Shown here: piece after piece, positions 1-64,000 of the stretch | Numbering within the stretch: position 1 is the first letter of the stretch | Layout: every line of letters begins with the position of its first letter | Assembly: GCA_034669905.1 (NCBI GenBank) | Contig: JAXMOL010000039.1 | Location: 1-64,000 of the forward strand | Reading direction: 5' to 3' | DNA: 64,000 nt | Origin: Candidatus Hydrogenedentota bacterium | GTDB lineage: Bacteria; Hydrogenedentota; Hydrogenedentia; Hydrogenedentales; JAEUWI01 | Notes under the pieces: model-generated | What the model was told of the DNA's origin: nothing | What the model saw: only the letters and a program-made list of their open reading frames with translations | Databases searched by the model: none | Translations under genes and position numbers: made by a program

Positions 1-126
1 GCTACCTTTGCCTTAAATGCGGGGGCATGATTACGTCGTTTACGTCGCATAGTTCTATCTCCTTGCTTCAAAGAATACGTCAGGAGATACACTTAACGCA
101 CTGTCCAGTTTTCGGGGTCCACTTCT

Positions 127-142
127 TGGCACAGCATTGGCA
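127..142 (+). promoter_or_regulatory. Putative sigma-54 (-24/-12) promoter upstream of hsp20
   Basis: TGGCACAGCATTGGCA has the GG-N10-GC spacing and matches TGGCAC-N5-TTGCW with one mismatch; about 95 bp upstream of the hsp20 start. Confidence 0.45.
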
Positions 143-236
143 ATAGGTAGGGCATCAAGGCAAACGCCACGGTGGAGCCCGCTGGGCCCACCCGATATAC
201 AAGGCAAACGAAGCGCAAACAGAAGGAGACCTTACC

Positions 237-683
237 ATGAGCAACATGTCCTGCAACAACGGCAATGCCCTTACGCCCTGGGTTGGATTTCGCGACCTGG
301 AAAACCACTTGGACCGCATCTTCCACGGGGTGGCTACGCCCAGTGGCTCAGGCAACTGGATGCCCCCGATGGACATTTACGAAACCGACGATGCCTATGT
401 GCTTGAAGCGGATCTGCCGGGCGTCAAGAAGGAAGATATCGGCCTTCAGATTGTGGAGGACCGTATCATCCTGAAAGGTGCTCGGAAACGGGAAGCTTCC
501 GAAAACGACCGGGGCTACCAGCATTATGAACGGACCGAAGGTCAATTTGAGCGGAGCTTCCGAATCCGTGGTGGCGTGGACAGCGAGAAAGTGGAAGCCC
601 ACTTTGAAAACGGGGTGCTCAGGGTCCAGATGCCGAAGCCCGAAACCGCCAAGCCCCGTCAGATTGACGTGAAAGTCAGCTGA
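237..683 (+). CDS. Small heat shock protein, Hsp20/alpha-crystallin family
   Basis: 148 aa; P-x-DIYET, ADLPG, ER..GQFERSF, A.FENGVL.V..PK and C-terminal I-x-V motif; AAGGAG RBS. Confidence 0.95.
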   Translation: MSNMSCNNGNALTPWVGFRDLENHLDRIFHGVATPSGSGNWMPPMDIYETDDAYVLEADLPGVKKEDIGLQIVEDRIILKGARKREASENDRGYQHYERTEGQFERSFRIRGGVDSEKVEAHFENGVLRVQMPKPETAKPRQIDVKVS

Positions 684-898
684 CCGACGCTCTTCTCCTC
701 CAACCCATTCGTGTATCCTCCGTTGCGCCCGTAGCGCGGCGGGGGATACGCGCTTTCAGGGGCCCCTTCGCCCATGACGACGATCGGAACGGCGGGGGAG
801 TTTGCGCCATGGGGACCGTCTTGATAAAGTCAGGGCGTGCCGGAGAGGAGAGCCTTTTCGGCGTTGACCGAACCTGACCCAGAGAAAGTCGCCAAGTC

Positions 899-1657
899 AT
901 GTCGCCCTCGCCGCGTTTAAGCCACGCCGAACTCCTCGAACTCAAACGGTGGAATACACCGACTATCTACAACGGATGGGAACAGATTACCCGTCACGAT
1001 GTGGCTACTGACGGGGTTAACTTGGAAGAGACGACCGACTTCATGCCACTCATGGGCCCCATGGTAGGCTACGCCGTCACCGTCGTCGCCGAGCCGAGCA
1101 ATGCCGCGCACAAGAGCGAGCATCCCGAAGCGGCCATGGAATACCTGCGCTATGTTGCCTCGGTACAGGGGCCAAAGATCGTCATTGTGCAAGACCTCGA
1201 TAAACCCCGGGTGTTGGGCTCTTTCTGGGGCGAAGTCAATGCGAACATTCACCGCGCGCTGGGCTGCGTGGGTACGATTACCGACGGCGCCATCCGCGAT
1301 TGGGACGAGATGTGCAACGCCGGCTTCAAGGCCTTGGCCCAGCGTTTTTGTGTGGGGCACGCCCATAGCTGGCCGGTGCGCTGGAATTGTGCGGTGGAAG
1401 TGTTCGGGCGGACCATTCAACCGGGGCAATTGATCCATGCGGATAAACACGGCTTCCTGGCCATCCCCGATGAAGACGCCCCCCAACTGCTCGATGCGTC
1501 GCGCTTTATGGATTCCAACGAATGCAGGACAGTTATCCCCGCAGGGCGGGGGGCAGTGGGCAAGTCGACCGAAGAGATACTGGCCGATATGGGAGCCGCG
1601 TCTCAGGCTTTCGGCATGGCCGTTAAAGAAAAATTTGGTAAGCAGGGGGAGTGGTAG
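899..1657 (+). CDS. RraA-like / HMG-CHA aldolase (demethylmenaquinone methyltransferase-like) family protein
   Basis: GYAVTV, FWGEVNA, GTITDGAIRD and PGQLIHADKHG motifs. Confidence 0.85.
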   Translation: MSPSPRLSHAELLELKRWNTPTIYNGWEQITRHDVATDGVNLEETTDFMPLMGPMVGYAVTVVAEPSNAAHKSEHPEAAMEYLRYVASVQGPKIVIVQDLDKPRVLGSFWGEVNANIHRALGCVGTITDGAIRDWDEMCNAGFKALAQRFCVGHAHSWPVRWNCAVEVFGRTIQPGQLIHADKHGFLAIPDEDAPQLLDASRFMDSNECRTVIPAGRGAVGKSTEEILADMGAASQAFGMAVKEKFGKQGEW

Positions 1658-1704
1658 ACACCCTTTACAGTCTTCCAGGCGTTTTGCAATCGAAGGAGTT
1701 TTTC

Positions 1705-2562
1705 ATGTTCAAAGCCGATAGTGTCCGACCGCTCGCCCTTGCGGTGTTGTGTTTCCTTTTTTCACCGGTGGCCATGGCCGCCACGGTTGTGCCCCTGTGG
1801 CCTGATCGTACCGATACCAGCCAGGAGACGGTGCAGCCCGACCGGGGAGATGGTGTGCTGCGCCTGACCGATATTGTCAATCCCTCGCTCGAAGTCTTTC
1901 TCGTTCCATCGCCTGACCAACCCACGCCGGCCGTGCTGGTTTGCCCGGGGGGTGGCTACAGTAAGCTGGCGTATAACAAAGAAGGCACTGAGATCGCCGC
2001 GTGGTTGAATGAACTTGGCGTCAGCGCCTTCGTGCTCAAGTACCGCGTGCCCGGCGACCGGGCAGGCGCGCTTGCCGACGCCCAACGGGCCATGGGGATA
2101 ATTCGCCAGCGCGCAGCGGCATGGAAAGTGGACCCGTCGCGGGTGGGCGTTCTGGGCTTTTCCGCGGGGGGACACCTGGCGGCGTCCGTGAGCACCCGCT
2201 ATTCCGACCGGGGCTACGAGCGCGTGGACGGGGCCGATGATCAACCCTGTCGGCCGGACTTTACCGTGCTGGTCTATCCGGCCTATCTTGCCACCGGAAA
2301 ATACACCGTAGTTCCGGAAATTCCTGTGGATGGCCAGACGCCCCCTGCCTTTATCGTACAAACACAAGATGATACGCACTACATCGACAGCAGCATCGCC
2401 TACTACACCGCATTGAAAGATGCGGGTGTTCCAGCGGAACTGCACCTTTTCCCGGTAGGCGGTCATGGCTACGGCATGCGTCCCTCGAAGAATGCCGTGT
2501 CAACGTGGCCCAACCTGGTGGCGCGGTGGCTGGACACGGTCGGTATACAGGCCTCCGAATAA
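1705..2562 (+). CDS. Secreted alpha/beta hydrolase (acetyl/feruloyl esterase-like)
   Basis: Signal peptide; CPGGGY oxyanion loop, GFSAGG nucleophile, QDD and GGHG; start moved to ATG 1705 behind an AAGGAG RBS. Confidence 0.85.
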   Translation: MFKADSVRPLALAVLCFLFSPVAMAATVVPLWPDRTDTSQETVQPDRGDGVLRLTDIVNPSLEVFLVPSPDQPTPAVLVCPGGGYSKLAYNKEGTEIAAWLNELGVSAFVLKYRVPGDRAGALADAQRAMGIIRQRAAAWKVDPSRVGVLGFSAGGHLAASVSTRYSDRGYERVDGADDQPCRPDFTVLVYPAYLATGKYTVVPEIPVDGQTPPAFIVQTQDDTHYIDSSIAYYTALKDAGVPAELHLFPVGGHGYGMRPSKNAVSTWPNLVARWLDTVGIQASE

Positions 2563-2575
2563 GGAGGGAGAGCGA

Positions 2576-4927
2576 TCAGTTGTTGATCGATGCGAGCGGC
2601 GCATACTGGGCTACCATTGCGTGCAGTGTGGCCATTTTCAGGGGCTTGCTGAGGTAATCGGTCATGCCGGACGCGATGCATCGCTCCCGCGCTCCCTGTG
2701 TCGCGCTGGCGGTCAGCGCAATGATAACGGCATCGCGGTAGCCCGGAAGCTTTCGAATCGCGCCCGTGGCCTGGTAGCCATCCATGACCGGCATTTCACA
2801 GTCCATAAAAATGATGTCGTATCGCAGGGTTCGTGCGGCCTCCAATGCCTTCGCGCCGTTTTCCACAATGTCTACCCGGACATCCAGTTTGGCGAGCATC
2901 TTGGCGGCTACCTTTTGATTGATGAGGTTGTCATCGGCGAGGAGGATGCGTGTCTGCGACGCTTTCTCAATGTCCGCAATGCTGTGGCGCGTTAGAATTT
3001 CGGGTTCCGTATTCGTGGGCGTCTTATGCTTTCGGGGCGATTGTTGAAAGAGGCGTTGGGCCGACTCAATAAGTCGGTGCTCTTTGGTGGGTTTCATCAG
3101 AAAGGCCGAGAATCCCGCGTCCTGGGCCAGGCGGGCGTGGCCCCGCTGGCTGACAGATGTCAGCAGGATGAGTCGGGTGTGCTCGGGACCAATGTACTCC
3201 AGCATCTTTCGACCGACTGTCAGGCCATCCATAACGGGCATCTGATAGTCCAGAATGGCGAGATGGAAGTATCGCCCCGCGTCGGCCTCTTCTTTGACAA
3301 TAGCGAGGGCCTTCGTCGGCTCTCCTACCACAACCACGTCCATGCCATGGCGGGTTAATTGTTCCCTGAGTATCTGACGATTGGTCTCGTTGTCATCCAG
3401 CACGAGGACCCGCTTCCCAGTCAATACTTCCAAGTCCACGAGGGTGGGTTCTACTGCTTTCGGTACGATGGGGAACTCTGCGGTGAACCAGAATTCAGAA
3501 CCTTTCCCCACTTCACTGGAGACACCGATTTCCCCATTCATATACTCGACCAGGCGCTTGCAGATTGCCAGTCCGAGGCCGGTTCCGCCGTGTTTTCGCG
3601 TGGTGGAAGCGTCTGCCTGGGCGAAGCGCTCAAAGATATGTTCCAGCTTGTCCTTGGGGATGCCTTCACCGGTATCGGACACCGATATGCGAAGTCGGAG
3701 GAGCTGATTCTCGGTGGAGAGGATCTGCGTATTGAGCGCGATTTCACCGGAATGGGTGAATTTGAGGGCGTTCGTGAGCAGGTTTAGTATGATCTGGCGC
3801 AGTCGCCCGGGGTCACCTTCCACATGATGGGTGAGTGGTGCGTTGAAGAGATAGAACATTTCGATTTCTTTGTTTGCCGCCGGTTCGGCCAGCAGGTCCA
3901 TGCAGTCTTCAATCGTGTGGCGAATATCGAATGTAATATTCTCGAAATCCAGTTTGCCCGACTCAATCTTAGAGAAATCCAGGATGTCATTGATGATGGT
4001 CAGGAGGCGGTCGGCCGACCGTTGTACCACCCGGGCATACTCGTGCTGATCCGGATCCAGGTGGGTGTCACAAAGTAATTCGGCCATACCGATGATGCCG
4101 TTCATTGGCGTGCGGATTTCGTGGCTCATGGTTGCCAGAAACTCCGATTTGGCCTCGTTGGCTGCCTTGGCTTCTTCGGCCGATTCTCGCGCCCGTCGCG
4201 TGGCTTCCAGAAGACCTCTGTTTTGCGCCTGAAGGGCTTTCTGGGCTTCTGCAAGCTCCCGGGTACGCTCTTCGACTTCCCGCTCTATCAAATCGTTGGT
4301 CTCTTGGAGCTGGGCCTTCTGCTGGGCGTCTGCCCGCATATCCCGCTGTCCCAATATGCATTGCCAGATGAGAAAGATGTCTTCGAAGACGACCCAGGCA
4401 GCATGTTCCATCCAGCGCCAGTGAGGGGCGGTAATGACACCAAATATGGATTGGGGCCAGTAGTAGTTCCGGAAAATGTGGTCGGCCAGCACGACCACCG
4501 AGGCCGTTATTAATACGCGCCAATCACGGTACATTGACAGGAAAGCAAGGGAACCGAAGATGTGGAAATGGGTCTCAATACGGCCCCCGGTGAGGTGAAT
4601 CAGCAGGGCGCCCATACACATTTGCCCGAAGGCGATGGCATGGCGGGTCAGGGTGGCACCCGGAAAACGCAGGGAGAGATAGACGGGGTAGGCAGTGACC
4701 AGACCGCCCAGCAGGAGGGCCGCAAAGAGGTGGGGGTGCCATTGACTTTCAATTCCTGACCAGGTCAGGGGGGTGAGCCAGAGTGCCGCCGCAATCCCCG
4801 CGATCCATTGGATTGGCATGAGGACAGCAAAGGACCGGTCTACACGAATTGTCAGATGGCGAAGGGAGGACTCCAGAAGAAAGCGTTCCCGATCGTTGTA
4901 TCGCTCGCTCGGTGCGGCTGTACTCAT
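2576..4927 (-). CDS. Hybrid sensor histidine kinase: His-rich multi-TM sensor (RedC-like) + HisKA + HATPase + two receiver domains
   Basis: [16 protein letters not shown]-box, N/G1/F/G2 boxes, two REC domains (LDYQMP, MDCEMP); N-terminal TMs with [17 protein letters not shown] 4927 overlaps the upstream stop (ATGA). Confidence 0.92.
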
Positions 4928-5625
4928 AAGGCTACTTCCTGAGCTTCCCCGGGCACGGGGTGGCGAAGTGGACATCCGAAGACGGGGGTGCGATTGTGGT
5001 TAGGGACTTCTCCTCGGGCGAGGGCGCGAAGTGCACGCTCGCCGAAGTTGGCTCCCTCATGGCCACGAGAAGCCGTGAGCCCCCCCTGAAAAAGCAATTC
5101 TCCCTTTTTGTTATAGACAAGGGCAGTGCCCGACGTGGTGACCTGAAACGTTGCGCTATGACGCGCATCGGTATCTGTTTGCAGGGTCACGCCCGGTAGC
5201 CGTGCCGCCGCCGCCCGGTTGGGGCCTTCGCTCCAGTCATCGGGAGCACCTTCAGGCATGGGGAAGAGTACTATCGTTTCAAATGCTTCGGGAAAGTCAC
5301 TCAATACCCGATCCAGTTCGGCGATACCCGCTGCGGTGCAGGGACAGCGCGGATGCACGAAATAAATCAGCGTCGGGCGGAGGGGGAGTGATTCGGCATA
5401 GAACGCGGGGGGGAGTACGGCAGGGCTGCCAGAAGGTGCCGCCCCGACGAACTCGTAATGAAACAGGGTGACAAAACCAGCGATTAATGTGAAAACCCAA
5501 AGGACCAACACGGGATAGCGGGGGGCGCTTTGGGAGGGAGGCCGCGGTGTTGTAAGTAGCTGTTTTCCCGCGACGCACGATGGCGTTGGGGGACACTGCT
5601 CTCCATTCTCGGGGATGTACGCCAA
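4924..5625 (-). CDS. RedB-like membrane-anchored thioredoxin-fold protein
   Basis: One N-terminal TM, HPRCPCT motif, F.GGLT.SRGHEG.N.G, C-terminal PVFGC; start uncertain (TTG 5625 has a GGAGAGG RBS and lies downstream of the predicted promoter). Confidence 0.7.
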
Positions 5626-5668
5626 CTCGCCTCTCCCATATACCCCGTAAATCACTGCCAGATTCGTT

Positions 5669-5677
5669 ATTATAGCA
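5669..5677 (-). promoter_or_regulatory. Extended -10 promoter for the redB-like/kinase operon
   Basis: Minus strand reads TG-C-TATAAT, a perfect extended -10. Confidence 0.55.
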
Positions 5678-5713
5678 CAGATTTTTTCTCGATGTGGGAA
5701 TCTGCCGCTCGAT

Positions 5714-5759
5714 TTGACACGCAGGTCTTTGAAGTGCATAATTCAATCACGGAGTTGAA
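5714..5759 (+). promoter_or_regulatory. Sigma-70 promoter of the tetR-RND operon with overlapping palindromic operator candidate
   Basis: TTGACA (5714-5719), 17 bp, CATAAT (5737-5742); TTCAA-N8-TTGAA at 5742-5759 covers the predicted start site and RBS. Confidence 0.65.
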
Positions 5760-5761
5760 CT

Positions 5762-6439
5762 ATGGAATCCAGCCGAAGCATTCAACGGAAAGATGGCCGG
5801 TCTACGCGTAAGCGTATTCTGGAGGCTGCGCTGGTTGTTTTCGGGGAAAAAGGCTACCACGATACCACCCATGCCGAGGTCTGCGAACTGGCTGAGGCCA
5901 ACATTGCGGCCATCAACTACCACTTCGGTTCCAAGGAGCAACTCTACCGCGCCGTGTGCGAACATGCCATTGCCGCCATGGAATCCCAATTTCCCCCCGG
6001 GGGTAACGTGCCCGAATCCGCGCCGCTCGAAGCGCGCCTCCGCGGTCATATCGAAAGTATCATAAGGCGGGGCCACGTGGATGGACCCCTTCGATACTAC
6101 CATCGCATACGAATGACCGAACGTTTCAGTCCGACCGGGCTCGCCGATGACATATGGGAGGCCTGGTTCAAGAATCACTATGAGCGGTTACGTCCTATCA
6201 TCGCAGGCCTGCTGGGGGACGGTGCGACCCATGGGGAGATAGTGCGCTGTCAGATGAGCGTGATGAGCCAGTGTTTTATTGCCAATTCTATCTTGACCAG
6301 CGGTAAGCCCCACCACATTGAGGCAGCTCAGTTAGAAGATGAAACTACAGTTATCGATCATATAGTGCGATTTGGACTGGCGGGTGTGCGCGCCATGGCC
6401 GAGTCGCGTGCGGAAATATCCGGGGGACGGACTACATAA
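5762..6439 (+). CDS. TetR/AcrR family regulator (CecR/CerR-like)
   Basis: TRKRILEAA..VF.EKGY..TT..EV...A.AN.AAINYHFGSKE.LY HTH; directly upstream of an efflux operon. Confidence 0.92.
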   Translation: MESSRSIQRKDGRSTRKRILEAALVVFGEKGYHDTTHAEVCELAEANIAAINYHFGSKEQLYRAVCEHAIAAMESQFPPGGNVPESAPLEARLRGHIESIIRRGHVDGPLRYYHRIRMTERFSPTGLADDIWEAWFKNHYERLRPIIAGLLGDGATHGEIVRCQMSVMSQCFIANSILTSGKPHHIEAAQLEDETTVIDHIVRFGLAGVRAMAESRAEISGGRTT

Positions 6440-6588
6440 CATGGCAGATTACCGGCCCATGGGCGGGCGGGTGTAACCGCAAAGAACATTTCAGACACGA
6501 TCTAGCCGCAGGGGCGCATCTATTCTTACTAACGAAGTGACTTTTCTGGGGGCGTTTGTTTCCATTGCAGTACAAAAGGAACGACTAC

Positions 6589-8184
6589 ATGGCTTTTTTC
6601 ATAGAAGGGTGCCCGAAGGGTGCCATCCTGGCAATGGGAGGCATACTCTCCCTGGTGGCCACATCATGTGCCCACCATACGCCTGTGCCCCGTCACCAGG
6701 ATGAATTGCCCCTTCCTGATGCGTATACCCTCTACGGGCCGATGGAAGCCAGTGCGGATACGTGGTGGCAGGATTTTGAGTCGGATGAACTGAACCGTCT
6801 GGTTGACGAGGCCCTGGCCGGAAACCTGAGTATCGCCCAGGCCGCGGCACGTATACGTCAGGCGGGGGCCCTGGTGCAGCAGGCCACGTCCCTTCGTCGG
6901 CCTACCCTCAGCTACAGTGGAGACACGGCTATCAGCCGGAGTCGTACGGAAGTCGGCGGGGGAGAGTCCTCGCTGGATGCGACGACCCGGCGCTTGAATG
7001 CCATCAACGGCCTGCTTGGCGCGGCGACAGGCGGCACGGGGACCTTGCTTTCTGCGGTCGATCAGGTGCAACAGGGCAGGGACGCCATTACGTCATTGAA
7101 TGCTTCGGGACCCGACACGACCCTCACGGTGGATACAGACAGCTACGGGCTGGGTCTGACGGCAGGCTATGAAGTCGATCTCTGGGGGCGCCTGCGTGCG
7201 GGGGAAGAAGCCGCCGTGGCCGATTTCGAGGCCTCCCGGGAAGATGTCCATGCTGCGCTGCTCAGTGTGGTGGGGCAGGTGGTGATTACCTGGACGGATA
7301 GTATCGAAGTGAGCCGGGTATTAGAGGTGGTTCGGGGACAGCTTGAAACGAACAAGACCAATCTGGGGCTCATTGAGTTGCGCTATCGTAACGGATTAGC
7401 CACCACCCTTGATGTCTATCAGCAGCGCCAGGCGGTGGCAGAAACGGAGGCGGCATTGCCCTTCCTCGAAGCCCAGCAGGCCCTGCTTCAACATACCCTC
7501 GCCGTATTGCTGGGCAAGACGCCCAAAACTGATTTGGCGCTCGCTACCACCGAGTTTCCCACCGTGCTGCCCTTGCCGGAGCTCGGCCTGCCAAGTGACC
7601 TGCTTGCCCGACGCCCCGATGTGCGCGCGGCAGGGCTGCGGCTGCGTTCGGCGGATTGGGAAGTCAGCGCGGCCCAGGCAGACCGCTTACCCCAACTCCA
7701 ACTGACGGCCGGATTGAGTACGGACGTGGCGTCCCTCGGGTCGCTCTTTGATAATTGGGTGGCCCAGTTGGCCGCCAGTGTGACGGGCCCCCTCTTTGAC
7801 GGAGGGCGGCGGAAGGCCGAGGTGGAACGCACCCAGGCTGTCGTCGATGAACGTCTGGCGGCCTACCGACTGACAGTCTTAAATGCGGTGACCGAGGTAG
7901 AAGACGCACTCGTATTGATCGACCGCCAGGAAGCCTTTATTACCGCCCTCGCGGCCCAGTTGGCCGCGGCGCAGGACGCCCATCGGGAAGCCCTCGGCCG
8001 CTATCGTCAGGGGCTTACGGATTATCTGCCCGTACTGACCGCACTACGAAATCTTCAAGGGCTGGAACGCGATGTCGTCGAGGCCGCACACGATTTACAG
8101 GTATATCACGTCCAATTACGCCTGGCCCTGGGTGGCACCTGGATGGACGATGAACTCTATGACGCGAAGGAAATGGAATCATGA
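6589..8184 (+). CDS. Outer-membrane efflux factor lipoprotein (NodT/OprM/TolC family)
   Basis: Lipobox VATS-C; WW..F.S.ELN.LV..AL..N, YEVDLWG, LPSDLL.RRPDVRAA, PLFDGG; ATG 6589 with AAGGA RBS. Confidence 0.92.
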   Translation: MAFFIEGCPKGAILAMGGILSLVATSCAHHTPVPRHQDELPLPDAYTLYGPMEASADTWWQDFESDELNRLVDEALAGNLSIAQAAARIRQAGALVQQATSLRRPTLSYSGDTAISRSRTEVGGGESSLDATTRRLNAINGLLGAATGGTGTLLSAVDQVQQGRDAITSLNASGPDTTLTVDTDSYGLGLTAGYEVDLWGRLRAGEEAAVADFEASREDVHAALLSVVGQVVITWTDSIEVSRVLEVVRGQLETNKTNLGLIELRYRNGLATTLDVYQQRQAVAETEAALPFLEAQQALLQHTLAVLLGKTPKTDLALATTEFPTVLPLPELGLPSDLLARRPDVRAAGLRLRSADWEVSAAQADRLPQLQLTAGLSTDVASLGSLFDNWVAQLAASVTGPLFDGGRRKAEVERTQAVVDERLAAYRLTVLNAVTEVEDALVLIDRQEAFITALAAQLAAAQDAHREALGRYRQGLTDYLPVLTALRNLQGLERDVVEAAHDLQVYHVQLRLALGGTWMDDELYDAKEMES

Positions 8185-9452
8185 CAAAAGACGCACCCGA
8201 GAATAAGAACGCAGGTGGAAGCCTGTTGATGAGGGTGGTGGTCGTGCTGGCGAAGGCCGTCCTGCCCGTGGTAATCCTGGCGGCCGGAGCCGGTGCCGTG
8301 TACGGCATGATGAAGACGGCCCCCCAGGCGAAAAAAGGTGGGCATCCCCGTCAGGCCAAGCTGGTGACGGTTCTTGAAGCCGAGCAGGTATCTGTTCCCA
8401 TCGAGATCGAAGCGTGGGGTACGGTCATGGCCGCGCGGGAAGTTACCCTCAACCCCCAGGTGGCCGGTGAAATTATAGAAATCAGCCCCGCGATGGAGCC
8501 CGGGGGACGATTCCAGAAGGGCGAGACCCTCGTCCGGATAGAGGCAACAGACTATGAGCTTGCCAAGGAAATGCGCCGTGCCGAATTGACGCAAATGGAA
8601 GCCCAACGGGTTCTCGAGCGTGCCAATCAGGACGTGGCAAAACGGGAATATGAAGTGCTGGGGGAGTCCCTGGACGATAAGGAGAAATCACTGGTCCTCC
8701 GGGAACCCCAGTTGGCTTCGGCAACGGCCGAGGTGGCTGCCGCCCGCGCCATGCTGAATGATGCCGACCTGGATTTGAAGCGCACCGAGGTGAATGCCCC
8801 CTTTGATGCCCAGGTGGTGGAGAAGTATGTGGATCTCGGCACGCGGCTGACGACCCAGATGGAGATCGTCCGTCTCGTTGGTACGGACACCTACTGGGTA
8901 GAATTGGCGGTGCCCCAGAGTGACTTGCGGTGGATTGCCTTCCCCGAGGGAGACCAGCCGGGGTCCCGGGTGGTGTTTCGCCACAATAAAGTGTGGGGAC
9001 CTGAGCCGACCCGGGAAGGACGCGTTATCCGCCTGCTCCCTGAGCTTACGGCCGAGGGCAGTATGGTCCGTGTGCTTGTGGCTGTCGATGACCCACTTTG
9101 CCTGAAACCAGAGAATCAGGATAAGCCCCGGCTCCTGGTGGGCCAGTATCTCTCCGGAGTGATTGAAGGGCGCCAGCTCGACAACGTTTACGTGGTAGAC
9201 CGCAGCCTTCTTCGGAATGGCGATTGGGTCTGGATCATGAACGATGAGAACAAGCTGGAAGTGCGCGCCCTGGACGTCGCGTATCGGGGAAACCAGGAAG
9301 TCATTGCCCGTGGCGGTATCTCACACGGCGAACGGCTGGTAGCCACCGACATCGCCACTGTCGCGGATGGCATGGAATTGCGGGTGGACGAGCCGTCCTC
9401 CGGTGAAGAAGCGGTCACCCCGCCTTCTGGAAACGGTGAGGCCACATCATGA
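8181..9452 (+). CDS. RND efflux periplasmic adaptor (membrane fusion protein)
   Basis: N-terminal TM, L.PQVAGEI, GE.LV.I...DY and L.RT.V.APFD lipoyl/hairpin motifs; ATGA overlap with the upstream gene. Confidence 0.93.
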   Translation: MTKDAPENKNAGGSLLMRVVVVLAKAVLPVVILAAGAGAVYGMMKTAPQAKKGGHPRQAKLVTVLEAEQVSVPIEIEAWGTVMAAREVTLNPQVAGEIIEISPAMEPGGRFQKGETLVRIEATDYELAKEMRRAELTQMEAQRVLERANQDVAKREYEVLGESLDDKEKSLVLREPQLASATAEVAAARAMLNDADLDLKRTEVNAPFDAQVVEKYVDLGTRLTTQMEIVRLVGTDTYWVELAVPQSDLRWIAFPEGDQPGSRVVFRHNKVWGPEPTREGRVIRLLPELTAEGSMVRVLVAVDDPLCLKPENQDKPRLLVGQYLSGVIEGRQLDNVYVVDRSLLRNGDWVWIMNDENKLEVRALDVAYRGNQEVIARGGISHGERLVATDIATVADGMELRVDEPSSGEEAVTPPSGNGEATS

Positions 9453-12400
9453 GCAGCGATATTCGCGGACCCATTGCCTGGATGGCGCGCCATGGCGTAG
9501 CGCCTAATATTCTCATGGCGACCCTTATCTTGGGCGGCATCTTCATGACCACCCAGATTAAGCAAGAGATCTTTCCGGATTTCTCGCTGGACACCGTAAC
9601 GATCGTCGTGCCTTTTCCCGGCGCCAGTCCCGAGGAAGTGGAAGAAGGCATCATCCTCGCCATTGAAGAGGAAGTGCGCGGTCTCGACGGCGTAGAAGAG
9701 GTGCGCGGTGTAGCCTCGGAAGGCAGTGCCGCCGTGACGGTGGATATCCTGCTGGGGAGTGATCCCCAACAAGTTAATCAGGACATCCAGCAGGCTATCG
9801 ACCGGATTCGCGTTTTTCCAGAGGATGCCGAGGAGCCGATTATCGCCCTCAGCACCCGCCGTCGGGCGGTGATCGACCTCCAGGTGTACGGCGACGTGGA
9901 CGAGTGGTCCCTGCGCCAGGCGGCGGAACAGGTGCGTGATGGCCTGCTGCAGCACGAGAGTATCGCCCAGGTCGACTTGGACGGCGTGCGCGATCTGGAG
10001 ATCCAGATAGAGATCTCTCAGGAGACCCTGCGGGAATACGGGATTACCCTGGATGAAGTGGGGCGCATTGTCCAGGAATCCGCTTTTGACCGGTCCGGCG
10101 GTAAGGTGGAAACCCGCGGCGGGGAAATCCTGCTCCGTCTTCAGGAACGGCGCGACTGGGCCCGCGAGTTTGAAGATATTCCCATCATCACCTCGTCCAA
10201 CGGCACCGTCGTGCGTCTGGGCGACATGGGCACGGTACGCGAAGGCTTCGAGGACAGCAACACCTATGCGACCTTTGAAGGAAAGCGCGCCATTGCCATG
10301 ACGGTCTACCGCATCGGCGATCAGACTCCTATTGGTGTGGCCGATGCGGTGTGGGAATCCATGCCCAAACTCTTGACGGCCCTGCCACCTGATATCGAAT
10401 ATGCGGTGGTGGACGACGATTCGGAAATTTACCGCCAACGTATTGAGCTGTTGCTGAAAAACGGCTTTATCGGACTGTGTCTCGTGATGGTCATTCTCTC
10501 GACCTTCCTCGAGTTTAAGTTGGCTTTCTGGGTAGCTGCCGGGATTCCCAGTGCCTTCCTGGGTACCTTGCTCTTTCTGCCGATGTACGACGTGTCCATC
10601 AACATGGTCTCCATGTTTGCTTTCATTCTTGCACTGGGTATCGTGGTGGATGATGCCATCGTGGCCGGTGAAAATATCTACGAATACCGTCAGCAGGGCA
10701 TGACCAATATCGACGCCGCCATCCTGGGCGTCCGTGATATGGCGGTGCCCATTTCCTTCTCCATTCTGACGAACGTGGTCGCCTTTATGCCCCTGGCCTT
10801 CATGCCCGGCTTCATGGGAAAGATCTGGGCGGTCGTACCGCCTGTGGTGATAACCGCCTTCGCCCTCTCCTGGGTGGAAGCGCTTTTCATTCTGCCGGCC
10901 CACCTGGCGCATGTGAAGGAAGCCGGCACCACGGGGATCGGGGGTAAGCTTCACAGTATTCAGCAGGTCATTGCCCGGGCATTTACCCGCTTCGCCCAGA
11001 AGGTCTACGGACCCTTTGTGGACTTCGCCGTGCGCTGGCGCTACGGGACAATCGCCGTCATGCTCGTTATCCTGGCCCTCGTGCTCTCCATTCCGATCAG
11101 CGGGCGGATGGGTTTTATTCTGATGCCCCAGGTGGAAAGTGAATATGCGCAAGCCGAGGCCACCTTGCCTGTAGGGTCGCCCCGGGAGCGGGCGGACGAA
11201 GTGGTGAAACAGTTGGTAGACAGTGCCCAGGCGGTCCTCGCGAAGAACGGTGGTTCCGAATTGGGAAAGGGCGTGTCGGCAATAGTGAACGAAAACCAGA
11301 TTGAGGTCCGGGCCTATCTGGTGGAGTCCAGTCTGCGTAGCCTCTCGACGGCCCAGGTGACCCAGATGTGGCGCGAGGAATTGGGCGGAGAAATCCCCGG
11401 GCTGGAAAGCATGCGCCTGGCTGCCGATGCAGGGGGGCCGGGACGGGGACCCAAAGTATCCATCGAGTTGGCCCACCGTGATGTGGCGACCCTGGAACGG
11501 GCCTCGGAAGTCGTGGCCGAGCGGCTGGACCAGTTTTCCGTGGTAAAAGATATTGACGATGGTTACACGCCGGGCAAAATACAGTTGGACTTCAAAACCA
11601 CCGAGGAAGCCCGTGCCCTGGGCATTGATGCCACGGAAATCGCCCGGACAGTCCGCGGCAGTTTCTATGGGATAGAGGCTATCCGACAGCAGCGGGGGCG
11701 GAACGAAATTACCGTGCGCCTGCGACTGCCCGAGGAAGAGCGGAGCAGTGAGTCAGATATCGAGAATCTGATGCTCAGCACGCCCATGGGTGGAGAGGTT
11801 CCATTGTATCAGGTCGCAGAGGTGCAACGGGGACGGGCCTATACCGACATCGACCGTCGCAATGGTCGCCGCGTAGTTACCGTCACGGCGAACGTGGAGC
11901 CTGTGGGCGAGACCAGCAAGGTGCTCGCGGCCCTCAAATCGGAGGTGATGCCCGAAGTTCTGCGAGACATTCCCGGGCTGAGCTACTCCTTCGAAGGGCG
12001 CCAGGCCGATATGCGGGATTCGCTGAATTCTTTCATGTCCACGGTGACCATCGCCCTGATCATTATTTTCGTCCTGCTGGCTATTCCATTTCGGAGTTAT
12101 GTGCAGCCGTTGATTGTGATGACCGCCATCCCCTTCGCGGTGGTGGGGGCCATTATTGGCCACCTCATCATGGGCTTCAATCTCTCGATTATCTCTATAA
12201 TGGGCATTATCGCGTTATCCGGCGTGGTGATTAACGACGCCCTGGTCATGGTCGACTATGCCAATAAAAAGCGGAAAGAAGGTATGAGCGCCGTGCAGGC
12301 CATCGAGTCCGCCGGTGTGCGTCGTTTCCGCCCAATCTGGCTGACCACCCTCACGACGTTCTGCGGCCTGGCTCCCATGATTTTTGAAACGTCCCGACAG

Positions 12401-12610
12401 GCGCGTTTCTTAATTCCCATGGCCTTGTCGCTGGGCTATGGCATTGTCTTTGCCACCGCCATCACCCTCGTGCTCGTTCCGGCGCTTTACATCGTGGTGG
12501 AAGATATCATCGGTGTATGGTGTCGCATCTTTGGTGCCCCGGTAGACCACACGGAAGAGCGTCTGGAAGTCGACCCGGAAGGCGGACTGTCCGCCGAGAA
12601 TCCAATGTAG
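9449..12610 (+). CDS. RND efflux permease (AcrB/AcrD/AcrF family)
   Basis: 1053 aa; ALGIVVDDAIV, GVVINDA, RFRPI.LTTLTT..GL.P; 12-TM layout. Confidence 0.96.
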   Translation: MSSDIRGPIAWMARHGVAPNILMATLILGGIFMTTQIKQEIFPDFSLDTVTIVVPFPGASPEEVEEGIILAIEEEVRGLDGVEEVRGVASEGSAAVTVDILLGSDPQQVNQDIQQAIDRIRVFPEDAEEPIIALSTRRRAVIDLQVYGDVDEWSLRQAAEQVRDGLLQHESIAQVDLDGVRDLEIQIEISQETLREYGITLDEVGRIVQESAFDRSGGKVETRGGEILLRLQERRDWAREFEDIPIITSSNGTVVRLGDMGTVREGFEDSNTYATFEGKRAIAMTVYRIGDQTPIGVADAVWESMPKLLTALPPDIEYAVVDDDSEIYRQRIELLLKNGFIGLCLVMVILSTFLEFKLAFWVAAGIPSAFLGTLLFLPMYDVSINMVSMFAFILALGIVVDDAIVAGENIYEYRQQGMTNIDAAILGVRDMAVPISFSILTNVVAFMPLAFMPGFMGKIWAVVPPVVITAFALSWVEALFILPAHLAHVKEAGTTGIGGKLHSIQQVIARAFTRFAQKVYGPFVDFAVRWRYGTIAVMLVILALVLSIPISGRMGFILMPQVESEYAQAEATLPVGSPRERADEVVKQLVDSAQAVLAKNGGSELGKGVSAIVNENQIEVRAYLVESSLRSLSTAQVTQMWREELGGEIPGLESMRLAADAGGPGRGPKVSIELAHRDVATLERASEVVAERLDQFSVVKDIDDGYTPGKIQLDFKTTEEARALGIDATEIARTVRGSFYGIEAIRQQRGRNEITVRLRLPEEERSSESDIENLMLSTPMGGEVPLYQVAEVQRGRAYTDIDRRNGRRVVTVTANVEPVGETSKVLAALKSEVMPEVLRDIPGLSYSFEGRQADMRDSLNSFMSTVTIALIIIFVLLAIPFRSYVQPLIVMTAIPFAVVGAIIGHLIMGFNLSIISIMGIIALSGVVINDALVMVDYANKKRKEGMSAVQAIESAGVRRFRPIWLTTLTTFCGLAPMIFETSRQARFLIPMALSLGYGIVFATAITLVLVPALYIVVEDIIGVWCRIFGAPVDHTEERLEVDPEGGLSAENPM

Positions 12611-12789
12611 AAAGGGCGTGCCGGGTTCCCTGAAGTCGACTTGGTCGTATTCGCTGGTTTTTGGGATGCTGGACTGCATGGCATCCCTGTTCCAACCCAT
12701 GATGCTTCTCTTGCATACCGCTGGAGCAATTGATAGAGTGTGCGGAGTCATTGTCGGTATTGGAAGCTGGGGTGGGCAAGCGAGGTGAA

Positions 12790-14364
12790 TTGGAACTCTC
12801 AAGCGATACGTTCGACGTCATAATCTACGGGGCCACGCCAGCCGGCATCGCCAGTGCCGTGGCCGCGGCACGTATGGGACGCTCCGTTGCCCTTATCGAT
12901 ACCCACGCCCACATCGGTGGCATGGCCGCCAGTGGGCTGGGTAAGAGCGATGTAGAGAAGCCCGAGTACATTGGTGGGATCTTCAGCGAGTTTACCGGGC
13001 GCGTGCTCGGCCACTATGAGAGTGTGTTCGGTCCTCGTTCTAAAGAGGTGCAGCTCTGCAAGGCGGGGTACTATTACGAGCCCCATGTGGCGGAAGCCGT
13101 TTTCGAGGCCATGGTGGGGGAGCACGAGACCATCACCGTGCTGCGGCTCCACCGTCTCCTCGCTGCAACGACCCAAGGCGGGCGTCTCACGGCGATCCAT
13201 CTCCTCGATATGGAAGAAGAGGAGGCCGTAGACCTGACCGGCGCAGTATTCCTCGACGCGTCCTATGAAGGTGACCTCTATGCGGCCGCGGGGGCAGGCT
13301 TTCGGCTGGGCCGAGAAGGGCGGAACGTCTTTGACGAACCCCTGGCCGGCTATATTTACTACGATTTTGACAACGGTGTCATGTTGCCCGGCACCACGGG
13401 CGAAGGGGATAACGGACTGCCCGCCTGGACCTACCGCCTTTTTCTATGCTCGGAGCGGGAAAATAGTGTGCCCATTCTGGAGCCGCCCCACGACTATGAC
13501 CGAAAGGTCTACACACCCTATTTCGAAGACCTGGAAGCCGGGCGACTGGGGGGGCCTAAAAACTTCCATGAAGGCCGCGGATATTTTCCGGCCCACTTTA
13601 ACACCATGGTGCGTGCCCTCTCCGTTACCCGTATGCCCAATGGGAAGAATGATGTTAACATCAATCCCCGTCCCCTGGCCTTTCCGTTTCCCGAGGAAAA
13701 CGCTGGATATACGGAGGGGGACTGGGAAACCCGTCAGCGTATTGAAGCCCGGCATCGCAATCTGGCCCTGGGGCTGCTCTGGTTTCTTCAGAATGACGAG
13801 GAGATTCCCGAGGCCCACCGGATGATGGCCCAGGAGTATCAATTACCCCGGGATGAATTCGTCGATAATGGCCACTTCCCCTGGCAACTCTACGTGCGGG
13901 AAGCACGGCGGCTGGACGGGTGTTATACCATCACCCAACATGACGTCTCTATCGGTGAAGGTAAGCCCCGGGAGTTTCATCACGACGATGTCATCGCGAT
14001 GGGCGAATTTCCCATTGACAGTTTTCCCGTGCACAAACGTCAGCCCCACGACCGCGTGGTGCTCGAAGGATACCTCGGCATGCTGGGCCACCTGACCCGG
14101 CCCTACAAGATTCCCTATCGTGCTATGCTGCCGAAAGAGATTGATGGTCTTATTGTGCCGGGTGCCCTGTCGGCATCCCATGTAGCCTATTCCTCCATAC
14201 GCATGGAGCCCACGTGGATGGCCCTCGGCCATGCGGCCGGAGTCGCCGCCCATCTGGCAATTGCCCACGATTGTCCGGCCCGTGACGTTCCCATCGATGA
14301 GCTCCGAGATACCCTCCGAAAGCAGGGGCAGGTGGTTGAGCCTCCCGCCGGTTCCCTGTCGTAG
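12790..14364 (+). CDS. FAD-dependent oxidoreductase (FAD_oxidored-type)
   Basis: DVIIYGATPAGI Rossmann motif, GGM.ASGLG, DASYEGDL, LYVREARR, Y.IPYRA.LP, SHVAYSSIRMEP; TTG 12790 follows a GAGGTG RBS. Confidence 0.88.
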   Translation: MELSSDTFDVIIYGATPAGIASAVAAARMGRSVALIDTHAHIGGMAASGLGKSDVEKPEYIGGIFSEFTGRVLGHYESVFGPRSKEVQLCKAGYYYEPHVAEAVFEAMVGEHETITVLRLHRLLAATTQGGRLTAIHLLDMEEEEAVDLTGAVFLDASYEGDLYAAAGAGFRLGREGRNVFDEPLAGYIYYDFDNGVMLPGTTGEGDNGLPAWTYRLFLCSERENSVPILEPPHDYDRKVYTPYFEDLEAGRLGGPKNFHEGRGYFPAHFNTMVRALSVTRMPNGKNDVNINPRPLAFPFPEENAGYTEGDWETRQRIEARHRNLALGLLWFLQNDEEIPEAHRMMAQEYQLPRDEFVDNGHFPWQLYVREARRLDGCYTITQHDVSIGEGKPREFHHDDVIAMGEFPIDSFPVHKRQPHDRVVLEGYLGMLGHLTRPYKIPYRAMLPKEIDGLIVPGALSASHVAYSSIRMEPTWMALGHAAGVAAHLAIAHDCPARDVPIDELRDTLRKQGQVVEPPAGSLS

Positions 14365-14596
14365 CGCTCCCAGGCCCCCTTGGTTTTCCGTGTTTCCATT
14401 GTTTTTCTCTTGTGTTGCTGCTATAGTCAATCAGGCCCAGCGGGAACGGAGAACGGGACCCGTCGCCGGGGATAACGCAGGCACCTGCTGCGTCTCTCCG
14501 TTGGGTTTTACGTTTGGTACATGCCACTTTCCACGGGCCTGTCGATGCGGTCACAATCCGGGGGAAGGGGTTCGTGTAATACCGGGAGAACTATCC

Positions 14597-16051
14597 ATGT
14601 GTCGCTATTTCACCTTACTATTGCTCGTGGGCGTTACACTCTTTATGGGCGGTAGTCCGGCCCCTGCGCAAGGGCCCTTGGGGAACGATCAGTACGCCTT
14701 TAAGATTTACGCGGTCGATGTCGGCTATTACCCCATCGTGCAGGTTTACTTCCGCACCTGGGACCAGAACCGGGATCCGCTGCGTAACGTCAACTATGCC
14801 AACATTGGCGTAATGGTAAAGGGACGGAATTACGAGCCCACAATTTTCGACCCCCAGACCCGTCAGACCCAGTACACCATTGAGACCCTGCAGAACCGCG
14901 AGGAGGGATTCCGAACCGTCCTGGTCCTGGACTGCAGTCTCTCCATGGCCGGCAAGCCCTTCGCCGATGCCCAGAACGCCTTGATTCGCTACGTGGAAGC
15001 CAAGCGTCCCGCCGACCAGATCGGCATCATTGCAATTCGTGATGAGGCGGAAGGCTTTCAGTTGGTATCGGGTTTTGAAAAAGATCCGACGCTGCTTTTT
15101 CAGCGTATCGCCGATATCAAATGTGACGGCAAGACTACCCGCCTTTACGACGCCATCGCGGGTGCCATGGAAATGGCGGGCGCCGCGTCCCAGGGGAGTT
15201 CGAGTAATGCGGCGGTGGAGCATTCCGTACTCAATTCCATCGTGGTACTTTCGGATGGGCATGATGAAGGCAGTGCCGTGGCCCGAGACGAATTGATGAA
15301 CCGTATTGGCCAATTGGATGTGCCTGTACCCATCTTTTCGTTGGCCTACTCCAAATCGAACACAGACCATTTCCGGAACCTGGAGGCCCTTTCGAAGGGG
15401 AGCTTCGGCCGCTATTGGACCCACAGTGATTCCCAGGAATTTGCGGCGACGGTCCAGAAGATTCATGATATTAATCGCTCGGATTACGTGGTGAGTTTCC
15501 GCTCCTATGTCGACGTGGACGGTGGCCAGCATCCCTTTAAGATTGGCCTCGCCTATCCGTCCAATACTGGACGCTTTATCTGGGAAGATGGCAACTTTGA
15601 AGCCATTGATTCACCGGCCCAATATATTCCCGAGACCCAGGCCAAGTACCAGGCGACACAAGCATTGATTCCCGCGCTCGCCAACGCGTGCCCCTACGTA
15701 GGTTGCGCCCCTGCAGCCATGGCCGCGCCACCCGCCGCGGCACCTGCGCCTTCAACAGCACCTGCGCCTTCAACAGCGCCGCCCGTCCCGGCAGAAGCGA
15801 CTCCGGCCGCCGCGCCAGTGACGGAAACCGCAGATACGACTGCAAGTAAAGAGGAAGAAGAAGAGAAATCCTTCCTGGAAGAAAATGGCGCCCTCCTGGG
15901 ACTTGGGGCGGGTATACTTGCCTTGCTCATTGCCATTCTCAGCTGGGTCCGAGGCGGAGGAGGCCCCAAGGGCGGCGGTGGCACGTCTCCCGGTGGCCGC
16001 CATTCGGCACCACGCCTGGGTTCTTCCTACGACGTTGATACCGAGCTCTAA
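14597..16051 (+). CDS. Exported von Willebrand factor A domain protein with Pro/Ala stalk, C-terminal TM anchor and short cytoplasmic tail
   Basis: Signal peptide from ATG 14597 (GGGAGA RBS); MIDAS DCSLS...T...SDG; APAPST x2 linker; TM GALLGLGAGILALLIAILSWV. Confidence 0.88.
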   Translation: MCRYFTLLLLVGVTLFMGGSPAPAQGPLGNDQYAFKIYAVDVGYYPIVQVYFRTWDQNRDPLRNVNYANIGVMVKGRNYEPTIFDPQTRQTQYTIETLQNREEGFRTVLVLDCSLSMAGKPFADAQNALIRYVEAKRPADQIGIIAIRDEAEGFQLVSGFEKDPTLLFQRIADIKCDGKTTRLYDAIAGAMEMAGAASQGSSSNAAVEHSVLNSIVVLSDGHDEGSAVARDELMNRIGQLDVPVPIFSLAYSKSNTDHFRNLEALSKGSFGRYWTHSDSQEFAATVQKIHDINRSDYVVSFRSYVDVDGGQHPFKIGLAYPSNTGRFIWEDGNFEAIDSPAQYIPETQAKYQATQALIPALANACPYVGCAPAAMAAPPAAAPAPSTAPAPSTAPPVPAEATPAAAPVTETADTTASKEEEEEKSFLEENGALLGLGAGILALLIAILSWVRGGGGPKGGGGTSPGGRHSAPRLGSSYDVDTEL

Positions 16052-16054
16052 GCT

Positions 16055-16095
16055 GCGCATGGGGCGGGAGGGCGGAGGTGCCCTCTCGCCTGCGC
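16055..16095. other. Strong intercistronic hairpin between the vWA and FHA-ABC genes
   Basis: GGCGGGAGGGC-GGAGGT-GCCCTCTCGCC with outer GCGCA/TGCGC; no U-tract. Confidence 0.55.
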
Positions 16096-16120
16096 GGTAG
16101 CCTGAATAATTGGGGATACC

Positions 16121-18628
16121 ATGTCGAAACGCAAGGCTGTTGCCTACCTTGAAGCCTCCGACCCCTTATTGTTGCAGCCCCATTACCCGATCTTTGAAGG
16201 TGGGGTGAAGGTTGGTCGCGATTCCGATGTGTGTGAAATTATTCTCTCCCGGGAGTTTGTCTCACGCCGTCACTGTGCCCTGCGTGCAGAAGACGACGGG
16301 GTGGTGGTTGAAGATCTGGAAACCACCAATGGCACCTTTGTAAATGGCGTTCAGGTACGCCGTCAGCGACTGAATCCCGGCGACCGCATTGGGCTGGGGA
16401 AGGCCTCGCCCCACCACTTCATCTTCACGTTAAGTGACGAGACGCCCAAGCGCAAATACGTCTTGCCGACCCAGAAGGTCTACCGTATCGGCCGTGCGCC
16501 TGAGTGCGACCTGCCCCTGTTACGGGACCCCACGGTTTCCAATCGCCACGCCCGTCTCTTGGTACGTGCCAATAAAATGACCATCGAAGACCTGGGGAGT
16601 TCCAGTGGTACCTTCGTCAACGGTCAGTGGGTGCGGGTTGCCGACATCAGTCCCGCCGACCAGGTACGTATCGGTACCACGGAACTGAATTTCCAGCAGG
16701 GCGTGGAAGGCATGCGGGTCACCGCCCAGACCCGGCAGAACCAGGTCCGTCTCGAAGCCCGGGACCTCGTGCGCACCCATGGGAAGCTCCAACTCCTGAA
16801 AAACATCAACCTGGTCATCGAGCCGGGCGAGTATGTCGGGGTGCTGGGGCCCAGTGGGGCCGGTAAATCGACCCTGCTCAACGCCCTCAATGGCTTTTAC
16901 CCGGCGACGGGGGGGCAGGTCCTCATGAACGGCACCTCCCTCTACGATAGCTACGACATGTATCGCAATGCCATCGGCTATGTGCCCCAGGATGACATTA
17001 TCCACCGGGAATTATCTGTCGAGCGCTCGCTGGCGTACACGGCTCAGTTGCGCCTGCCCCGTGATACGGGACCGGAGCAGCTGGAAGAGCAGGTCACCAG
17101 CGTGATTGAGACGTTGGGCTTGAGTCACGTGCGCCAGAGTCCAGTGCTGAACCTGAGTGGTGGCCAGCGGAAGCGCGTCTCTATCGGCTGTGAATTGCTT
17201 ACCAAGCCGAGTCTACTCTTCCTCGATGAGCCCACCTCGGGGCTAGATCCGAGCACGGAAGAAAAGCTCATGCGTCACTTCCGGCAGATGTCGGAGCAAG
17301 GGCAGTCGGTCATCCTCACGACCCACATTCTCTACAACCTCGACCTCCTCGATATGGTGATTCTCCTGTCCCGGGGGCGTCTGGTCTATTTTGGACCCAC
17401 CTCCGAAGTCTGCCAGCATTTCGATAGCCCCAATCAGCGCGTTGAGCGGCCCATTGATATCTTTGATCTCCTCGAGCCCGATACGACGGATCCCTCGGTG
17501 CGGGAAGAACGGGCTGAGCACTATGCGCGGGTTTATCAGGGTTCTCAATTGCACAAGGAATACGTGGCCGGTCGTTCGACCAAACCTCCGAAATTTGATG
17601 TCGGGGTTCAGGTGAACGCCCGGGAGACCGTGGCCCCCGGAGAACGCCCCAAGTCACGCAGTGGATTCGGTAGGCGTACCCGCGGACTGCTGAAAGGGAT
17701 GGCCAATGTGGGGCAGTTTATGGTGCTCACGCGCCGTACCCTGGACCAGAAGCTGGCCTTCCCCAAGCGGATGCTGATTCCCCTTTTGACGCCCCTGGTG
17801 CTGGCCATTTTGACGGCCACCCTGGAATTGGGGGACCAGCAGGCCCTGACCCAGGCCCAATTGGACTTTGAACAGGCCAATCCCCAGTTTCTGGGTATGC
17901 TGGACCAGCCTAATATGCCGGTCAGCCGGGAGGAGTTTATTGGTCTGCGATTTCAGGGCTTCGGGGGGCTGGCCATTCCGCTGGCCTTACCCCTGACGAT
18001 GGTGATGACCGCCGTATTTCTCGGTACCCTGTCAGCCTGTCTGGAGATCTCAGGCGAACGTCCCATATACCTTCGGGAACGGGCTGTAAACCTGGGAATC
18101 GTCAATTATCTCGGCAGTAAACTACCCGCCCTGTTCCTCCTCTCTGTGGTACAATGTTTTATGTATGTCGCCTGTGTGATGGCCGTGCTCCATCCACCAG
18201 GTGTGAATGTGTTAGGTGTTGTGCTTATCTGTATTGCGGTGGCCTGGGTCTCCTCGATCATCGGACTCTTTATCTCGAGTCTGGACCCGACACCCGGTCA
18301 AAACTCGGTGATGCTGGCCGTGATTGCCATGTTGCCCCAGATGCTCTTTTCCGGCGCGATGGCTCCGGCCTTCTTTGATGGTATGCATCCCGTGACCCAG
18401 GGCGTGGCCGCCATACTGCCCGCACGTTGGGGCTTTGAGTTGCTCCTGACGGTGCTTTACGAAGAACCGTCCTGGGCGCGAGACCTGATCACGGCCGCAA
18501 GCCCATCCGGGATGGGTTTTGGTTTTGGCACCGAGGTCATTAAGACCAACGGTGCGGCCCTGGTGGCCCTGGCCGCAGGATATTTTGTGGCGACCTGTGT
18601 AAGCCTGCGACGCTTTGACAAACTCTAG
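16121..18628 (+). CDS. FHA-FHA-ABC ATPase-ABC2 membrane fused exporter (Rv1747-like architecture)
   Basis: Two FHA domains (GR...VSRRH...TNGTFVNG; GR...VSNRH...SSGTFVNG); Walker A GPSGAGKST, LSGGQ, LFLDEPT, TTH; C-terminal multi-TM domain with ER.IY.RER. Confidence 0.93.
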   Translation: MSKRKAVAYLEASDPLLLQPHYPIFEGGVKVGRDSDVCEIILSREFVSRRHCALRAEDDGVVVEDLETTNGTFVNGVQVRRQRLNPGDRIGLGKASPHHFIFTLSDETPKRKYVLPTQKVYRIGRAPECDLPLLRDPTVSNRHARLLVRANKMTIEDLGSSSGTFVNGQWVRVADISPADQVRIGTTELNFQQGVEGMRVTAQTRQNQVRLEARDLVRTHGKLQLLKNINLVIEPGEYVGVLGPSGAGKSTLLNALNGFYPATGGQVLMNGTSLYDSYDMYRNAIGYVPQDDIIHRELSVERSLAYTAQLRLPRDTGPEQLEEQVTSVIETLGLSHVRQSPVLNLSGGQRKRVSIGCELLTKPSLLFLDEPTSGLDPSTEEKLMRHFRQMSEQGQSVILTTHILYNLDLLDMVILLSRGRLVYFGPTSEVCQHFDSPNQRVERPIDIFDLLEPDTTDPSVREERAEHYARVYQGSQLHKEYVAGRSTKPPKFDVGVQVNARETVAPGERPKSRSGFGRRTRGLLKGMANVGQFMVLTRRTLDQKLAFPKRMLIPLLTPLVLAILTATLELGDQQALTQAQLDFEQANPQFLGMLDQPNMPVSREEFIGLRFQGFGGLAIPLALPLTMVMTAVFLGTLSACLEISGERPIYLRERAVNLGIVNYLGSKLPALFLLSVVQCFMYVACVMAVLHPPGVNVLGVVLICIAVAWVSSIIGLFISSLDPTPGQNSVMLAVIAMLPQMLFSGAMAPAFFDGMHPVTQGVAAILPARWGFELLLTVLYEEPSWARDLITAASPSGMGFGFGTEVIKTNGAALVALAAGYFVATCVSLRRFDKL

Positions 18629-18665
18629 TTTTAACCATCCCGATGGGTAGCGCCCCGGGTGGTCG

Positions 18666-20432
18666 TTGAGCAAAAAAGGTGATGTGGTGGACGATCTGAA
18701 TATAGCCGAGGAATTCATTGGTGACCGCTACCAGGTCGTGCAGCATCTGGGTGCGGGGGCTATGGGGAGTGTCTATCTCGCTTCCGATACCCAGCTCAAC
18801 CGACAGGTCGCCCTGAAGGTACTCAAGGGCGAGTGGGTCAGCCGTCCTGAAGTGGCAAAGCGCCTGGAGATGGAATGCCAGCTCATGGCCCAGCTGGGTC
18901 CCCACAACAATATCGTCACCCTCTTTGATCGCATCAACCATGGGGACGCCGTCGTCCTGGTTATTGAGTATGTGGCCGGAGAGAATGTGGCCGACGTCCT
19001 GGATCGCGCCCGGGAAATGAATCGGGAAAAAGAGTCTTCCCGCAAGACGACCCCGGTGCTTGCCGGGGTGTCGACCATCGCTCTCACTCCGGAGGACGCC
19101 ATCGATATTACCCTCCAGTGTCTGAGCGGTCTTGATTTCGCCCACAGCCGGGGCGTTATTCATCGGGATATCAAACCCGCCAACATCATGGTTTCTCACG
19201 ACCACAACGGCAACATCGTAGCCAAGATTACCGACTTCGGTATTGGCAAGGCCATCGCCGGGCTCGATGGGGAAACGGCACCAGCCATGACGGCCCTGAC
19301 CCGTGCGGGTGGGCCTGGACCGGGTACGCCCGCCTATATGGCACCGGAACAAATTGACCAGGCAAGATTTGGTGAGGTGGGGCCCGCAGCCGATCTCTAC
19401 GCGCTGGGCGTATCCCTCTATGAAATGCTTTCTCTCGGGTTACCGTTTCACGGGACCTACACCGAACTGCTCCACCTCCATACCAACGTGGAAGCACCGG
19501 ATTTACGAAAGACCATCCCGGGCCTGAGTCCCGCCCTGGCGGCCGTGGTGCGCAAGAGTCTGGCCAAGGAGCAAAAGGATCGCTACGAGTCGGCCCATCG
19601 CTTTCGCCTCGAACTGGCCGCCGCAACCCGGGATGCGATGCCCGCGTGGTCACCGGATACGGGAGGGCATGGCCGCTCTAAGACGCCGTTGATTTTTGGT
19701 GCGGTTGCGGCAGTGGCCCTTTCAGCCGGTGGTTACTTTTATCTTATGGGCTCCGATACGCCCAAGAGCGAGGAGCCTGTGGTTGCAGAACCCGTGGCTG
19801 CGGAGGTCGAGGCGCCGGTAGCGCCCGTAGCGCCGCCCCTTACTACATCCACACCCGATTCGCCGGAGATACCGGTGGCGGCCACGGTCACACCCACGCC
19901 GGCGACGGACGGTGCGGTTCCGCCAGCGATGCCCGCAGCGACAACGCCCGCGACGCCTTCCCCCCAGGTGACACCGCCAACTCCAACTCCGGCGGCTCCC
20001 GTGGCCCAGCCCGGGGCGTCGGTGATTGCCGCGAAGAACAGCGCCGAGGCGGCACGGGCCACGGCGGTGCAACGATTCGATGGGAAGACCCCGAGCGACA
20101 ACGCTGATTTTTCCCAGGGACAGGAATGGTTGGCGAAGGCCCAGGCCGCAGAAACAGCGGGGGACTACGACGCGGCACGGAGCTATTTGCTCCAGGCGAC
20201 CCAGCGATTTGACGGTGCGAAACCGGCTCCTGCCGCTCCCGCCCCCAAGGTCGTGGCCGTTAAGCCGGCCCCCAAACCCGCGCCTAAGCCCAAACCAGCA
20301 CCCGCACCGGAGCCTGAGCCAGCGCCTGTGGTAAAAGCGCCCGATCCTGCGCCAGAACCCGATCCACCTGCGCCCTCCAGTGGGGGGGGATTCCGGGCGG
20401 GGAAGAGTAAAGTAACCCATACCAATCCGTAG
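18666..20432 (+). CDS. Hanks-type membrane Ser/Thr protein kinase with Pro-rich extracytoplasmic region
   Basis: LGAGAMGSVY, VALK, HRDIKPAN, DFG, GTPAYMAPEQ, DLYALG; TM FGAVAAVALSAGGYFYLM; TTG start is approximate. Confidence 0.95.
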   Translation: MSKKGDVVDDLNIAEEFIGDRYQVVQHLGAGAMGSVYLASDTQLNRQVALKVLKGEWVSRPEVAKRLEMECQLMAQLGPHNNIVTLFDRINHGDAVVLVIEYVAGENVADVLDRAREMNREKESSRKTTPVLAGVSTIALTPEDAIDITLQCLSGLDFAHSRGVIHRDIKPANIMVSHDHNGNIVAKITDFGIGKAIAGLDGETAPAMTALTRAGGPGPGTPAYMAPEQIDQARFGEVGPAADLYALGVSLYEMLSLGLPFHGTYTELLHLHTNVEAPDLRKTIPGLSPALAAVVRKSLAKEQKDRYESAHRFRLELAAATRDAMPAWSPDTGGHGRSKTPLIFGAVAAVALSAGGYFYLMGSDTPKSEEPVVAEPVAAEVEAPVAPVAPPLTTSTPDSPEIPVAATVTPTPATDGAVPPAMPAATTPATPSPQVTPPTPTPAAPVAQPGASVIAAKNSAEAARATAVQRFDGKTPSDNADFSQGQEWLAKAQAAETAGDYDAARSYLLQATQRFDGAKPAPAAPAPKVVAVKPAPKPAPKPKPAPAPEPEPAPVVKAPDPAPEPDPPAPSSGGGFRAGKSKVTHTNP

Positions 20433-20500
20433 TGCAGCAAAGAGGAAAATTTCGGTGCCCCAGGGCATATGGATGAAAACCAAGTGAGAAGGATAGGACC

Positions 20501-21157
20501 ATGAAAAGAAAATCGATAGCGGGTGTGTTAATTGTGTCATTGGTGGCCACGGGCATCTTGACTGGCTGTGAAACGACCGGACAGTCCGCGGGGCTCGGCG
20601 CGGTCATTGGTGGTGCGGCTGGTTATGCCATTGGCGGCGAAAAGGGCGCCCTTATCGGTGCGGCAGTCGGCGCTGGTGCGGGCTTTGTCATCCACAAGGC
20701 GAAAGAGCGCCGGGTTAAGAATGCCGAGGAAACCGCCACCGAATATAAGTATGAGCCCAGTGAGGGACTCAAGGCGGATTTGCGCCCGGCCACGTCGGCT
20801 TCGCCCAGCACGGTACCCCAGGGTTCCACCGCGAATGCCGAGCTGGAATACTACATTCTCGGTGCGGGAGATGATGGCACCGCCGTCCATGAGAAACAGA
20901 TTATTATCCAGGATGGTACCGAGCTCGTTACCCTCCGCGATCAATCGGTTTCCCGGGTAGACGGCACATGGAATGTTTCCACGCCCATCGAAGTCGATTC
21001 TTCGGTCGCGCCGGGAAACTATGACTTGGTCCAGACCATTTCGGTGGCGGGGAACAACATGTCCACCCGCACGCCCCTGACGGTGACGACCAAGACGGCC
21101 ATGGCCGACAGTCGTGTCATTTTCGGACAGCCGGAGCCTTATACGATTTCCCGCTGA
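20501..21157 (+). CDS. Glycine-zipper lipoprotein with C-terminal Ig-like beta domain
   Basis: Lipobox LTG-C; GLGAVIGGAAG...GALIGAAVGAGAG; beta-rich C-terminus (PGNY.L.QTI). Confidence 0.85.
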   Translation: MKRKSIAGVLIVSLVATGILTGCETTGQSAGLGAVIGGAAGYAIGGEKGALIGAAVGAGAGFVIHKAKERRVKNAEETATEYKYEPSEGLKADLRPATSASPSTVPQGSTANAELEYYILGAGDDGTAVHEKQIIIQDGTELVTLRDQSVSRVDGTWNVSTPIEVDSSVAPGNYDLVQTISVAGNNMSTRTPLTVTTKTAMADSRVIFGQPEPYTISR

Positions 21158-21190
21158 TCCGCGACGGACTTAGAACAGGTGATAAAGTTT

Positions 21191-21224
21191 CGCCGGAGGT
21201 CGATCTAGACCTCCGGCGTCGTTT
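21191..21224 (+). terminator. Probable intrinsic terminator closing the vWA/FHA-ABC/kinase/lipoprotein operon
   Basis: Perfect 11-bp stem CGCCGGAGGTC-GATCTA-GACCTCCGGCG followed by TCGTTT (weak U-tract). Confidence 0.65.
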
Positions 21225-21297
21225 ATGCTGCTCTTCCCTGCGAAATGACTCGCGGGAGGGCGGTGAATCGAGTGAACTTCAGAAAGGGTTATCTGTA

Positions 21298-22503
21298 ATG
21301 GCGTGGAATCAGTTCGGTGTACGTGGAAACTGGCAGGCAATCATCCCGGGGTTGTTAACCCTCTTGGTGGCAACGACGGCCCCGGCGGCGGATTATCCCC
21401 ATCCGAAGGACCACCCCGAATCCACCTTGATGTTGACGGGGAAGTGGGTGCCGGAGAATACCCACGACATCGATTTCGATCTGCTGCCCCGCATTCCTTC
21501 GAAGCACACCGTGGTGAATGATGCGCGCCCTCATGATGGTGTGAATCAGCACAACTATCTCGCCTTTTACGACGGCCAGTATTGGGCCATGTGGAGTGAC
21601 GGTCCCCGTGTCGAGGACATGGCCGGTCAGCGGGTGAAGTACGCCACGAGTCCGGACGGCCTGGACTGGAGTGACGCCCAATTCCTTACGCCCATACCGC
21701 CCAATTCCGGGCCCGATTCGCCGGTCTACAATACGCGCTCCAAAGAGGGCTTTCGCTGGATTTCCCGGGGACTTTGGGTGCGAGACGGAAAACTGATTGC
21801 CCTGGCCTCCCTGGATGAGTCGGCGGGGTTCTTTGGGCCGAGCCTCGCCCTTCACGCCTTTCAATACAATGGTGAGACCAAGGCATGGGACAGTCTTGGT
21901 GTGGTCTATGACAATGCCATTAACAACTTTGCGCCCAAGAAGATCCCGACTGGGGAGTGGATGATGACCCGCCGCACCTTCGACCGCCATGTCTCTTTTC
22001 TGGTCGGCGGTACGGAAGCCATCGATCAGTGGGAATCCTTTGAAGCGGTCTCCTACAGCGATTCCCGGTTGCTCGCCGAGGAGCCCTATTGGTGGGTGCT
22101 GCCCGACAAGAATCTGTTGGCCCTCTTCCGCGATAACAAGCGGAGTGGCTATCTGTTTCGTGCCTTCTCCACCGACAACGGACGCACCTGGAGTGACCCG
22201 GTGAAGACCAACTTCCCGGATGCTACGTCCAAATTTAACGGACTCCAGATGAGCGACGGACGTTATGTCCTGGTGTCCAATGCCAATCACGAAAAGCGCG
22301 ACCCCCTCGTGCTTTCCATCAGCGACGACGGTATGGTCTTTAATAAGATGGGTTATCTTACGGGTGGCCGATGGATCGACTATCCCCACGTCATCGAACA
22401 CGATGGCCACCTCCTCGTCGCCTTCGCCGGCTCCCGGAAACAGACCTGTGAAGTCTTGAAAATCCGCATCGCCGATCTGAGTGTGTTGGACGTGCAGGAG
22501 TAA
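21298..22503 (+). CDS. Secreted BNR/Asp-box (sialidase-like) beta-propeller protein
   Basis: Signal peptide; Asp-boxes TSPDGLDWS, STDNGRTWS, SDDGMVF; RDPL and DYPH motifs. Confidence 0.85.
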   Translation: MAWNQFGVRGNWQAIIPGLLTLLVATTAPAADYPHPKDHPESTLMLTGKWVPENTHDIDFDLLPRIPSKHTVVNDARPHDGVNQHNYLAFYDGQYWAMWSDGPRVEDMAGQRVKYATSPDGLDWSDAQFLTPIPPNSGPDSPVYNTRSKEGFRWISRGLWVRDGKLIALASLDESAGFFGPSLALHAFQYNGETKAWDSLGVVYDNAINNFAPKKIPTGEWMMTRRTFDRHVSFLVGGTEAIDQWESFEAVSYSDSRLLAEEPYWWVLPDKNLLALFRDNKRSGYLFRAFSTDNGRTWSDPVKTNFPDATSKFNGLQMSDGRYVLVSNANHEKRDPLVLSISDDGMVFNKMGYLTGGRWIDYPHVIEHDGHLLVAFAGSRKQTCEVLKIRIADLSVLDVQE

Positions 22504-22510
22504 AGAAATG

Positions 22511-22705
22511 TGAAGTTTGAAGGGTGAAGGGTGAAGGGTGAAGGGTGAAGGGTGAAGGGTGAAGTCTTTGGCTCTAAATCCTCCACGCTTTCTATAAAAC
22601 GCTTTCGTGCGCAGCTATTGCGAGGATACACCACCAGCCGAATTTCGCTGACCTCATCTTTCAAACTTCACGCTTCACGCTTCACGCTTCACCCATCACC
22701 CTTCA
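22511..22705. repeat. Two inverted heptamer tandem arrays (TGAAGGG-type x8 and its complement x8)
   Basis: 22511-22566: tgaagtt,(tgaaggg)x6,tgaagtc; 22650-22705: gacctca,tctttca,aacttca,(cgcttca)x3,cccatca,cccttca; 83-bp spacer. Confidence 0.92.
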
Positions 22706-22723
22706 AAACCGGAATGCCAATAG

Positions 22724-24319
22724 ATGCAGCATCTCCCATTCTTAATTCACCATTCCCTATTCGCCAGTCCTGCCACGCCGGCGATTCGTCCCCTCGATAT
22801 TGCGGCGGTGGTCGTTTATCTGGCGGTGATGGTGGGGGCGGGGCTCTATTTTGCACGGAAGAACACCAGCACGGAAGCCTATTTCGTCGGCAATCGTAGT
22901 TTTCCGGGCTGGGTGCTGGGGCTCTCCATGCTGGGCACCATCATCAGTTCCGGCACCTTTCTCGCCCTGCCCGCGGCCGCCTACGTGTTGGATTGGCGCC
23001 AGTTGAGTGTGAACCTCGTGCTGCCCTTTGTGGCCGTACTCGCGGTCGTGCTCTTCATTCCCTTTTTTCGTCGGGGCAAGCTTACGACCGCCTTTGAGTA
23101 TCTCGGGCGGCGCTATGGCACCGTGCCCCGAATCTACGGCACCGTGAGCTTCATCCTGTTGCAACTTATCCGTATGGCCCAGATACTCTTTCTGGTGAGC
23201 TTACCCATCCAGTTCCTCACCGGCGCGCCCATCACCCTGGTCATTGTGGTGAGTGGCGTTTTTATCGCCTTTTACACCATTGCCGGGGGGATAGAGGCCG
23301 TGGTCTGGACCGATGTGATTCAGGCCCTCATCCTCATGGTAGGGGGGATGTTCTGCTTCATCGCCGTGGCCCTCGATTTGCCTGGTGGGCTGGGGGAAAT
23401 CATAGCCACCGGCGCCGCCAACGACAAATTCAGCCTGGGCAGTTTTGATTGGAACCTCAATGAGCGCACCTTCTGGACCGTGCTTATCCTCGGCGTTATC
23501 AACTGGCTGGCCATCTACTCCGGCGACCAGAATATGGTGCAGCGCTATGCCGCCGCCAAATCAACCCGGGAAGCCCGCAAGGCCACCTTGCTCTACTCCG
23601 CCATCGCACTGCCGCTCTGGATTATGTTCTTCTTCGTCGGCACCAGCCTCTACGTTTACTACCAGGCCTTTCCCGACCCCGCGACTACCGATATGGCCGC
23701 CGACCAGGTCTTGCCCTACTTCATCCTGACCAAGATTCCGGCCGGGGTCGCCGGCATCGTCATCGCCGCCGTGATGGCTGCCGCCATGAGTTCCCTGGAC
23801 TCGGGGATCAATGCGATTTCGACCGTGTCGGTGGTGGACCTGATGAAGCCCTATCTCGCGAAGGGGCGGAGCGATGGCTATTACCTCATGGCCGCACGGC
23901 TCATCGCCACCGTGACGACGACGTTGGTGGTGTTGGGGGCGATAATCTTCAGCAACCTCGAAAAAGAGAGCATGAACGACCTCAGCCTCATCGTGACCAG
24001 CGTCTTTGGCGGGTGCTTGATGGGCCTTTTTCTGTTGGGATTCTTCACGACCCGTGTCGATGGCAGGGCCGCGATTGGTGCCATGGTCTTGGCCATTTCC
24101 TTCAACATCTACCTGGGCATGGGGCTCGCCGGTCTCTTGCCCGAGGCCATCACCTTTCCCGCCCACAGCTATTGGACCGGCGCCCTGGTGAACGGCGTGT
24201 TTCTGGTTGCGGCCTACGCCATTGGATGCCTGCGGGGTAATCGCAGCGATTTGACGGGGCTCACCGTGTGGACCATGGGGAGCAAGGGCTCGGGTGGCCT
24301 GTCTCAGGAAGAGCAGTAG
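22724..24319 (+). CDS. Sodium:solute symporter (SSS/SLC5 family)
   Basis: YFVGNRS.PGW..GLS, T.FEYL..R, YT..GG.EAVVWTD..Q, DQ..VQRY, AAMSSLDS.INA. Confidence 0.95.
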   Translation: MQHLPFLIHHSLFASPATPAIRPLDIAAVVVYLAVMVGAGLYFARKNTSTEAYFVGNRSFPGWVLGLSMLGTIISSGTFLALPAAAYVLDWRQLSVNLVLPFVAVLAVVLFIPFFRRGKLTTAFEYLGRRYGTVPRIYGTVSFILLQLIRMAQILFLVSLPIQFLTGAPITLVIVVSGVFIAFYTIAGGIEAVVWTDVIQALILMVGGMFCFIAVALDLPGGLGEIIATGAANDKFSLGSFDWNLNERTFWTVLILGVINWLAIYSGDQNMVQRYAAAKSTREARKATLLYSAIALPLWIMFFFVGTSLYVYYQAFPDPATTDMAADQVLPYFILTKIPAGVAGIVIAAVMAAAMSSLDSGINAISTVSVVDLMKPYLAKGRSDGYYLMAARLIATVTTTLVVLGAIIFSNLEKESMNDLSLIVTSVFGGCLMGLFLLGFFTTRVDGRAAIGAMVLAISFNIYLGMGLAGLLPEAITFPAHSYWTGALVNGVFLVAAYAIGCLRGNRSDLTGLTVWTMGSKGSGGLSQEEQ

Positions 24320-24449
24320 CGGCCTCGCGTCGGGAGAAGTCTGTTGCATGGCCATCGTCTCGTCACAGGTACGATATTCATAGACCTTCGAGGTAATGCC
24401 GTGCTACAATTCCGCGCTTCAAATTCCGCCCTAACCCCGAGGTAATGCC

Positions 24450-25355
24450 ATGGCGCCCTCCGCCGCTCCCCAGAAGTTCACGGTTGGCCTGCTCCAATTG
24501 CAGGTAGGCCCCGACCCGGACGCCAATACGAAGAATGCCCTCCAGTGGCTCGAAAAGGCCGCTGCCCAGGGGGCCCAGGTGGTCTGTCTGCCGGAGTTGT
24601 ACCGCAGTCAGTATTTCTGCCAGAAGGAAGATGTGGACCTCTTCGAATTGGCGGAGCCCATCCCCAACGAGAGCATCGAAGCCTTCCAATCGGCGGCTGC
24701 CCGGCTGGCCGTTGCGGTTCTGGTGCCCGTTTTCGAGCGTCGGGCCGCTGGGGTCTATCACAACAGCCTCGTCTGTATTGACGCCGATGGCACCCTCGTG
24801 GGCATCTACCGGAAGATGCACATCCCCGATGACCCGGCCTACTATGAGAAATTCTACTTCGCACCCGGTGACCTGGGCTTCAAGAACTTTGACACCCGCT
24901 ATGGACGGGTGGGCACCCTCATCTGCTGGGACCAGTGGTATCCGGAAGGCGCCCGTCTTACGGCGCTCCGGGGGGCATCCATCTTGTTTTACCCCACGGC
25001 TATCGGCTGGCACCCCTACGAAAAAGAGCAGTACGGTGCGGCCCAGCGCGATGCCTGGATGACGGTCCAACGGGGCCACGCCATTTCCAACGGTATCTAT
25101 GTGGCCGCGGCCAATCGCGTCGGCTTCGAGCAGCCCGTGGCCGAACAGGCGGGCATTGAGTTCTGGGGCTCATCGTTTATCGCCGATCCCCAGGGCGTCA
25201 TCATTGCCGAAGCCAGCACGGACAACGAAGAAGTGCTTCTTGCGGAAGTGGACCTCGCCCACCTGGAAAACATCCGGCGCAATTGGCCCTTTCTGCGGGA
25301 CCGGCGCATTGATGCCTATGGCGACATCACCCGCCGCTTTATTGACGAGTCCTAG
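24450..25355 (+). CDS. aguB: N-carbamoylputrescine amidase (carbon-nitrogen hydrolase)
   Basis: LPEL, YRKMHIPDDP.YYEKFYF.PGDLGF, ICWDQWYPE, YPTAIGW, WPFLRDRR; adjacent to agmatine deiminase. Confidence 0.92.
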   Translation: MAPSAAPQKFTVGLLQLQVGPDPDANTKNALQWLEKAAAQGAQVVCLPELYRSQYFCQKEDVDLFELAEPIPNESIEAFQSAAARLAVAVLVPVFERRAAGVYHNSLVCIDADGTLVGIYRKMHIPDDPAYYEKFYFAPGDLGFKNFDTRYGRVGTLICWDQWYPEGARLTALRGASILFYPTAIGWHPYEKEQYGAAQRDAWMTVQRGHAISNGIYVAAANRVGFEQPVAEQAGIEFWGSSFIADPQGVIIAEASTDNEEVLLAEVDLAHLENIRRNWPFLRDRRIDAYGDITRRFIDES

Positions 25356-25360
25356 GGCCC

Positions 25361-26392
25361 ATGGATAGCGCCCGACGTCTCCCAGCGGAATGGGAAGAGC
25401 ATTATGCGACCCTCCTGGCCTGGCCCCTGAACAAGGCCGATTGGCCCGGGAAGTTTCAACCCATCCCCTGGGTTTTTGCCGAGATGATCCGCCAGTTGAG
25501 CGTGGGGGAGCGGGTGGATCTCATCGTGCCCAATGGCTGTCTCGAAGAAAAGGCCCGCCGGACCCTGTCTAAGGCCCACGCCAATCTGGATAACCTTCGT
25601 TTTCTTCATCACGCCCTCGACCGGGGATGGATGCGGGATTGCAGTCCTGCTTTTGTGCGCTGTGGTGAGGAAGTCGAAGCGGTGCATTTTGGCTTTAACG
25701 CCTGGGCGAAATACAACGACTATGCCCGTGATGCCACCGTGCCAACCTTCCTTGCGGAAGTAGATGAGATGTCTTGTGTGCCCGCCATGCACGGGGAGCA
25801 CCACGTGGTTTTGGAGGGGGGCGCCATCGACGGGAATGGTGCGGGCACGCTGCTCACGACCGAAGAATGTCTCCTGCACCCAGATACCCAGGTGCGTAAT
25901 CCAGGCTTTACGCGGGAAGACTACGAGGCGGTGTTTCAGAAGTATCTGGGTATTGAAAAGGTCCTGTGGCTGGGAGAGGGTATCGCGGGGGATGACACCC
26001 ACGGCCATGTGGATGATCTCTGTCGTTTTGTAAATGAATCGACGGTGGTGCTGTGCCAGGAGCCCAATGAGCACGACGCCAATCATCGGGCCCTCGCGGA
26101 GAATCGGGAGCGCCTGGAAGGGGCGACGACGGCCACCGGTGCCGCTATCGAGGTGGTGGGGCTCCCCATGCCAGCACCCCTCTATTTTGACGGCACCCGT
26201 CTCCCGGCGAGCTATGCGAATTTTTACATCGGGAACGAAGTGGTCCTGGTGCCGACCTTCAACGACGTGCAGGACTACCGTGCGTTGGGTATCCTCGCGG
26301 AGCTCTTCCCCGACCGCCGTGTTCTCGGGATCCACGCGGTGGATTTGGTCTGGGGCTTTGGTACGGTGCACTGCCTGAGCCACGAGCGCTAG
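25361..26392 (+). CDS. aguA: Agmatine deiminase / peptidylarginine deiminase family
   Basis: PAEWE.H, WMRD, FNAW..KY, LEGG.ID.NG.G..LTT..CLL, DDT.GHVD, ASY.NF, G.VHC. Confidence 0.93.
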   Translation: MDSARRLPAEWEEHYATLLAWPLNKADWPGKFQPIPWVFAEMIRQLSVGERVDLIVPNGCLEEKARRTLSKAHANLDNLRFLHHALDRGWMRDCSPAFVRCGEEVEAVHFGFNAWAKYNDYARDATVPTFLAEVDEMSCVPAMHGEHHVVLEGGAIDGNGAGTLLTTEECLLHPDTQVRNPGFTREDYEAVFQKYLGIEKVLWLGEGIAGDDTHGHVDDLCRFVNESTVVLCQEPNEHDANHRALAENRERLEGATTATGAAIEVVGLPMPAPLYFDGTRLPASYANFYIGNEVVLVPTFNDVQDYRALGILAELFPDRRVLGIHAVDLVWGFGTVHCLSHER

Positions 26393-26573
26393 GGGATTGG
26401 CGCGAAGAATTCCTTCCCGGGGAGTCTGTGGCGCGCGCATCGAATCCAGATAGGGTCAGTAGCCGCCTTGGGTACTTCGCCTCCCAACGGGCCTTCCCTT
26501 GTCTGCTTTCCGGAATTCCTTTATTATCGGGGGGACGAAATCGCGGCCAGTTTTTCAATTTGAAGGTTTTACT

Positions 26574-27950
26574 ATGTTTCGGGCTCTCCCCCTTGTATTG
26601 CTCCTCACTCTTTTTCTCAACGGTCTACAGGACGCCACGGCGGAGGCGGCCCTCCGACTTGGGGTCTTCAACGTCGATGTCTCGCCTCCCATCGGAAGTC
26701 CGGTGGCCTATGTGGACGCCAAAGAAATTGTCGATCCCCTGAGTGCCCGGGGCGTCGTGCTCCTCTCCGGCGAACGTCCCATCGTATTGTGCGCCGTGGA
26801 CTTCATCGGTATCGGCAATGAAGGACAGGACGCCTGGAAAAAGGCCCTGGCGGAAGCGGCGGGCACCACGCCAGACCATGTTTCGGTCCATGCACTCCAC
26901 CAGCATGACGGCCCCCGATGCGATTTGACCACTGAGCGCCTTATGGAAGCACATGGTCTGGGCGGAACGCGTTTTGACAACGTCTACCTTCTCGACGCCA
27001 TTGCCCGTACCGCCAAGGCGGTGGGGGAGGCAGTGGTGAATGCTGAGCCCTTGACCCATGTGGGGTCGGGGCAGGCCACGGTTGAGAAAGTCGCGTCCAG
27101 CCGACGTATCCTCGGCGAAGACGGCAAAGTTAAGAAGGTGCGTTATAGCGCCTCGAAGGACCCCGAGGCCATCGCGGCCCCCGAAGGTACTATCGACCCA
27201 TGGTTGAAGAGCGTCAGTTTCTGGAATGAAGACAAGGCCCTGGCGGTTATTTCCTTTTATGCGACCCATCCCCAGAGTCACTACGGCAAGGGCGGCGTGA
27301 CCTGCGAATTTGTAGGGATCGCCCGCAACGCCCGTGAAGCCAAGTCGGGCGTGCCCCACATTTATTTCACGGGCGCCGGCGGCAATGTGGCAGCAGGAAA
27401 ATACAACGACGGTGCGCCCGAAACCCGGCCCATACTCGCCGCGCGGATCGAAGCCGGCATGAAAGCCGCCTGGGAAGCCACCGAGAAAAACCCGATAGAG
27501 AAATCGATGATCGAGTGGCGCACCCGGTATGCCGCGCTGCCCATCGCCGAGCATCTTGTGGAAAAGGACTTGATGGCCGAGCTCGCTGACACCACGCGCA
27601 AGGCGAACGACCGCTTCCGAGCCGCGGACCGGCTCGCCTGGATCCAGCGGAGCAAAGCGGGTATTGGCGTGACCGTTTCTGCCCTGCGGCTGGGAAAGAT
27701 TTGGTTGTTGAACATGCCGGGTGAACTCTTTGTCGAGTACCAGCTCGCTGCCCAGGACATGAGGCCAGACGAGATCGTTTGCCTTGCCGCCTACGAAGAC
27801 TACGGCGCCGGCTACATTGGAACGGAAATCGCCTATGGACAGGGAGGATATGAGACCAGCAAGCGGACGGCCAAGGTGGCACCCAGCGTGGAGAAGGTGC
27901 TTATGGATGCGATGAAAGAGGTGTTGGCGGATGCGAAGCCCAAGGAGTGA
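26574..27950 (+). CDS. Secreted neutral/alkaline ceramidase-like metallohydrolase, function unknown
   Basis: Signal peptide; DPL.ARG.V, HALHQHDGP, YATHP, GAGGNV, MPGELFVEY, GGYE. Confidence 0.7.
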   Translation: MFRALPLVLLLTLFLNGLQDATAEAALRLGVFNVDVSPPIGSPVAYVDAKEIVDPLSARGVVLLSGERPIVLCAVDFIGIGNEGQDAWKKALAEAAGTTPDHVSVHALHQHDGPRCDLTTERLMEAHGLGGTRFDNVYLLDAIARTAKAVGEAVVNAEPLTHVGSGQATVEKVASSRRILGEDGKVKKVRYSASKDPEAIAAPEGTIDPWLKSVSFWNEDKALAVISFYATHPQSHYGKGGVTCEFVGIARNAREAKSGVPHIYFTGAGGNVAAGKYNDGAPETRPILAARIEAGMKAAWEATEKNPIEKSMIEWRTRYAALPIAEHLVEKDLMAELADTTRKANDRFRAADRLAWIQRSKAGIGVTVSALRLGKIWLLNMPGELFVEYQLAAQDMRPDEIVCLAAYEDYGAGYIGTEIAYGQGGYETSKRTAKVAPSVEKVLMDAMKEVLADAKPKE

Positions 27951-27990
27951 AGGGCTGACGGGCCCATTGAGACAGGAAAAGGGGTGCAGA

Positions 27991-28899
27991 ATGCCGCACA
28001 ACAGGATGGCTCCATCGAGACGGACGGGGCTTTGGGGCCTCGCCCTGCTCCTTGTTTCGGCGATTGCACAGGGGGCTCCAGGGGCCCCTGGAGCCGACTG
28101 GCCCGAGTCCATCGCGACCCGGGTCGGTACGCTATCGGTCCGTTTCGAAAGCCGTTCTTTCTGGACCCTCTACCGCATCGATCACGAGGACGTGCGCCTC
28201 GGTCTTGATACGTGGGGGAGCCACTATGGCAGCGTAGCGAAGTTTCCCGGAGTGGGCTTCATCGGGAGTGGACATACCGAGAATGAAGACGAAGTGTTGG
28301 AGTCCCTGGCCTTCTATGTGGACGGCGCAACGGTACCGGTGCCGTCGGATGTGCCATCAGCCCAGTCGGTACGTCTGGAAAAGTGTTCCCGACTGCGCAC
28401 CCTTCAACTCCATACGGTCGTGACGGTCTTGCCCGACCGCATCTATGAGTCTGTCTCGGTGACAGCCACGGAAGATACACCGTTGGAACTTATGTATCAT
28501 TTCATGCACCCGTGGGACCCGGCAATGACCCACTACGTAGGCGAACAGAGCAACGGAACGGTGCTGCGGGGTACCTTTGATAACGACAAAAAGCAGGAAT
28601 TAGATGTGCCTACGGCGTGGTCCGCCGTATACAACGAAGCGCAGGAACGGGGCGCCCTTACGGTGGTTCTGGAGGCTCCAGATCAGGATTGGCGGACCCG
28701 GTACTGGGACGTCCCCAAGCGCTATCGAAAGCACTATTTTACGACCTTCTTGGCGGGGGCTGTCCTGGCCGGAACGCGCTATGACTACCGTATCGTTACG
28801 ATTCCCTTTCAGGCGGACACAGGCGATTGGGAAAATCGTGCCCGTAAACTGGCCGAGGAGGCACGTGAGACTGCTCGTAAGAATAGGGTATCATATTGA
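27991..28899 (+). CDS. Secreted hypothetical protein (beta-rich, possibly mutarotase-like sandwich)
   Basis: Signal peptide, coherent ORF co-oriented with neighbours, GFIGSGH and YHFMHPW motifs; no family recognised. Confidence 0.65.
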   Translation: MPHNRMAPSRRTGLWGLALLLVSAIAQGAPGAPGADWPESIATRVGTLSVRFESRSFWTLYRIDHEDVRLGLDTWGSHYGSVAKFPGVGFIGSGHTENEDEVLESLAFYVDGATVPVPSDVPSAQSVRLEKCSRLRTLQLHTVVTVLPDRIYESVSVTATEDTPLELMYHFMHPWDPAMTHYVGEQSNGTVLRGTFDNDKKQELDVPTAWSAVYNEAQERGALTVVLEAPDQDWRTRYWDVPKRYRKHYFTTFLAGAVLAGTRYDYRIVTIPFQADTGDWENRARKLAEEARETARKNRVSY

Positions 28900-29108
28900 A
28901 TTCTGGCCAGTGCTGTGCCACCATACGGGAAGCGGCATCGAGCACCCGGGTGTTCGACTGTTTGATGGCGAATTCAACTATCCACAACGGTGGCCCCGTT
29001 TCATGAGCAGCACTTCTTTGGTGGTGTGTCTACGCGTTCAATAAAGACTTAGCGGAAACTTCTGTCATCTGGATCGGGAATGGGTGAGGATGCCTGGTTG
29101 AAGGTGCG

Positions 29109-31409
29109 ATGAAGAACATAGATGAGGAAAGCCTGTCGGCCCCCGGTGAATCGCGTGGGAGCCGTGACATGCTCGTGCTGTCTGGCGCGCTTCTGGCCGT
29201 TTGTTGGACCCTCTCGCTGGTGGGTGCCGTCTGGTCCTGGGAACTCAATCGGGAGGAAGGACGCCTTCTTTTCGAACGGCGGGCAGACCGGTTGGTTGCA
29301 GAAATTCAACGGCGCGTGAGCCTCCCCGTATATGGCCTCATGGGCGCACGTGGACTCTATCGTGCAAGCAAGGACGTGACGCGGAAGGAATACACGGCCT
29401 ATGTCGATTCCCGCAATCTGAATATCGAATTTCCCGGGGCCATTGGGTTTGGGGTTATTGAGCGGGTGAAGCGCAATGACCTGGAAGACTTTGTGGCGCG
29501 GGAGCGTGCCGATGATGCCCCGGAGTTCTCCGTGAAGCCACCGGGCGACTCGGAAGATCTCTACGTTATCAAGACGATTGAACCGCAGGAAACCAATGCG
29601 GCGGCGTGGGGCTTTGATATCGGATCCGAGGCGCGCAGGCGGGAGGCCGTAGAGACTGCCATTCGCACCGGAGAGGCCACCATGACCGCCCGTATCGATC
29701 TGGTGCAGGACGATCTCAATCTCTCGGGGTTTCTTTTCCTGTTGCCGGTCTACAAAGACGGTACGTCGCCGAAGACGCCGGAAGAACGAATGGCCATGCT
29801 GGAAGTCGTGGTCTACGCCCCGATTATTATTGAGCACGCGTTCGTGGGTATCGCGCGCTACACCGAAGACCTTCTGCAATTCGACGTCTACGACAGTCAG
29901 CCAGGGGGAGGCGGTGAGGCGCTCTTTGACTTTGATGCTCACCTCTACGATGTGACGGGACTCCATGTAGAGGCGGCTGGTCGGGGCGGGCTTTATCGAA
30001 CGGTAAAGGAAGTGACCGTTGGAGGACGGATCTGGACCCTTGACGTCGTCTCTACCGCGCGCTTCGACGGTACCATCGACCAGATTGCTCCTGCGGTGAT
30101 AGGGGGCGGGGGCATGTTGCTGAGCATCATGCTCGCCGCCGTGGTGTGGGCCATGGGCAGTAGCCGAATGCGTGCCCTCCGCCTTGCCCGGTCCATGACC
30201 CGGGACTTGGCCGATGCGAAGTTTCGGGCCGACGCCGCCAATCAGGCGAAGTCGGAATTCCTGGCAAATATGAGCCACGAAATTCGGACACCCCTGACAG
30301 CCATCTTAGGCTATGCCGCCTTGCTCCGTGAGGAGGAGGCAGGCGGGGTCCGTACGCCACGTCATGAGGAAGCGCTTGATACGATTCACAGCGCCGGAGA
30401 GCATTTGCTTCAGGTTATCAACGATATCCTCGATCTGACCAAAATCGAGGCGGGGAAATTGAATATCGAGTCCGTGGAAATCTCGTTGGTGCACCTGCTC
30501 ACCGATATCGAGGGGCTTATGCGTCAACGTGCGGCCGTGGGCCATATCGCCATGAAGACCACCTTCCTCAGCCCGGTTCCCGAACGTATCCTCAGTGACC
30601 CCACCCGACTACGCCAGATTCTGGTGAATCTAATCGGCAATGCCGTGAAGTTTACGACCGAAGGCGAGATCAATATTCGCATTGCGCAACTCGAAAAGTA
30701 TGGCCGCGCCCTTCTCCGCGTAGAAATTGAAGATACGGGCGTTGGCATGGATGAGGCCCAGGCCGCCCTGCTCTTTGAGCCCTTTACCCAGGCGGATAAT
30801 TCCGTTACCCGGAAACACGGCGGCACGGGACTCGGACTCGCCATCAGTCGTCGTCTGGCCCAGAAGATGGGTGGGGACGTACGGTTGGAAAAGACCGCTC
30901 CGGGTGTAGGCTCTACCTTCGTGGCGGAAGTGCCGCTGGTGCCCGTCCCGAACACGCCGCTGACCCGTGCCTTGCGAACAGCTCCGAAGGCTGAAACTCC
31001 CGAGCTGACGGAAGAGTCGGAGAACATGACGGTCAAGGGCACCATTCTGATCGCGGAAGACAACGCCGTCAATCAACGGCTTATCGAGTTTCACTTAAAA
31101 CGTGCCGGGGCAAAAACGGTGGTGGCGAGCCACGGGCGGGAGGCCTTGGATATTCTGCTGGCTGCCCAGCCGGGGGAATTCGGGCTCCTGTTAACGGATA
31201 TGCAGATGCCGGAAATGGACGGGTATACCCTGGCCGCAGAGCTCCGCAAGCGGGGTTTTACACTGCCCATCATAGCCCTTACCGCCCATGCCATGGCCGA
31301 AGATCGAAAGAAATGTCTGGATGCCGGCTGCAGCGACTACGTAACGAAACCAATTGACCGTTCGATTCTAATCAAGACTTGTCAGAAATGGCTGGAAACA
31401 TCGGCGTGA
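29109..31409 (+). CDS. CHASE-domain hybrid sensor histidine kinase/response regulator
   Basis: TM-CHASE (FPGA.GFG, IEP...N..A.GFD, L.LPVY, GGR.W)-[15 protein letters not shown]; HATPase; REC (TDMQMP). Confidence 0.93.
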   Translation: MKNIDEESLSAPGESRGSRDMLVLSGALLAVCWTLSLVGAVWSWELNREEGRLLFERRADRLVAEIQRRVSLPVYGLMGARGLYRASKDVTRKEYTAYVDSRNLNIEFPGAIGFGVIERVKRNDLEDFVARERADDAPEFSVKPPGDSEDLYVIKTIEPQETNAAAWGFDIGSEARRREAVETAIRTGEATMTARIDLVQDDLNLSGFLFLLPVYKDGTSPKTPEERMAMLEVVVYAPIIIEHAFVGIARYTEDLLQFDVYDSQPGGGGEALFDFDAHLYDVTGLHVEAAGRGGLYRTVKEVTVGGRIWTLDVVSTARFDGTIDQIAPAVIGGGGMLLSIMLAAVVWAMGSSRMRALRLARSMTRDLADAKFRADAANQAKSEFLANMSHEIRTPLTAILGYAALLREEEAGGVRTPRHEEALDTIHSAGEHLLQVINDILDLTKIEAGKLNIESVEISLVHLLTDIEGLMRQRAAVGHIAMKTTFLSPVPERILSDPTRLRQILVNLIGNAVKFTTEGEINIRIAQLEKYGRALLRVEIEDTGVGMDEAQAALLFEPFTQADNSVTRKHGGTGLGLAISRRLAQKMGGDVRLEKTAPGVGSTFVAEVPLVPVPNTPLTRALRTAPKAETPELTEESENMTVKGTILIAEDNAVNQRLIEFHLKRAGAKTVVASHGREALDILLAAQPGEFGLLLTDMQMPEMDGYTLAAELRKRGFTLPIIALTAHAMAEDRKKCLDAGCSDYVTKPIDRSILIKTCQKWLETSA

Positions 31410-31564
31410 CGATTGGGCTCGGTCTGAATCGGCACTACCCTCACTTTTTTCGGAATTCACTTGATTGGCGGGTGGATTTATGATTAGATGCTTCTTTCTG
31501 GTTCCGTGTCGGTGCGGTACTTACCGTCACGCGGTTCCGATTAATTGTTTACTTGGGAGAATTC

Positions 31565-32692
31565 ATGATGCGTAGCGGTCTCTTCGGTTGGGTAGCTTGG
31601 GGTATGGTGATGGCGGGTATGGGCAGTTTGTCTGCCGGGGCCGCCGTGCACGCGGTCTACGTGGGTACCTACACCCAGGGCGAAAGCGAGGGGATTTACC
31701 GCCTCGAATTCGACGATGAGACCGGTGCCCTCACGCACAAGGGGCTGGCGGGTGCCATCGAGAATCCCTCCTTTCTAGCGATTCATCCCAGTGCACCAGT
31801 GCTCTATGCCGCCGCCCGAAAAGGTGATGCCCAGGTGGTCGCAGCCTTCCGGATTGAAGCCGATTCGGGACTGCTCACGCCTCTCAATGAACAACCCGCC
31901 GGGGGCAATGGCCCCTGTCACGTGGCGGTGACGCCCGACGGTAAGCATGCCGCCGTGGCCAACTATGGTGACGGTACCGTTTCGGTCTATCCCCTCGAAA
32001 AAGAGGGAGGGCTGGGCACCGCGTCCGCCTTCTTCCAGCACACGGGTTCGAGTGCGGACCCCAAGCGCCAAACGGCACCCCATGCCCACTCAGTAAACTT
32101 TGATGAGACAGGCCGCTACCTGGTGGTGGCCGATCTGGGTATCGACAAGCTCATGGTCTACAAGCGGGAAGGGGGTACCTTTGTGCCCAACGACCCGGCC
32201 TATGGCGAAGTGGCCCCCGGCGCGGGACCCCGCCATTTTGCCTTCCACCCGACCCGTCCCTATGCCTACGTGGTCAATGAGATGGGCAACACGGTCACGG
32301 CGTTCCGCTGGGATGAGAAAACGGGTACCCTCGCCGACAACGGCTCCGTTGGCACCCTGCCGGAAGGCTTCGAAGGGGTTAATCACACGGCCGATATCGA
32401 AGTCCACCCGTCTGGAAAGTTTGTCTTCGCCTCGAACCGTGGGGATGACAGTATCGCGGCCTTCGCGGTGGATGAATCCAATGGCAAGCTCGCACCCCTC
32501 GGCCAGACCAAGAGTGGGGGCGTACGCCCGAGAAACTTCACCCAGTCGCCCAACGGTAAATTCCTGCTGGCCGCCCACCAGGATACGAACGACATTTTTG
32601 TCTTCGCTATCAACCCCGATACCGGCGAACTGACGCCTACCGGTGCCAAGGTAGACGTGCCAGCCGCCGTATGCCTGGTCTTCGCGAAGTAG
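31565..32692 (+). CDS. pgl: Lactonase family protein (6-phosphogluconolactonase, 7-bladed propeller)
   Basis: VYVGTYT, NPSFLA, GPCHV, ANY..G, PHAH, DLG.D, GAGPRH, SNRG.DSI, PRNF. Confidence 0.85.
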   Translation: MMRSGLFGWVAWGMVMAGMGSLSAGAAVHAVYVGTYTQGESEGIYRLEFDDETGALTHKGLAGAIENPSFLAIHPSAPVLYAAARKGDAQVVAAFRIEADSGLLTPLNEQPAGGNGPCHVAVTPDGKHAAVANYGDGTVSVYPLEKEGGLGTASAFFQHTGSSADPKRQTAPHAHSVNFDETGRYLVVADLGIDKLMVYKREGGTFVPNDPAYGEVAPGAGPRHFAFHPTRPYAYVVNEMGNTVTAFRWDEKTGTLADNGSVGTLPEGFEGVNHTADIEVHPSGKFVFASNRGDDSIAAFAVDESNGKLAPLGQTKSGGVRPRNFTQSPNGKFLLAAHQDTNDIFVFAINPDTGELTPTGAKVDVPAAVCLVFAK

Positions 32693-32763
32693 CTGGGCGG
32701 TTGCTTTATGGTGGGGATAGTTATGGTTTAGAAAGCGTACGCGACTTTCAGAAGATTGCCAAA

Positions 32764-32877
32764 GTGGGTTAGGCATCCTGCCTGACTAAAAATCCACGAC
32801 ACGTGTCGATGTAGACTAGCGGTCAATCACGTGGACTCGGAGATCGAGGAAGGTGGCGGGGAGGCCGCCTGACCCAC
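32764..32877. repeat. REP pair upstream of the RAYT gene
   Basis: Type A REP GTGG-GTTAGGCA-TCC-TGCCTGAC at 32764-32786 (+); degenerate inverted copy (minus strand GTGG-GTCAGGC-GGCCTCCCCGCC) at about 32855-32877; CGACACGTGTCG palindrome between them. Confidence 0.8.
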
Positions 32878-32959
32878 GTTGACGTCCATTCTCAAGCGCT
32901 GTTTCGAGCGTAGGAATGCTCAAATACGGTGATATGGTGCCCGTCGGCGGCAGGAGCCA

Positions 32960-33634
32960 TTGAACAGCGATTCAATAGAGGAGTCCGAGCCGAGTCCAGA
33001 GTCTGATTCGCCTTTTCTGCGCCGAGACTCGCCTGTACGCAAAGATCGACGACATCTTCCTCATTGGCGTCTAAGCGGTTCCTTCAACTATGTGACGTGG
33101 CGACTCGCTGACTCCTTGCCCCAGGAGAAGTTCAAGGCTTGGGCGGAGCTAAAACGTCTCTGGCTGCAGAAGAACCCCAAACCATGGGATACGCAGACCG
33201 CAGCCGAGTACGGCGAGCGCTTTCCCAAGCGGCTTGAAACATGGTTGGACGCGGGTTATGGCGCGTGTTTTTTGCGCAAACCGGAATGCGGCCGCATTGT
33301 TGCCAACGCGTTTCATTATTTTGATGGCGAGCGTTACGACCTGGCTTCCTTCGTCATCATGCCCAACCACGTACACGCCCTCTTTCAACTGCGAAGTGGA
33401 TGGGAGATAGAAGATGTCAGCCATTCGGTGAAGAGTTACACCGCCAATGAAATCAACAAGGTACTCGGGCGTCAGGGTGCGCTCTGGCAGCAAGAGGGAT
33501 TTGACCACCTCCTGCGCGGTGTGTCTCACTTGGATCGGTGTCTTTCGTATATCCGAAACAACCCCACTGCAGCCCACCTGAAGACCGACGAGTATGTCTT
33601 CTATGAAGCGCCGGGTTTTGCAGATCTCCTGTGA
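32960..33634 (+). CDS. REP-associated tyrosine transposase (RAYT/TnpA-REP, HUH Y1 family)
   Basis: RRHLPHW, YVTWRLADSLP, FVIMPNHVH (HUH), KSYTA, LWQ...FDH..R, YIRNNP (catalytic Tyr); CAGGAG RBS before TTG; flanked by REPs. Confidence 0.92.
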   Translation: MNSDSIEESEPSPESDSPFLRRDSPVRKDRRHLPHWRLSGSFNYVTWRLADSLPQEKFKAWAELKRLWLQKNPKPWDTQTAAEYGERFPKRLETWLDAGYGACFLRKPECGRIVANAFHYFDGERYDLASFVIMPNHVHALFQLRSGWEIEDVSHSVKSYTANEINKVLGRQGALWQQEGFDHLLRGVSHLDRCLSYIRNNPTAAHLKTDEYVFYEAPGFADLL

Positions 33635-33692
33635 TTCTCGACACCTGGCTTACCATAGATGATTGGAGGGTGCGATGTGGTGCAGGGAAATC

Positions 33693-34510
33693 GAAGGTGT
33701 ACCAAAGTGGGTTAGGCATCCTGCCTGACACAGGGACACCCTGGGTTTACTGTGCGCTGTCGCCATGGCAAAGTTACGTTGAGTCCTGTCGTTGTGGCTT
33801 TCGGAGGCCAGTGCCTTGACACGTGACCCCACACGTGTTTGGGGAACCTACGTAACCGTTGTGTCAGCCTGGAAGGCTAACCCACTTTGGTGCTCGTTTC
33901 TTGAACAGCGTCACGGCAAAGTGACGTAAAACTCCAGCCAGGCGCGTCGTTGTGGCTTTTGGAGCCGAGGGGGCTTGTACAAGGTCTCCTCGGAAGTAGA
34001 AGGTGGACCAAAGTGGGTTAGGCATCCTGCCTGACACAGGGATACTCTGTGTCTAATGTGCGCTGTCGCCACGGCAAAGTGACGTTGAGCTCTGTCGTTG
34101 TGGCTTTTGGAGGCCAGGGTCCTGGTACGTGACCCCACACGTGTTTTGGGAACCTACGTAACCGTTGTGTCAGCCTGGAAGGCTAACCCACTTTGGTGCA
34201 CGTTTCTTGAACAGCGTCACGGCAAAGTGACGTAAAACTCCAGCCATGCCCCGTCGTTTCGACCTTCGGGGCCGAGGGGGCTTGTACAAGGCCCTCTCGG
34301 AAGTAGAAGGTGCACCAAAGTGGGTTAGGCATCCTGCCTGACACAGGGGTACTCTGGGTTTAGTGTGGGCTGTCGCCACGGCAAAGTGACGTTGAGTTCT
34401 GTCGTTGTGGCTTTCGGAGATCAGGGTCGTGTACGTGACCCAACGCGTGTTTTGGGAACCTACGTAACCGTTGTGTCAGCCTGGAAGGCTAACCCACTTT
34501 GGTGCTCGTT
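33693..34510. repeat. BIME/REPIN-like tandem array, 306-307 bp period, about 2.7 units with six REPs
   Basis: Type A REP (+) at 33707-33729, 34013-34035, 34320-34342; type B REP (-, GTGG-GTTAGCCT-TCC-AGGCTGAC) at 33863-33885, 34169-34191, 34475-34497; homologous linkers of about 133 and 127 bp. Confidence 0.95.
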
Positions 34511-34590
34511 TTTGGTCCACACGGGGCGGAAAAGATAACAGTCCCGCCTTTGCACGGCACCAGAGAGTGAGTTCTTCTATTCACCATTCC

Positions 34591-35565
34591 CTACCCGGGA
34601 AACAATGCCGCCAGAAATTCTTTCTCCGTGCCGTCAAAGCGCGCCTCGGCTAAGAACTCGAGTCCCCGCTGATTACCCCACGAGTAGTTGATCACCAGTT
34701 TCCCCTCAAACTCGCAGTAGTCGAAATCCGAGTTGTTGCGGTTCTCCGCCTCGGCGATGTGTTTGCGCTGTTCCTCGGTGAAATTGGGGTTGGCAATCTG
34801 CTTGTCCTCATCGCCCCACATAAGGAAAGGGTGGATGGGCGTCCGCTCCCAGGTGATGAGGTCCTTCGAGCGGACCACGCTCTGGGCATAGCCACCCTTC
34901 ATGGATTCCAGATAGAAGTTGTAGTAGAAACCGTCTACGTAGCGGAGACAGTGGGGGGCCGTGTAGCGGTCTTTGGCGTAGTTGCACTCGGGCGGCGTGA
35001 GCGTCCAGGTCTTAAGGTCGGTGGAGCGGGCGAAGCGCGCGGTGAAGCGACTGCCGGCCTCTTCGGCAGGCTTGCCGATTTCAAACATGAGGAGGTAGCC
35101 CTGGGGGTCTTTGCAGAGGGAGGTGTTGAAGATGCCGTAGCCCGGGAGATCCAAGGCGTTCCACCGTTCCCAGGTCTGAAGGTCTTTCGACACAAAGATG
35201 TCGACTTTCTCGCCGTCCCAGATGTCCGTAACGGTGACAATGACACGGTCGCCATCGACCGCCGCGCTGCCCAGGTGAAATCCTTCCGCAAAGGCTGGCG
35301 TGGCCTCACCGGTTTCATGGTCGATGAAACGGGAGTAGGATTTCCCCGTGGTGTTTTTCTTGTAGCGTTCTCGGACGTATTCGTAGCGGTAGACCTTGCC
35401 GTTGAACACGATGGGCGTCGTTTCGACCAAGTCGATGTCGATAGTGCCGAGCTTGACGATTTTCGGGCCGGCCGGGTCGGCGTGGCTGGTGCCTGCTGCG
35501 GTCAGGGCGGCGGCGGCGGTGATAGCGCCAAACTGGCGGCGGGTGAGGGTGTGACTGCTTGTCAT
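34591..35565 (-). CDS. Tat-exported five-bladed beta-propeller glycoside-hydrolase-like protein
   Basis: LTRRQF twin-arginine signal from ATG 35565 (GGGAGA RBS); repeated S.DL..W motifs; NNSD.D and YSWGNQ. Confidence 0.78.
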   Translation of the reverse strand: MTSSHTLTRRQFGAITAAAALTAAGTSHADPAGPKIVKLGTIDIDLVETTPIVFNGKVYRYEYVRERYKKNTTGKSYSRFIDHETGEATPAFAEGFHLGSAAVDGDRVIVTVTDIWDGEKVDIFVSKDLQTWERWNALDLPGYGIFNTSLCKDPQGYLLMFEIGKPAEEAGSRFTARFARSTDLKTWTLTPPECNYAKDRYTAPHCLRYVDGFYYNFYLESMKGGYAQSVVRSKDLITWERTPIHPFLMWGDEDKQIANPNFTEEQRKHIAEAENRNNSDFDYCEFEGKLVINYSWGNQRGLEFLAEARFDGTEKEFLAALFPG

Positions 35566-35627
35566 GGTGTTCTCCCTTGGGTTGAATGTCCACTGTAGCC
35601 GAGTCGGGAGTTCGCGGGCAACTGGCA

Positions 35628-35705
35628 GTCTTATGGGACATATAAGTCCTATGGGTCTTATAGAGCACTGTCCCACGGGTCCTACAAGTCCCACCGGTCC
35701 CACAC
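35628..35705. repeat. Degenerate nonamer tandem repeat (8 units, about GTCCYAYRR)
   Basis: gtcttatgg gacatataa gtcctatgg gtcttatag [agcact] gtcccacgg gtcctacaa gtcccaccg gtcccacac. Confidence 0.8.
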
Positions 35706-35718
35706 CGCAATCCATACC

Positions 35719-37848
35719 CTACTTCGCCCGCGTCTCTGCAATCTCTCCGGTATACACCACTTCGCTCCAGTCCTCAATTCCGATGACCGCCTTCGCAAAT
35801 TCGGTCGCTTCGGCTTCTTTGTCCGTGCCCAAGGCTTGGAAGACATACCACACCGGCTTCTTGCCGTGGGGGTCTTCCTCGTCATCCGGGAAACGGCGGA
35901 GCCCAATCCGCAGGCCCCCTTCGTGGCGGTTGTCGACCCAGTTGTGAACGTGGAACATACTCACCGAGTCCAGGGCCTCCATTTTTTTCCAGAGATAGGC
36001 CATACAGGCCGCCTGGTCCCGCAGCGACTCCTCGGAGTAGTCGGGTGAGTTGGGAGCCTGCTCCGTAAACTGGACGTCCCGCACGTGTTTTCCCAGATAG
36101 CGGGTCTCGGGTCGTTTTACCCAGGCGTTGATGACCTCCATGTTCTTAAACGTGATGCGGGGGGTGTCAAAGGAGAACCATGCCGTGTCATCTTCCCAGG
36201 CGCGGGGATCGCGCAGGTTTTCCGGGTAGGGGTGGTAGGCAATGGCCCAGGGGAAATCCCCTTCGGCGCGGCTGAAATCCAATAACAAGTGGAGCAGGTC
36301 CTTGCCCTTATAACAGTGGTCCGCATAGACCGAGTCCCAGTGGTGTTCCAGGGAGATGTAGACCTTCGCGTGGGGGTCATACTGCCACGCAATGAGCTGG
36401 GTCATTCGCATGGACTTGTGGTAGGCATCCATATAGCGCAGGGCGGATTTCTCCCCCATATTGGTCCACACCCAGCCCGAGTTTACTTCGTTGTGCACAA
36501 TCCAATGGTGGATACGGCCAAATTCTCCGTCGGGACGGCTGTACCGTTCGGCCAGGAAATTGAGCGCCGCAGCATAGGCATTCACTCCCTCGGGACGCGT
36601 AAAATTGGGCATGACGTAGATGCCCGCCGGGTCCGCATCGGGGTGGGCTACAAGACGGGAGAAACTGCCTTCGGGTGCATCGCCCGCTTGCCCCAACAAG
36701 ACAATGGCGGATACGACGACGTCATAGGTCGCGGCAAGCTGCATGGTGGCGTCCATCTGGGCTACGGCACCGTTGTCCGTGTACCACGTACGCCCGCCAT
36801 ACTCAAAGGCGGTGCGTCCCTCGCCGCCCTCGGCGCGCATGAAATGCTGGAGGATAATATTCACCGTCACCGCCGAAACGTCCAGGTCCTTCACATCTTC
36901 CACGGGACGACCGGGGGAGAAGGCACCCAATCCCTTACGATTGCGGAGTGGGGCTTCTGTCAGTCCTTCACGGTGGGTTACGGTGTCGGCATAGCGTCCG
37001 TGAGCGAGGAGCGTCAGGCCGATTTCGTTTTCCCGCGCCACAGCCCAGCGAGAGTAGAGGCGGTCCCGACCCTGTTCGTCAAAACGGGGGATGACCTGCT
37101 CGTGGAGGTCACGGTTACCGTCCCGGATAGCATCATGAAGTATCCAGTCGTTAGGATTGGTCGCCTCGCCCCATACGGGAATCTCGACGAGTACAATACG
37201 GCGGGCCGCTCCCCGAGGATTAACCGTCACGCGAACGGACTCGTGCTCCACCTCGACCCGCTCAATGGTGGCAGGGTAGGGGGTGTCGAGATAGGTGCGC
37301 GTGGTCTGGTCCAGGGCCGCTTCCCGCGCTTTCCGGTCCGCCGCGTCGCGGGCCAGGCGTTTTTCCGTTTCATTCAGGGGGCGCAATTGGACCCCACGAA
37401 TCTGGGCGCTCTTCTCCGCCTTGCGTCCGAAGTCGATGCGCAGTTGGGTGACGGGTGCCGTGAGTTTTTCCAACAGAGGCGTCAGGTCAATCCGGTGAGA
37501 AGACCAGCCTTCGCTCCGGCTCAATCCCGAGGCCCGGACCGTGACGGATTCTTGCTGGGGGGGCACCGCAAAGACCTGGAATTCATCCGTCCCGGTGAGA
37601 CTGAAATACGCGAAGGAGAGAATGGGATTCGTGGCGATATCGAGGCCGCCGGGCACCACGTTCGTGAAGAGGTAAGGGTCCGAACCCGTGGTGGTGATTT
37701 CGTAGACACCGCCATCGAGCGTCGTCAGCGTCAGGTCGTTGGCACGGTCCGGCGTCAGGGTCAGGGGCTGGGATTCGGCAGAAACAAGGGGGGCGATAAC
37801 CAGGCTGAGAAGCGCCAAGGCAATCAGGCGCCGTGAGGGGTACTTCAT
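35719..37848 (-). CDS. Secreted DUF5722-like, clan GH-A-type TIM-barrel glycoside hydrolase candidate
   Basis: Signal peptide from ATG 37848; FLAERYS, HHWIVHNEV, ISLEHHW, AYHPYP, ITFKN.E, FTEQ. Confidence 0.78.
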   Translation of the reverse strand: MKYPSRRLIALALLSLVIAPLVSAESQPLTLTPDRANDLTLTTLDGGVYEITTTGSDPYLFTNVVPGGLDIATNPILSFAYFSLTGTDEFQVFAVPPQQESVTVRASGLSRSEGWSSHRIDLTPLLEKLTAPVTQLRIDFGRKAEKSAQIRGVQLRPLNETEKRLARDAADRKAREAALDQTTRTYLDTPYPATIERVEVEHESVRVTVNPRGAARRIVLVEIPVWGEATNPNDWILHDAIRDGNRDLHEQVIPRFDEQGRDRLYSRWAVARENEIGLTLLAHGRYADTVTHREGLTEAPLRNRKGLGAFSPGRPVEDVKDLDVSAVTVNIILQHFMRAEGGEGRTAFEYGGRTWYTDNGAVAQMDATMQLAATYDVVVSAIVLLGQAGDAPEGSFSRLVAHPDADPAGIYVMPNFTRPEGVNAYAAALNFLAERYSRPDGEFGRIHHWIVHNEVNSGWVWTNMGEKSALRYMDAYHKSMRMTQLIAWQYDPHAKVYISLEHHWDSVYADHCYKGKDLLHLLLDFSRAEGDFPWAIAYHPYPENLRDPRAWEDDTAWFSFDTPRITFKNMEVINAWVKRPETRYLGKHVRDVQFTEQAPNSPDYSEESLRDQAACMAYLWKKMEALDSVSMFHVHNWVDNRHEGGLRIGLRRFPDDEEDPHGKKPVWYVFQALGTDKEAEATEFAKAVIGIEDWSEVVYTGEIAETRAK

Positions 37849-38007
37849 GGACAATTCCTTTGTGGGGTTAAACTGGGGCACAGTATGCCAGATTGCAACG
37901 CGGAGAGGGGAGCTTCCAAGCCTCATAGCCGATCCGCTGGATTCATTGTCCTTTAGGTCCTTTACGGTGCTCTGAGGGCAGCTCCTCCAGAAGCTGAGCA
38001 GCACCCA

Positions 38008-40401
38008 CTACTTTCCCGCGAAGGTATCCGGTCCACCCAGCCAGCGATAGGGGCTCGAAAACTGGACCGTAGCGCGGCCATTGGAAAAGTTACCAGCGCG
38101 TTGAAACCGAGGCGGGATGACGCACTTGCCGGTGGTGTCGATGTAGCCGTAACGTAAAGACTGGAACTCATCGTCTTGAACCCCAGCGTATGCGAGCCCT
38201 TCGAAGAACGGACTGACGTGTCTGAACTGAGGCGTGATCGCCATCGCGCCGTTCTTGTCGATGTAGCCCCAGCGGTCCTTTGGCGCGTCCCCCGTATTGA
38301 CGGCTGCCAGGCCTCCACTGAACCACGATGCACCGGAGTAGGTAAGAGCAATTACCAGCTCTCCCTTCGCATTGGCGAAACCGTAGCGCATCCCGCCCGA
38401 TTCCGTGCTTTCAGCCACCATGATCAGGCCTTCATTTGAAGGGATGATGATTTCGTACAAGGCGGGAAGAATCTCGTGGCCATCGCGGTCGAGGAGACCG
38501 TAACGCCGACCGGTGGGGCCCGACTTCCTAAAGGTCATGGAGCCGTCGGAATAGACCGCCTGTATATTTCGCTCCGCCCCAAAAATAATTTGACCGGTGT
38601 TGTCGATGACCACTGTTTTCCAATCTTCGAGCCGGACAATGGCCCGTCCGCTTTGAAAATCGTTGGCCTGCTCGAATTGTGGTGGGATGACGATCGTGCC
38701 ATGGGCGTCTTCATACCCCCATTTACCGTCCTTCGCGACGGGAAAGGGGCCTTCCCCTACGCGCGGTGCCGGCTCCGAGGCCAGATTGCCGCGGGTATCG
38801 ATGTAAACGGGGGCAGCGCCTCGGCTAACTTGGGCAATACCCTCTCGAAATTCACCCGCGTAGGTAAACTGAGGTGGGATAGTCAGGGCACCGGTCGTAT
38901 CGATGTAGCCCCAGACGCCGTTCACAAAGGAGGGCATGGGATCCGGTTGTTCTTCGAACCAGGTCTCCCAGCGTACTTGCGCCGTTTTCATTTGCTCCCG
39001 GGAAAGATCGGTCAACGGTGCCTGGGCATCGCCGAGATACCAGCCACCCGCGACCTGGCGCACGAGTTCCAGCGCACGGTTTCGTTTCTCCGGGGCCTCG
39101 TCATCCAACAAGGTGATGAGATTCTTAATCAGAATTCGGTGTTGGGCCACGGGCAAGGGGGAGCCAAATTTGTAGCTATTGTGCAAGCGATACTTCACAC
39201 GTTCGTCCGCGTCCAACAGAAGCGAGGTGGCACGGGGACTTTCCATCAAGCTAAGGCCATGGCTCAAGGCGTTACGCTTGATGTACTGGGGATCGGCGTG
39301 CACCCACTGCTCAATGACCGGCAGGAAGTCCTCAGACAGGGAGAAGTGTATCGCCCCCAGGGCCGCTCGCTCACGGGATTGCCAATTCGTGGGGAGTTTG
39401 TCGGGGCCCGTCAGGTCACGCCACTGTTCCACCATCGCTTCCCGCTCCGCTGGTGTGCCAACGGTTATTTGAATGGGGAAACGTGCATAAACCTGGGCAG
39501 CGCCTATGGCACGTTGCCGCTCCGAGAGCACGTGGCGTTTAATGATATCGTCGCCTTGTAGGGGGGCACCAATCGCCGGCACCTCCTCGGCCAGGAGGGC
39601 GTGGATAGCATCAGGCATGTGCGCCAGCAGCGCGGAATCGTTCCTGTCTGACCCGATGGATTGGTCTTCGATGTAGTAGTGTTTGGAAACCTCATCCGTC
39701 GCGTTGTCGATCAGTCGACCATAGCCTTCCACGCGGTGCGTTTCAAGAACTTCCCGGGGCAGCAACGCCTTCGCCGCTTCCGTGAGTGCTCCGGGAGTGT
39801 GCCATCCCATTGGACGATAGAAACAGAAGAGTTCGTAGTGCCCCGGCTCGGTGATGGCGGCCCAGCGTTGGACGGCTTGCCAATCGGAGGAGGGGTTCTC
39901 CTTGTCGGCACGGTTCCCACCGCCCAGACCGCCACCGAAACCTCCCAGATTGGGGTGTACCTCATCGACCCAGGTTCCGTCATTCCGTCGAAGGAGAAAG
40001 TAGAAATTGTCATCCCGGCCCCGGGACCGATAATTACCGCCTCGGCCCTCGGTCCAGCTGCCCTCGCCATCGAGTTCGATACGATATTCGACGAGAATAG
40101 GTTCACCCAGCAAGAATTCCCCTTTCTCCAACCGGAAGCTCCGACGGAGATCGGCCGGATCGCAGTCAAAATCCGGCATAGATTTTCCCAACAGCGCGCC
40201 CGTCTCATGGTGGAGGGCCCGGCTGAATGGGATGGTGTTGTAGGTCGTACCCACGGAGTCGTCGGTGTCGGCTGCTACACTGGGAAGGGGTATCCAGATA
40301 TTTTCCACGTTGTAATTGATGGGAATAGGGGTGGGTAGCTCTTCCCCGTAGGCCACGAGCGCCATTACCAAGGACAAAAATCCACAAAGTGTGTTTCGCA
40401 T
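38008..40401 (-). CDS. Secreted protein with C-terminal WG repeats and HEAT-like middle region
   Basis: Repeated (W/Y)GYID..G...I.PQF..A..F..G.A units; signal peptide from ATG 40401. Confidence 0.85.
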   Translation of the reverse strand: MRNTLCGFLSLVMALVAYGEELPTPIPINYNVENIWIPLPSVAADTDDSVGTTYNTIPFSRALHHETGALLGKSMPDFDCDPADLRRSFRLEKGEFLLGEPILVEYRIELDGEGSWTEGRGGNYRSRGRDDNFYFLLRRNDGTWVDEVHPNLGGFGGGLGGGNRADKENPSSDWQAVQRWAAITEPGHYELFCFYRPMGWHTPGALTEAAKALLPREVLETHRVEGYGRLIDNATDEVSKHYYIEDQSIGSDRNDSALLAHMPDAIHALLAEEVPAIGAPLQGDDIIKRHVLSERQRAIGAAQVYARFPIQITVGTPAEREAMVEQWRDLTGPDKLPTNWQSRERAALGAIHFSLSEDFLPVIEQWVHADPQYIKRNALSHGLSLMESPRATSLLLDADERVKYRLHNSYKFGSPLPVAQHRILIKNLITLLDDEAPEKRNRALELVRQVAGGWYLGDAQAPLTDLSREQMKTAQVRWETWFEEQPDPMPSFVNGVWGYIDTTGALTIPPQFTYAGEFREGIAQVSRGAAPVYIDTRGNLASEPAPRVGEGPFPVAKDGKWGYEDAHGTIVIPPQFEQANDFQSGRAIVRLEDWKTVVIDNTGQIIFGAERNIQAVYSDGSMTFRKSGPTGRRYGLLDRDGHEILPALYEIIIPSNEGLIMVAESTESGGMRYGFANAKGELVIALTYSGASWFSGGLAAVNTGDAPKDRWGYIDKNGAMAITPQFRHVSPFFEGLAYAGVQDDEFQSLRYGYIDTTGKCVIPPRFQRAGNFSNGRATVQFSSPYRWLGGPDTFAGK

Positions 40402-40680
40402 GGTGCATTCTCCGATGGGTGCCCGTTGCCGCATTCGTACGTTTCAATCGGTTAAGGCCGAAACGGAAGGCCTATAATTGAAGTATCAACCATATTATCG
40501 GGTCAATCAAGTCTTGCGATAATCCCAGCGATACAGAATACGAGGTAGTCCCTGCCAATAGAGCGCTTCGATAGCGGATAGTATTTCGTCCATCCCATGG
40601 AGTCGTTTCCATCGTTTCCGTCCCGTAGGTCCTTTTACCCTTAACCGCGACCACGTACCGCAATGGCAGAAATTTCGTGC

Positions 40681-40710
40681 TTGATACATCTCCCCGCCAT
40701 GTACTACAAT
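40681..40710 (+). promoter_or_regulatory. Sigma-70 promoter of tRNA-Pro
   Basis: TTGATA, 18 bp, TACAAT; ends 12 bp before the tRNA. Confidence 0.6.
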
Positions 40711-40722
40711 TCGTTTCACATT

Positions 40723-40799
40723 CGGGGTGTGGCGCAGTCCGGTAGCGCACTACGTTCGGGACGTAGGGGCCGGAGGTTCAAATCCTCTCACCCCGACCA
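40723..40799 (+). tRNA. tRNA-Pro (anticodon CGG)
   Basis: Acceptor CGGGGTG/CACCCCG, D arm GCGC/GCGC, anticodon arm CTACG-TTCGGGA-CGTAG, T loop GGTTCAAATCC, encoded CCA. Confidence 0.98.
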
Positions 40800-40812
40800 T
40801 TTTTATGGTCGC

Positions 40813-40847
40813 AAACCGCATTTGACTTCGGTCGAATGCGGTTTTTT
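40813..40847 (+). terminator. Intrinsic terminator after tRNA-Pro
   Basis: AAACCGCATTTGAC-TTCG-GTCGAATGCGG-TTTTTT (cUUCGg tetraloop and U-tract). Confidence 0.9.
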
Positions 40848-40926
40848 GGTATATTCAGACTTCCTGACCCCTTTACTCAGGAAGCACATGTCCTCGTTTC
40901 GGGGCACAACGACAGGGGATTCGGCG

Positions 40927-41751
40927 ATGGCCGTCCAGATGGACCACACAGGTAAACGTTGGGTAGAAGTGAGCCGCGAAGTGGCGGGCACCCAGGAAGA
41001 AGTTTGGGATGCCATTGCCACCGGCCCAGGTATCTCGTCCTGGTTTGTGCCCACCGATGTGGAATGTGACCGGTCGGGCAAGCCGGTCCGGGTCGTTTCC
41101 CATTTCGGGGATGACCCCACCATGGACTCTGTCTCGAAAATCACCACGTGGGAGCCGCCTCATCGTTTTGTGGGTGTGAGTGCTGACCTGGGTCCCGATG
41201 CGCCGGAAGTCGAGACCGAATGGAGCGTGGACATCCTGTCGGGAAGTACCAGCATCGTTCGGGTGCGCCATCAATTGGTGAGCGAGGCCGATACGTGGGA
41301 TGTACAGATGGAAGATTGGGAGGGGGGATGGCCCTGGTTTTTCAATGTGCTTGGGCTGTATTTGCTCCATTTTCTCAGGCAGGAGAGTGCGGCCTTTCGG
41401 GTTATGGGCGGCGCACCCCAACCGACCTGGGATGCGTGGGACGACTTTTCCCATGCCATCGGTATCGCGAATGCGGAAGTGGGGGACCAGATCAAGGCCC
41501 CCGATGAATTGCCGCCCCTGGTGGGCACGGTGAAATTCACCAGCGGGGAAGATCAGGAGTTCGGCACCATCGCGCGGTTGGATGAGCCGGCAGCGGGAAT
41601 ACTCTCGGCCTTTGCGATGGCAATGGACGGACAGGTATTTCTGGTCCTGGATTTTTTCTTTTATGGTACCCAGGCCGTAGAGACGGCGGCCCGCTGGGAA
41701 GGGCGCTGGCACAACTGGATCTCAGAGCGATTTGGCTTCGAGGAAGAATAG
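40927..41751 (+). CDS. SRPBCC/AHSA1-domain protein
   Basis: EV.GT.EEVW.AIATGPGISSWFVP, T.WEPP.RF, EW.V, GW..F; real start ATG 40927 because the track ORF runs through the tRNA. Confidence 0.85.
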   Translation: MAVQMDHTGKRWVEVSREVAGTQEEVWDAIATGPGISSWFVPTDVECDRSGKPVRVVSHFGDDPTMDSVSKITTWEPPHRFVGVSADLGPDAPEVETEWSVDILSGSTSIVRVRHQLVSEADTWDVQMEDWEGGWPWFFNVLGLYLLHFLRQESAAFRVMGGAPQPTWDAWDDFSHAIGIANAEVGDQIKAPDELPPLVGTVKFTSGEDQEFGTIARLDEPAAGILSAFAMAMDGQVFLVLDFFFYGTQAVETAARWEGRWHNWISERFGFEEE

Positions 41752-41847
41752 GAAATACCTGAAAGATTCGACGGATTGACTATACATCCCGCGCCCCAAC
41801 GTAGTATCCTTTTCGGCGAGGCAATCCCCAACACGACAAGGCAAATC

Positions 41848-42897
41848 ATGACGGTTGAAGTTCAAAATGACACCCTGCTGCGGGCACTCCGTGGAGAAGA
41901 AACCCCCTACACCCCCGTATGGATGATGCGTCAGGCAGGCCGAACCGATCCGGAATACCTGGCCCTCAAGCAGCGCTTGGACTTGCCGCTGGAAGACCTC
42001 TTCCGTCATCCGGAGCATTCGACGGAAATCACGCTCCTACCCCAGCGTATCGGGGTGGATGCCCTCATCTATTTTCAGGATATTCTGACGCCCTTGGCGC
42101 CCATGGGAGCCGAGTTTGTCTTTGCGCCGGGGCCCCAATTGAAGACGCCCTGCGACAGCCTTCAGGCCATTGAGGCCCTCCATGCCTTCGACGTGGAAGC
42201 GGAGCTCCCCTTCGTCCGAGAGACCTTTCAGGGAATCTTCGGGAAGCTGGAGGGTGCCTTGCCCGTCCTCGGATTTGCCGGGGCACCGCTAACACTCGCC
42301 GTATTTATCCTCGAAGGAAAGAGCTTTGGGACCAGTGCAGACAAGGCCATGGCCTTCCTGGAGTCCGAGCCGGAAGCCCTCCATCAGCTCCTCGAAAAAA
42401 TCACGGTCATGACCATCGATTACCTGAAGTATCAGGCCGATTGTGGGGTGGCTGCGGTACAACTTTTTGAGTCGGCGGCCTTTTTGTTGTCCGAAGCACA
42501 ATATCGGGAATTCGCGCTGCCCTACCAGCAGCGCATCTTTGCGGCGCTCAAAGGCCATGTGGCCACCATCAACTTCGCACGGGAATGGTACGACCTCGGC
42601 GACCTTGACGCGGCCGGGGCCGACGTTATCAGTCTCCCTGCCACCATCAGCATCCGTGAAGCCCGGGCCCAGTTGGGCGTGGATCGGGTCTTTCAGGGCA
42701 ATCTGGACAACCAGCTATTGGCCCATGGCGCGGAAGCCGACATCGCCAGGGCAATCGAAGATTGTGTGGCGTCCGGGGAGCATCGGGGCCATATCTTTAA
42801 CTTGAGCCATGGCCTGTTGCGTGAGACGCCCTTCGACCGCGTCAAGGGCGTCGTGAAACAGGTCCATGCGATCCGCAGGGATGCCAAGCAGGAGTAA
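41848..42897 (+). CDS. hemE: Uroporphyrinogen decarboxylase
   Basis: TPVWMMRQAGR, DA.I.F.DIL, GFAGAP.TLA, VQLFES, QGNLD, HIFNLSHG. Confidence 0.95.
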   Translation: MTVEVQNDTLLRALRGEETPYTPVWMMRQAGRTDPEYLALKQRLDLPLEDLFRHPEHSTEITLLPQRIGVDALIYFQDILTPLAPMGAEFVFAPGPQLKTPCDSLQAIEALHAFDVEAELPFVRETFQGIFGKLEGALPVLGFAGAPLTLAVFILEGKSFGTSADKAMAFLESEPEALHQLLEKITVMTIDYLKYQADCGVAAVQLFESAAFLLSEAQYREFALPYQQRIFAALKGHVATINFAREWYDLGDLDAAGADVISLPATISIREARAQLGVDRVFQGNLDNQLLAHGAEADIARAIEDCVASGEHRGHIFNLSHGLLRETPFDRVKGVVKQVHAIRRDAKQE

Positions 42898-42901
42898 TCT
42901 C

Positions 42902-43072
42902 ATGGGGAAATTCCAACAGGTCCTTCTGTTCATGTTGGTCACGGTGATGGCCCTCAGTATAAGTGGCTGTGCGGTGCCTAGGGCGGCCGCAGGGGTCACA
43001 AAGGGGGTCGTAAAAGGCACGGGGAAGGTCGTCCATAAGACCGGTAGCGTGGTGACCAAGCCCCTGCGCTGA
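42902..43072 (+). CDS. Small basic lipoprotein (56 aa)
   Basis: AGGAG RBS; hydrophobic signal with lipobox ISG-C; amphipathic KG(V/T) repeats. Confidence 0.7.
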   Translation: MGKFQQVLLFMLVTVMALSISGCAVPRAAAGVTKGVVKGTGKVVHKTGSVVTKPLR

Positions 43073-43179
43073 CCGACAAACCGGGGACAAACCACGGATG
43101 AAACACCGTTGGGTCGGTACATTTTCTCCCCCTTAAATCATATGCTATACTCGGCGCTCAACCGAATGAAGGAGAAGTT

Positions 43180-44226
43180 ATGGCTACCGTAGGTTATGGA
43201 ATTATCGGATGCGGAAACATCGGACCAATCCACGCGGCGAGCATCGCCGAAGTGCGTGGGGCGCAATTGGTCGGAGTGGCCGACGTCCGTATGGAAACGG
43301 CAAAAAAACTTGCCGACCAATATGGCGCAGATGCTTTCGACGATTATAAAGAAATGCTCAAGCGGGATGATATTCACGCCATTTCCTTGTGCGTTCCCAG
43401 TGGGTTGCGCATGGAAATCGCCGTCGATTGTGCCAAGGCGGGCAAACACATCCTCTCTGAAAAGCCCTTGGATGTAACGACGAAACGTATCGACAAGATC
43501 ATCAAGTCCTGCGATGATGCGGGCGTGAATCTCGGCTGCATTTTCCAGAGTCGCTTTGCCGAAGGGTCCGAACAGATCCGCAAGGCCATTGACCAGGGCC
43601 GTTTCGGGAAAATAGTCCTGGGCGATGCCTATATCAAGTGGTTTCGCTCCCAGGAGTACTACGACAGTGGTGCCTGGCGTGGCACGTGGAAGTTTGATGG
43701 TGGCGGTGCCCTGATGAATCAAGGTATCCACTACATCGACCTCCTCCAGTGGTTTATGGGACCGGTGAAATCCGTCTACGCCCGCACGGCGCTGGTGGCC
43801 CACGAAGGCCTGGAAGTGGAAGATCTGGCTACGGCCATCCTGGAGTTCGAAAATGGGGCCCAAGGTGTGATCGAAGGCAGCACGGCCATCTGGCCCGGGA
43901 ATCCGGCCCGTGTCGAAATTCACGGCACGGAAGGGAGCGCCGCCATGGAAGACGGCAAGATCGTCTCCTGGCAATTCAAGAAGAAGCGCGCTGGCGACAA
44001 GAAAATTGAAGCCGCCATGGCCGGTGATTCTGAATTGGGCTCCGGTGCGTCTGACCCCCTGGCCAGTCTGAAAATTGAAGGCCACCGGCGTCAGATTGCC
44101 GACTTTACCAAGGCCATTCAAAAGGGAGTGCAGCCGGCCATTCAGGGGCGTGAAGGTCGTCTGGCCGTAGCCCTCATTGAAGCGATCTACAAGTCGGCCA
44201 AGACCGGCAAGGTGGTAAAGCTCTAG
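43180..44226 (+). CDS. Gfo/Idh/MocA family NAD(P)-dependent oxidoreductase
   Basis: GIIGCG.IG, GKHIL.EKP, WRGTW..DGGGALMNQGIH.ID; TG-C-TATACT extended -10 at 43143-43151. Confidence 0.95.
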   Translation: MATVGYGIIGCGNIGPIHAASIAEVRGAQLVGVADVRMETAKKLADQYGADAFDDYKEMLKRDDIHAISLCVPSGLRMEIAVDCAKAGKHILSEKPLDVTTKRIDKIIKSCDDAGVNLGCIFQSRFAEGSEQIRKAIDQGRFGKIVLGDAYIKWFRSQEYYDSGAWRGTWKFDGGGALMNQGIHYIDLLQWFMGPVKSVYARTALVAHEGLEVEDLATAILEFENGAQGVIEGSTAIWPGNPARVEIHGTEGSAAMEDGKIVSWQFKKKRAGDKKIEAAMAGDSELGSGASDPLASLKIEGHRRQIADFTKAIQKGVQPAIQGREGRLAVALIEAIYKSAKTGKVVKL

Positions 44227-44396
44227 GCCCTGGTGCAGGAGCGCGCTTTTAGTCGGCAATACGATTCGTAACACCCACCATACCTTTGCTATGGTGGGTG
44301 TTTCGTACCCTGAGGCGGCAGGGCGAGAGCGGTCCCTTACGTAGTCGTTTCCGGGGCCGATGGTATTCAAAACCTGGCAATACGAGGTATCTACAG

Positions 44397-45419
44397 ATGA
44401 TGAAGTTTTCCTGTTATGTCCTGACGCTGGCGTTGGTGTGGGCCGCGGGCCTGGCTACTGCGCAAGAGCTGACCGCCGAAGAAGCGGCCCAGGTGATCGC
44501 CCGGGTCGGAGACGAAGAAATCACCGCAGGCGACTTCGCCCGTGACCTTCAGTTTCGATTGGCCCAGATGAAAGCAACCACGGGGAAAGAGGTCCAGGCC
44601 GACCTGCGTATCCGGCGTGCCCTGATGAACGAATTGATCCAGGAGCGAGTCTTAAGTATTGCCGCCCGAAACGCCGACGTTACCGTGGACGACGCGACGC
44701 TGGATGCGGAGTTTACGGAACGAAAAGATATCTTCGATTCGGAAGAAGCCTATCAGGCCTATCTCGGTGCCCTGAAACTGACCGAAGATGAGCTGAAACG
44801 CCACATGCGGGCACGCCTGCGAATCAAAGCATTTATCGACGCCGAGACGGGACCTATCGAAGCGAGTGCCGAAGAGATTGAAGAATACTATGCGCTGTTA
44901 AAGTCCCAGGGTACCATGACCCGAACCAATGATACGCGGGACATCGCCGTGATCCTCTTCCGCGCCAAGGGCGGTACCGATGAGAGCTGGCGGGATGCCG
45001 AAGAGCGTGCGAAGGCGGCCCGGGAGCGTCTCACGGCCGGGGAGGCATTTGCCGACCTTGCCAAAGAGTTGTCGGAAGACCCGAATACCGCGCCAGACGG
45101 GGGTAAATTGGTTGAGATGCAGGTGGGGAGTTTCTATCCGGAGTTAGAAGAGGCCATGTCGGAACTTTCGATCGGTGATGTTTCCGCGCCGGTTCGAAGT
45201 GTCATGGGATGGTATCTTATCACCGTCCTCGAAGAAAACAGGCCGGGTATCGTGCCCTTGGAAAAGGTCGCCGACATGATTGAGAACCAGATTGTAGAAC
45301 GGGAACGGAAAGCGAAAATCAAGGAGATTGTCGCAGAGGCTCAGAAGCTGATTCGGGTAGAAATCGTGAAAGCGGAAGATGCTCCGGAAGACGTGGAAGC
45401 TGCGCCGGTGTCCCAGTAA
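44397..45419 (+). CDS. SurA/PrsA-like exported chaperone with a parvulin (PpiC) domain
   Basis: Signal peptide; IARVG.EEIT, L.ELI...L, F.DLAKE.SED..TA..GG.L, G.VS.PVRS..GW. Confidence 0.88.
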   Translation: MMKFSCYVLTLALVWAAGLATAQELTAEEAAQVIARVGDEEITAGDFARDLQFRLAQMKATTGKEVQADLRIRRALMNELIQERVLSIAARNADVTVDDATLDAEFTERKDIFDSEEAYQAYLGALKLTEDELKRHMRARLRIKAFIDAETGPIEASAEEIEEYYALLKSQGTMTRTNDTRDIAVILFRAKGGTDESWRDAEERAKAARERLTAGEAFADLAKELSEDPNTAPDGGKLVEMQVGSFYPELEEAMSELSIGDVSAPVRSVMGWYLITVLEENRPGIVPLEKVADMIENQIVERERKAKIKEIVAEAQKLIRVEIVKAEDAPEDVEAAPVSQ

Positions 45420-45504
45420 GTCGCCCCGGGCGATGGAGTAACGAAAACTAAATGAGCGCTGGGGTACGTGGTGCCGCAGGGTGAATTCTAGACAGGAAGA
45501 CCGT

Positions 45505-46770
45505 ATGAGCAAGACGTTGAAGTTGGGATTGATTGGCGCCGGGATGTTTGGCGGAGACGTACATCTGCGCACCTATCTGCAATTGGAACAGAATGGGTTG
45601 ATCCCCTGGTTGGGTCGTCTCGGACTCGACAATATGGCCCGCAAGTTGGGTGATATCGAAATTGACTTCGTGGCCCTGGCTACCCATACTCCCGCTTCCG
45701 GTGCGCGCACCCTGGAGCAGTACAGCAAACTGGGCATGTCCTTCGCCACCTATCATGGTGAGACGCCCTGGATCGACCTCCTTGATGCCCATCCCGATCT
45801 GGATATCCTGGCGGTGGCCACCCCCGACCACCTCCATGCCGCACCCATCCTGGCCGCCCTGGAACGGGGCGTTCATGTCATCACGGAAAAACCGATGACC
45901 CTGGATACCGAAGAGGCCGACGCCATACTGGAAGCGTCGAAGAAGTCGGGCTGCATGGTGGGTGTCGATATGCACAAGCGCTACGACCCGGATCACCTCA
46001 GCATCCGCGACAAGATTGCCGACCGCATCGGCGAGCCTCTCTATGGCCGTGCGGTGCTGGAAGAGCCCCTGGAAGTCTCCACGGAGGTCTTCAAGAGCTG
46101 GGCCGAGAAGAGTGACCCCTTCAGCTATGTGGGATGCCACTGGACGGATCTCTTCATTGCTTACTTTGGCGTCAAGCCTGTTTCGCTGCATGCCGTCGGG
46201 CAAAAAAAGAAACTCCGCCAGGAACACAACCTCGACGCCTTTGATGCGGTCCAGGTGAAGGTCCAGTTTGATAACGGTATGAGTATCGATTTCATCAACA
46301 ACTGGATCGTGCCGGATAAGTTTGAGGCGCCTGTGAATCAGGAAAGTCAGATTTTTGGTACCCACGGCATGGTGGAGTCCGATAGCCAGTATCGGGGACT
46401 CCGTTTCTGCACGACGGAAAACGGTACCCAAACCATGAACAACCACATGACCCGCGACGTCAAACGGGAAGACGGCAGCACCGGCTATGTAGGCTATGGC
46501 GTGGACAGCCTCGTCGTGTGTATAGAGAAAGTCGCCGAGCTAAAGTTTCTTGGCAAGACCCTGGAAGACATTCACAAGGGTTATCCTAATCCCGAAGAAG
46601 CACGCCTTTCTGTACTGATTGTCCATGCGGCCCGCGCCGTGGTGCAGCGCAACCAGACCTATATCGAGGCAGGAAAAGGGGCCCCGGTGACCGCCGTATT
46701 CAATGAAGAAGGCATCACCATGTTCGACCCCTATGCCGGGCCCGAAAAGATCTATAATCGGCCGGTGTGA
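45505..46770 (+). CDS. Gfo/Idh/MocA family oxidoreductase (D-galacturonate reductase-like subgroup possible)
   Basis: GLIGAG, VATPDHLH, HV.TEKP, HKRYDP. Confidence 0.88.
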   Translation: MSKTLKLGLIGAGMFGGDVHLRTYLQLEQNGLIPWLGRLGLDNMARKLGDIEIDFVALATHTPASGARTLEQYSKLGMSFATYHGETPWIDLLDAHPDLDILAVATPDHLHAAPILAALERGVHVITEKPMTLDTEEADAILEASKKSGCMVGVDMHKRYDPDHLSIRDKIADRIGEPLYGRAVLEEPLEVSTEVFKSWAEKSDPFSYVGCHWTDLFIAYFGVKPVSLHAVGQKKKLRQEHNLDAFDAVQVKVQFDNGMSIDFINNWIVPDKFEAPVNQESQIFGTHGMVESDSQYRGLRFCTTENGTQTMNNHMTRDVKREDGSTGYVGYGVDSLVVCIEKVAELKFLGKTLEDIHKGYPNPEEARLSVLIVHAARAVVQRNQTYIEAGKGAPVTAVFNEEGITMFDPYAGPEKIYNRPV

Positions 46771-46771
46771 T

Positions 46772-49321
46772 ATGGCCCGACGCGCCCGCGCTATAACCTT
46801 CCTCAGCCTGCTCGTGATGCTCTTCATTGGCATCGCAGCGGGGGGGCTGTTGTGGCGTTGGACGGGGGGCAACGTTCCCTGGGGTAGTACCCTCACCTGG
46901 CAGCAGATGGAGGGTTTCGTAGAGACCCAGGTTATCGCAGCCACCGATGTGGTGCTCGATATACGCCCGGCCGTGCAACGCCTGGAAGGGGTGGCCACGC
47001 TGACCGTCGCCGCACCCGGAGGAAATGGGGCGGAAGTGGCCGTCCTGCTGAATCCCGGGCTTGCCCTGGATTCTGTGACGTTGAATGGCGAGCCCCTCCG
47101 CTATGACCGTTATCGCGAGCGTATCCGCGTCAGCCTTCCGCCCGACCAGAACACCGGCGCCCTGCAATTCACCTATGGGGGGTGGCCGGAAGCGGTCAAT
47201 AGCTCCACCCATGTGGCCAACGGCGATGAGCTCCTGCTCGACAAACTGCAATGTTGGTACCCGATTGATCTCAAGAATTTTGCTTCTTTTTCAGCCACCC
47301 TTACCGTGCCGGAGCACTGGGAAGTGGTGTGGGGGGGCGCCCTCAAAGAAAACCAACTGAGCGATGGCCGCCGTCGGGTGGTCTGGGAAGAGACCCGACC
47401 CGTGTTGGCGGTCGGATTGGCTGCTGGTGCCTACGAGCGCCGGGCACGGGTGCAGGGAAGTATCCGATGTGCCGTCTACGGGAAAGGCCTCGATGAGGAC
47501 GTCACCGATGCCCGCCTGGCCGCCCTGGGCGATGCCTATAATGCGCTGACGACTCGGCTCGGCACGGATCACTATGAAGTAATCAACCTAGTTGAGAGTC
47601 CTGCGGTGGAGGCCACGGTCCATGGCGGGGGCTCCCTGATCTTTACTGGTACACGTGCGCTTCGCGATGCCGACCACCTCTTTGTCGATCTGGCGCGCAA
47701 CGTGGCCGCCAATTGGTGGGGCGACACGGTCTCCGGCCGGTGGTTCAGCACACGGCCCGAAGCCGGGGAATGGATGGTGTCCTGTCTCTCCGAATTCAGT
47801 GCCTGGCAGGCCCTGCGGACCGTCAAGGGGCGGCGTTCCTATCTGCGCTATATCGAAACCCAGGCGTGTCCGCCCCAGTTTGATGTGCCCATGAAGACCT
47901 TTAATCTCGGTCAGCGCCTTCGTCCCAATGGCGGCTTCGACGGAGAAGCCCTGCGGGTTCGCGGTGCGTTTGTGGCAGCGGTGCTCTCCGAGTATGCCGG
48001 CGCAGAAGCCTTTGAGCGGGCCTCCAAGAATTTCATGTCGGTACACCGGTATACCACCGTATCGTTTGCGGCCTTTCTTCACGAACTCACCCTCGCATCG
48101 GAGCAGCCCCTCGAAGAATTGGTGCGTGTGTGGTTTGACCGACCGGGCACCTTTGATTACCGTGTTGCCCGGGTAGAAGAAGACGCGGGACGCGTCCATA
48201 TCACCGTCGAGAACATGGGGGACATCCCCGCCTATGTCCCGTTGAAACTGGGTATCATCACGGAGAACGGCTATCATACAGAGTCGCTTACTGTCGGAAG
48301 CAGTACCACGACGGTCCGTGTTGCACTGGATGGCCCCGTCCGCCGGGTGGTATTGGATCCGGAATTTGAGGTAGGCGATATGCGGCGTGCCAACAATTGC
48401 TGGCCGGCTACCGAATGGCCCACGGCCTTTGTCGCCGGGGCCAACGGGCGCATCGCCCTGATGCGCCAGGAGGAATGGGGTGAAGCGGAACCGCAAACGG
48501 TCAGTATCTTTTCGCGAATGGACAAGTCTCCTGAGTTTCAGCTGGTCGTGGGGATAGATCGTCCCTGGTCGTTCGAATGGGACCCCGCCGGGCTGCAATT
48601 ATCCTTCGCCAGTGATGCGCTGCAGGGGAGCTTTCAGCAGGGGCAGTGGCAGATGACCGAAGGGCCACCCCATGCCCTGAAGGCATGGCACGGAAGGGAG
48701 CTCAAGACCTGGAACGAAACCGCTCTATTTGGAAGTCCCGAAGGGGGAGAAGGGAAAAGCCTGGTCGCTGTCGAGCAGGATAGCGGTGATGCGGTGATTG
48801 CCCGGGCCAATGGTCACCTGGTCCTGCTGGAGGGTGAAGGTGAGCGGGCCACCCTACTGGGAGAAGACATCTTTCCAGCGAACGACTTGGGGTGGCGCGC
48901 TGGCGAGCGCGCGCTGATCTACTTTGAACAGGGGGGCGATCTGGTTTTCCTGCCCCTGGAAGGCAATCTGCGCACGGTCCTGCTGCACCGAAATTATGCC
49001 GTGACCCGTTCCCGGGTAAGCCCTTCGGCCCAGTATGTCGCCTGGGTAGACCCGGCCGGCCTGCTTCGTGCCGTCGATGTAGTCTCAACCAACCCGGTCT
49101 ATCTTTCCCTGCCCGGGGAAATCGTGGACTTTGCATGGGAGGGCGATGCGGCCTTGCTGGCCCTGGTGGCGACCATACCACGGCGGCTCCCCATGCGGTA
49201 CCACGCCGATTACAGCCTGTGGCGAATTCCCGTTTCCACCTGGCAAGGCACCCAATTGCCCTATAATCCCGAGCAATTCGTACGCGATGTCCCCGATTCT
49301 ACGTTGCCACTCCTGCCCTGA
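46772..49321 (+). CDS. Membrane-anchored M1 aminopeptidase-fold protein lacking zinc ligands, with C-terminal TolB-like propeller
   Basis: N-terminal TM; M1-like LNPGL, WYP, WWG.V, RGA, V.LDP...D..R.NN; HEXXH position reads RNVAA. Confidence 0.75.
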   Translation: MARRARAITFLSLLVMLFIGIAAGGLLWRWTGGNVPWGSTLTWQQMEGFVETQVIAATDVVLDIRPAVQRLEGVATLTVAAPGGNGAEVAVLLNPGLALDSVTLNGEPLRYDRYRERIRVSLPPDQNTGALQFTYGGWPEAVNSSTHVANGDELLLDKLQCWYPIDLKNFASFSATLTVPEHWEVVWGGALKENQLSDGRRRVVWEETRPVLAVGLAAGAYERRARVQGSIRCAVYGKGLDEDVTDARLAALGDAYNALTTRLGTDHYEVINLVESPAVEATVHGGGSLIFTGTRALRDADHLFVDLARNVAANWWGDTVSGRWFSTRPEAGEWMVSCLSEFSAWQALRTVKGRRSYLRYIETQACPPQFDVPMKTFNLGQRLRPNGGFDGEALRVRGAFVAAVLSEYAGAEAFERASKNFMSVHRYTTVSFAAFLHELTLASEQPLEELVRVWFDRPGTFDYRVARVEEDAGRVHITVENMGDIPAYVPLKLGIITENGYHTESLTVGSSTTTVRVALDGPVRRVVLDPEFEVGDMRRANNCWPATEWPTAFVAGANGRIALMRQEEWGEAEPQTVSIFSRMDKSPEFQLVVGIDRPWSFEWDPAGLQLSFASDALQGSFQQGQWQMTEGPPHALKAWHGRELKTWNETALFGSPEGGEGKSLVAVEQDSGDAVIARANGHLVLLEGEGERATLLGEDIFPANDLGWRAGERALIYFEQGGDLVFLPLEGNLRTVLLHRNYAVTRSRVSPSAQYVAWVDPAGLLRAVDVVSTNPVYLSLPGEIVDFAWEGDAALLALVATIPRRLPMRYHADYSLWRIPVSTWQGTQLPYNPEQFVRDVPDSTLPLLP

Positions 49322-49329
49322 GCCAGCGC

Positions 49330-51522
49330 CTATTCCGCAACGACGGTGCAGACGGCCTGGACCGTGGCGGGGGCCATCGTTTCTGCAGGTTTCGCAGCCT
49401 TTTCGTAATGGAGGGGAAAACGGGACTGGGTGCCTTCTGCAGTCACTTCGATTGACATCGGGCCACTGGGATATTCGGAAATGTCGAGGGTATGGTGGCG
49501 CAAGGCCGGATCAGTCTCAATCAAATGGCCGTTTACCCGCAACGCGATACGTTCCGGCTCTTTGCCCAGCCAGTCCCATGACACATCCAGGGTATCGCCC
49601 CACACTTCGGCCCCGTCCGTCGGGTGGGCCAGCACCAATACGGTGGTCTCCGGCGTCTCCTGATGATAGAGGTCTACCAGCCCACGGAGCAGATTGAGGT
49701 AATAGAATCCCCAGCCACCGTCACCCCGATAGGCCGCGGCAGTGCGGGATACGGGCTCGATATCGTCACTGAATTCGATACTGTACGAATCCACGTAGAT
49801 GTCTTTGTTGGGCCCATAGCCGAAGCCTTCCCACTGTCCCGCAAATTCCTGGTATTGGTGCAGCTGCAGAAATCGGGGTCGGTGCTGCTGGGCTGCCCGG
49901 AAGCCCTGGAGAAAGGTCCAGCCGCCCCGTCGTCCGTAGGCCCCTTCTTTCTTCCATCCCCCCTGGGAAAAGAAGGCGCTGGACACCGTGAGGGCCTCCA
50001 CGGCACCGTCGTACAACGTCGGCACGGGCGTCAGGGTAGCGTCCATCCAGGACCAGAAACCATGTTCCTCGTGATCGTTAAACTCATGTTGGAAGGATTG
50101 GTACCGAACCGTGAAATTCGATTCATCGATACGGGAAGCGCCGGTGGCGTCTTTCCACTGGGGCCCACCACCGCTGTGCACCAGGAGCAGGGGCTTTTCG
50201 AGATAGGCTTCGAAAAGGCCCGCGAAGCGGGGGTTTCGCACATAGGTGCTGTGAATCCACTGAAGTTCCTCGTTTACGGCTTCCACCGTCGTGCTCGGAC
50301 CATTGTTCAAACCGACGTAGAGCACGACCGTGGGTACGGAATGGCCCTCGTCCCGAAGAACTGCCAGCCCTTCGAGCAGTTGGGTGGTCGCGTGGATTAC
50401 CTCATTGGTATTGCTGTCGCGCTCGTGCCAGTGCGATTTACCCCAGAGATGGTTGGTCCAGTCAACCACGAGGAAGTCGATGCCGGACTCTATGAGCCAA
50501 ATCATCTGTTGGCGAATGACGTCGGGGTTCCACGACCAATAGCGGCCGGTAACAGGGATGGCGTGGGTGGAAGCCCAATGGGCATAATGGGGCGTAAACC
50601 ACGGCTCAAACTGAATGCCCACCCGGTGCGCGCGATTCCCTTCAACGCGGTGGAGTGTTCGGTCCGCGACAGTGACCATAAGGGGCTCGGAGAAGAGCCC
50701 TTCTGCCGGTTTTGGGGTGCCGGCAATATTCAGTTTCCCGTTTGGAAGCCCCGGCCAGTCCCTCATGGCCTTGCGATAGGGGCTCCAGTCGATAGCGGCG
50801 AGCACCTGGGGTTTTTCGCCATCCACTTCCGCCCGAAAGGGCCACCCATAGGGTGCTGCCGGAAAATAGGTCCAATCCGCATCGGTGACGAGCAAGGGGG
50901 GCGCACTGTCGTCGCCTCCGTCCACGCGCACCAGCAGCCCCGCAAGGCCACCACCACCCGTGGCGGCAACGGAGAGCACGTTTTCTCCGGGGAGCAGGTG
51001 GGGTTGCAGATCGCCGACCGGTTCGTTCGTGCGCCAGCCGGATACCTGGGCGACTTCCTCGCCATTCAAATAGATAGTGGCTTCGTCGTCTACGGCGACA
51101 AAAAGACGAAGGGGGGCGGTGTTATCTTCCACCAGGAAGGTCTGCTGAAAATACTGCGGGCTGTCCTCTGCCGTGGTGTTGCCCCAAATCCATTCGCCCT
51201 GCGGTCCGCTGGAAAGGGGCGCTTCAACCAGCACCTGTACTTCCTGAGGGCCTACGTTGGGCAGGGGGAGGTAGTGAATGGTCTGGCCGTTCGCGTCTGT
51301 CTTTTCAATGGCTCCCCACCGTTTACCGTTCACAAAGGGGATGACGCGATGTCCTTCCGCGGAGCTGCCGTTTCCGGTGCGGACTCGGGTCGTAAGTATG
51401 ACGCTGTCACCCATGCCCACGGCCTGCTGGTCAAGGGTGGTATGCACCGTGTCGGCGGCGAAGGCAGTGGAGAGCAATGCCAGGGCGATGGTGGTCATGA
51501 GGGTATGCATGGGGCGCTTCAA
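49330..51522 (-). CDS. Secreted GH99/GH71-like glycoside hydrolase with N-terminal beta-sandwich modules
   Basis: Signal peptide; VDD.A.IYLNG...L.PGENVL.V jelly-roll; P..G.Y.S.NPDVIRQQ..W....GIDF..VDW; DDIEP. Confidence 0.65.
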   Translation of the reverse strand: MKRPMHTLMTTIALALLSTAFAADTVHTTLDQQAVGMGDSVILTTRVRTGNGSSAEGHRVIPFVNGKRWGAIEKTDANGQTIHYLPLPNVGPQEVQVLVEAPLSSGPQGEWIWGNTTAEDSPQYFQQTFLVEDNTAPLRLFVAVDDEATIYLNGEEVAQVSGWRTNEPVGDLQPHLLPGENVLSVAATGGGGLAGLLVRVDGGDDSAPPLLVTDADWTYFPAAPYGWPFRAEVDGEKPQVLAAIDWSPYRKAMRDWPGLPNGKLNIAGTPKPAEGLFSEPLMVTVADRTLHRVEGNRAHRVGIQFEPWFTPHYAHWASTHAIPVTGRYWSWNPDVIRQQMIWLIESGIDFLVVDWTNHLWGKSHWHERDSNTNEVIHATTQLLEGLAVLRDEGHSVPTVVLYVGLNNGPSTTVEAVNEELQWIHSTYVRNPRFAGLFEAYLEKPLLLVHSGGGPQWKDATGASRIDESNFTVRYQSFQHEFNDHEEHGFWSWMDATLTPVPTLYDGAVEALTVSSAFFSQGGWKKEGAYGRRGGWTFLQGFRAAQQHRPRFLQLHQYQEFAGQWEGFGYGPNKDIYVDSYSIEFSDDIEPVSRTAAAYRGDGGWGFYYLNLLRGLVDLYHQETPETTVLVLAHPTDGAEVWGDTLDVSWDWLGKEPERIALRVNGHLIETDPALRHHTLDISEYPSGPMSIEVTAEGTQSRFPLHYEKAAKPAETMAPATVQAVCTVVAE

Positions 51523-51755
51523 CAGTCTTACCTCGTGTCAGGTTGCGGTTGGGACGTTCGGTCCTGCTGATGGTACGGGATCTGGTGGTGCGGGTGCCAG
51601 TGCCGCGGCAGGTGACGGAGCCCCTGTCGACCGCGTATAATGCGCCGTTGGACCTGTTTCTACCGTGTCCTGACGTGGGGTGGAAACATGGTTTTCGTGG
51701 AGTCCTGCCCCGGTGCGGGCGGACACCCCCATGAAGTTGGAATGAGGAGAGTGCG

Positions 51756-53576
51756 TTGCTTTTGGAATGGGATGGCTGGGTGACCATAGGCGTTATTCTG
51801 TCGGTATTTATCATCTTGGTGCGGGGCTGGGCTCCTTCCGACATGGTCATGATTGCGGCGGCCGTTCTGCTGGGCGTCATCGGCGTGCTCGACGTGCAAA
51901 CCGTTTTCGGCGGTATGGTCAATCCCGGCGTACTCGCTATTGGGGGACTCTTTGTCGTGGCGGCCGCCATGCGGGAGACTGGCGTCATCGATCTGGTCGG
52001 CGCACGTCTCTTGGGATCTGCCCGTACCGAAGGGGCGGCGTTGAGGCGTCTCGCTGTGTCGGTGGTGCCCCTGTCGGCCTTCCTCAACAACACCCCGGTG
52101 GTGGCCATGCTCGTACCCATGCTCTCCAACTGGTCGCGCAAGAACCAGGTGGCCGCTTCCAAACTGCTCATCCCCCTTTCTTATATGGCCATTCTGGGCG
52201 GCACCTGCACCCTTATCGGGACCAGCACCACCATCGTGGTGAATGGTTTGATGAAGGAACAATACGATCATTTCACCGCATTGGGTCAGACGGCGTTCGC
52301 CGATGGACTGAGGCGCATCGAAATGTTCGAGATCAGTATGCTCGGCATTCCTTTCGCCCTTATTGGTGTGGTCTATCTGCTGACTATCGGGCGCCGTCTC
52401 TTGCCCGAACGTACCGATTTGCTCCAGGAAACAAACAGTGGCTCCCGCGACTACCTGGTCGATATGCGCCTGGAGCCGAGCTGTCGCCTTGTGGGCGATA
52501 CCATTGAGGTGGCCGGATTGCGTCATCTCCCGGGACTCTTCCTCGTCGAAATCGTTCGCAACGGAAAGTGCATCACACCCGTGCGCCCCGATGAGGTGCT
52601 CCATGCCGACGATGTGCTGACCTTTACCGGGGTCCTGTCTACCATCGTAGATCTGGAACGCATTCCCGGACTCGTGCCCAATGCGGACGCCGGCTACGAG
52701 GCCGAAGCACCCCGCGCGCGGGATAAGGCCCTGAGTGAAGCCGTCATTTCGGATCGCTCTCCCGTCATTGGCAAGACCGTGCGGGCGGCCGAGTTTCGTG
52801 CCCTCTACAATGCCGCCATTGTCGCCGTGCACCGGGGGGGGCAACGTATTCGTGGCCGCGTGGGGGATATCGTGTTGCAGGCAGGTGATACCCTCTTGCT
52901 CCAGGCCGATCCCCACTTTATCCGGGCACATCGTTACAGCCGCGACTTTTTCCTGGTGGGTGGTGTGGAGGAGGCTCGGGCCGTGCGCAATGACAAGGCC
53001 GTTATCGCCCTCGGACTCTTATTGGTGCTTATTGGGCTGATGAGTTTCGGCCCGTTGATAGGTTTGGATATCGCCCTCGCGGCCGCCTTGATCGCGGGGC
53101 TTATGGTCTTGACGCAGTGCATATCACCGGCCGTTGCCCGCGAATCCCTCGACCTGCGGACGCTGATGACCATCGGTGGCGCCATCGCGCTCGGCGAGGC
53201 CCTGAAACAGACCGGTGGTGCCGAGTATCTCGTTGCCCAGTTCAATGTAGAATCGCCGTACATCATGTTGGCGGCGATTTATATCATCACCAGCATCCTC
53301 ACCGAATGCGTTACCACCAAAGGTGCCGCAGTTATCATGTTTCACATCGGGCTTGCCACGGCCGCGCAATTAGACGTCAGTCCACGGCCCTTCGCCATCG
53401 CCGTCGTTTTTGCCGCAGCCGCGAGCTTCGTTACTCCCCTGGGATACCAGACCAATCTCATGGTCTATGGCCCGGGTGGCTACCGCTTTACTGACTACAT
53501 TAAGACGGGGTTGCCATTGAACGTGGTACTGACCACGATCGGAATCATTGCGATCCCGTTTATATGGCCCTTCTAA
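51756..53576 (+). CDS. SLC13/DASS family permease with TrkA-C (RCK_C) domains
   Basis: SAFLNNTPVVA, LGG.CTLIGTST..V, two TrkA-C repeats, TPLGYQTNLMVYGPGGY.F.DY. Confidence 0.93.
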   Translation: MLLEWDGWVTIGVILSVFIILVRGWAPSDMVMIAAAVLLGVIGVLDVQTVFGGMVNPGVLAIGGLFVVAAAMRETGVIDLVGARLLGSARTEGAALRRLAVSVVPLSAFLNNTPVVAMLVPMLSNWSRKNQVAASKLLIPLSYMAILGGTCTLIGTSTTIVVNGLMKEQYDHFTALGQTAFADGLRRIEMFEISMLGIPFALIGVVYLLTIGRRLLPERTDLLQETNSGSRDYLVDMRLEPSCRLVGDTIEVAGLRHLPGLFLVEIVRNGKCITPVRPDEVLHADDVLTFTGVLSTIVDLERIPGLVPNADAGYEAEAPRARDKALSEAVISDRSPVIGKTVRAAEFRALYNAAIVAVHRGGQRIRGRVGDIVLQAGDTLLLQADPHFIRAHRYSRDFFLVGGVEEARAVRNDKAVIALGLLLVLIGLMSFGPLIGLDIALAAALIAGLMVLTQCISPAVARESLDLRTLMTIGGAIALGEALKQTGGAEYLVAQFNVESPYIMLAAIYIITSILTECVTTKGAAVIMFHIGLATAAQLDVSPRPFAIAVVFAAAASFVTPLGYQTNLMVYGPGGYRFTDYIKTGLPLNVVLTTIGIIAIPFIWPF

Positions 53577-53806
53577 TCGCCATGGGCTCGTCTGGCGTGG
53601 AATAGGCGTCCCGCGTGTCATGTCGTGACGTAAACCGTGAGCTGGCCGAAATCTTTGGGGTGCCGTTTTGAAGAGGGGGAGGGCCCCGACGTCCGGGGGG
53701 ATATGCTGCGGGGAAATCTTTCTCGCCACCTGGTGGGTGTCAGGGCTGCTCCGTTTGCCGCGTCGGGGCAGTCTCCGCCTGCGGCGCGTCTTCGACCCGC
53801 CAGCGG

Positions 53807-55105
53807 TTATTCTTCGGCCTGCTTCCGGCATTGCACGATGAGCTCCGCGCCGGCGATATGGCGGTGTGCCTCGATCGTCAGGCCCCTCTCACCCAGTGCC
53901 GCGCGCAGCTTCTCCAGATCGTAGTGGGTCACATGTTCCCTGGTGTAGGGATAGGGCACGATGCGATGGTACAGGCCCTCGATAAGAGGCCACTGCCAAC
54001 CGCCGTAGTCAGGCGTCCCAAGCAGCAGACAGCCTCCTGGCCTCAGCACCCGTGCCAATTCATCCAGCAATGCCACGCCGTCATGGTCGATGTGCTCAAG
54101 TAGCTGAGAACACACGAGGGTGGCCACCGTGGCATCGGCGAAGGGCAAGCGACATGCGTCTCCCTGAACGAGCGGATGGCCACTGCGGCGCATGAAGCGA
54201 AGCTTTTGCCCATTCAAATCGAGACCAATGCTTCCCTCCGGCAGTTGAGTCAGCAGGGTTGAAGTGCCGCAGCCTACGTCGACACAGGGCAGATCGGAAG
54301 GCGCGAACTCCAGGATATGGCTGGCCCGTTTTCTGTGCCACCAGCGTTGGAGGGGAATGCGGCTGTGACAGGCCCGCCAATCATAGTCGGGAAAGTCACA
54401 GGCGTTGCGGATGCGCCACATCTGGTAGAAGAGCCGACAGTAATCGACGCCAAACTGAATAATACGCGCATTCGAGCGGCCTTCTTCCCGGGGTTCATAG
54501 TGGAAGGGAATCTCCGCCACGTGGCCGCCGCGGGCCATGATTTTCAGCAGGAGTTCCACCAGGAACACGAAGGTCGTAAAACGGATCTCGAGTCCTTCAA
54601 AGACTTTCCGGTGGTAAAGCCGGTAGCCGCTGGAGAGGTCCAGCACGGTGAGACTCAGCCCAAAACGAAAGAAGGCATTCAGGATCTTGCTCAGCAGGAG
54701 ACGGAAAAACGGCTGGTCGGCACCGCCCCCTTCCACATAGCGAGAGGCAATCACCAGATCGCCCTTATCCCGTGCAGCCCAAAGGTCCTGAATGAATTTC
54801 GTCGGATGGGAGAGGTCCGCGTCCATGGTAATCATATAGTCGCCGCGGGCGGCCTGTGCGCCCGTGAGGATGGCGTGGCCGTAGCCCCGTCCTTTCTCAC
54901 GCAAATAGCGCGCACCGTGGGAGGCCACAATATCAGGAGTGCCATCGTCCGAATCGGCATCCACTACCAGCACTTCCGTCGCGATGTCCAAACCCGCCAG
55001 CGCATCCTGAAGAGCGGGGAGGAGCAGCTCCAGATTGGCCCCCTCATTTTTCGCCGGAATGACTACCGACAATGCTATGGCCTGTGCACCTTCGCTTACC
55101 GACAT
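53807..55105 (-). CDS. GT2 (Dol-P-Man synthase-like) glycosyltransferase fused to a class I SAM methyltransferase
   Basis: SVVIPA.NE, VD..S.DGT, MDADLSH, SRY..GG, D.SSGYR; then DVGCG, GDA..LPF, LEH, RVLRPGG. Confidence 0.9.
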   Translation of the reverse strand: MSVSEGAQAIALSVVIPAKNEGANLELLLPALQDALAGLDIATEVLVVDADSDDGTPDIVASHGARYLREKGRGYGHAILTGAQAARGDYMITMDADLSHPTKFIQDLWAARDKGDLVIASRYVEGGGADQPFFRLLLSKILNAFFRFGLSLTVLDLSSGYRLYHRKVFEGLEIRFTTFVFLVELLLKIMARGGHVAEIPFHYEPREEGRSNARIIQFGVDYCRLFYQMWRIRNACDFPDYDWRACHSRIPLQRWWHRKRASHILEFAPSDLPCVDVGCGTSTLLTQLPEGSIGLDLNGQKLRFMRRSGHPLVQGDACRLPFADATVATLVCSQLLEHIDHDGVALLDELARVLRPGGCLLLGTPDYGGWQWPLIEGLYHRIVPYPYTREHVTHYDLEKLRAALGERGLTIEAHRHIAGAELIVQCRKQAEE

Positions 55106-55171
55106 TGTACTACCTTAATTTGTGGGGAGTCCCCGAGCCCTGTTTCATGAGTAATTCGTCGCACCTGACAG

Positions 55172-57520
55172 CTAGTCCAGCGCCAGGGCGGGCGTTGCTT
55201 TGTCGCGCATGGAAAACAGGGCACAGACGTAGACCACAATCGCGAGTAGATAGAGAGACTGATAGCCGAACATCATGGCGTTGTACTCCAGCAAGCCCCC
55301 ACACATGGCCCCGAAGACATTGGCCGCCAGACCGCCCGCCACGCTGACGTCGGTGCGGAGCAGACCGGCAAAGAGAATGCCGGAAAAGAGCATGGGAAGG
55401 GTCAGGATGACGATGGCCACGATTTTGCCCGTTACGTCCGACTGGAATCCCCAGAACATGGCGACGAAATAGCCCACCAGGATGGATGCCATGAGCAGTC
55501 CACCGGGAACCCAGAGTTTCTTTGGTTTGGCCAGGGCGACGATAAAGTTGGCCACCAGCGACATGAGCAATACGCCGCAGATGACAAATCCAATTACCTG
55601 CCAGGTGTTGCCAAAAACGAGGCCCAATTCGGTGATCGCCTTGGTTTCCACCAACATGAATCCGGCCCCGAGCAGGAAATAACTCAAATGGCCCCGGCGT
55701 GGTTTTCCGGGCAGGAGGAGTCCGGTCATGAGAAGTGTCATGATCGCCACCGCCGCAGCCATGCCCAGGTAGGAGAAGGGATAGACCCGTTTCGGCATGT
55801 AAAAGAAGGGCCAGTCGTCTGTCGAGAGGGCGAGGGATTCATTGCCCTCCGCAAACTCGGCGCTGACTTCCTGATAGCCTGCCGCGGTATACACCTCGGC
55901 CGGGATTTCGAGTCCATCGTTCCGGTGCACAAAGATGTACCGTTCGCTCTCTTCCGAATAAAGCGCCAGCGGGGCGTTCCCATCGAAGGCCACCTCGAGC
56001 ATCCGATAAATCTTGTGGCCCAGGACCTTGTCGCCCAGATTCACAAAGGATAGGAAGAGCATGCCCTGTTCACTCAGGCGGGCGCGGGCTTCCTCGAAGC
56101 CTTCAATTGTGTAGACGAAGGAATCCACCCGGACATTGGCCGCATGGCTCAGGGCGGAGTGGGAATCGAGGAGCCCATAGATGATGAGGTCGTAGTTGGC
56201 ATCGGTCGCCCGAAAATGGGAGCGGGCGTCGTTGATAAACGCGGTGACCCGGGGGTCGTCATAGGGGCGTTCCGGGTGGTTTTCCCGTCCCAATGCGACG
56301 ATGACGGGATCTATCTCCACGGCATCGATGGCACCCACGTTGGCACGAAGTGCCCCGGCCACATCGTTGCCCGATCCGGCACCTACAATGGCGACTTGCT
56401 GGGGTTCGCCCGCCAGGGCATAGGGTAAATTGTAATAGGATTCTTCGGCCTGGGCCCATTCATCGTCCAGGTGGGCCACATGCTCCGCACGCAAATCATA
56501 GACCCGCTGATAGAAACGCCCGGCCACACGAATGGTCATGAGGCCATCTTCACGGGTCACCCGCTCGATCATCTGGTAGGGCGAATGGATGGCCTGCACG
56601 CCAATGTCCTGCTGCCAGCCCAGCAGCATAAGGAGGGCCAGTGCACTGATTGCCGACGTCCGTAAGCCCCGTGCGGTGCGGGCCATGAGGTAAAGGACAA
56701 CGGCACAGACCAGGGCCAGCCAGATTACCGGACTCGTCCAATATTGGCCCATAAGCAGCATGAGCAAGGTACCTGCCACACTGCCCACCAGGTTCAGGCC
56801 GTAGCCCTTCAAATTGGCGGTTCGCATCATCGCCTTGCCGCAGAGTTGCCCGATAGGAATCAGGCAGGCCGCCGTCTGAAGAAACAGAGATGCCAGCATA
56901 ATGTAAATAGCGAGGACCTGCACCCGGGTGCGTGCGGAATTCAGGCCGATGTCGAGCTGTTCGGTAATGGGGGAGGCATGGAGGCTGACGCCCTGCAGAT
57001 CGCTCAGGCCATAGACCAGGAGGAACTGGGCAAGTACCTGCCAGAGTATCAGGGGGATCACAAAGGCGAGGGGGATCGTTTTTTGTCCCGAGAGGGCGTA
57101 ACCCAGGCCGATGCCGGCGAAACAAGCCAGCAGACTGAAATTCTTGTAGAAGGCGAGGGCGGGAAAGATACCCACCTGCCAGCGAATGAGGGCCAGTTCG
57201 AGGAATAGACTCAAGCCCGCTGTGAGCACGATGACCAGGGCCACCTTACGATGGCTCAGCAGGGCCAGCCAGGTATCCTGCGCGGCGCCCATGTACTCTG
57301 TGTTTTCCCGGAGGCGATAAGCAAAGAATCCCAGCAGGGCCGTCACGACCACGGTCAAGGCACCAGCAATGAGAAATTGCTGGGTGAATTCCGACGTGAA
57401 GAGGGGGCCCGCCTCACCTTCCCGGAGATGGGTGAGATGGCGGGAAGCATAAAGGATGGCCATGGGGGCCACCCCGGTAAAAAGGGCTATGAGTGGAAAA
57501 AGACGCAAAAACCGGGTCAT
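55172..57520 (-). CDS. Polytopic membrane protein with central spermidine-synthase-like SAM-binding domain
   Basis: TM bundles on both sides of IVGAGSGND, AVEIDP, NDAR, YGLLDSH, TDDWPF.Y; LGAGFML.ETK. Confidence 0.85.
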   Translation of the reverse strand: MTRFLRLFPLIALFTGVAPMAILYASRHLTHLREGEAGPLFTSEFTQQFLIAGALTVVVTALLGFFAYRLRENTEYMGAAQDTWLALLSHRKVALVIVLTAGLSLFLELALIRWQVGIFPALAFYKNFSLLACFAGIGLGYALSGQKTIPLAFVIPLILWQVLAQFLLVYGLSDLQGVSLHASPITEQLDIGLNSARTRVQVLAIYIMLASLFLQTAACLIPIGQLCGKAMMRTANLKGYGLNLVGSVAGTLLMLLMGQYWTSPVIWLALVCAVVLYLMARTARGLRTSAISALALLMLLGWQQDIGVQAIHSPYQMIERVTREDGLMTIRVAGRFYQRVYDLRAEHVAHLDDEWAQAEESYYNLPYALAGEPQQVAIVGAGSGNDVAGALRANVGAIDAVEIDPVIVALGRENHPERPYDDPRVTAFINDARSHFRATDANYDLIIYGLLDSHSALSHAANVRVDSFVYTIEGFEEARARLSEQGMLFLSFVNLGDKVLGHKIYRMLEVAFDGNAPLALYSEESERYIFVHRNDGLEIPAEVYTAAGYQEVSAEFAEGNESLALSTDDWPFFYMPKRVYPFSYLGMAAAVAIMTLLMTGLLLPGKPRRGHLSYFLLGAGFMLVETKAITELGLVFGNTWQVIGFVICGVLLMSLVANFIVALAKPKKLWVPGGLLMASILVGYFVAMFWGFQSDVTGKIVAIVILTLPMLFSGILFAGLLRTDVSVAGGLAANVFGAMCGGLLEYNAMMFGYQSLYLLAIVVYVCALFSMRDKATPALALD

Positions 57521-57639
57521 TAGAAGCCTTTCGTAACCGGGAAACAATCGTAGTCGCACAAAATGCAGGGGTTCTTAGCGCCGATTATCCCATGTAACAC
57601 GTAGGACTGTACAGGGATAAGATTCCAGGCACGCGTGGG

Positions 57640-57843
57640 TCACTCTTCGGGCGGATTGGTATCGTTCGGGACCGGGGCGTCTTCACCCGGGTCGCCGGAG
57701 AAGTAGGCCTTGATGCGGCGCCAATAGCTCTTCACCACCAGTGCCGCTCCCAGGAGTCCTCCGATAAGCCCTTGCAGGATGAAGGCCTCCAGGCCACCAA
57801 AAATATAGGCCGCTTGGGGCCGATGTGTAACAGATTGCTTCAT
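57640..57843 (-). CDS. Small single-TM membrane protein (67 aa)
   Basis: GAGAG-rich RBS; AYI...ILQ.LIGGLLG....K.YWRRIK..F pattern and acidic tail; co-oriented with the downstream operon. Confidence 0.65.
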   Translation of the reverse strand: MKQSVTHRPQAAYIFGGLEAFILQGLIGGLLGAALVVKSYWRRIKAYFSGDPGEDAPVPNDTNPPEE

Positions 57844-57962
57844 GCTCTCACTCTCTCGAATCGTTACTGCGCCAGATTTCACCCAACAGGAAGACGTGCC
57901 CCTCCGTTGCTAGTATCGGACGCGAAAGGTCGCGCCTTTAACACCCTGCGTGTTGCAACGGG

Positions 57963-60365
57963 CTATTCCACGATAAAGCCGTGATAAAGCCCGAGGTAGT
58001 AGCCCAGCAGAAAGGGCGACCCCTCATCGAGCCACTTGCCGTTACGACCCGCATCATCAAGGCGCCACGTGTCTTCGCTGAAGGATATGGCGTTGCGTTC
58101 GTCGATGGGAATCACGTAGCCGTCCACCCGGTGCCCCTTGCCTTCGGCTTTACCCGGTTCCCGGGTGTGGGCTCCCAGGGGTACAATATCGATGCGGTGG
58201 CTATTGTTCATCGGCCACAGGACCAGATCCATGGGGAAGCGTTTGAGGGTGTCGACGCTGTCCTCCAGCCAGTTGTGGGTGGGAGAGAGGTCCGTCACGC
58301 CCCATTGGGTCTGCATGCCCTGGCCGTCGCAGAGTGCGGCGTACACGAAATTGAAGAAGGGGTTCTTCTCCTGGCGAACGATCTGCCAGTAGTAAAAGAT
58401 TGAATTCTGGAACATACGGAGGACTTCGGGGTCTTCCTCGTAGCGAATCAGGTTGTAGTAGTTCATAAAGGCCATTTTGTCGTCAAACTGGACATGGGAG
58501 CCCGGTCCGGCCTGAAGTTTCGGCATGACCATGCCATTCAGGGCGTAGTAGTGATTCTCCACAAGGTCCATGAAGACATCGCGGTATTTCTGCTCGCCGG
58601 TCACGTGATGGGTCACCGTGAGATAGGTCAGCAGACTCAGCGAATTCAGACCCCGTTCCGTCCACCAGTTCGGATCGCCGTTGAGCGATTCCGGGCTGAA
58701 ATTGCCCCAGCGCGTGGGCGTGCGGTCATGATCCACCAGGCGGAAATCGTTCGCGATAAGGTGATCCATAACCCGGGCGCACACCTCCCGCACACGGGCC
58801 TTTTCCGCATCGGTTCTGGCCACGTGATCGTAGTAGAGGGCATACATCAGGAAGTGACCATCGAGTTCATCGGAGCTCGCGTCCGTTTTCCAATACCACT
58901 TGCCATCACCGCTCGTGGGCCAGCGGGGGATAAGGATCTTCCAGAGCGCGTCACCTTCTTGTTTCTTTCGGTCGCGCTCGGGGCTATCGTGCTCGTTGGG
59001 GTTCCGGCCATCCGTTGGCAAGATGGAACGGGCAATAAAACCCGGAGGCGCGGGATTAGAGCCCGATTGGGTCACTTCGCTGAGGAAGGCCAGGGCTTCA
59101 AAGGCTTTCGTGGCCCGTTCTTTGGCCTTCGGGGCTCCCGTGGCACCGTAGGCCAGGCACTCCGCCGCGCCGTAGAGTCCCGTGTATTGGCCGTCATTGT
59201 CCGTGTCGTGCTGGGTCCATTGGGACGTGTCGCCTGCCTTTTCCAGGGTTACGCCATTGATAAACTCGAACTCGGTCCGGCGACCGAAGCGGTCAATTTC
59301 GGACTCGAAATATTCCGCTTTTTCGGCGAAGGTCATGGGCTTGAAATAAATATGGCTGACGCCGCCGGCGGTAGCTATCCACGCACCATCATCGGTGGCC
59401 ACGATATCGCGGACCTCATTGTTCGGCAACCAGCGTTTCCCGGCGCGATAGGCCCAGTTGTCGCCGTCGTAGTGGATAGCGCCGTTGCGCGTGCCCAACC
59501 AGAGGCGCCCGTTGGGGGCGGTGTTTGCGGTGGTGAAGTCGCTGTAGGGCAGGCCGCCTTGGCCGTCCGTGAGCTGCCAATCGTTATTCGAGACCTGTTG
59601 TGCCACACCTTGGGGAGCCGTGAGTAGCAGATGACCGGCGTGGTCCAGCAACACCGCTCGGGCATCTACCATGCCCCAACTTTCCGTTTCGTGTGTCGGC
59701 AACAACCGTTGCCACTCGATTCCCTTACGGGCCTTGGCAAGACCTTGGTCACCACCCGTGTAGAAGAGCCCACGTTTTTGGAGAACATAGAAACCGGAAG
59801 GGGTAGCAACGATCGTGTGCCCCGACGCATTGACGGCCACATCACGAATTTCGTTCACCGGGTCGAGGTTTTCGTCGGAGACCTGAAATGGGTTCATCGC
59901 GCCATCGGATAGGGAAAACAAGCCCTTGCTGGTGGCCGCCAGAAGTGACTGTGGCGGATTGACGCTGTCGAGAACGAGACGATTGGCCGGCGCAGGCAGT
60001 GCGTCGCTTAACAATTCCAAACGTTCTCCTGCAAAACGGTAGACGCTGGTCGCCGTGGCCACATAGAGGACGTCGTCATTCGCCAGCAGGGCACGGATAT
60101 CACCCGGCGAGTCTGGTACGGCCTGCCACGCCATACCATTCCACTGGGCTAATCCCTTCGCCGTACCCGCGTAGACGGTGTCGTTCGCCGTGACCGCCAT
60201 GGCGCGCACGTCATCCGAAGGCAGGCCTTCGACCATGGTGTAAGTGTCCTGCATTTCCTGTCCGTAAGTTTTGACTTCCAGGTGTTTATCGCTCTGTAGG
60301 GGCGCGCCTTGGGCAACGTGGGCGGTAAGGAACAGAGCGAGTAGGACGAGCGTTTTTTTCTTCAT
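57963..60365 (-). CDS. Secreted protein: Reg_prop-type beta-propellers plus conserved helical C-terminal domain of unknown function
   Basis: Signal peptide; GLPS..V, LW.GT..G and WIAT..G repeats; C-terminal DNDG..T, WK.D.SSDE..GH, L.YY.G.YHG. Confidence 0.8.
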   Translation of the reverse strand: MKKKTLVLLALFLTAHVAQGAPLQSDKHLEVKTYGQEMQDTYTMVEGLPSDDVRAMAVTANDTVYAGTAKGLAQWNGMAWQAVPDSPGDIRALLANDDVLYVATATSVYRFAGERLELLSDALPAPANRLVLDSVNPPQSLLAATSKGLFSLSDGAMNPFQVSDENLDPVNEIRDVAVNASGHTIVATPSGFYVLQKRGLFYTGGDQGLAKARKGIEWQRLLPTHETESWGMVDARAVLLDHAGHLLLTAPQGVAQQVSNNDWQLTDGQGGLPYSDFTTANTAPNGRLWLGTRNGAIHYDGDNWAYRAGKRWLPNNEVRDIVATDDGAWIATAGGVSHIYFKPMTFAEKAEYFESEIDRFGRRTEFEFINGVTLEKAGDTSQWTQHDTDNDGQYTGLYGAAECLAYGATGAPKAKERATKAFEALAFLSEVTQSGSNPAPPGFIARSILPTDGRNPNEHDSPERDRKKQEGDALWKILIPRWPTSGDGKWYWKTDASSDELDGHFLMYALYYDHVARTDAEKARVREVCARVMDHLIANDFRLVDHDRTPTRWGNFSPESLNGDPNWWTERGLNSLSLLTYLTVTHHVTGEQKYRDVFMDLVENHYYALNGMVMPKLQAGPGSHVQFDDKMAFMNYYNLIRYEEDPEVLRMFQNSIFYYWQIVRQEKNPFFNFVYAALCDGQGMQTQWGVTDLSPTHNWLEDSVDTLKRFPMDLVLWPMNNSHRIDIVPLGAHTREPGKAEGKGHRVDGYVIPIDERNAISFSEDTWRLDDAGRNGKWLDEGSPFLLGYYLGLYHGFIVE

Positions 60366-60500
60366 AGATGAACTCCTGGAGCACGGGCAACGATAGAGGA
60401 TAGGGCGCGTAACCGACGATCGTTACTATAGCGAGTGTCTCGGACTGGATACAATGACGGCGTTGACGGACTCTTTCCTCGGGCGTAGAACTCGACCGTA

Positions 60501-60540
60501 CCCCCGTTGGCCAACGGGGGATAGGCTTCCAGCCTGTCAC
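60501..60540 (+). repeat. Solo REP variant (type C) fused to a perfect 20-bp palindrome
   Basis: CCCCCGTTGGCCAACGGGGG (60501-60520) runs into GATAGGCT-TCC-AGCCTGTC; 24/30 identical to the type A REP with flank. Confidence 0.8.
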
Positions 60541-60709
60541 GTCGCCCGCTCAACCCGGCCAGGGTGTGGGGGACCACGGGGTAGCCCGTTCGATACCTCA
60601 GCCCACGTTCCTGAAGTTGGCTGGAGCGTGCTGGCGACGGCGTTGCGGCCACGTTCGATGTTGAATCGAGCACGATACGACGGTACACTAGCACGGTGGC
60701 GCAGAGAGC

Positions 60710-62137
60710 ATGCGCCTTGCAGCAGGCGAAGCAAATATTGTGGGGGTGCGCGTGAGAATCTTACGGTTTATATCAGTGGGGCTTTGGGTTTTGGGGTTGA
60801 CTGCGCTGCTTCTTCCCATGGTGCGCGATGACTCGGCTTCAAGCAATGCCCGTCTGGAGCAGAACGCACAGAATCGTGCAGAGCGACAGGCCCGATTGGA
60901 GTCCTTGGGGATAGCGCAGCGTTACGAAGTCCATTCTCTGTTGGGCGACTACCGCGACGTGCTCTTCCTGGAGCAGGATTTCGAGCAGGTCGAGGCGTGG
61001 CTGGAGGCACTGTACGCCCAATCCGATGATCCGTACTTGGCGCTCAACTATTATCGAAGCATGTTCAAGCTGATTGAAATTCGGCATGGACTATCACCCG
61101 AAGATATGGACGAGGTTCTGAAGGCTTGGATTGCACGAAATCCCCAAGCGTACAGGCCACACTTCTTACGTGGGCGATTCCTAATCCAACGCGGTTGGCA
61201 TGTAAACTCTTATTCATTTGGTTACGGACTCAATATTGGGGCCCGGGAGCTTTTTCGCGAGGCAGAATCTGAATTGCTAATGGCGGAAAGCAAGAATGGA
61301 GCCGATCCGAACGCAGCCGCTGCATTGATTTTTGTAGAAATGGGGTTGAAGCGTGGAATGGAGCGGGTCGATGCCGCCTACCAACGGGCTATCAGGACGG
61401 ATCCAGATAGCGTGATCGCCCGTTACAATCGACTCTACGCGGTATTGCCGAAATGCGGCGGTTCATGGGAGGCGGTGGAAGAGGTGGTTGCTGAGGCCAA
61501 GAGGGCCAGTGTGGAGTTTCCCTTGCTGAATATTATGGCGCGGTATAGCGCCTTTGAAATGAAGACTCGTGGTCGTTCCTATGAGGAATACCATGACGCA
61601 TGGGAAACCCAGCTGAGTTTCGCCCATCCATTCATGGGCCAACTGGACCGCAATGAGGGCGATCTGATTCTTCTGTGCAACGCCGCGCGCTATGCGAGCA
61701 AAGGACGGGAGTTCGCTTTGGCGGAATCGTTTTTTGCAGAGATCGGCGACCGTTATCACGTCGACAGCAATTTTCGGGATCTCATGGAGTTCAATGATTA
61801 TCGCGCCTGGACGCACGCCAAAGTGGCACGTACGAAAGAAGAACCCATGCGTTCGGAAATGCTCGCGCGCGCGCTGGAAATCGCGCCTACGCACTATTAC
61901 ACAAATTATGCCATGGGAATGGAAGAATTGGCTGCAGCGGACCTGGTGTCCGCAGCCAATCATCTGAACCGCTCTCAAGAGCGCAATCCGGATTACGGCC
62001 CCGTATACGTAGGCCTTGCTGAATTGGCGCAACGACAAGGCGATACGAAAGGCGCAGAGAATCATGCGCGGCGTGCGCTGAAACAAGGAGTCTCAGGTGC
62101 ATTGGAAGTGCAAGCCAGAGAAATACTTAATAATTGA
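60710..62137 (+). CDS. Membrane-anchored DUF4034-like / TPR-repeat protein
   Basis: N-terminal TM; W....P....P....G......GW, LPK.GGS; C-terminal TPR-like repeats; start may be GTG 60752. Confidence 0.75.
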   Translation: MRLAAGEANIVGVRVRILRFISVGLWVLGLTALLLPMVRDDSASSNARLEQNAQNRAERQARLESLGIAQRYEVHSLLGDYRDVLFLEQDFEQVEAWLEALYAQSDDPYLALNYYRSMFKLIEIRHGLSPEDMDEVLKAWIARNPQAYRPHFLRGRFLIQRGWHVNSYSFGYGLNIGARELFREAESELLMAESKNGADPNAAAALIFVEMGLKRGMERVDAAYQRAIRTDPDSVIARYNRLYAVLPKCGGSWEAVEEVVAEAKRASVEFPLLNIMARYSAFEMKTRGRSYEEYHDAWETQLSFAHPFMGQLDRNEGDLILLCNAARYASKGREFALAESFFAEIGDRYHVDSNFRDLMEFNDYRAWTHAKVARTKEEPMRSEMLARALEIAPTHYYTNYAMGMEELAAADLVSAANHLNRSQERNPDYGPVYVGLAELAQRQGDTKGAENHARRALKQGVSGALEVQAREILNN

Positions 62138-62368
62138 CCGGCAGCAAGGGTGAATAGAGCTTAGGCCCAGGCCGTGCTCAAACTCGACCCAAATGATGAA
62201 CAGCGCGCTCGGGCGGAGGAGATGATAGCGCGGAATTCATCCTAATTGCCGGACGTATGGGGAGGGGCGGGGGTAGTTGACCGCGTCGACGGTGTCGGTT
62301 ATGCTGAACCGTCGCAGCGGATGGGTTGTCGCTGCATCTGGGTAGTGAGCGAATGGAGGAGCGATACC

Positions 62369-63175
62369 GTGTCGAATTTACGTCTAAGCCCTGCGCAAAA
62401 GGCATCTTATCACCGGGAGGGCTATCTCACCGGTCTGGAACCCATTTACGATGCGGAGGGGGTGGCCGAATTGAACACGGGCATCAAGGAAATTCTCGCC
62501 CTGCTGGAGCCCGGGGAGCGGCCCCTGGAAATACGGGAATGGCACCAGAACAGCACCTTTCTTTTCGATATCTGTATGAACCCGCAGATTCTGAACTACG
62601 TGGAAGACCTCATTGGTCCGGATTTCTATATGTGGGCGAGCAGCTTTTTTATCAAAGACCCCCACAGCCCCGAAACGGTGGCCTGGCACCAGGATTCCTT
62701 CTACTGGCCCCTCACGCCACCAGATTCCTGTACCGTCTGGCTTGCTTTCAGCGACAGCGACGAGGAAAACGGGGCCATGCGGGTCATTCCGAAGTCCCAC
62801 CGGGGCGGCATTATTCAGCACACCTCCGATGCCGACGCGAATTCCGTACTGACCCTGAAGTGCGATACGGCGGAATACACGGATGACACCGCAGTCTTTA
62901 TGAACCTGAAGGCCGGACAGATTTCTATTCACGATGACAAAATCATTCACGGCTCGCTGGGCAATAATTCGCCACGGCCGCGAATCGGATTCACGATTCG
63001 ATATTCCAAGACCAATGTGAAATGTGATCTGGCCGTGAATCCCAATTTCAAGACCTATCATTGCCGTGGGGAAGACCACTTTAAGCACAATCCCGTGGGC
63101 CCGGTTCCATCCCAGAAGTATGGGCGTATCTGGCAGGATTACCGAAACGTTGAAACGCTCAACAGGGAAAGTTAG
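62369..63175 (+). CDS. Phytanoyl-CoA dioxygenase (PhyH) family Fe/2OG oxygenase
   Basis: WHQD..YW, TVWLA, NG.M.VIP.SH, HGS..N.S...R; GTG 62369 after a GGAGGAG RBS. Confidence 0.92.
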   Translation: MSNLRLSPAQKASYHREGYLTGLEPIYDAEGVAELNTGIKEILALLEPGERPLEIREWHQNSTFLFDICMNPQILNYVEDLIGPDFYMWASSFFIKDPHSPETVAWHQDSFYWPLTPPDSCTVWLAFSDSDEENGAMRVIPKSHRGGIIQHTSDADANSVLTLKCDTAEYTDDTAVFMNLKAGQISIHDDKIIHGSLGNNSPRPRIGFTIRYSKTNVKCDLAVNPNFKTYHCRGEDHFKHNPVGPVPSQKYGRIWQDYRNVETLNRES

Positions 63176-63208
63176 TCTCTATCCTCAGGAAACGGAGAAA
63201 AGGACATT

Positions 63209-64000
63209 ATGAAAATGAACTCAATTGTGTTCGCCGGGTTATCGTGTATCGTCGCCGGGAGCGTTGCGGCGGGCGGCTGGACGCAGTTTCGTGGGGAAGG
63301 GGCACGGGGGGTGGCGGAAGACCAATCCATCCCCAGCACCTGGAGCAGCACGGAAAACGTCGCCTGGAAAACGGAAGTGCCGGGGAAAGGCTGGTCCTCG
63401 CCGGTTGTCTGGGAGAATCAGATCTTTCTCACGGCGGTGATTAATGAGGGCGAGACGGAGGCCCCAAAAAAGGGGCTCTATTTCGGCGGGGAGCGTCCTG
63501 AACCTGCCGCCACGCCCCATCACTGGATGGTCTATGGTCTGGACCTTGCCACCGGAAAGATCCAGTGGGAGCGCGAGGTACATGCGGGAAAACCAGATGC
63601 ACCCGTCCACGTGAAGAACAGTTACGCGTCGGAAACGCCGGTCACCGATGGCACCCATGTCTACGCGTATTTTGGCGGTGTCGGGCTTTTCTGCCTGGAT
63701 ATGGACGGCAATCTCGTGTGGGAGCGGCGCGAAGCACCGCGCTCGATGCGCTATGGTTGGGGGACCGCGGCATCGCCTGCGCTCCATGAAGACCGGCTTT
63801 ACCTGGTGAACGATAATCAGGACCAGTCCTATGTGGAAGCCCTCGACAAAAAGACCGGCGAGCAAGTCTGGCGGGTACCCCGTGATGAGGCCAGTAACTG
63901 GTCCACGCCCTTTGTCTGGCAAAACTCATTACGGAAAGAGCTGATTACCCTGGGTTCAGGCGCCGTTCGCTCCTATGACCTCGATGGTAAACTTCTCTGG
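63209..64000 (+). CDS. PQQ-binding-like (BamB-type) beta-propeller protein, truncated by the window end
   Basis: Translates as MKMNSIVF...WTQFRG...P.TWS.TENVAWKTEVPG.GWSSPVVW...NSYASETPVTDG...WGTAASP; missing from the ORF track because no stop falls in the window. Confidence 0.9.
   Translation, partial: MKMNSIVFAGLSCIVAGSVAAGGWTQFRGEGARGVAEDQSIPSTWSSTENVAWKTEVPGKGWSSPVVWENQIFLTAVINEGETEAPKKGLYFGGERPEPAATPHHWMVYGLDLATGKIQWEREVHAGKPDAPVHVKNSYASETPVTDGTHVYAYFGGVGLFCLDMDGNLVWERREAPRSMRYGWGTAASPALHEDRLYLVNDNQDQSYVEALDKKTGEQVWRVPRDEASNWSTPFVWQNSLRKELITLGSGAVRSYDLDGKLLW

Follow-up and report, generated by a model that had tools for sequence, protein, structure and literature searches.

The closest described counterpart of the gene set analyzed here is the pair Rv1747/PknF of Mycobacterium tuberculosis, in which a single-chain FHA-FHA-NBD-TMD exporter is encoded beside a membrane Ser/Thr kinase. 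Phosphorylation by PknF activates Rv1747 (PMC3138270, excerpt), which may export PIM glycolipids, a cargo that the source itself gives as unproven (PMC5549992, excerpt). The T6SS threonine phosphorylation pathways of Pseudomonas aeruginosa (PpkA/Fha1/TagQ/R/S/T/PppA) and Acidovorax citrulli (TssW-PpkA-Fha) likewise distribute their parts over the outer membrane, the inner membrane, an FHA protein, and an ABC protein; according to excerpts of PMC13713981 and PMC12607579, an outer membrane lipoprotein or protein acts on an inner membrane kinase that has a long disordered periplasmic region, and the FHA reader and the ABC ATPase share a locus with that kinase. In Sulfolobus, the FHA domain of ArnA binds the phosphorylated C terminus of the vWA protein ArnB (PMC6509490, excerpt). 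The lipoproteins YfgH and SlyB stabilize the stressed outer membrane and have been modeled as rings (bioRxiv 10.64898/2025.12.22.696046, excerpt), and DRA0331-DRA0334 of Deinococcus radiodurans combine vWA, kinase, FHA, and PP2C in one operon (bioRxiv 10.64898/2026.01.23.701218, excerpt). A literature search found no published description of the four-gene module reported below, and the accessible parts of Kaur et al. 2020 (PMC7159879) and of PMC12419801 do not describe it.

The Candidatus Hydrogenedentota window (the whole 64,000-nucleotide stretch that was analyzed) contains four plus-strand genes, encoding in order a vWA protein, an FHA-FHA-NBD-TMD exporter, a Ser/Thr kinase, and a lipoprotein, with intergenic gaps of 69, 37, and 68 bp. 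The features are as follows.

14597..16051, + strand: exported vWA protein, 484 aa (Pfam VWA_2, E 1e-11)
15950..16048, + strand: cytoplasmic, Ser/Thr-rich C terminus of the vWA protein with final acidic-Thr-hydrophobic residues; candidate phospho-site and FHA ligand
16121..18628, + strand: FHA-FHA-NBD-TMD single-chain exporter (ABC-2/ABCG-like), 835 aa (Pfam FHA twice, ABC_tran, ABC2_membrane)
18666..20432, + strand: membrane Ser/Thr kinase, 588 aa (Pfam Pkinase, E 4e-44)
20391..20426, + strand: apparent degenerate copy of the 12-residue kinase tail motif, aa 576-587 (3.9 bits with the general profile, against a mark of 8 bits)
20501..21157, + strand: glycine-zipper lipoprotein, 218 aa (lipobox; Pfam glycine-zipper families near or under the cutoff)
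21191..21218, + strand: terminator-like hairpin closing the module (11-bp stem including 9 GC pairs, followed by a modest T tail)

The kinase may instead start at a GTG codon about 20 bp downstream of position 18666. Coordinates and a terminator scan bear out the original prediction of four co-oriented genes with gaps under 70 bp and a hairpin at the end; the hairpin ranks strongest among 17 terminator-like sites (shuffles give 9.0 +/- 3.0 expected sites), and the 48-nt stretch holding it has a fold energy of -24.8 kcal/mol. The predicted products were also confirmed, namely, an exported, MIDAS-intact vWA domain on a Pro/Ala stalk with a transmembrane segment (Pfam, hydropathy, and MIDAS alignment), an exporter with the FHA-FHA-NBD-TMD layout (Pfam and hydropathy), a transmembrane kinase with a Pro-rich outer part (Pfam Pkinase, one transmembrane segment, and stalk composition), and an LTGC lipoprotein with a glycine zipper (Gly-zipper_YMGG, PF13441, E 1e-6, with 28.5 bits falling just below the 28.9 cutoff). 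The window contained no PP2C gene, as had been stated, and PP2C profile matches fell on only two other contigs of the genome. The proposed likeness to Rv1747/PknF is supported by the single-chain exporter layout and the membrane kinase in the same operon, whereas the fixed vWA partner, the lipoprotein, the frequent M48 peptidase, and the Gram-negative-type envelope set the module apart. What is new here is the kinase tail motif described below. Compared by description with the excerpted account of the Deinococcus operon, the module shares vWA, kinase, and FHA, but that account names no transporter or lipoprotein.

The four genes form a conserved, operon-like module that is not a T6SS accessory. 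Gene neighborhoods were counted only where a locus had 5.5 kb or more of sequence to either side, a rule that retained 37 of 80 GTDB loci (43 were dropped as too short) and 19 of 79 metagenome loci. The vWA gene stays with the exporter and kinase genes; at the GTDB loci, the exporter was present in 36, the kinase in 36, the lipoprotein in 29 (and missing from 8), the M48 peptidase in 22, and PP2C in 2; the corresponding metagenome counts were 19, 18, 13, 8, and 5. The synteny across genomes on which the original prediction depended was therefore found, with the kinase kept at 36/37 and 18/19 loci. In several bacterial phyla, the same genes are found together in either of two orders, even after an apparent replacement of the kinase domain, and because it is conserved across phyla, the grouping lies far beyond chance. 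In its common form, the module comprises five genes, the additional one being the M48 peptidase that characterizes the proteobacterial/desulfobacterial form, and sometimes includes PP2C as well. Viral contigs yielded 21 pattern matches, none of which was confirmed.

The HRD and DFG motifs were present in 63/63 aligned kinases and an activation-loop Thr-x-x-hydrophobic pattern in 47 of 51 type-A kinases. The window kinase has a single transmembrane segment (aa 342-360). Its periplasmic stalk of 228 aa consists of 21% Pro and 21% Ala and contains one TPR-like hairpin, for which the TPR_14 match was below the Pfam cutoff. Across the family, the Pro-rich stalk terminates in a 12-residue motif that scored at least 8 bits in 34 of the 51 kinases whose gene is followed by one for the lipoprotein and in 0 of the 10 others (leave-one-out), and in 19 of 29 versus 0 of 8 in a hold-out set, where the 8-bit mark and the anchors were fixed after the data had been seen and kin were counted though not independent. 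Lipoprotein-associated kinases below the mark numbered 17/51 and, in the hold-out, 10/29. The motif was retained at loci lacking M48 (L039 and L093), was lost where the vWA gene remains but the lipoprotein gene is gone (L077, L106, and L102), and occurred in two separate kinase clades of a quick tree; in the close relatives L035, L036, and L037, the lipoprotein is kept and the kinase ends in helical repeats without the motif. By sequence comparison, the window copy appears degenerate but detectable: a profile of eight same-type tails gave it a score of 7.8, the best among the genome's 30 kinases (next, 5.7), while 0.4% of 1500 sampled ORF ends and 1 of 500 shuffles scored as high. The tail aligned in two different registers. 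A complex prediction that paired the L039 lipoprotein Ig domain with the kinase tail (39-row alignments) scored 0.28 against a mark of 0.32, in a run without folded controls, and was counted neither for nor against the contact.

The lipoprotein combines an LTGC lipobox at aa 20-23 (Cys23), a glycine zipper at aa 25-65, and a C-terminal Ig-like beta-sandwich, which was modeled by AF2 with seven long strands (aa 61-218, pLDDT 90) and matched only generic Ig-like folds in Foldseek. SlyB and YfgH share the order of lipobox and glycine zipper; the module protein differs in its extra Ig-like domain and its link to a kinase. By this analogy, and given the lipobox, the protein likely resides and clusters in the outer membrane. 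Members of its family were found in 48 of 61 relatives, for the most part away from the module, and a stand-alone paralog is encoded in this genome, which points to a role independent of the module. Beside such paralogs (15 relatives plus this genome), one downstream gene of ~440 aa recurs in a few genomes, and these neighborhoods gave no pointer to function.

The best reading of the locus as a sensing-and-gating system, which we advance tentatively, is that a lipoprotein-docked kinase gates the FHA exporter upon outer membrane disturbance. The kinase would dock on the lipoprotein through the short terminal motif of its periplasmic stalk, a contact suggested by the co-occurrence of motif and lipoprotein, and clustering of the lipoprotein upon outer membrane disturbance would lead the kinase to autophosphorylate. 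The FHA domains of the exporter would then read the phosphorylated kinase, rather than the exporter's own linker, and the exporter would be switched on, with the vWA protein as its predicted periplasmic partner. Excerpts of earlier work offer precedents, in that outer membrane proteins activate or place PpkA (PMC13713981 and PMC12607579) and glycine-zipper lipoproteins function in outer membrane stress (bioRxiv 10.64898/2025.12.22.696046).

The exporter has six transmembrane segments by hydropathy, its best NCBIfam matches were ABCG-type models below the cutoff, and a structure search returned only generic ABC chains. The Walker A Lys, Q-loop Gln, LSGGQ, Walker B Asp-Glu, and His were invariant in 55/55 exporters. 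In the window, the phosphothreonine-binding residues of FHA1 (Gly-Arg, Ser, His, and Asn) are intact, and FHA2 carries Ser in place of the conserved Asn; across exporters, FHA2 has Gly-Arg, Ser, and His in 55/55 and Asn in 51/55. Rv1747 uses Thr150 and Thr208 between its FHA domains, whereas in the stretch between the module's FHA domains (median 32 residues, range 24 to 60), no alignment column of the 55 exporters reaches 60% Thr, with some Thr at varying places in 44/55. The exporter therefore probably works like Rv1747 but is not filed as its ortholog. One locus, L064, encodes a kinase-FHA-ABC fusion, and this, together with the FHA domains on the transporter, places the exporter as a phosphorylation reader, as in Rv1747. 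A joined exporter-kinase reading frame in L076 looks like frameshift read-through at the junction and was not counted. No outer membrane channel, adaptor, or biosynthetic gene was recognized among the recurring neighbor families (8 of 10 scanned), which leaves the cargo unconstrained; the ABCG-like fold and the analogy with Rv1747 suggest that it is most likely a lipid or lipid-linked.

That absence of recognizable cargo or channel genes would also fit an alternative that we consider unlikely, in which the ABC protein serves as a sensor or mechanical transducer and does not export cargo: jointly with the vWA protein, it would respond to a ligand in the periplasm or to the state of the membrane and pass the signal on to the kinase, whose true outputs would be other FHA proteins. 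The TagS/T ATPase is required upstream of PpkA and has no known cargo (PMC13713981, excerpt), the vWA-TM-FHA relatives described below look like receptors, and the genome encodes 13 other FHA proteins (of its 15 FHA matches, two belong to the exporter). Against such a role stand the full ABCG-like exporter layout with its invariant ATPase motifs and the FHA domains on the transporter, along with the L064 fusion.

The vWA protein consists of a signal peptide, a vWA domain in a beta-sandwich, a Pro/Ala stalk of ~60 residues, a transmembrane segment at aa 433-451, and a 33-aa cytoplasmic tail; the N terminus is signal-like in the window and in homologs, as judged from hydropathy and alignment. 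The MIDAS residues D112/S114/S116/T181/D220 are intact and are kept in 72 to 73 of 73 aligned homologs per position (Ser and Thr counted as equal). The AF2 model (pLDDT 87) places the vWA domain inserted in the beta-sandwich, and its top Foldseek match was ArnAB (8s05, E 3.5e-13, TM-score 0.46); an alignment profile of the protein gave 0 matches among solved structures, and Atlas searches gave only unnamed vWA and glycine-zipper clusters, with the lipoprotein's Atlas neighbors carrying the same glycine-zipper families. ArnB shares the vWA-in-beta-sandwich arrangement, a C-terminal helical part, and an intact MIDAS (PMC6509490, excerpt), but it is cytoplasmic, regulates archaellum genes, and is only 14% identical to the exported module protein. 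The predicted membrane anchor is present in the window protein but is not general, being confined to one clade (6/80 GTDB loci plus the window), and most module vWA proteins are soluble. In that clade, the Thr-bearing inner tail may be a second FHA ligand and may echo the phosphorylated C terminus of ArnB. An acid-Thr-hydrophobic pattern occurs in the last 22 aa of 19/39 TM-bearing vWA homologs (1000 shuffles: mean 2.1, maximum 8), a pattern chosen after the tails had been inspected and counted over many rows that are close kin.

The original prediction also held that the vWA domain had been split from a PpkA-like kinase, and this was not borne out; by sequence, the protein appears tied to the FHA exporter. 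The exporter TMD was found in 12 of 13 vWA-bearing relatives and in 0 of 48 others. In relative G030, a vWA protein was present and no exporter was detected. The nearest vWA relatives outside the module are uncharacterized vWA-TM-FHA single chains (28/32 scanned; E about 1e-30 to 1e-21), with a transmembrane segment in 72 of 74, and the module proteins form their own clade (SH-aLRT 100). These chains share the logic of vWA outside and FHA inside, but in the module the FHA domains lie on the next gene, the exporter, after the 33-aa tail and a stop, and most module vWA proteins have no transmembrane segment. Kinase-vWA fusions in L058 and L099 were rejected as reading-frame artifacts containing upstream out-of-frame sequence.

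Between the two module forms, the vWA protein is the best-conserved part (43 to 46% identity, versus 30 to 33% for the full-length exporter, 26 to 28% for the kinase, and 29% for the lipoprotein), and this, with the intact MIDAS, the stalk in the window, and the vWA domain of PpkA (PMC1262709, excerpt), would suit a contact or adhesion device, in which the vWA protein, as a MIDAS adhesin or receptor, would bind an external protein ligand and provide the main kinase input, with the lipoprotein and peptidase helping in assembly or processing. We regard this as improbable. A Sec-type signal and the absence of a surface-display gene among recurring neighbors indicate a periplasmic rather than surface location, most module vWA proteins lack an anchor, and the vWA protein tracks the exporter, whereas the kinase tail tracks the lipoprotein and not the vWA protein. 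No clear conserved acidic MIDAS ligand common to both module forms was found in the outer loops of the exporter.

The original prediction placed no T6SS near the module; no TssC or TssK match fell within the window, but a different contig of this genome, C9, does carry a T6SS. The T6SS locus has no FHA match, no T6SS-type Fha (TIGR03354) exceeded the cutoff anywhere in the genome, and TssC occurs in all 9 genomes of the genus, all of which would accord with a module that regulates this T6SS in trans, replacing PpkA/Fha/TagQRST. As a general role, this is already largely refuted and has very little probability left. TssC was detected in only 23 of 80 module genomes and gave no match in 57, including five cultured Chromatiaceae, so the module stands alone, as predicted; among 61 relatives, TssC was missing from 7 of 13 vWA genomes (five of them 96 to 100% complete) and the vWA protein from 3 of 9 TssC genomes, and the FHA domains are fused to the transporter. 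NCBIfam T6SS models gave no match to the four proteins, in which Pfam likewise found no FGE-sulfatase (TagR) domain, and the module kinase has a Pro/Ala stalk where PpkA has its C-terminal vWA domain, with no vWA match in Pfam. With no tss genes, the FHA domains on the transporter, vWA as a separate gene, and no TagR-type domain, the module is best described as a design analogy of the T6SS pathway, homology being shown only for the kinase, FHA, and vWA folds.

That envelope genes with no connection to one another came together here by chance, as the flanking RND pump, FAD oxidoreductase, and sialidase-like genes (unrelated, and variable beyond the closest relatives) might suggest, is refuted by the recurrence of the set in two gene orders across phyla, even after the apparent kinase-domain replacement. 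Of the overall original reading, the conserved stand-alone kinase/FHA-exporter envelope module and its likeness to Rv1747/PknF stood; the PpkA-like vWA split and a general vWA anchor did not.

To return to the lipoprotein-docked kinase, it is possible, if rather doubtful, that the module is an undescribed relay spanning several phyla, in which a C-terminal strand of the kinase, on a TonB-like proline stalk, directly grips an outer membrane glycine-zipper lipoprotein, reads damage or spacing of the outer membrane, and turns on a complex of lipid exporter and vWA protein. If so, it would be a damage-sensing circuit of T6SS-trigger design that serves envelope repair rather than a weapon. Apart from the T6SS trigger, little is known about how Gram-negative Ser/Thr kinases sense the outer membrane, and even for Rv1747 it is an open question what FHA-bearing ABC exporters carry and how they are controlled. 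Because the module offers a short, nameable candidate contact (a 12-residue kinase tail and an Ig domain of 140 residues), a fixed, predicted periplasmic partner for the exporter, and copies in harmless cultured sulfur bacteria and methanotrophs, both become directly testable. The module also hints at what the large, unstudied family of vWA-TM-FHA proteins might do.

The four genes lie at the positions first read for them, separated by gaps of 69, 37, and 68 bp and closed by a hairpin.

14597-16051, + strand, vWA protein
16121-18628, + strand, FHA-FHA-ABC exporter, 69 bp after the vWA gene
18666-20432, + strand, membrane Ser/Thr kinase, 37 bp after the exporter gene
20501-21157, + strand, glycine-zipper lipoprotein, 68 bp after the kinase gene
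21191-21218, hairpin downstream of the lipoprotein gene

Pfam matches agreed with the domains originally assigned to the four proteins, and hydropathy agreed with their topology. The MIDAS residues of the vWA protein are intact, as are the ATPase motifs of the exporters (55/55 aligned) and the HRD and DFG motifs of the kinases (63/63 aligned). A strong GC-rich hairpin at 16055-16098 (-41.4 kcal/mol over a 75-nucleotide stretch, a value without a shuffle control) fills the vWA-exporter gap and could stabilize or attenuate the message, so that the vWA protein is made in excess. The flanks (6556-14364 and 21298-26392) encode an RND efflux set, an FAD oxidoreductase, and a sialidase-like BNR protein, and inspection by eye adds a sodium:solute symporter and a pair of nitrilase-like/agmatine-deiminase-like genes; these genes are common only to the closest relatives. 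The host genome (7.4 Mb, 96% complete; the window is its contig C39) codes for 30 Ser/Thr kinases and 14 proteins with FHA domains, including only one FHA-ABC exporter, and only one vWA protein of the module family. Among named homologs, the closest carry Candidatus Hydrogenedentes/Hydrogenedentota labels, and the host probably belongs to that phylum.

A GTDB scan confirmed 109 loci, and the best 80 were retained. Record titles, which may be wrong for assembled genomes, name Hydrogenedentota, Chromatiaceae, Methylococcaceae, Nitrosomonas, Thermodesulfobacteriota, Sumerlaeota, and single labels from other phyla. Neighbor families, named by Pfam, were counted in the 37 of these 80 loci that extended 5.5 kb or more to each side (the other 43 were dropped): beside the vWA gene were the exporter in 36, the kinase in 36, and the lipoprotein in 29, with an M48 peptidase (22), DUF4359 (5), and PP2C (2) as optional genes. 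Because the neighbor profiles were built from the same loci, the count was repeated on 79 metagenome loci, where the 19 well-covered ones contained the exporter (19), kinase (18), lipoprotein (13), M48 (8), DUF4359 (2), and PP2C (5). The sole exporter miss among the 37, locus L092, has the exporter divergent on the other strand. The module there (381-11475) is in two divergent halves, one with a kinase, exporter, lipoprotein, and M48 and the other with a second kinase, vWA, and DUF4359. DUF4359 (about 110 amino acids) is a recurrent optional member (L054, L058, L068, L072, L073, L092, L100, and L102), and L073 has a second kinase with, by eye, a DUF4359-like C-terminal end. The vWA genes are duplicated in tandem upstream of the exporter in L069, L083, and L208, and one copy in L083 has a lipobox-like N terminus. 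No viral copy of the module was confirmed.

Two gene orders were found. Type A runs exporter-kinase-vWA-lipoprotein-M48, its kinases mostly have a zinc ribbon, and FHA1 is degenerate; type B, that of the window, runs vWA-exporter-kinase-lipoprotein, lacks M48, and usually has an intact FHA1. A quick tree split the kinase domains of the two types into one clade each (47 rows, support 100; 13 rows, support 99), both of which fall among the other kinases of the host genome, which were included. The vWA proteins of both types, with 43 to 46% identity between them, form one clade. The L055 kinase clusters tightly with Pseudomonadota genomes although its record is titled Klebsiella pneumoniae, and the bin is probably mislabeled.

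Some form of control between the kinase and the ABC protein, in one direction or the other, is probable. The FHA2 domain retains Gly-Arg, Ser, and His in 55/55 exporters and Asn in 51/55; the window exporter has Ser in place of this Asn and an intact FHA1. Only a short stretch (median, 32 residues) separates the two FHA domains, and no conserved Thr was found there in the exporter alignment, whereas Rv1747 of Mycobacterium tuberculosis is phosphorylated at Thr150 and Thr208 (PMC3138270). An activation-loop Thr-x-x-hydrophobic pattern, which the same source describes as preferred by FHA domains, occurs in 47/51 type A kinases. In locus L064 (5059-9857), kinase, FHA, and ABC parts are fused in one protein, and a second kinase, of the module type, comes after it. 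The inferred docking partner of the FHA domains is the kinase in its phosphorylated form, joined perhaps by the vWA tail in the window's clade. The window kinase domain also has a Thr-rich insertion (about 19000-19090; residues 112 to 140), common to its closest relatives and absent elsewhere, whose two Thr-x-x-Leu stretches are candidate docking sites for FHA.

A transmembrane helix and a low-complexity stalk occur in nearly all module kinases; the stalk is mostly of 130 to 250 residues, often Pro rich, and may be TonB-like. Many of the kinases terminate in a 12-residue motif, approximately Trp-x-hydrophobic...Lys-Thr-Asp, which scored at least 8 bits on a leave-one-out profile in 34/51 kinases with a lipoprotein downstream versus 0/10 without, excluding four kinases on short contigs, those without a stop, and the L064 fusion. 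Hold-out metagenome loci gave 19/29 versus 0/8, excluding three tails identical to training rows and five unlabeled; the 8-bit mark was chosen after the scores were seen, related rows do not count as independent, and two or more of the hold-out negatives are very similar to training negatives. Because the motif is retained without M48 (L039 and L093) and lost in loci with vWA but without the lipoprotein, its distribution points to the lipoprotein. About one-third of lipoprotein-linked kinases score under 8 bits, and L035, L036, and L037 have the lipoprotein, yet their kinases end in helical repeats. In L092, only the kinase of the exporter half has a strand-like tail by eye, and both kinases score low. 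With the general profile the window tail reached 3.9 bits, and alignments placed it in two registers, but on a profile of eight type B tails it was the best of the 30 host kinases, above 99.6% of 1,500 sampled ORF ends and 499/500 shuffles.

The best explanation as a whole, which we favor tentatively and each step of which we infer, runs from lipoprotein to kinase to exporter. Disturbance of the outer membrane would cause the glycine-zipper lipoprotein to cluster, the tethered kinases would pair and autophosphorylate, and the exporter would dock on the kinase and be switched on, with the vWA protein acting on the periplasmic side of the exporter; M48 (HExxH in 38/38) and PP2C may be optional repair and reset parts. 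The analogies used are YfgH/SlyB for the lipoprotein step (bioRxiv 10.64898/2025.12.22.696046) and TagQ/TagR-PpkA (PMC13713981) and TssW-PpkA (PMC12607579) for the mechanism. A lipid cargo, suggested by the ABCG-like layout, would rest also on the PIM role of Rv1747, described as unproven in PMC5549992. Control in the opposite direction, with the ABC protein as the sensor, is a lesser possibility.

The vWA protein tracks the exporter: the exporter transmembrane domain was matched in 12/61 related genomes, all within the 13 with a strong vWA match (E below 1e-90; four more had a weak match only), and in the remaining one, G030, the vWA gene adjoins a different kinase. Searching 1.84 billion representatives with a vWA profile gave 41 proteins with E below 1e-30 and, below them, a group about 500 residues long, of which 28/32 scanned had vWA plus a C-terminal FHA and 72/74 in that size range had a transmembrane helix. 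The natural split is therefore of vWA from FHA and not, as first proposed from PpkA (kinase plus vWA; PMC1262709), of vWA from the kinase. In the predicted model the vWA domain is inserted in a beta sandwich, the topology published for ArnB/vWA2 (PMC6509490), and the closest structures to the model are ArnAB, ITIH1, and a Catenulispora vWA. The membrane anchor originally read in the window protein is present there but is not general, occurring in 6 of the best 80 GTDB loci and 39 of the 120 best database matches. Anchored proteins group together in the tree (17 rows, support 98) at an unresolved basal split, and the anchor may be either old or regained. Their inner tails are Ser/Thr rich (27% versus 13% in the core), and 19/39 end in an acid-Thr-hydrophobic pattern (shuffled mean, 2.1), a pattern selected after inspection in rows many of which are close kin. 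A phosphorylated vWA tail might be bound by FHA in the style of ArnA-ArnB. A role for the vWA protein as a contact receptor is unlikely.

No T6SS lies in the 64-kb window, as first read. The host genome does have one on contig C9 (TssC, TssK, TssA, VgrG, TssL, and TssM; about 26000-59500), with no FHA match in the locus and no T6SS-type Fha over the cutoff across the genome. This T6SS is present in 9/9 genomes of the genus and 0/52 others of the order searched, and a 4,340-amino-acid ORF lies just upstream on the opposite strand. TssC was found in 9/61 relatives, all of one genus; vWA and TssC occur together in six, vWA without TssC in seven (96 to 100% complete in five, 80 to 83% in two), and TssC without vWA in three. 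Among the genomes of the best 80 of the 109 GTDB loci, a set that overlaps the 61 relatives and comes without completeness values, TssC is present in 23 and absent from 57, including five cultured Chromatiaceae (L063, L075, L080, L095, and L108). The module is thus independent of T6SS, and its regulating the T6SS in trans is very improbable. A chance cluster, set against the recurrent synteny, can be dismissed.

The module would function like Rv1747/PknF yet departs from the Rv1747 kind in one defining respect, and it is built like the T6SS trigger yet departs from that kind in one as well. No publication on the gene set was found in the open-access literature; subscription journals or supplements may mention it. 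The module is real, conserved, and uncharacterized. Its lipoprotein, whose soluble part is modeled as an Ig-like sandwich, belongs to a family found in 48/61 relatives, mostly outside the module, and the host genome has a stand-alone paralog on contig C41 (61057-61788, - strand; 39% identity). Given this wide distribution and second copy, a general envelope lipoprotein appears to have been recruited into the module, from a family of lipoproteins that is apparently core to the envelope in this order.

Follow-up and report, generated by a model that had tools for sequence, protein, structure and literature searches.

The locus at 32759-34502 of the window (the whole stretch of 64,000 nucleotides that was analysed) is a REPtron next to a BIME, and its host belongs to an uncultured lineage that has been little studied. 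Very probably a RAYT gene that is intact, was inherited vertically and likely falls in subclass 2.7 is followed downstream by a BIME of three units, and the predicted nuclease likely binds REP ssDNA, nicks nearby and rejoins the ends. Established here are the integrity of the gene, purifying selection, synteny, an exclusive association of the gene with one REP family, 61 dispersed copies of that family, a lineage-specific triplication and a block that is shared between linkers. The mechanistic steps are drawn from the biochemistry of the E. coli, Stenotrophomonas and Marinomonas enzymes, as presented in PMC3333891 and PMC8266576. The locus extends REPtrons and BIMEs to Ca. Hydrogenedentota, and it offers a clean substrate pair (REP A and REP B) together with an enzyme of a subclass for which the literature search found no biochemical study.

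The rayt (tnpA-REP) gene (32960-33634, + strand) is an uninterrupted ORF with a TTG start that encodes a predicted HUH-Y1 nuclease of 224 aa, as read from the ORF list and the sequence. It stands between a lactonase (pgl-like) gene (31553-32692, +), which lies outside the element, and a convergent, conserved hypothetical gene (34591-35565, -), and both flanking genes serve as synteny anchors. The hypothetical protein is without a Pfam or NCBIfam match, yet it shows 77-90% identity across the genus.

The motifs of the rayt protein are NHVH, WQ and YIRNNP. In place are H137 and H139 of the HUH motif (codons H137-V138-H139, 33368-33376, +), W176, Q177 and a single predicted catalytic tyrosine, Tyr197 (33548-33550, +), which stands in the Y---NP signature Y197-IRN-N201-P202. 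The earlier note had described an intact 224-aa Y1 protein with HUH and Tyr motifs, and the ORF bears this out. The protein lies above the cut-off of Pfam PF01797 (Y1_Tnp), whereas with the NCBIfam RAYT model NF047646 it scores 61.2 bits (E 1e-16), below the cut-off of 80, in a match that spans aa 107-207 only. Its predicted structure (pLDDT 83) has E. coli TnpA-REP (4ER8) as the first-ranked Foldseek match (E 8.7e-6, 13% structural identity), with IS608/IS200 following at 5e-4 or weaker. By the Pfam match and this best structural match, the product is a predicted RAYT. The sequence alignment to 4ER8 is weak (E 0.27) and places W176/Q177/D182/H183/R186/Y197 on W94/Q95/E100/H101/R104/Y115, where the E. 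coli numbering follows published descriptions; the guide-reading W94, Q95, H101 and R104 of E. coli have W176, Q177, H183 and R186 as counterparts. Among the candidate proteins, 978 of 1097 match at E<=1e-10, and in an alignment of the query with 45 of 120 listed homologues (46 sequences), H137, H139, W176, R186, Y197, N201 and P202 are invariant. Also conserved in these 46 sequences is a predicted two-helix insertion of ~45 aa (aa 55-98; 33122-33253, +), which comes after strand beta1 and ahead of the core, lies outside the region that is sequence-aligned to 4ER8 and distinguishes the protein from E. coli TnpA-REP.

Subclass 2.7 is described in PMC6006769 (Quentin et al. 2018) by the motifs [ND]HVH, WQ and YI[LR][NQ]NP, a median length of 213 aa, a longer N-terminus, D in place of E100 and canonical GT[AG]G REPs. 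The rayt protein agrees with this description in its motifs, in a length near the median, in its long N-terminal part and in the D at the position of E. coli E100, and it has no conserved Ser-bearing C-terminal extension. Its REPs, with their GTGG guide and their TCC loop on an 8-bp stem, likewise resemble those of subclass 2.7 REPtrons. Here, REP A is 21/23 identical to the subclass 2.7 REP of AFZ59732.1 (AcylA01; PMC6006769 Table S1 row 363), and the two differing positions of the 23 form one compensated pair. Placed by motifs and REP likeness, the gene is likely a subclass 2.7 member, and the RRHLPH/RLADSLP type that had been assigned to it beforehand fits the description of Quentin et al. 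What sets it apart from other subclass 2.7 REPtrons is the attached three-unit BIME and the Ca. Hydrogenedentota host, which is absent from the consulted parts of PMC6006769. Class 3 of Quentin et al. was ruled out, as that class has Y----Q and CnGA feet. Where records of the closest relatives carry a name, it is Ca. Hydrogenedentota, which makes the host non-proteobacterial, as had been supposed. Among the publications listed for Ca. Hydrogenedentota together with REP and transposase, none deals with REPs, judged by title or the start of the abstract.

Seven REP copies adjoin the gene. Each intact REP combines a GTGG guide with a hairpin that has an 8-bp stem and a TCC loop, and type A is distinguished from type B by two pairs in the stem, both of them compensated. 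Upstream, an intact REP A (32759-32786, +) is followed by a decayed half-REP (32855-32877, -), the remnant of an upstream REP pair, which keeps the guide and left arm only and does not form the 8-bp hairpin; of the upstream pair that had been claimed, the A member is therefore intact and its partner is decayed. Downstream, the array is composed of REP A1 (33702-33729, +), inner (long) linker 1 (33730-33862, 133 nt), REP B1 (33863-33890, -), outer (short) linker 1 (33891-34007, 117 nt), REP A2 (34008-34035, +), inner linker 2 (34036-34168, 133 nt), REP B2 (34169-34196, -), outer linker 2 (34197-34314, 118 nt), REP A3 (34315-34342, +), inner linker 3 (34343-34474, 132 nt) and REP B3 (34475-34502, -), at which the array ends. 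The repeat finder returned four copies of the 28-nt REP A that are 100% identical (starts 32759, 33702, 34008 and 34315; spacing 943/306/307), and the cores of the three inverted REP B copies are all exact. This confirms the alternating A(+)/B(-) order of identical cores at a period of 306/307 that had been read from the sequence. The head-to-tail module of two inverted REPs plus two intervening segments, with three inner and two outer linkers, makes the array a BIME, where the first reading had called it BIME-like. The A-linker-B strand folds into a long A:B stem (-45.5 kcal/mol, vs -49.6 for the homodimer of the genus relative G004), and the idea of an A/B heterodimer as a means against REP-REP pairing found little support, since the A:B stem still forms.

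The linkers have drifted around these fixed cores. Long linkers 1 and 2 differ at 16/133 positions, the number that had been estimated by eye, linkers 1 and 3 at 17 plus one gap, and linkers 2 and 3 at 12 plus one gap, while the two short linkers differ at 13/118 plus one gap; they are thus mutually 87-91% identical, which corresponds to 9-13% drift. Variable columns number 0/56 in the REPs vs 22/133 in the long linkers (Fisher p=3e-4). The longest invariant run outside the REP cores, found in a test for homogenisation tracts, is 45 nt around REP B (permutation p=0.054). A linker length of about 130 bp had been given for the whole array; this holds for the inner linkers (132-133 nt), but the outer ones are shorter (117-118 nt). 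PMC3733652 describes spacers that are alike in length and unlike in sequence, with 20-100 bp as the usual length, so the window linkers are somewhat longer than usual. They are not distinctive in the way that had been suggested, as the linkers of genus orthologues span 99-142 nt and such lengths are the norm in the genus.

Inner and outer linkers are also related to one another. A same-strand homology of ~65 nt joins 34067-34128 of inner linker 2 with 33909-33980 of outer linker 1 at 72% identity, and inner/outer alignment scores are 23-51 vs shuffle means of ~15, being reached by 0/500 shuffles in five of six linker pairs and by 2/500 in the remaining one. The reverse-complement scores were at background in the same shuffle comparison. 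The two motifs of the shared block have no other occurrence near REPs in the genome, and the linker sequence has no match elsewhere in the genome besides the REPs. The window linker shows no homology to the orthologous linker of G004 (0.48 vs 0.45 shuffled).

In the window's own genome (G000), the genome-wide count that had been proposed as a check gave 61 copies of the REP family pattern on 27/102 contigs, all with GTGG, vs 3 in the reversed genome. Exact REP A occurs four times genome-wide, always at the rayt locus, and exact REP B five times. Head-to-head REP pairs less than 260 nt apart combine two different REP types in 14/15 cases. Among 16 Y1 genes, rayt 32960-33634 alone has members of the family at a distance of up to 1.5 kb; the flanks of a few other Y1 genes are truncated by nearby contig ends. 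On sequence grounds, namely this exclusive family association and the REP variants of orthologues, these REPs belong to this RAYT. A dispersed sub-family of nine REP pairs has near-identical cores and ~110-nt linkers that are 51-73% identical (mean 61%, shuffled 46%), and because of this the pattern of fixed cores and drifting linkers is genome-wide. This dispersed family, on contigs C29, C33, C48, C54, C13, C16 and C30, has a constant linker length, and in 4/9 of its copies a 22-nt insertion splits the second REP at an identical place. Tandem repeats of 7 nt abut REP family copies at C40:52510-52620 and C13:17300-17350.

The rayt gene is shared through the genus. Of the 61 genomes searched, 29 have a match (G000 included), as do 8/8 of the other genus members. 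The pgl gene was found in 7/8 other genus genomes. The order pgl-REP pair-rayt recurs in G008 and G002, and in G004 the order rayt-REP pair-hypothetical-DUF5722 equals that of the window. In G005, a short contig carries a pgl 3' fragment, a REP pair and rayt. In G005, G003 and G006, pgl is followed by REPs with no rayt adjoining (contig ends); what follows it in G001 is a degenerate REP, and in G004 a different repeat (contig ends). On the short contig of G005 (C606; L002 / L009), rayt and its REP pair are preceded by a second pgl copy that is reduced to its final ~49 codons, and contig C178 of the same genome has a full pgl and then a REP pair without rayt. Further upstream on C606 lies an ORF that, judging by its motif, we take to resemble an IS66-type transposase. 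In the protein tree, which covers the relatives found in this analysis, the window protein is sister to that of G004 (100/98), inside a supported 8-row clade that also includes the copy on G001 C455 and two close paralogues that are not syntenic.

The comparison of rayt with its G004 orthologue gives a dN/dS of 0.12, which by sequence places the gene under purifying selection. The corresponding dS is 1.28 for rayt and 1.00, 1.10 and 1.64 for three neighbours; a kinase comparison gave 2.73 and is possibly not orthologous. In three further genomes the synonymous values are saturated (pS 0.76-0.81 for rayt vs 0.62-0.72 for neighbours). Hypermutation of rayt was considered and is not shown by these values, its dS against G004 resembling that of its neighbours. 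Orthologues differ from one another in their REPs, which are in each case fully paired, and PMC3686654 describes pseudomonad 'orthogroups' that likewise have their own REP variants. As REP variants change in step among orthologous loci, they would permit the mapping of protein-REP specificity.

The array itself is not shared. Downstream of rayt there is one REP pair in G004 and in G002 and one detectable REP in G008, and in G005 the flank is cut. With at most one downstream pair in 3/3 orthologues with complete flanks, the triplication is lineage-specific; the similar arrays that had been looked for at orthologous loci are missing, and the array, as judged from these sequences, is a local expansion rather than a conserved module. 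A sister clade (G001 C531 and G006 C98) has modular arrays with alternating REP types. At G001:C531 (L038:2035-3971), a paralogous RAYT has a 12-REP modular BIME that spans both sides and intermixes linker modules of three lengths (32, 86 and 102 nt). At G006:C98 (L013:2188-2443), a half REP and what is by eye a copy of the rayt 3' end lie between two directly repeated REPs. More distantly, the best 80 of 546 metagenomic relatives (38-51% identical) have at least one GTRG hairpin nearby in 48 cases and none in 32; the detector does not require repetition, and some single finds are due to chance. At most genus paralogues of 47-62% identity there was no GTRG hairpin nearby.

By analogy with the enzymes studied in vitro, REP A would be read on the top strand and REP B on the bottom, with the enzyme likely binding the guide-plus-hairpin strand as ssDNA. 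It would then likely cut at a guide-chosen dinucleotide 5' or 3' of the REP, linkers included; for a GTGG guide, the Marinomonas rule predicts CC or CA. The 5' end would be held on Tyr197 as a 5'-phosphotyrosine intermediate and then passed to another 3'-OH. In the array, strand transfer between linker sites may first have rearranged a linker and given rise to the shared block, and nick-primed or rolling-circle copying would then have amplified the 306-bp unit. The linkers would have drifted by 9-13% since, with the cores fixed by retention of functional hairpins and/or by conversion that resets them, and ordinary unequal recombination probably also alters the array at present. For E. coli, PMC3333891 reports that linker-site recombination in vitro yields new linker combinations with extra REPs, and it proposes amplification by nick-primed copying. 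On this analogy, linker-site recombination followed by nick-primed amplification would account for the shared block and the triplication.

Sequencing runs bear on both the reality of the array and its variation. Contigs of X1 tile parts of all three units without a single difference, and both X1 and X2, which belong to one study and may derive from the source sample, have contigs that agree exactly with parts of the array. That the array arose as an assembly artefact is unlikely, as had been argued from the divergence of the units. X3 and X9 contain joints whose length is exactly 306 nt; because 60 letters fit both sides, these joints may reflect assembly paths, and they were set aside as copy-number evidence. 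X4 represents a related strain and comes from a different study. There, a contig of 309 nt leads from the 3' end of rayt across REP A into 80 nt of inner linker, passes at 33809/34276 into the outer linker, in register within the shared block, and continues to the next A (a skip of 466). The joint is seen in this single contig, which has a depth of 4.3 and leaves 54 nt on the shorter side of the joint. The linker of this contig has the unit-2 letter at 6/9 listed sites and private letters at 3, and X4 also has a contig that crosses REP B. The X4 strain likely carries a 160-bp single-REP unit, which could be an ancestral intermediate or a later deletion, and its joint through the shared block suggests rearrangement between strains. 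The inner/outer linker scores and the X4 contig fit the in vitro linker-site recombination of PMC3333891, and the shared block and this strain-level joint constitute a small natural test of the model of RAYT-driven BIME assembly. A bolder and rather doubtful proposal treats the locus as an ongoing natural record of what the RAYT does: part of its own inner linker would have been recycled into the outer one by strand transfer, the unit would then have been amplified, and the array would still be rearranging between strains, as in the X4 unit. If true, strain junctions would map in vivo cleavage sites and test whether RAYTs build BIMEs in living cells.

It is quite possible, if short of probable, that the RAYT made and maintains the dispersed pairs while slippage, template switching or unequal crossing-over, independent of the RAYT, produced the triplication and the shared block and left the array as a neutral by-product. 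Such an origin is compatible with the REPtron identity and concerns only the construction of the array. Homologous recombination explains the tandem copies and the X4 joint equally well, this joint being in register inside a homologous block as recombination would give, and the array sequence requires no RAYT. Consistent with this are the single downstream pair, at most, in the three complete orthologues, the scarcity of at least four hairpins on one side of the gene (4 of the best 80 of 546 metagenomic relatives) and the one other head-to-tail REP-pair array seen in G000 (C54, 2 units), which does not adjoin rayt. It is opposed by the multi-unit arrays that adjoin rayt in the window and at the G001 and G006 paralogous loci, and by the rayt 3' end (by eye) caught inside the G006 array, for which PMC2817692 offers a parallel in rayt 3' ends captured in BIMEs.

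That the REPtron is a still-mobile, IS200-like element which recently jumped to this site, with the REPs as its ends, is improbable. Paralogues are indeed several per genome in the genus (up to 9 matches), a second close copy lies at another site in G008 and in G002, and the G001 C455 copy is not seen beside pgl, which indicates that rare duplication or relocation occurs. Against recent mobility, however, G000 has a single close copy, with the next best 47% identical, and the same flanking genes are found in genomes at a synonymous divergence of at least 1. The NCBIfam IS200 model gives 20 bits vs a cut-off of 55, and the motif is Y---NP, not Y---Q; of the features of IS200/IS605 elements (Y---Q, multiple near-identical copies, no synteny), the rayt locus has none.

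It is scarcely credible that the array is CRISPR-like or serves as a memory, with acquired linkers that the nuclease stores or uses as guides. The unvarying repeats, the constant length of the variable DNA between them and the neighbouring nuclease do recall such an array, but the linkers are 87-91% identical copies of one another rather than unique spacers, the repeats alternate in strand, 33730-34007 has no phage match at E<=1 and no genome match beyond the REPs, there is no Rfam match and no sigma-70-like promoter, inner linkers 1 and 2 show no special folding, and orthologous loci (the three with complete flanks) have no array. A structured-RNA reading of the linkers was also rejected, as inner linkers 1 and 2 fold like shuffles (z -0.6 to +0.6) and outer linker 1 is weak (z -2.0 / -1.4), with no Rfam match at E<=1.

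Besides the subclass 2.7 REPtrons, the preferred reading, a REPtron with its BIME, has close parallels in two further known systems. As in the E. coli REPtron (yafM / TnpA-REP, 4ER8) with BIME-2, described in PMC3333891, inverted pairs of two REP types in tandem copies flank a rayt gene whose product has the same fold. The window differs in its guide (GTGG vs GTAG), in a stem of 8 bp that contains one G-T pair and is not interrupted by a bulge, in linkers of 117-133 nt and in tandem units that are 9-13% diverged, whereas E. coli same-locus copies are described there as well conserved. With Stenotrophomonas group 3 (subclass 2.5; PMC2817692, PMC8266576), the window shares REPs of 23 nt (8-bp stem, 3-nt loop), compensatory REP variants, and modular BIMEs in which inverted REPs plus two intervening segments are joined to rayt. 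The Stenotrophomonas proteins are ~151 aa with DH[LF]H, whereas the window protein has 224 aa and NHVH, and the two linkers of the window module, unlike those of Stenotrophomonas BIMEs, are homologous to one another. The earlier note took the locus for the best candidate in the window for an undescribed nuclease-plus-array system. This is not supported, because in one third of the cases reported by PMC2817692 in 2010, E. coli among them, a modular BIME is joined directly to the rayt gene, and the REPtron-plus-BIME layout was thus already known (2010–2012). The differences here are the host phylum, the subclass, the longer and mutually homologous linkers, and the older, more diverged units.

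Several minor observations concern related genes. In G000, a RAYT-like gene at C15:87250-88310 lies above the NF047646 cut-off and is flanked by a different repeat family, also found near C40:52300. More distant proteins of the same type are encoded at C50:6693-7280 (47% identical) and C18:119510-120004 (39%), which have other flanking palindromes and none of the rayt-locus REP family. Two relatives of 376-377 aa (P0076 and P0113) combine PF02580 with the Y1 domain and are possible fusions, and one of the two is labelled D-tyrosyl-tRNA deacylase by its source. Finally, at one rayt locus (L001:2715-3927; L011:347-1384), the linkers of the upstream and downstream REP pairs are 73-82% identical and unrelated to those of the window, a resemblance that suggests copying between the two sides of a rayt gene.
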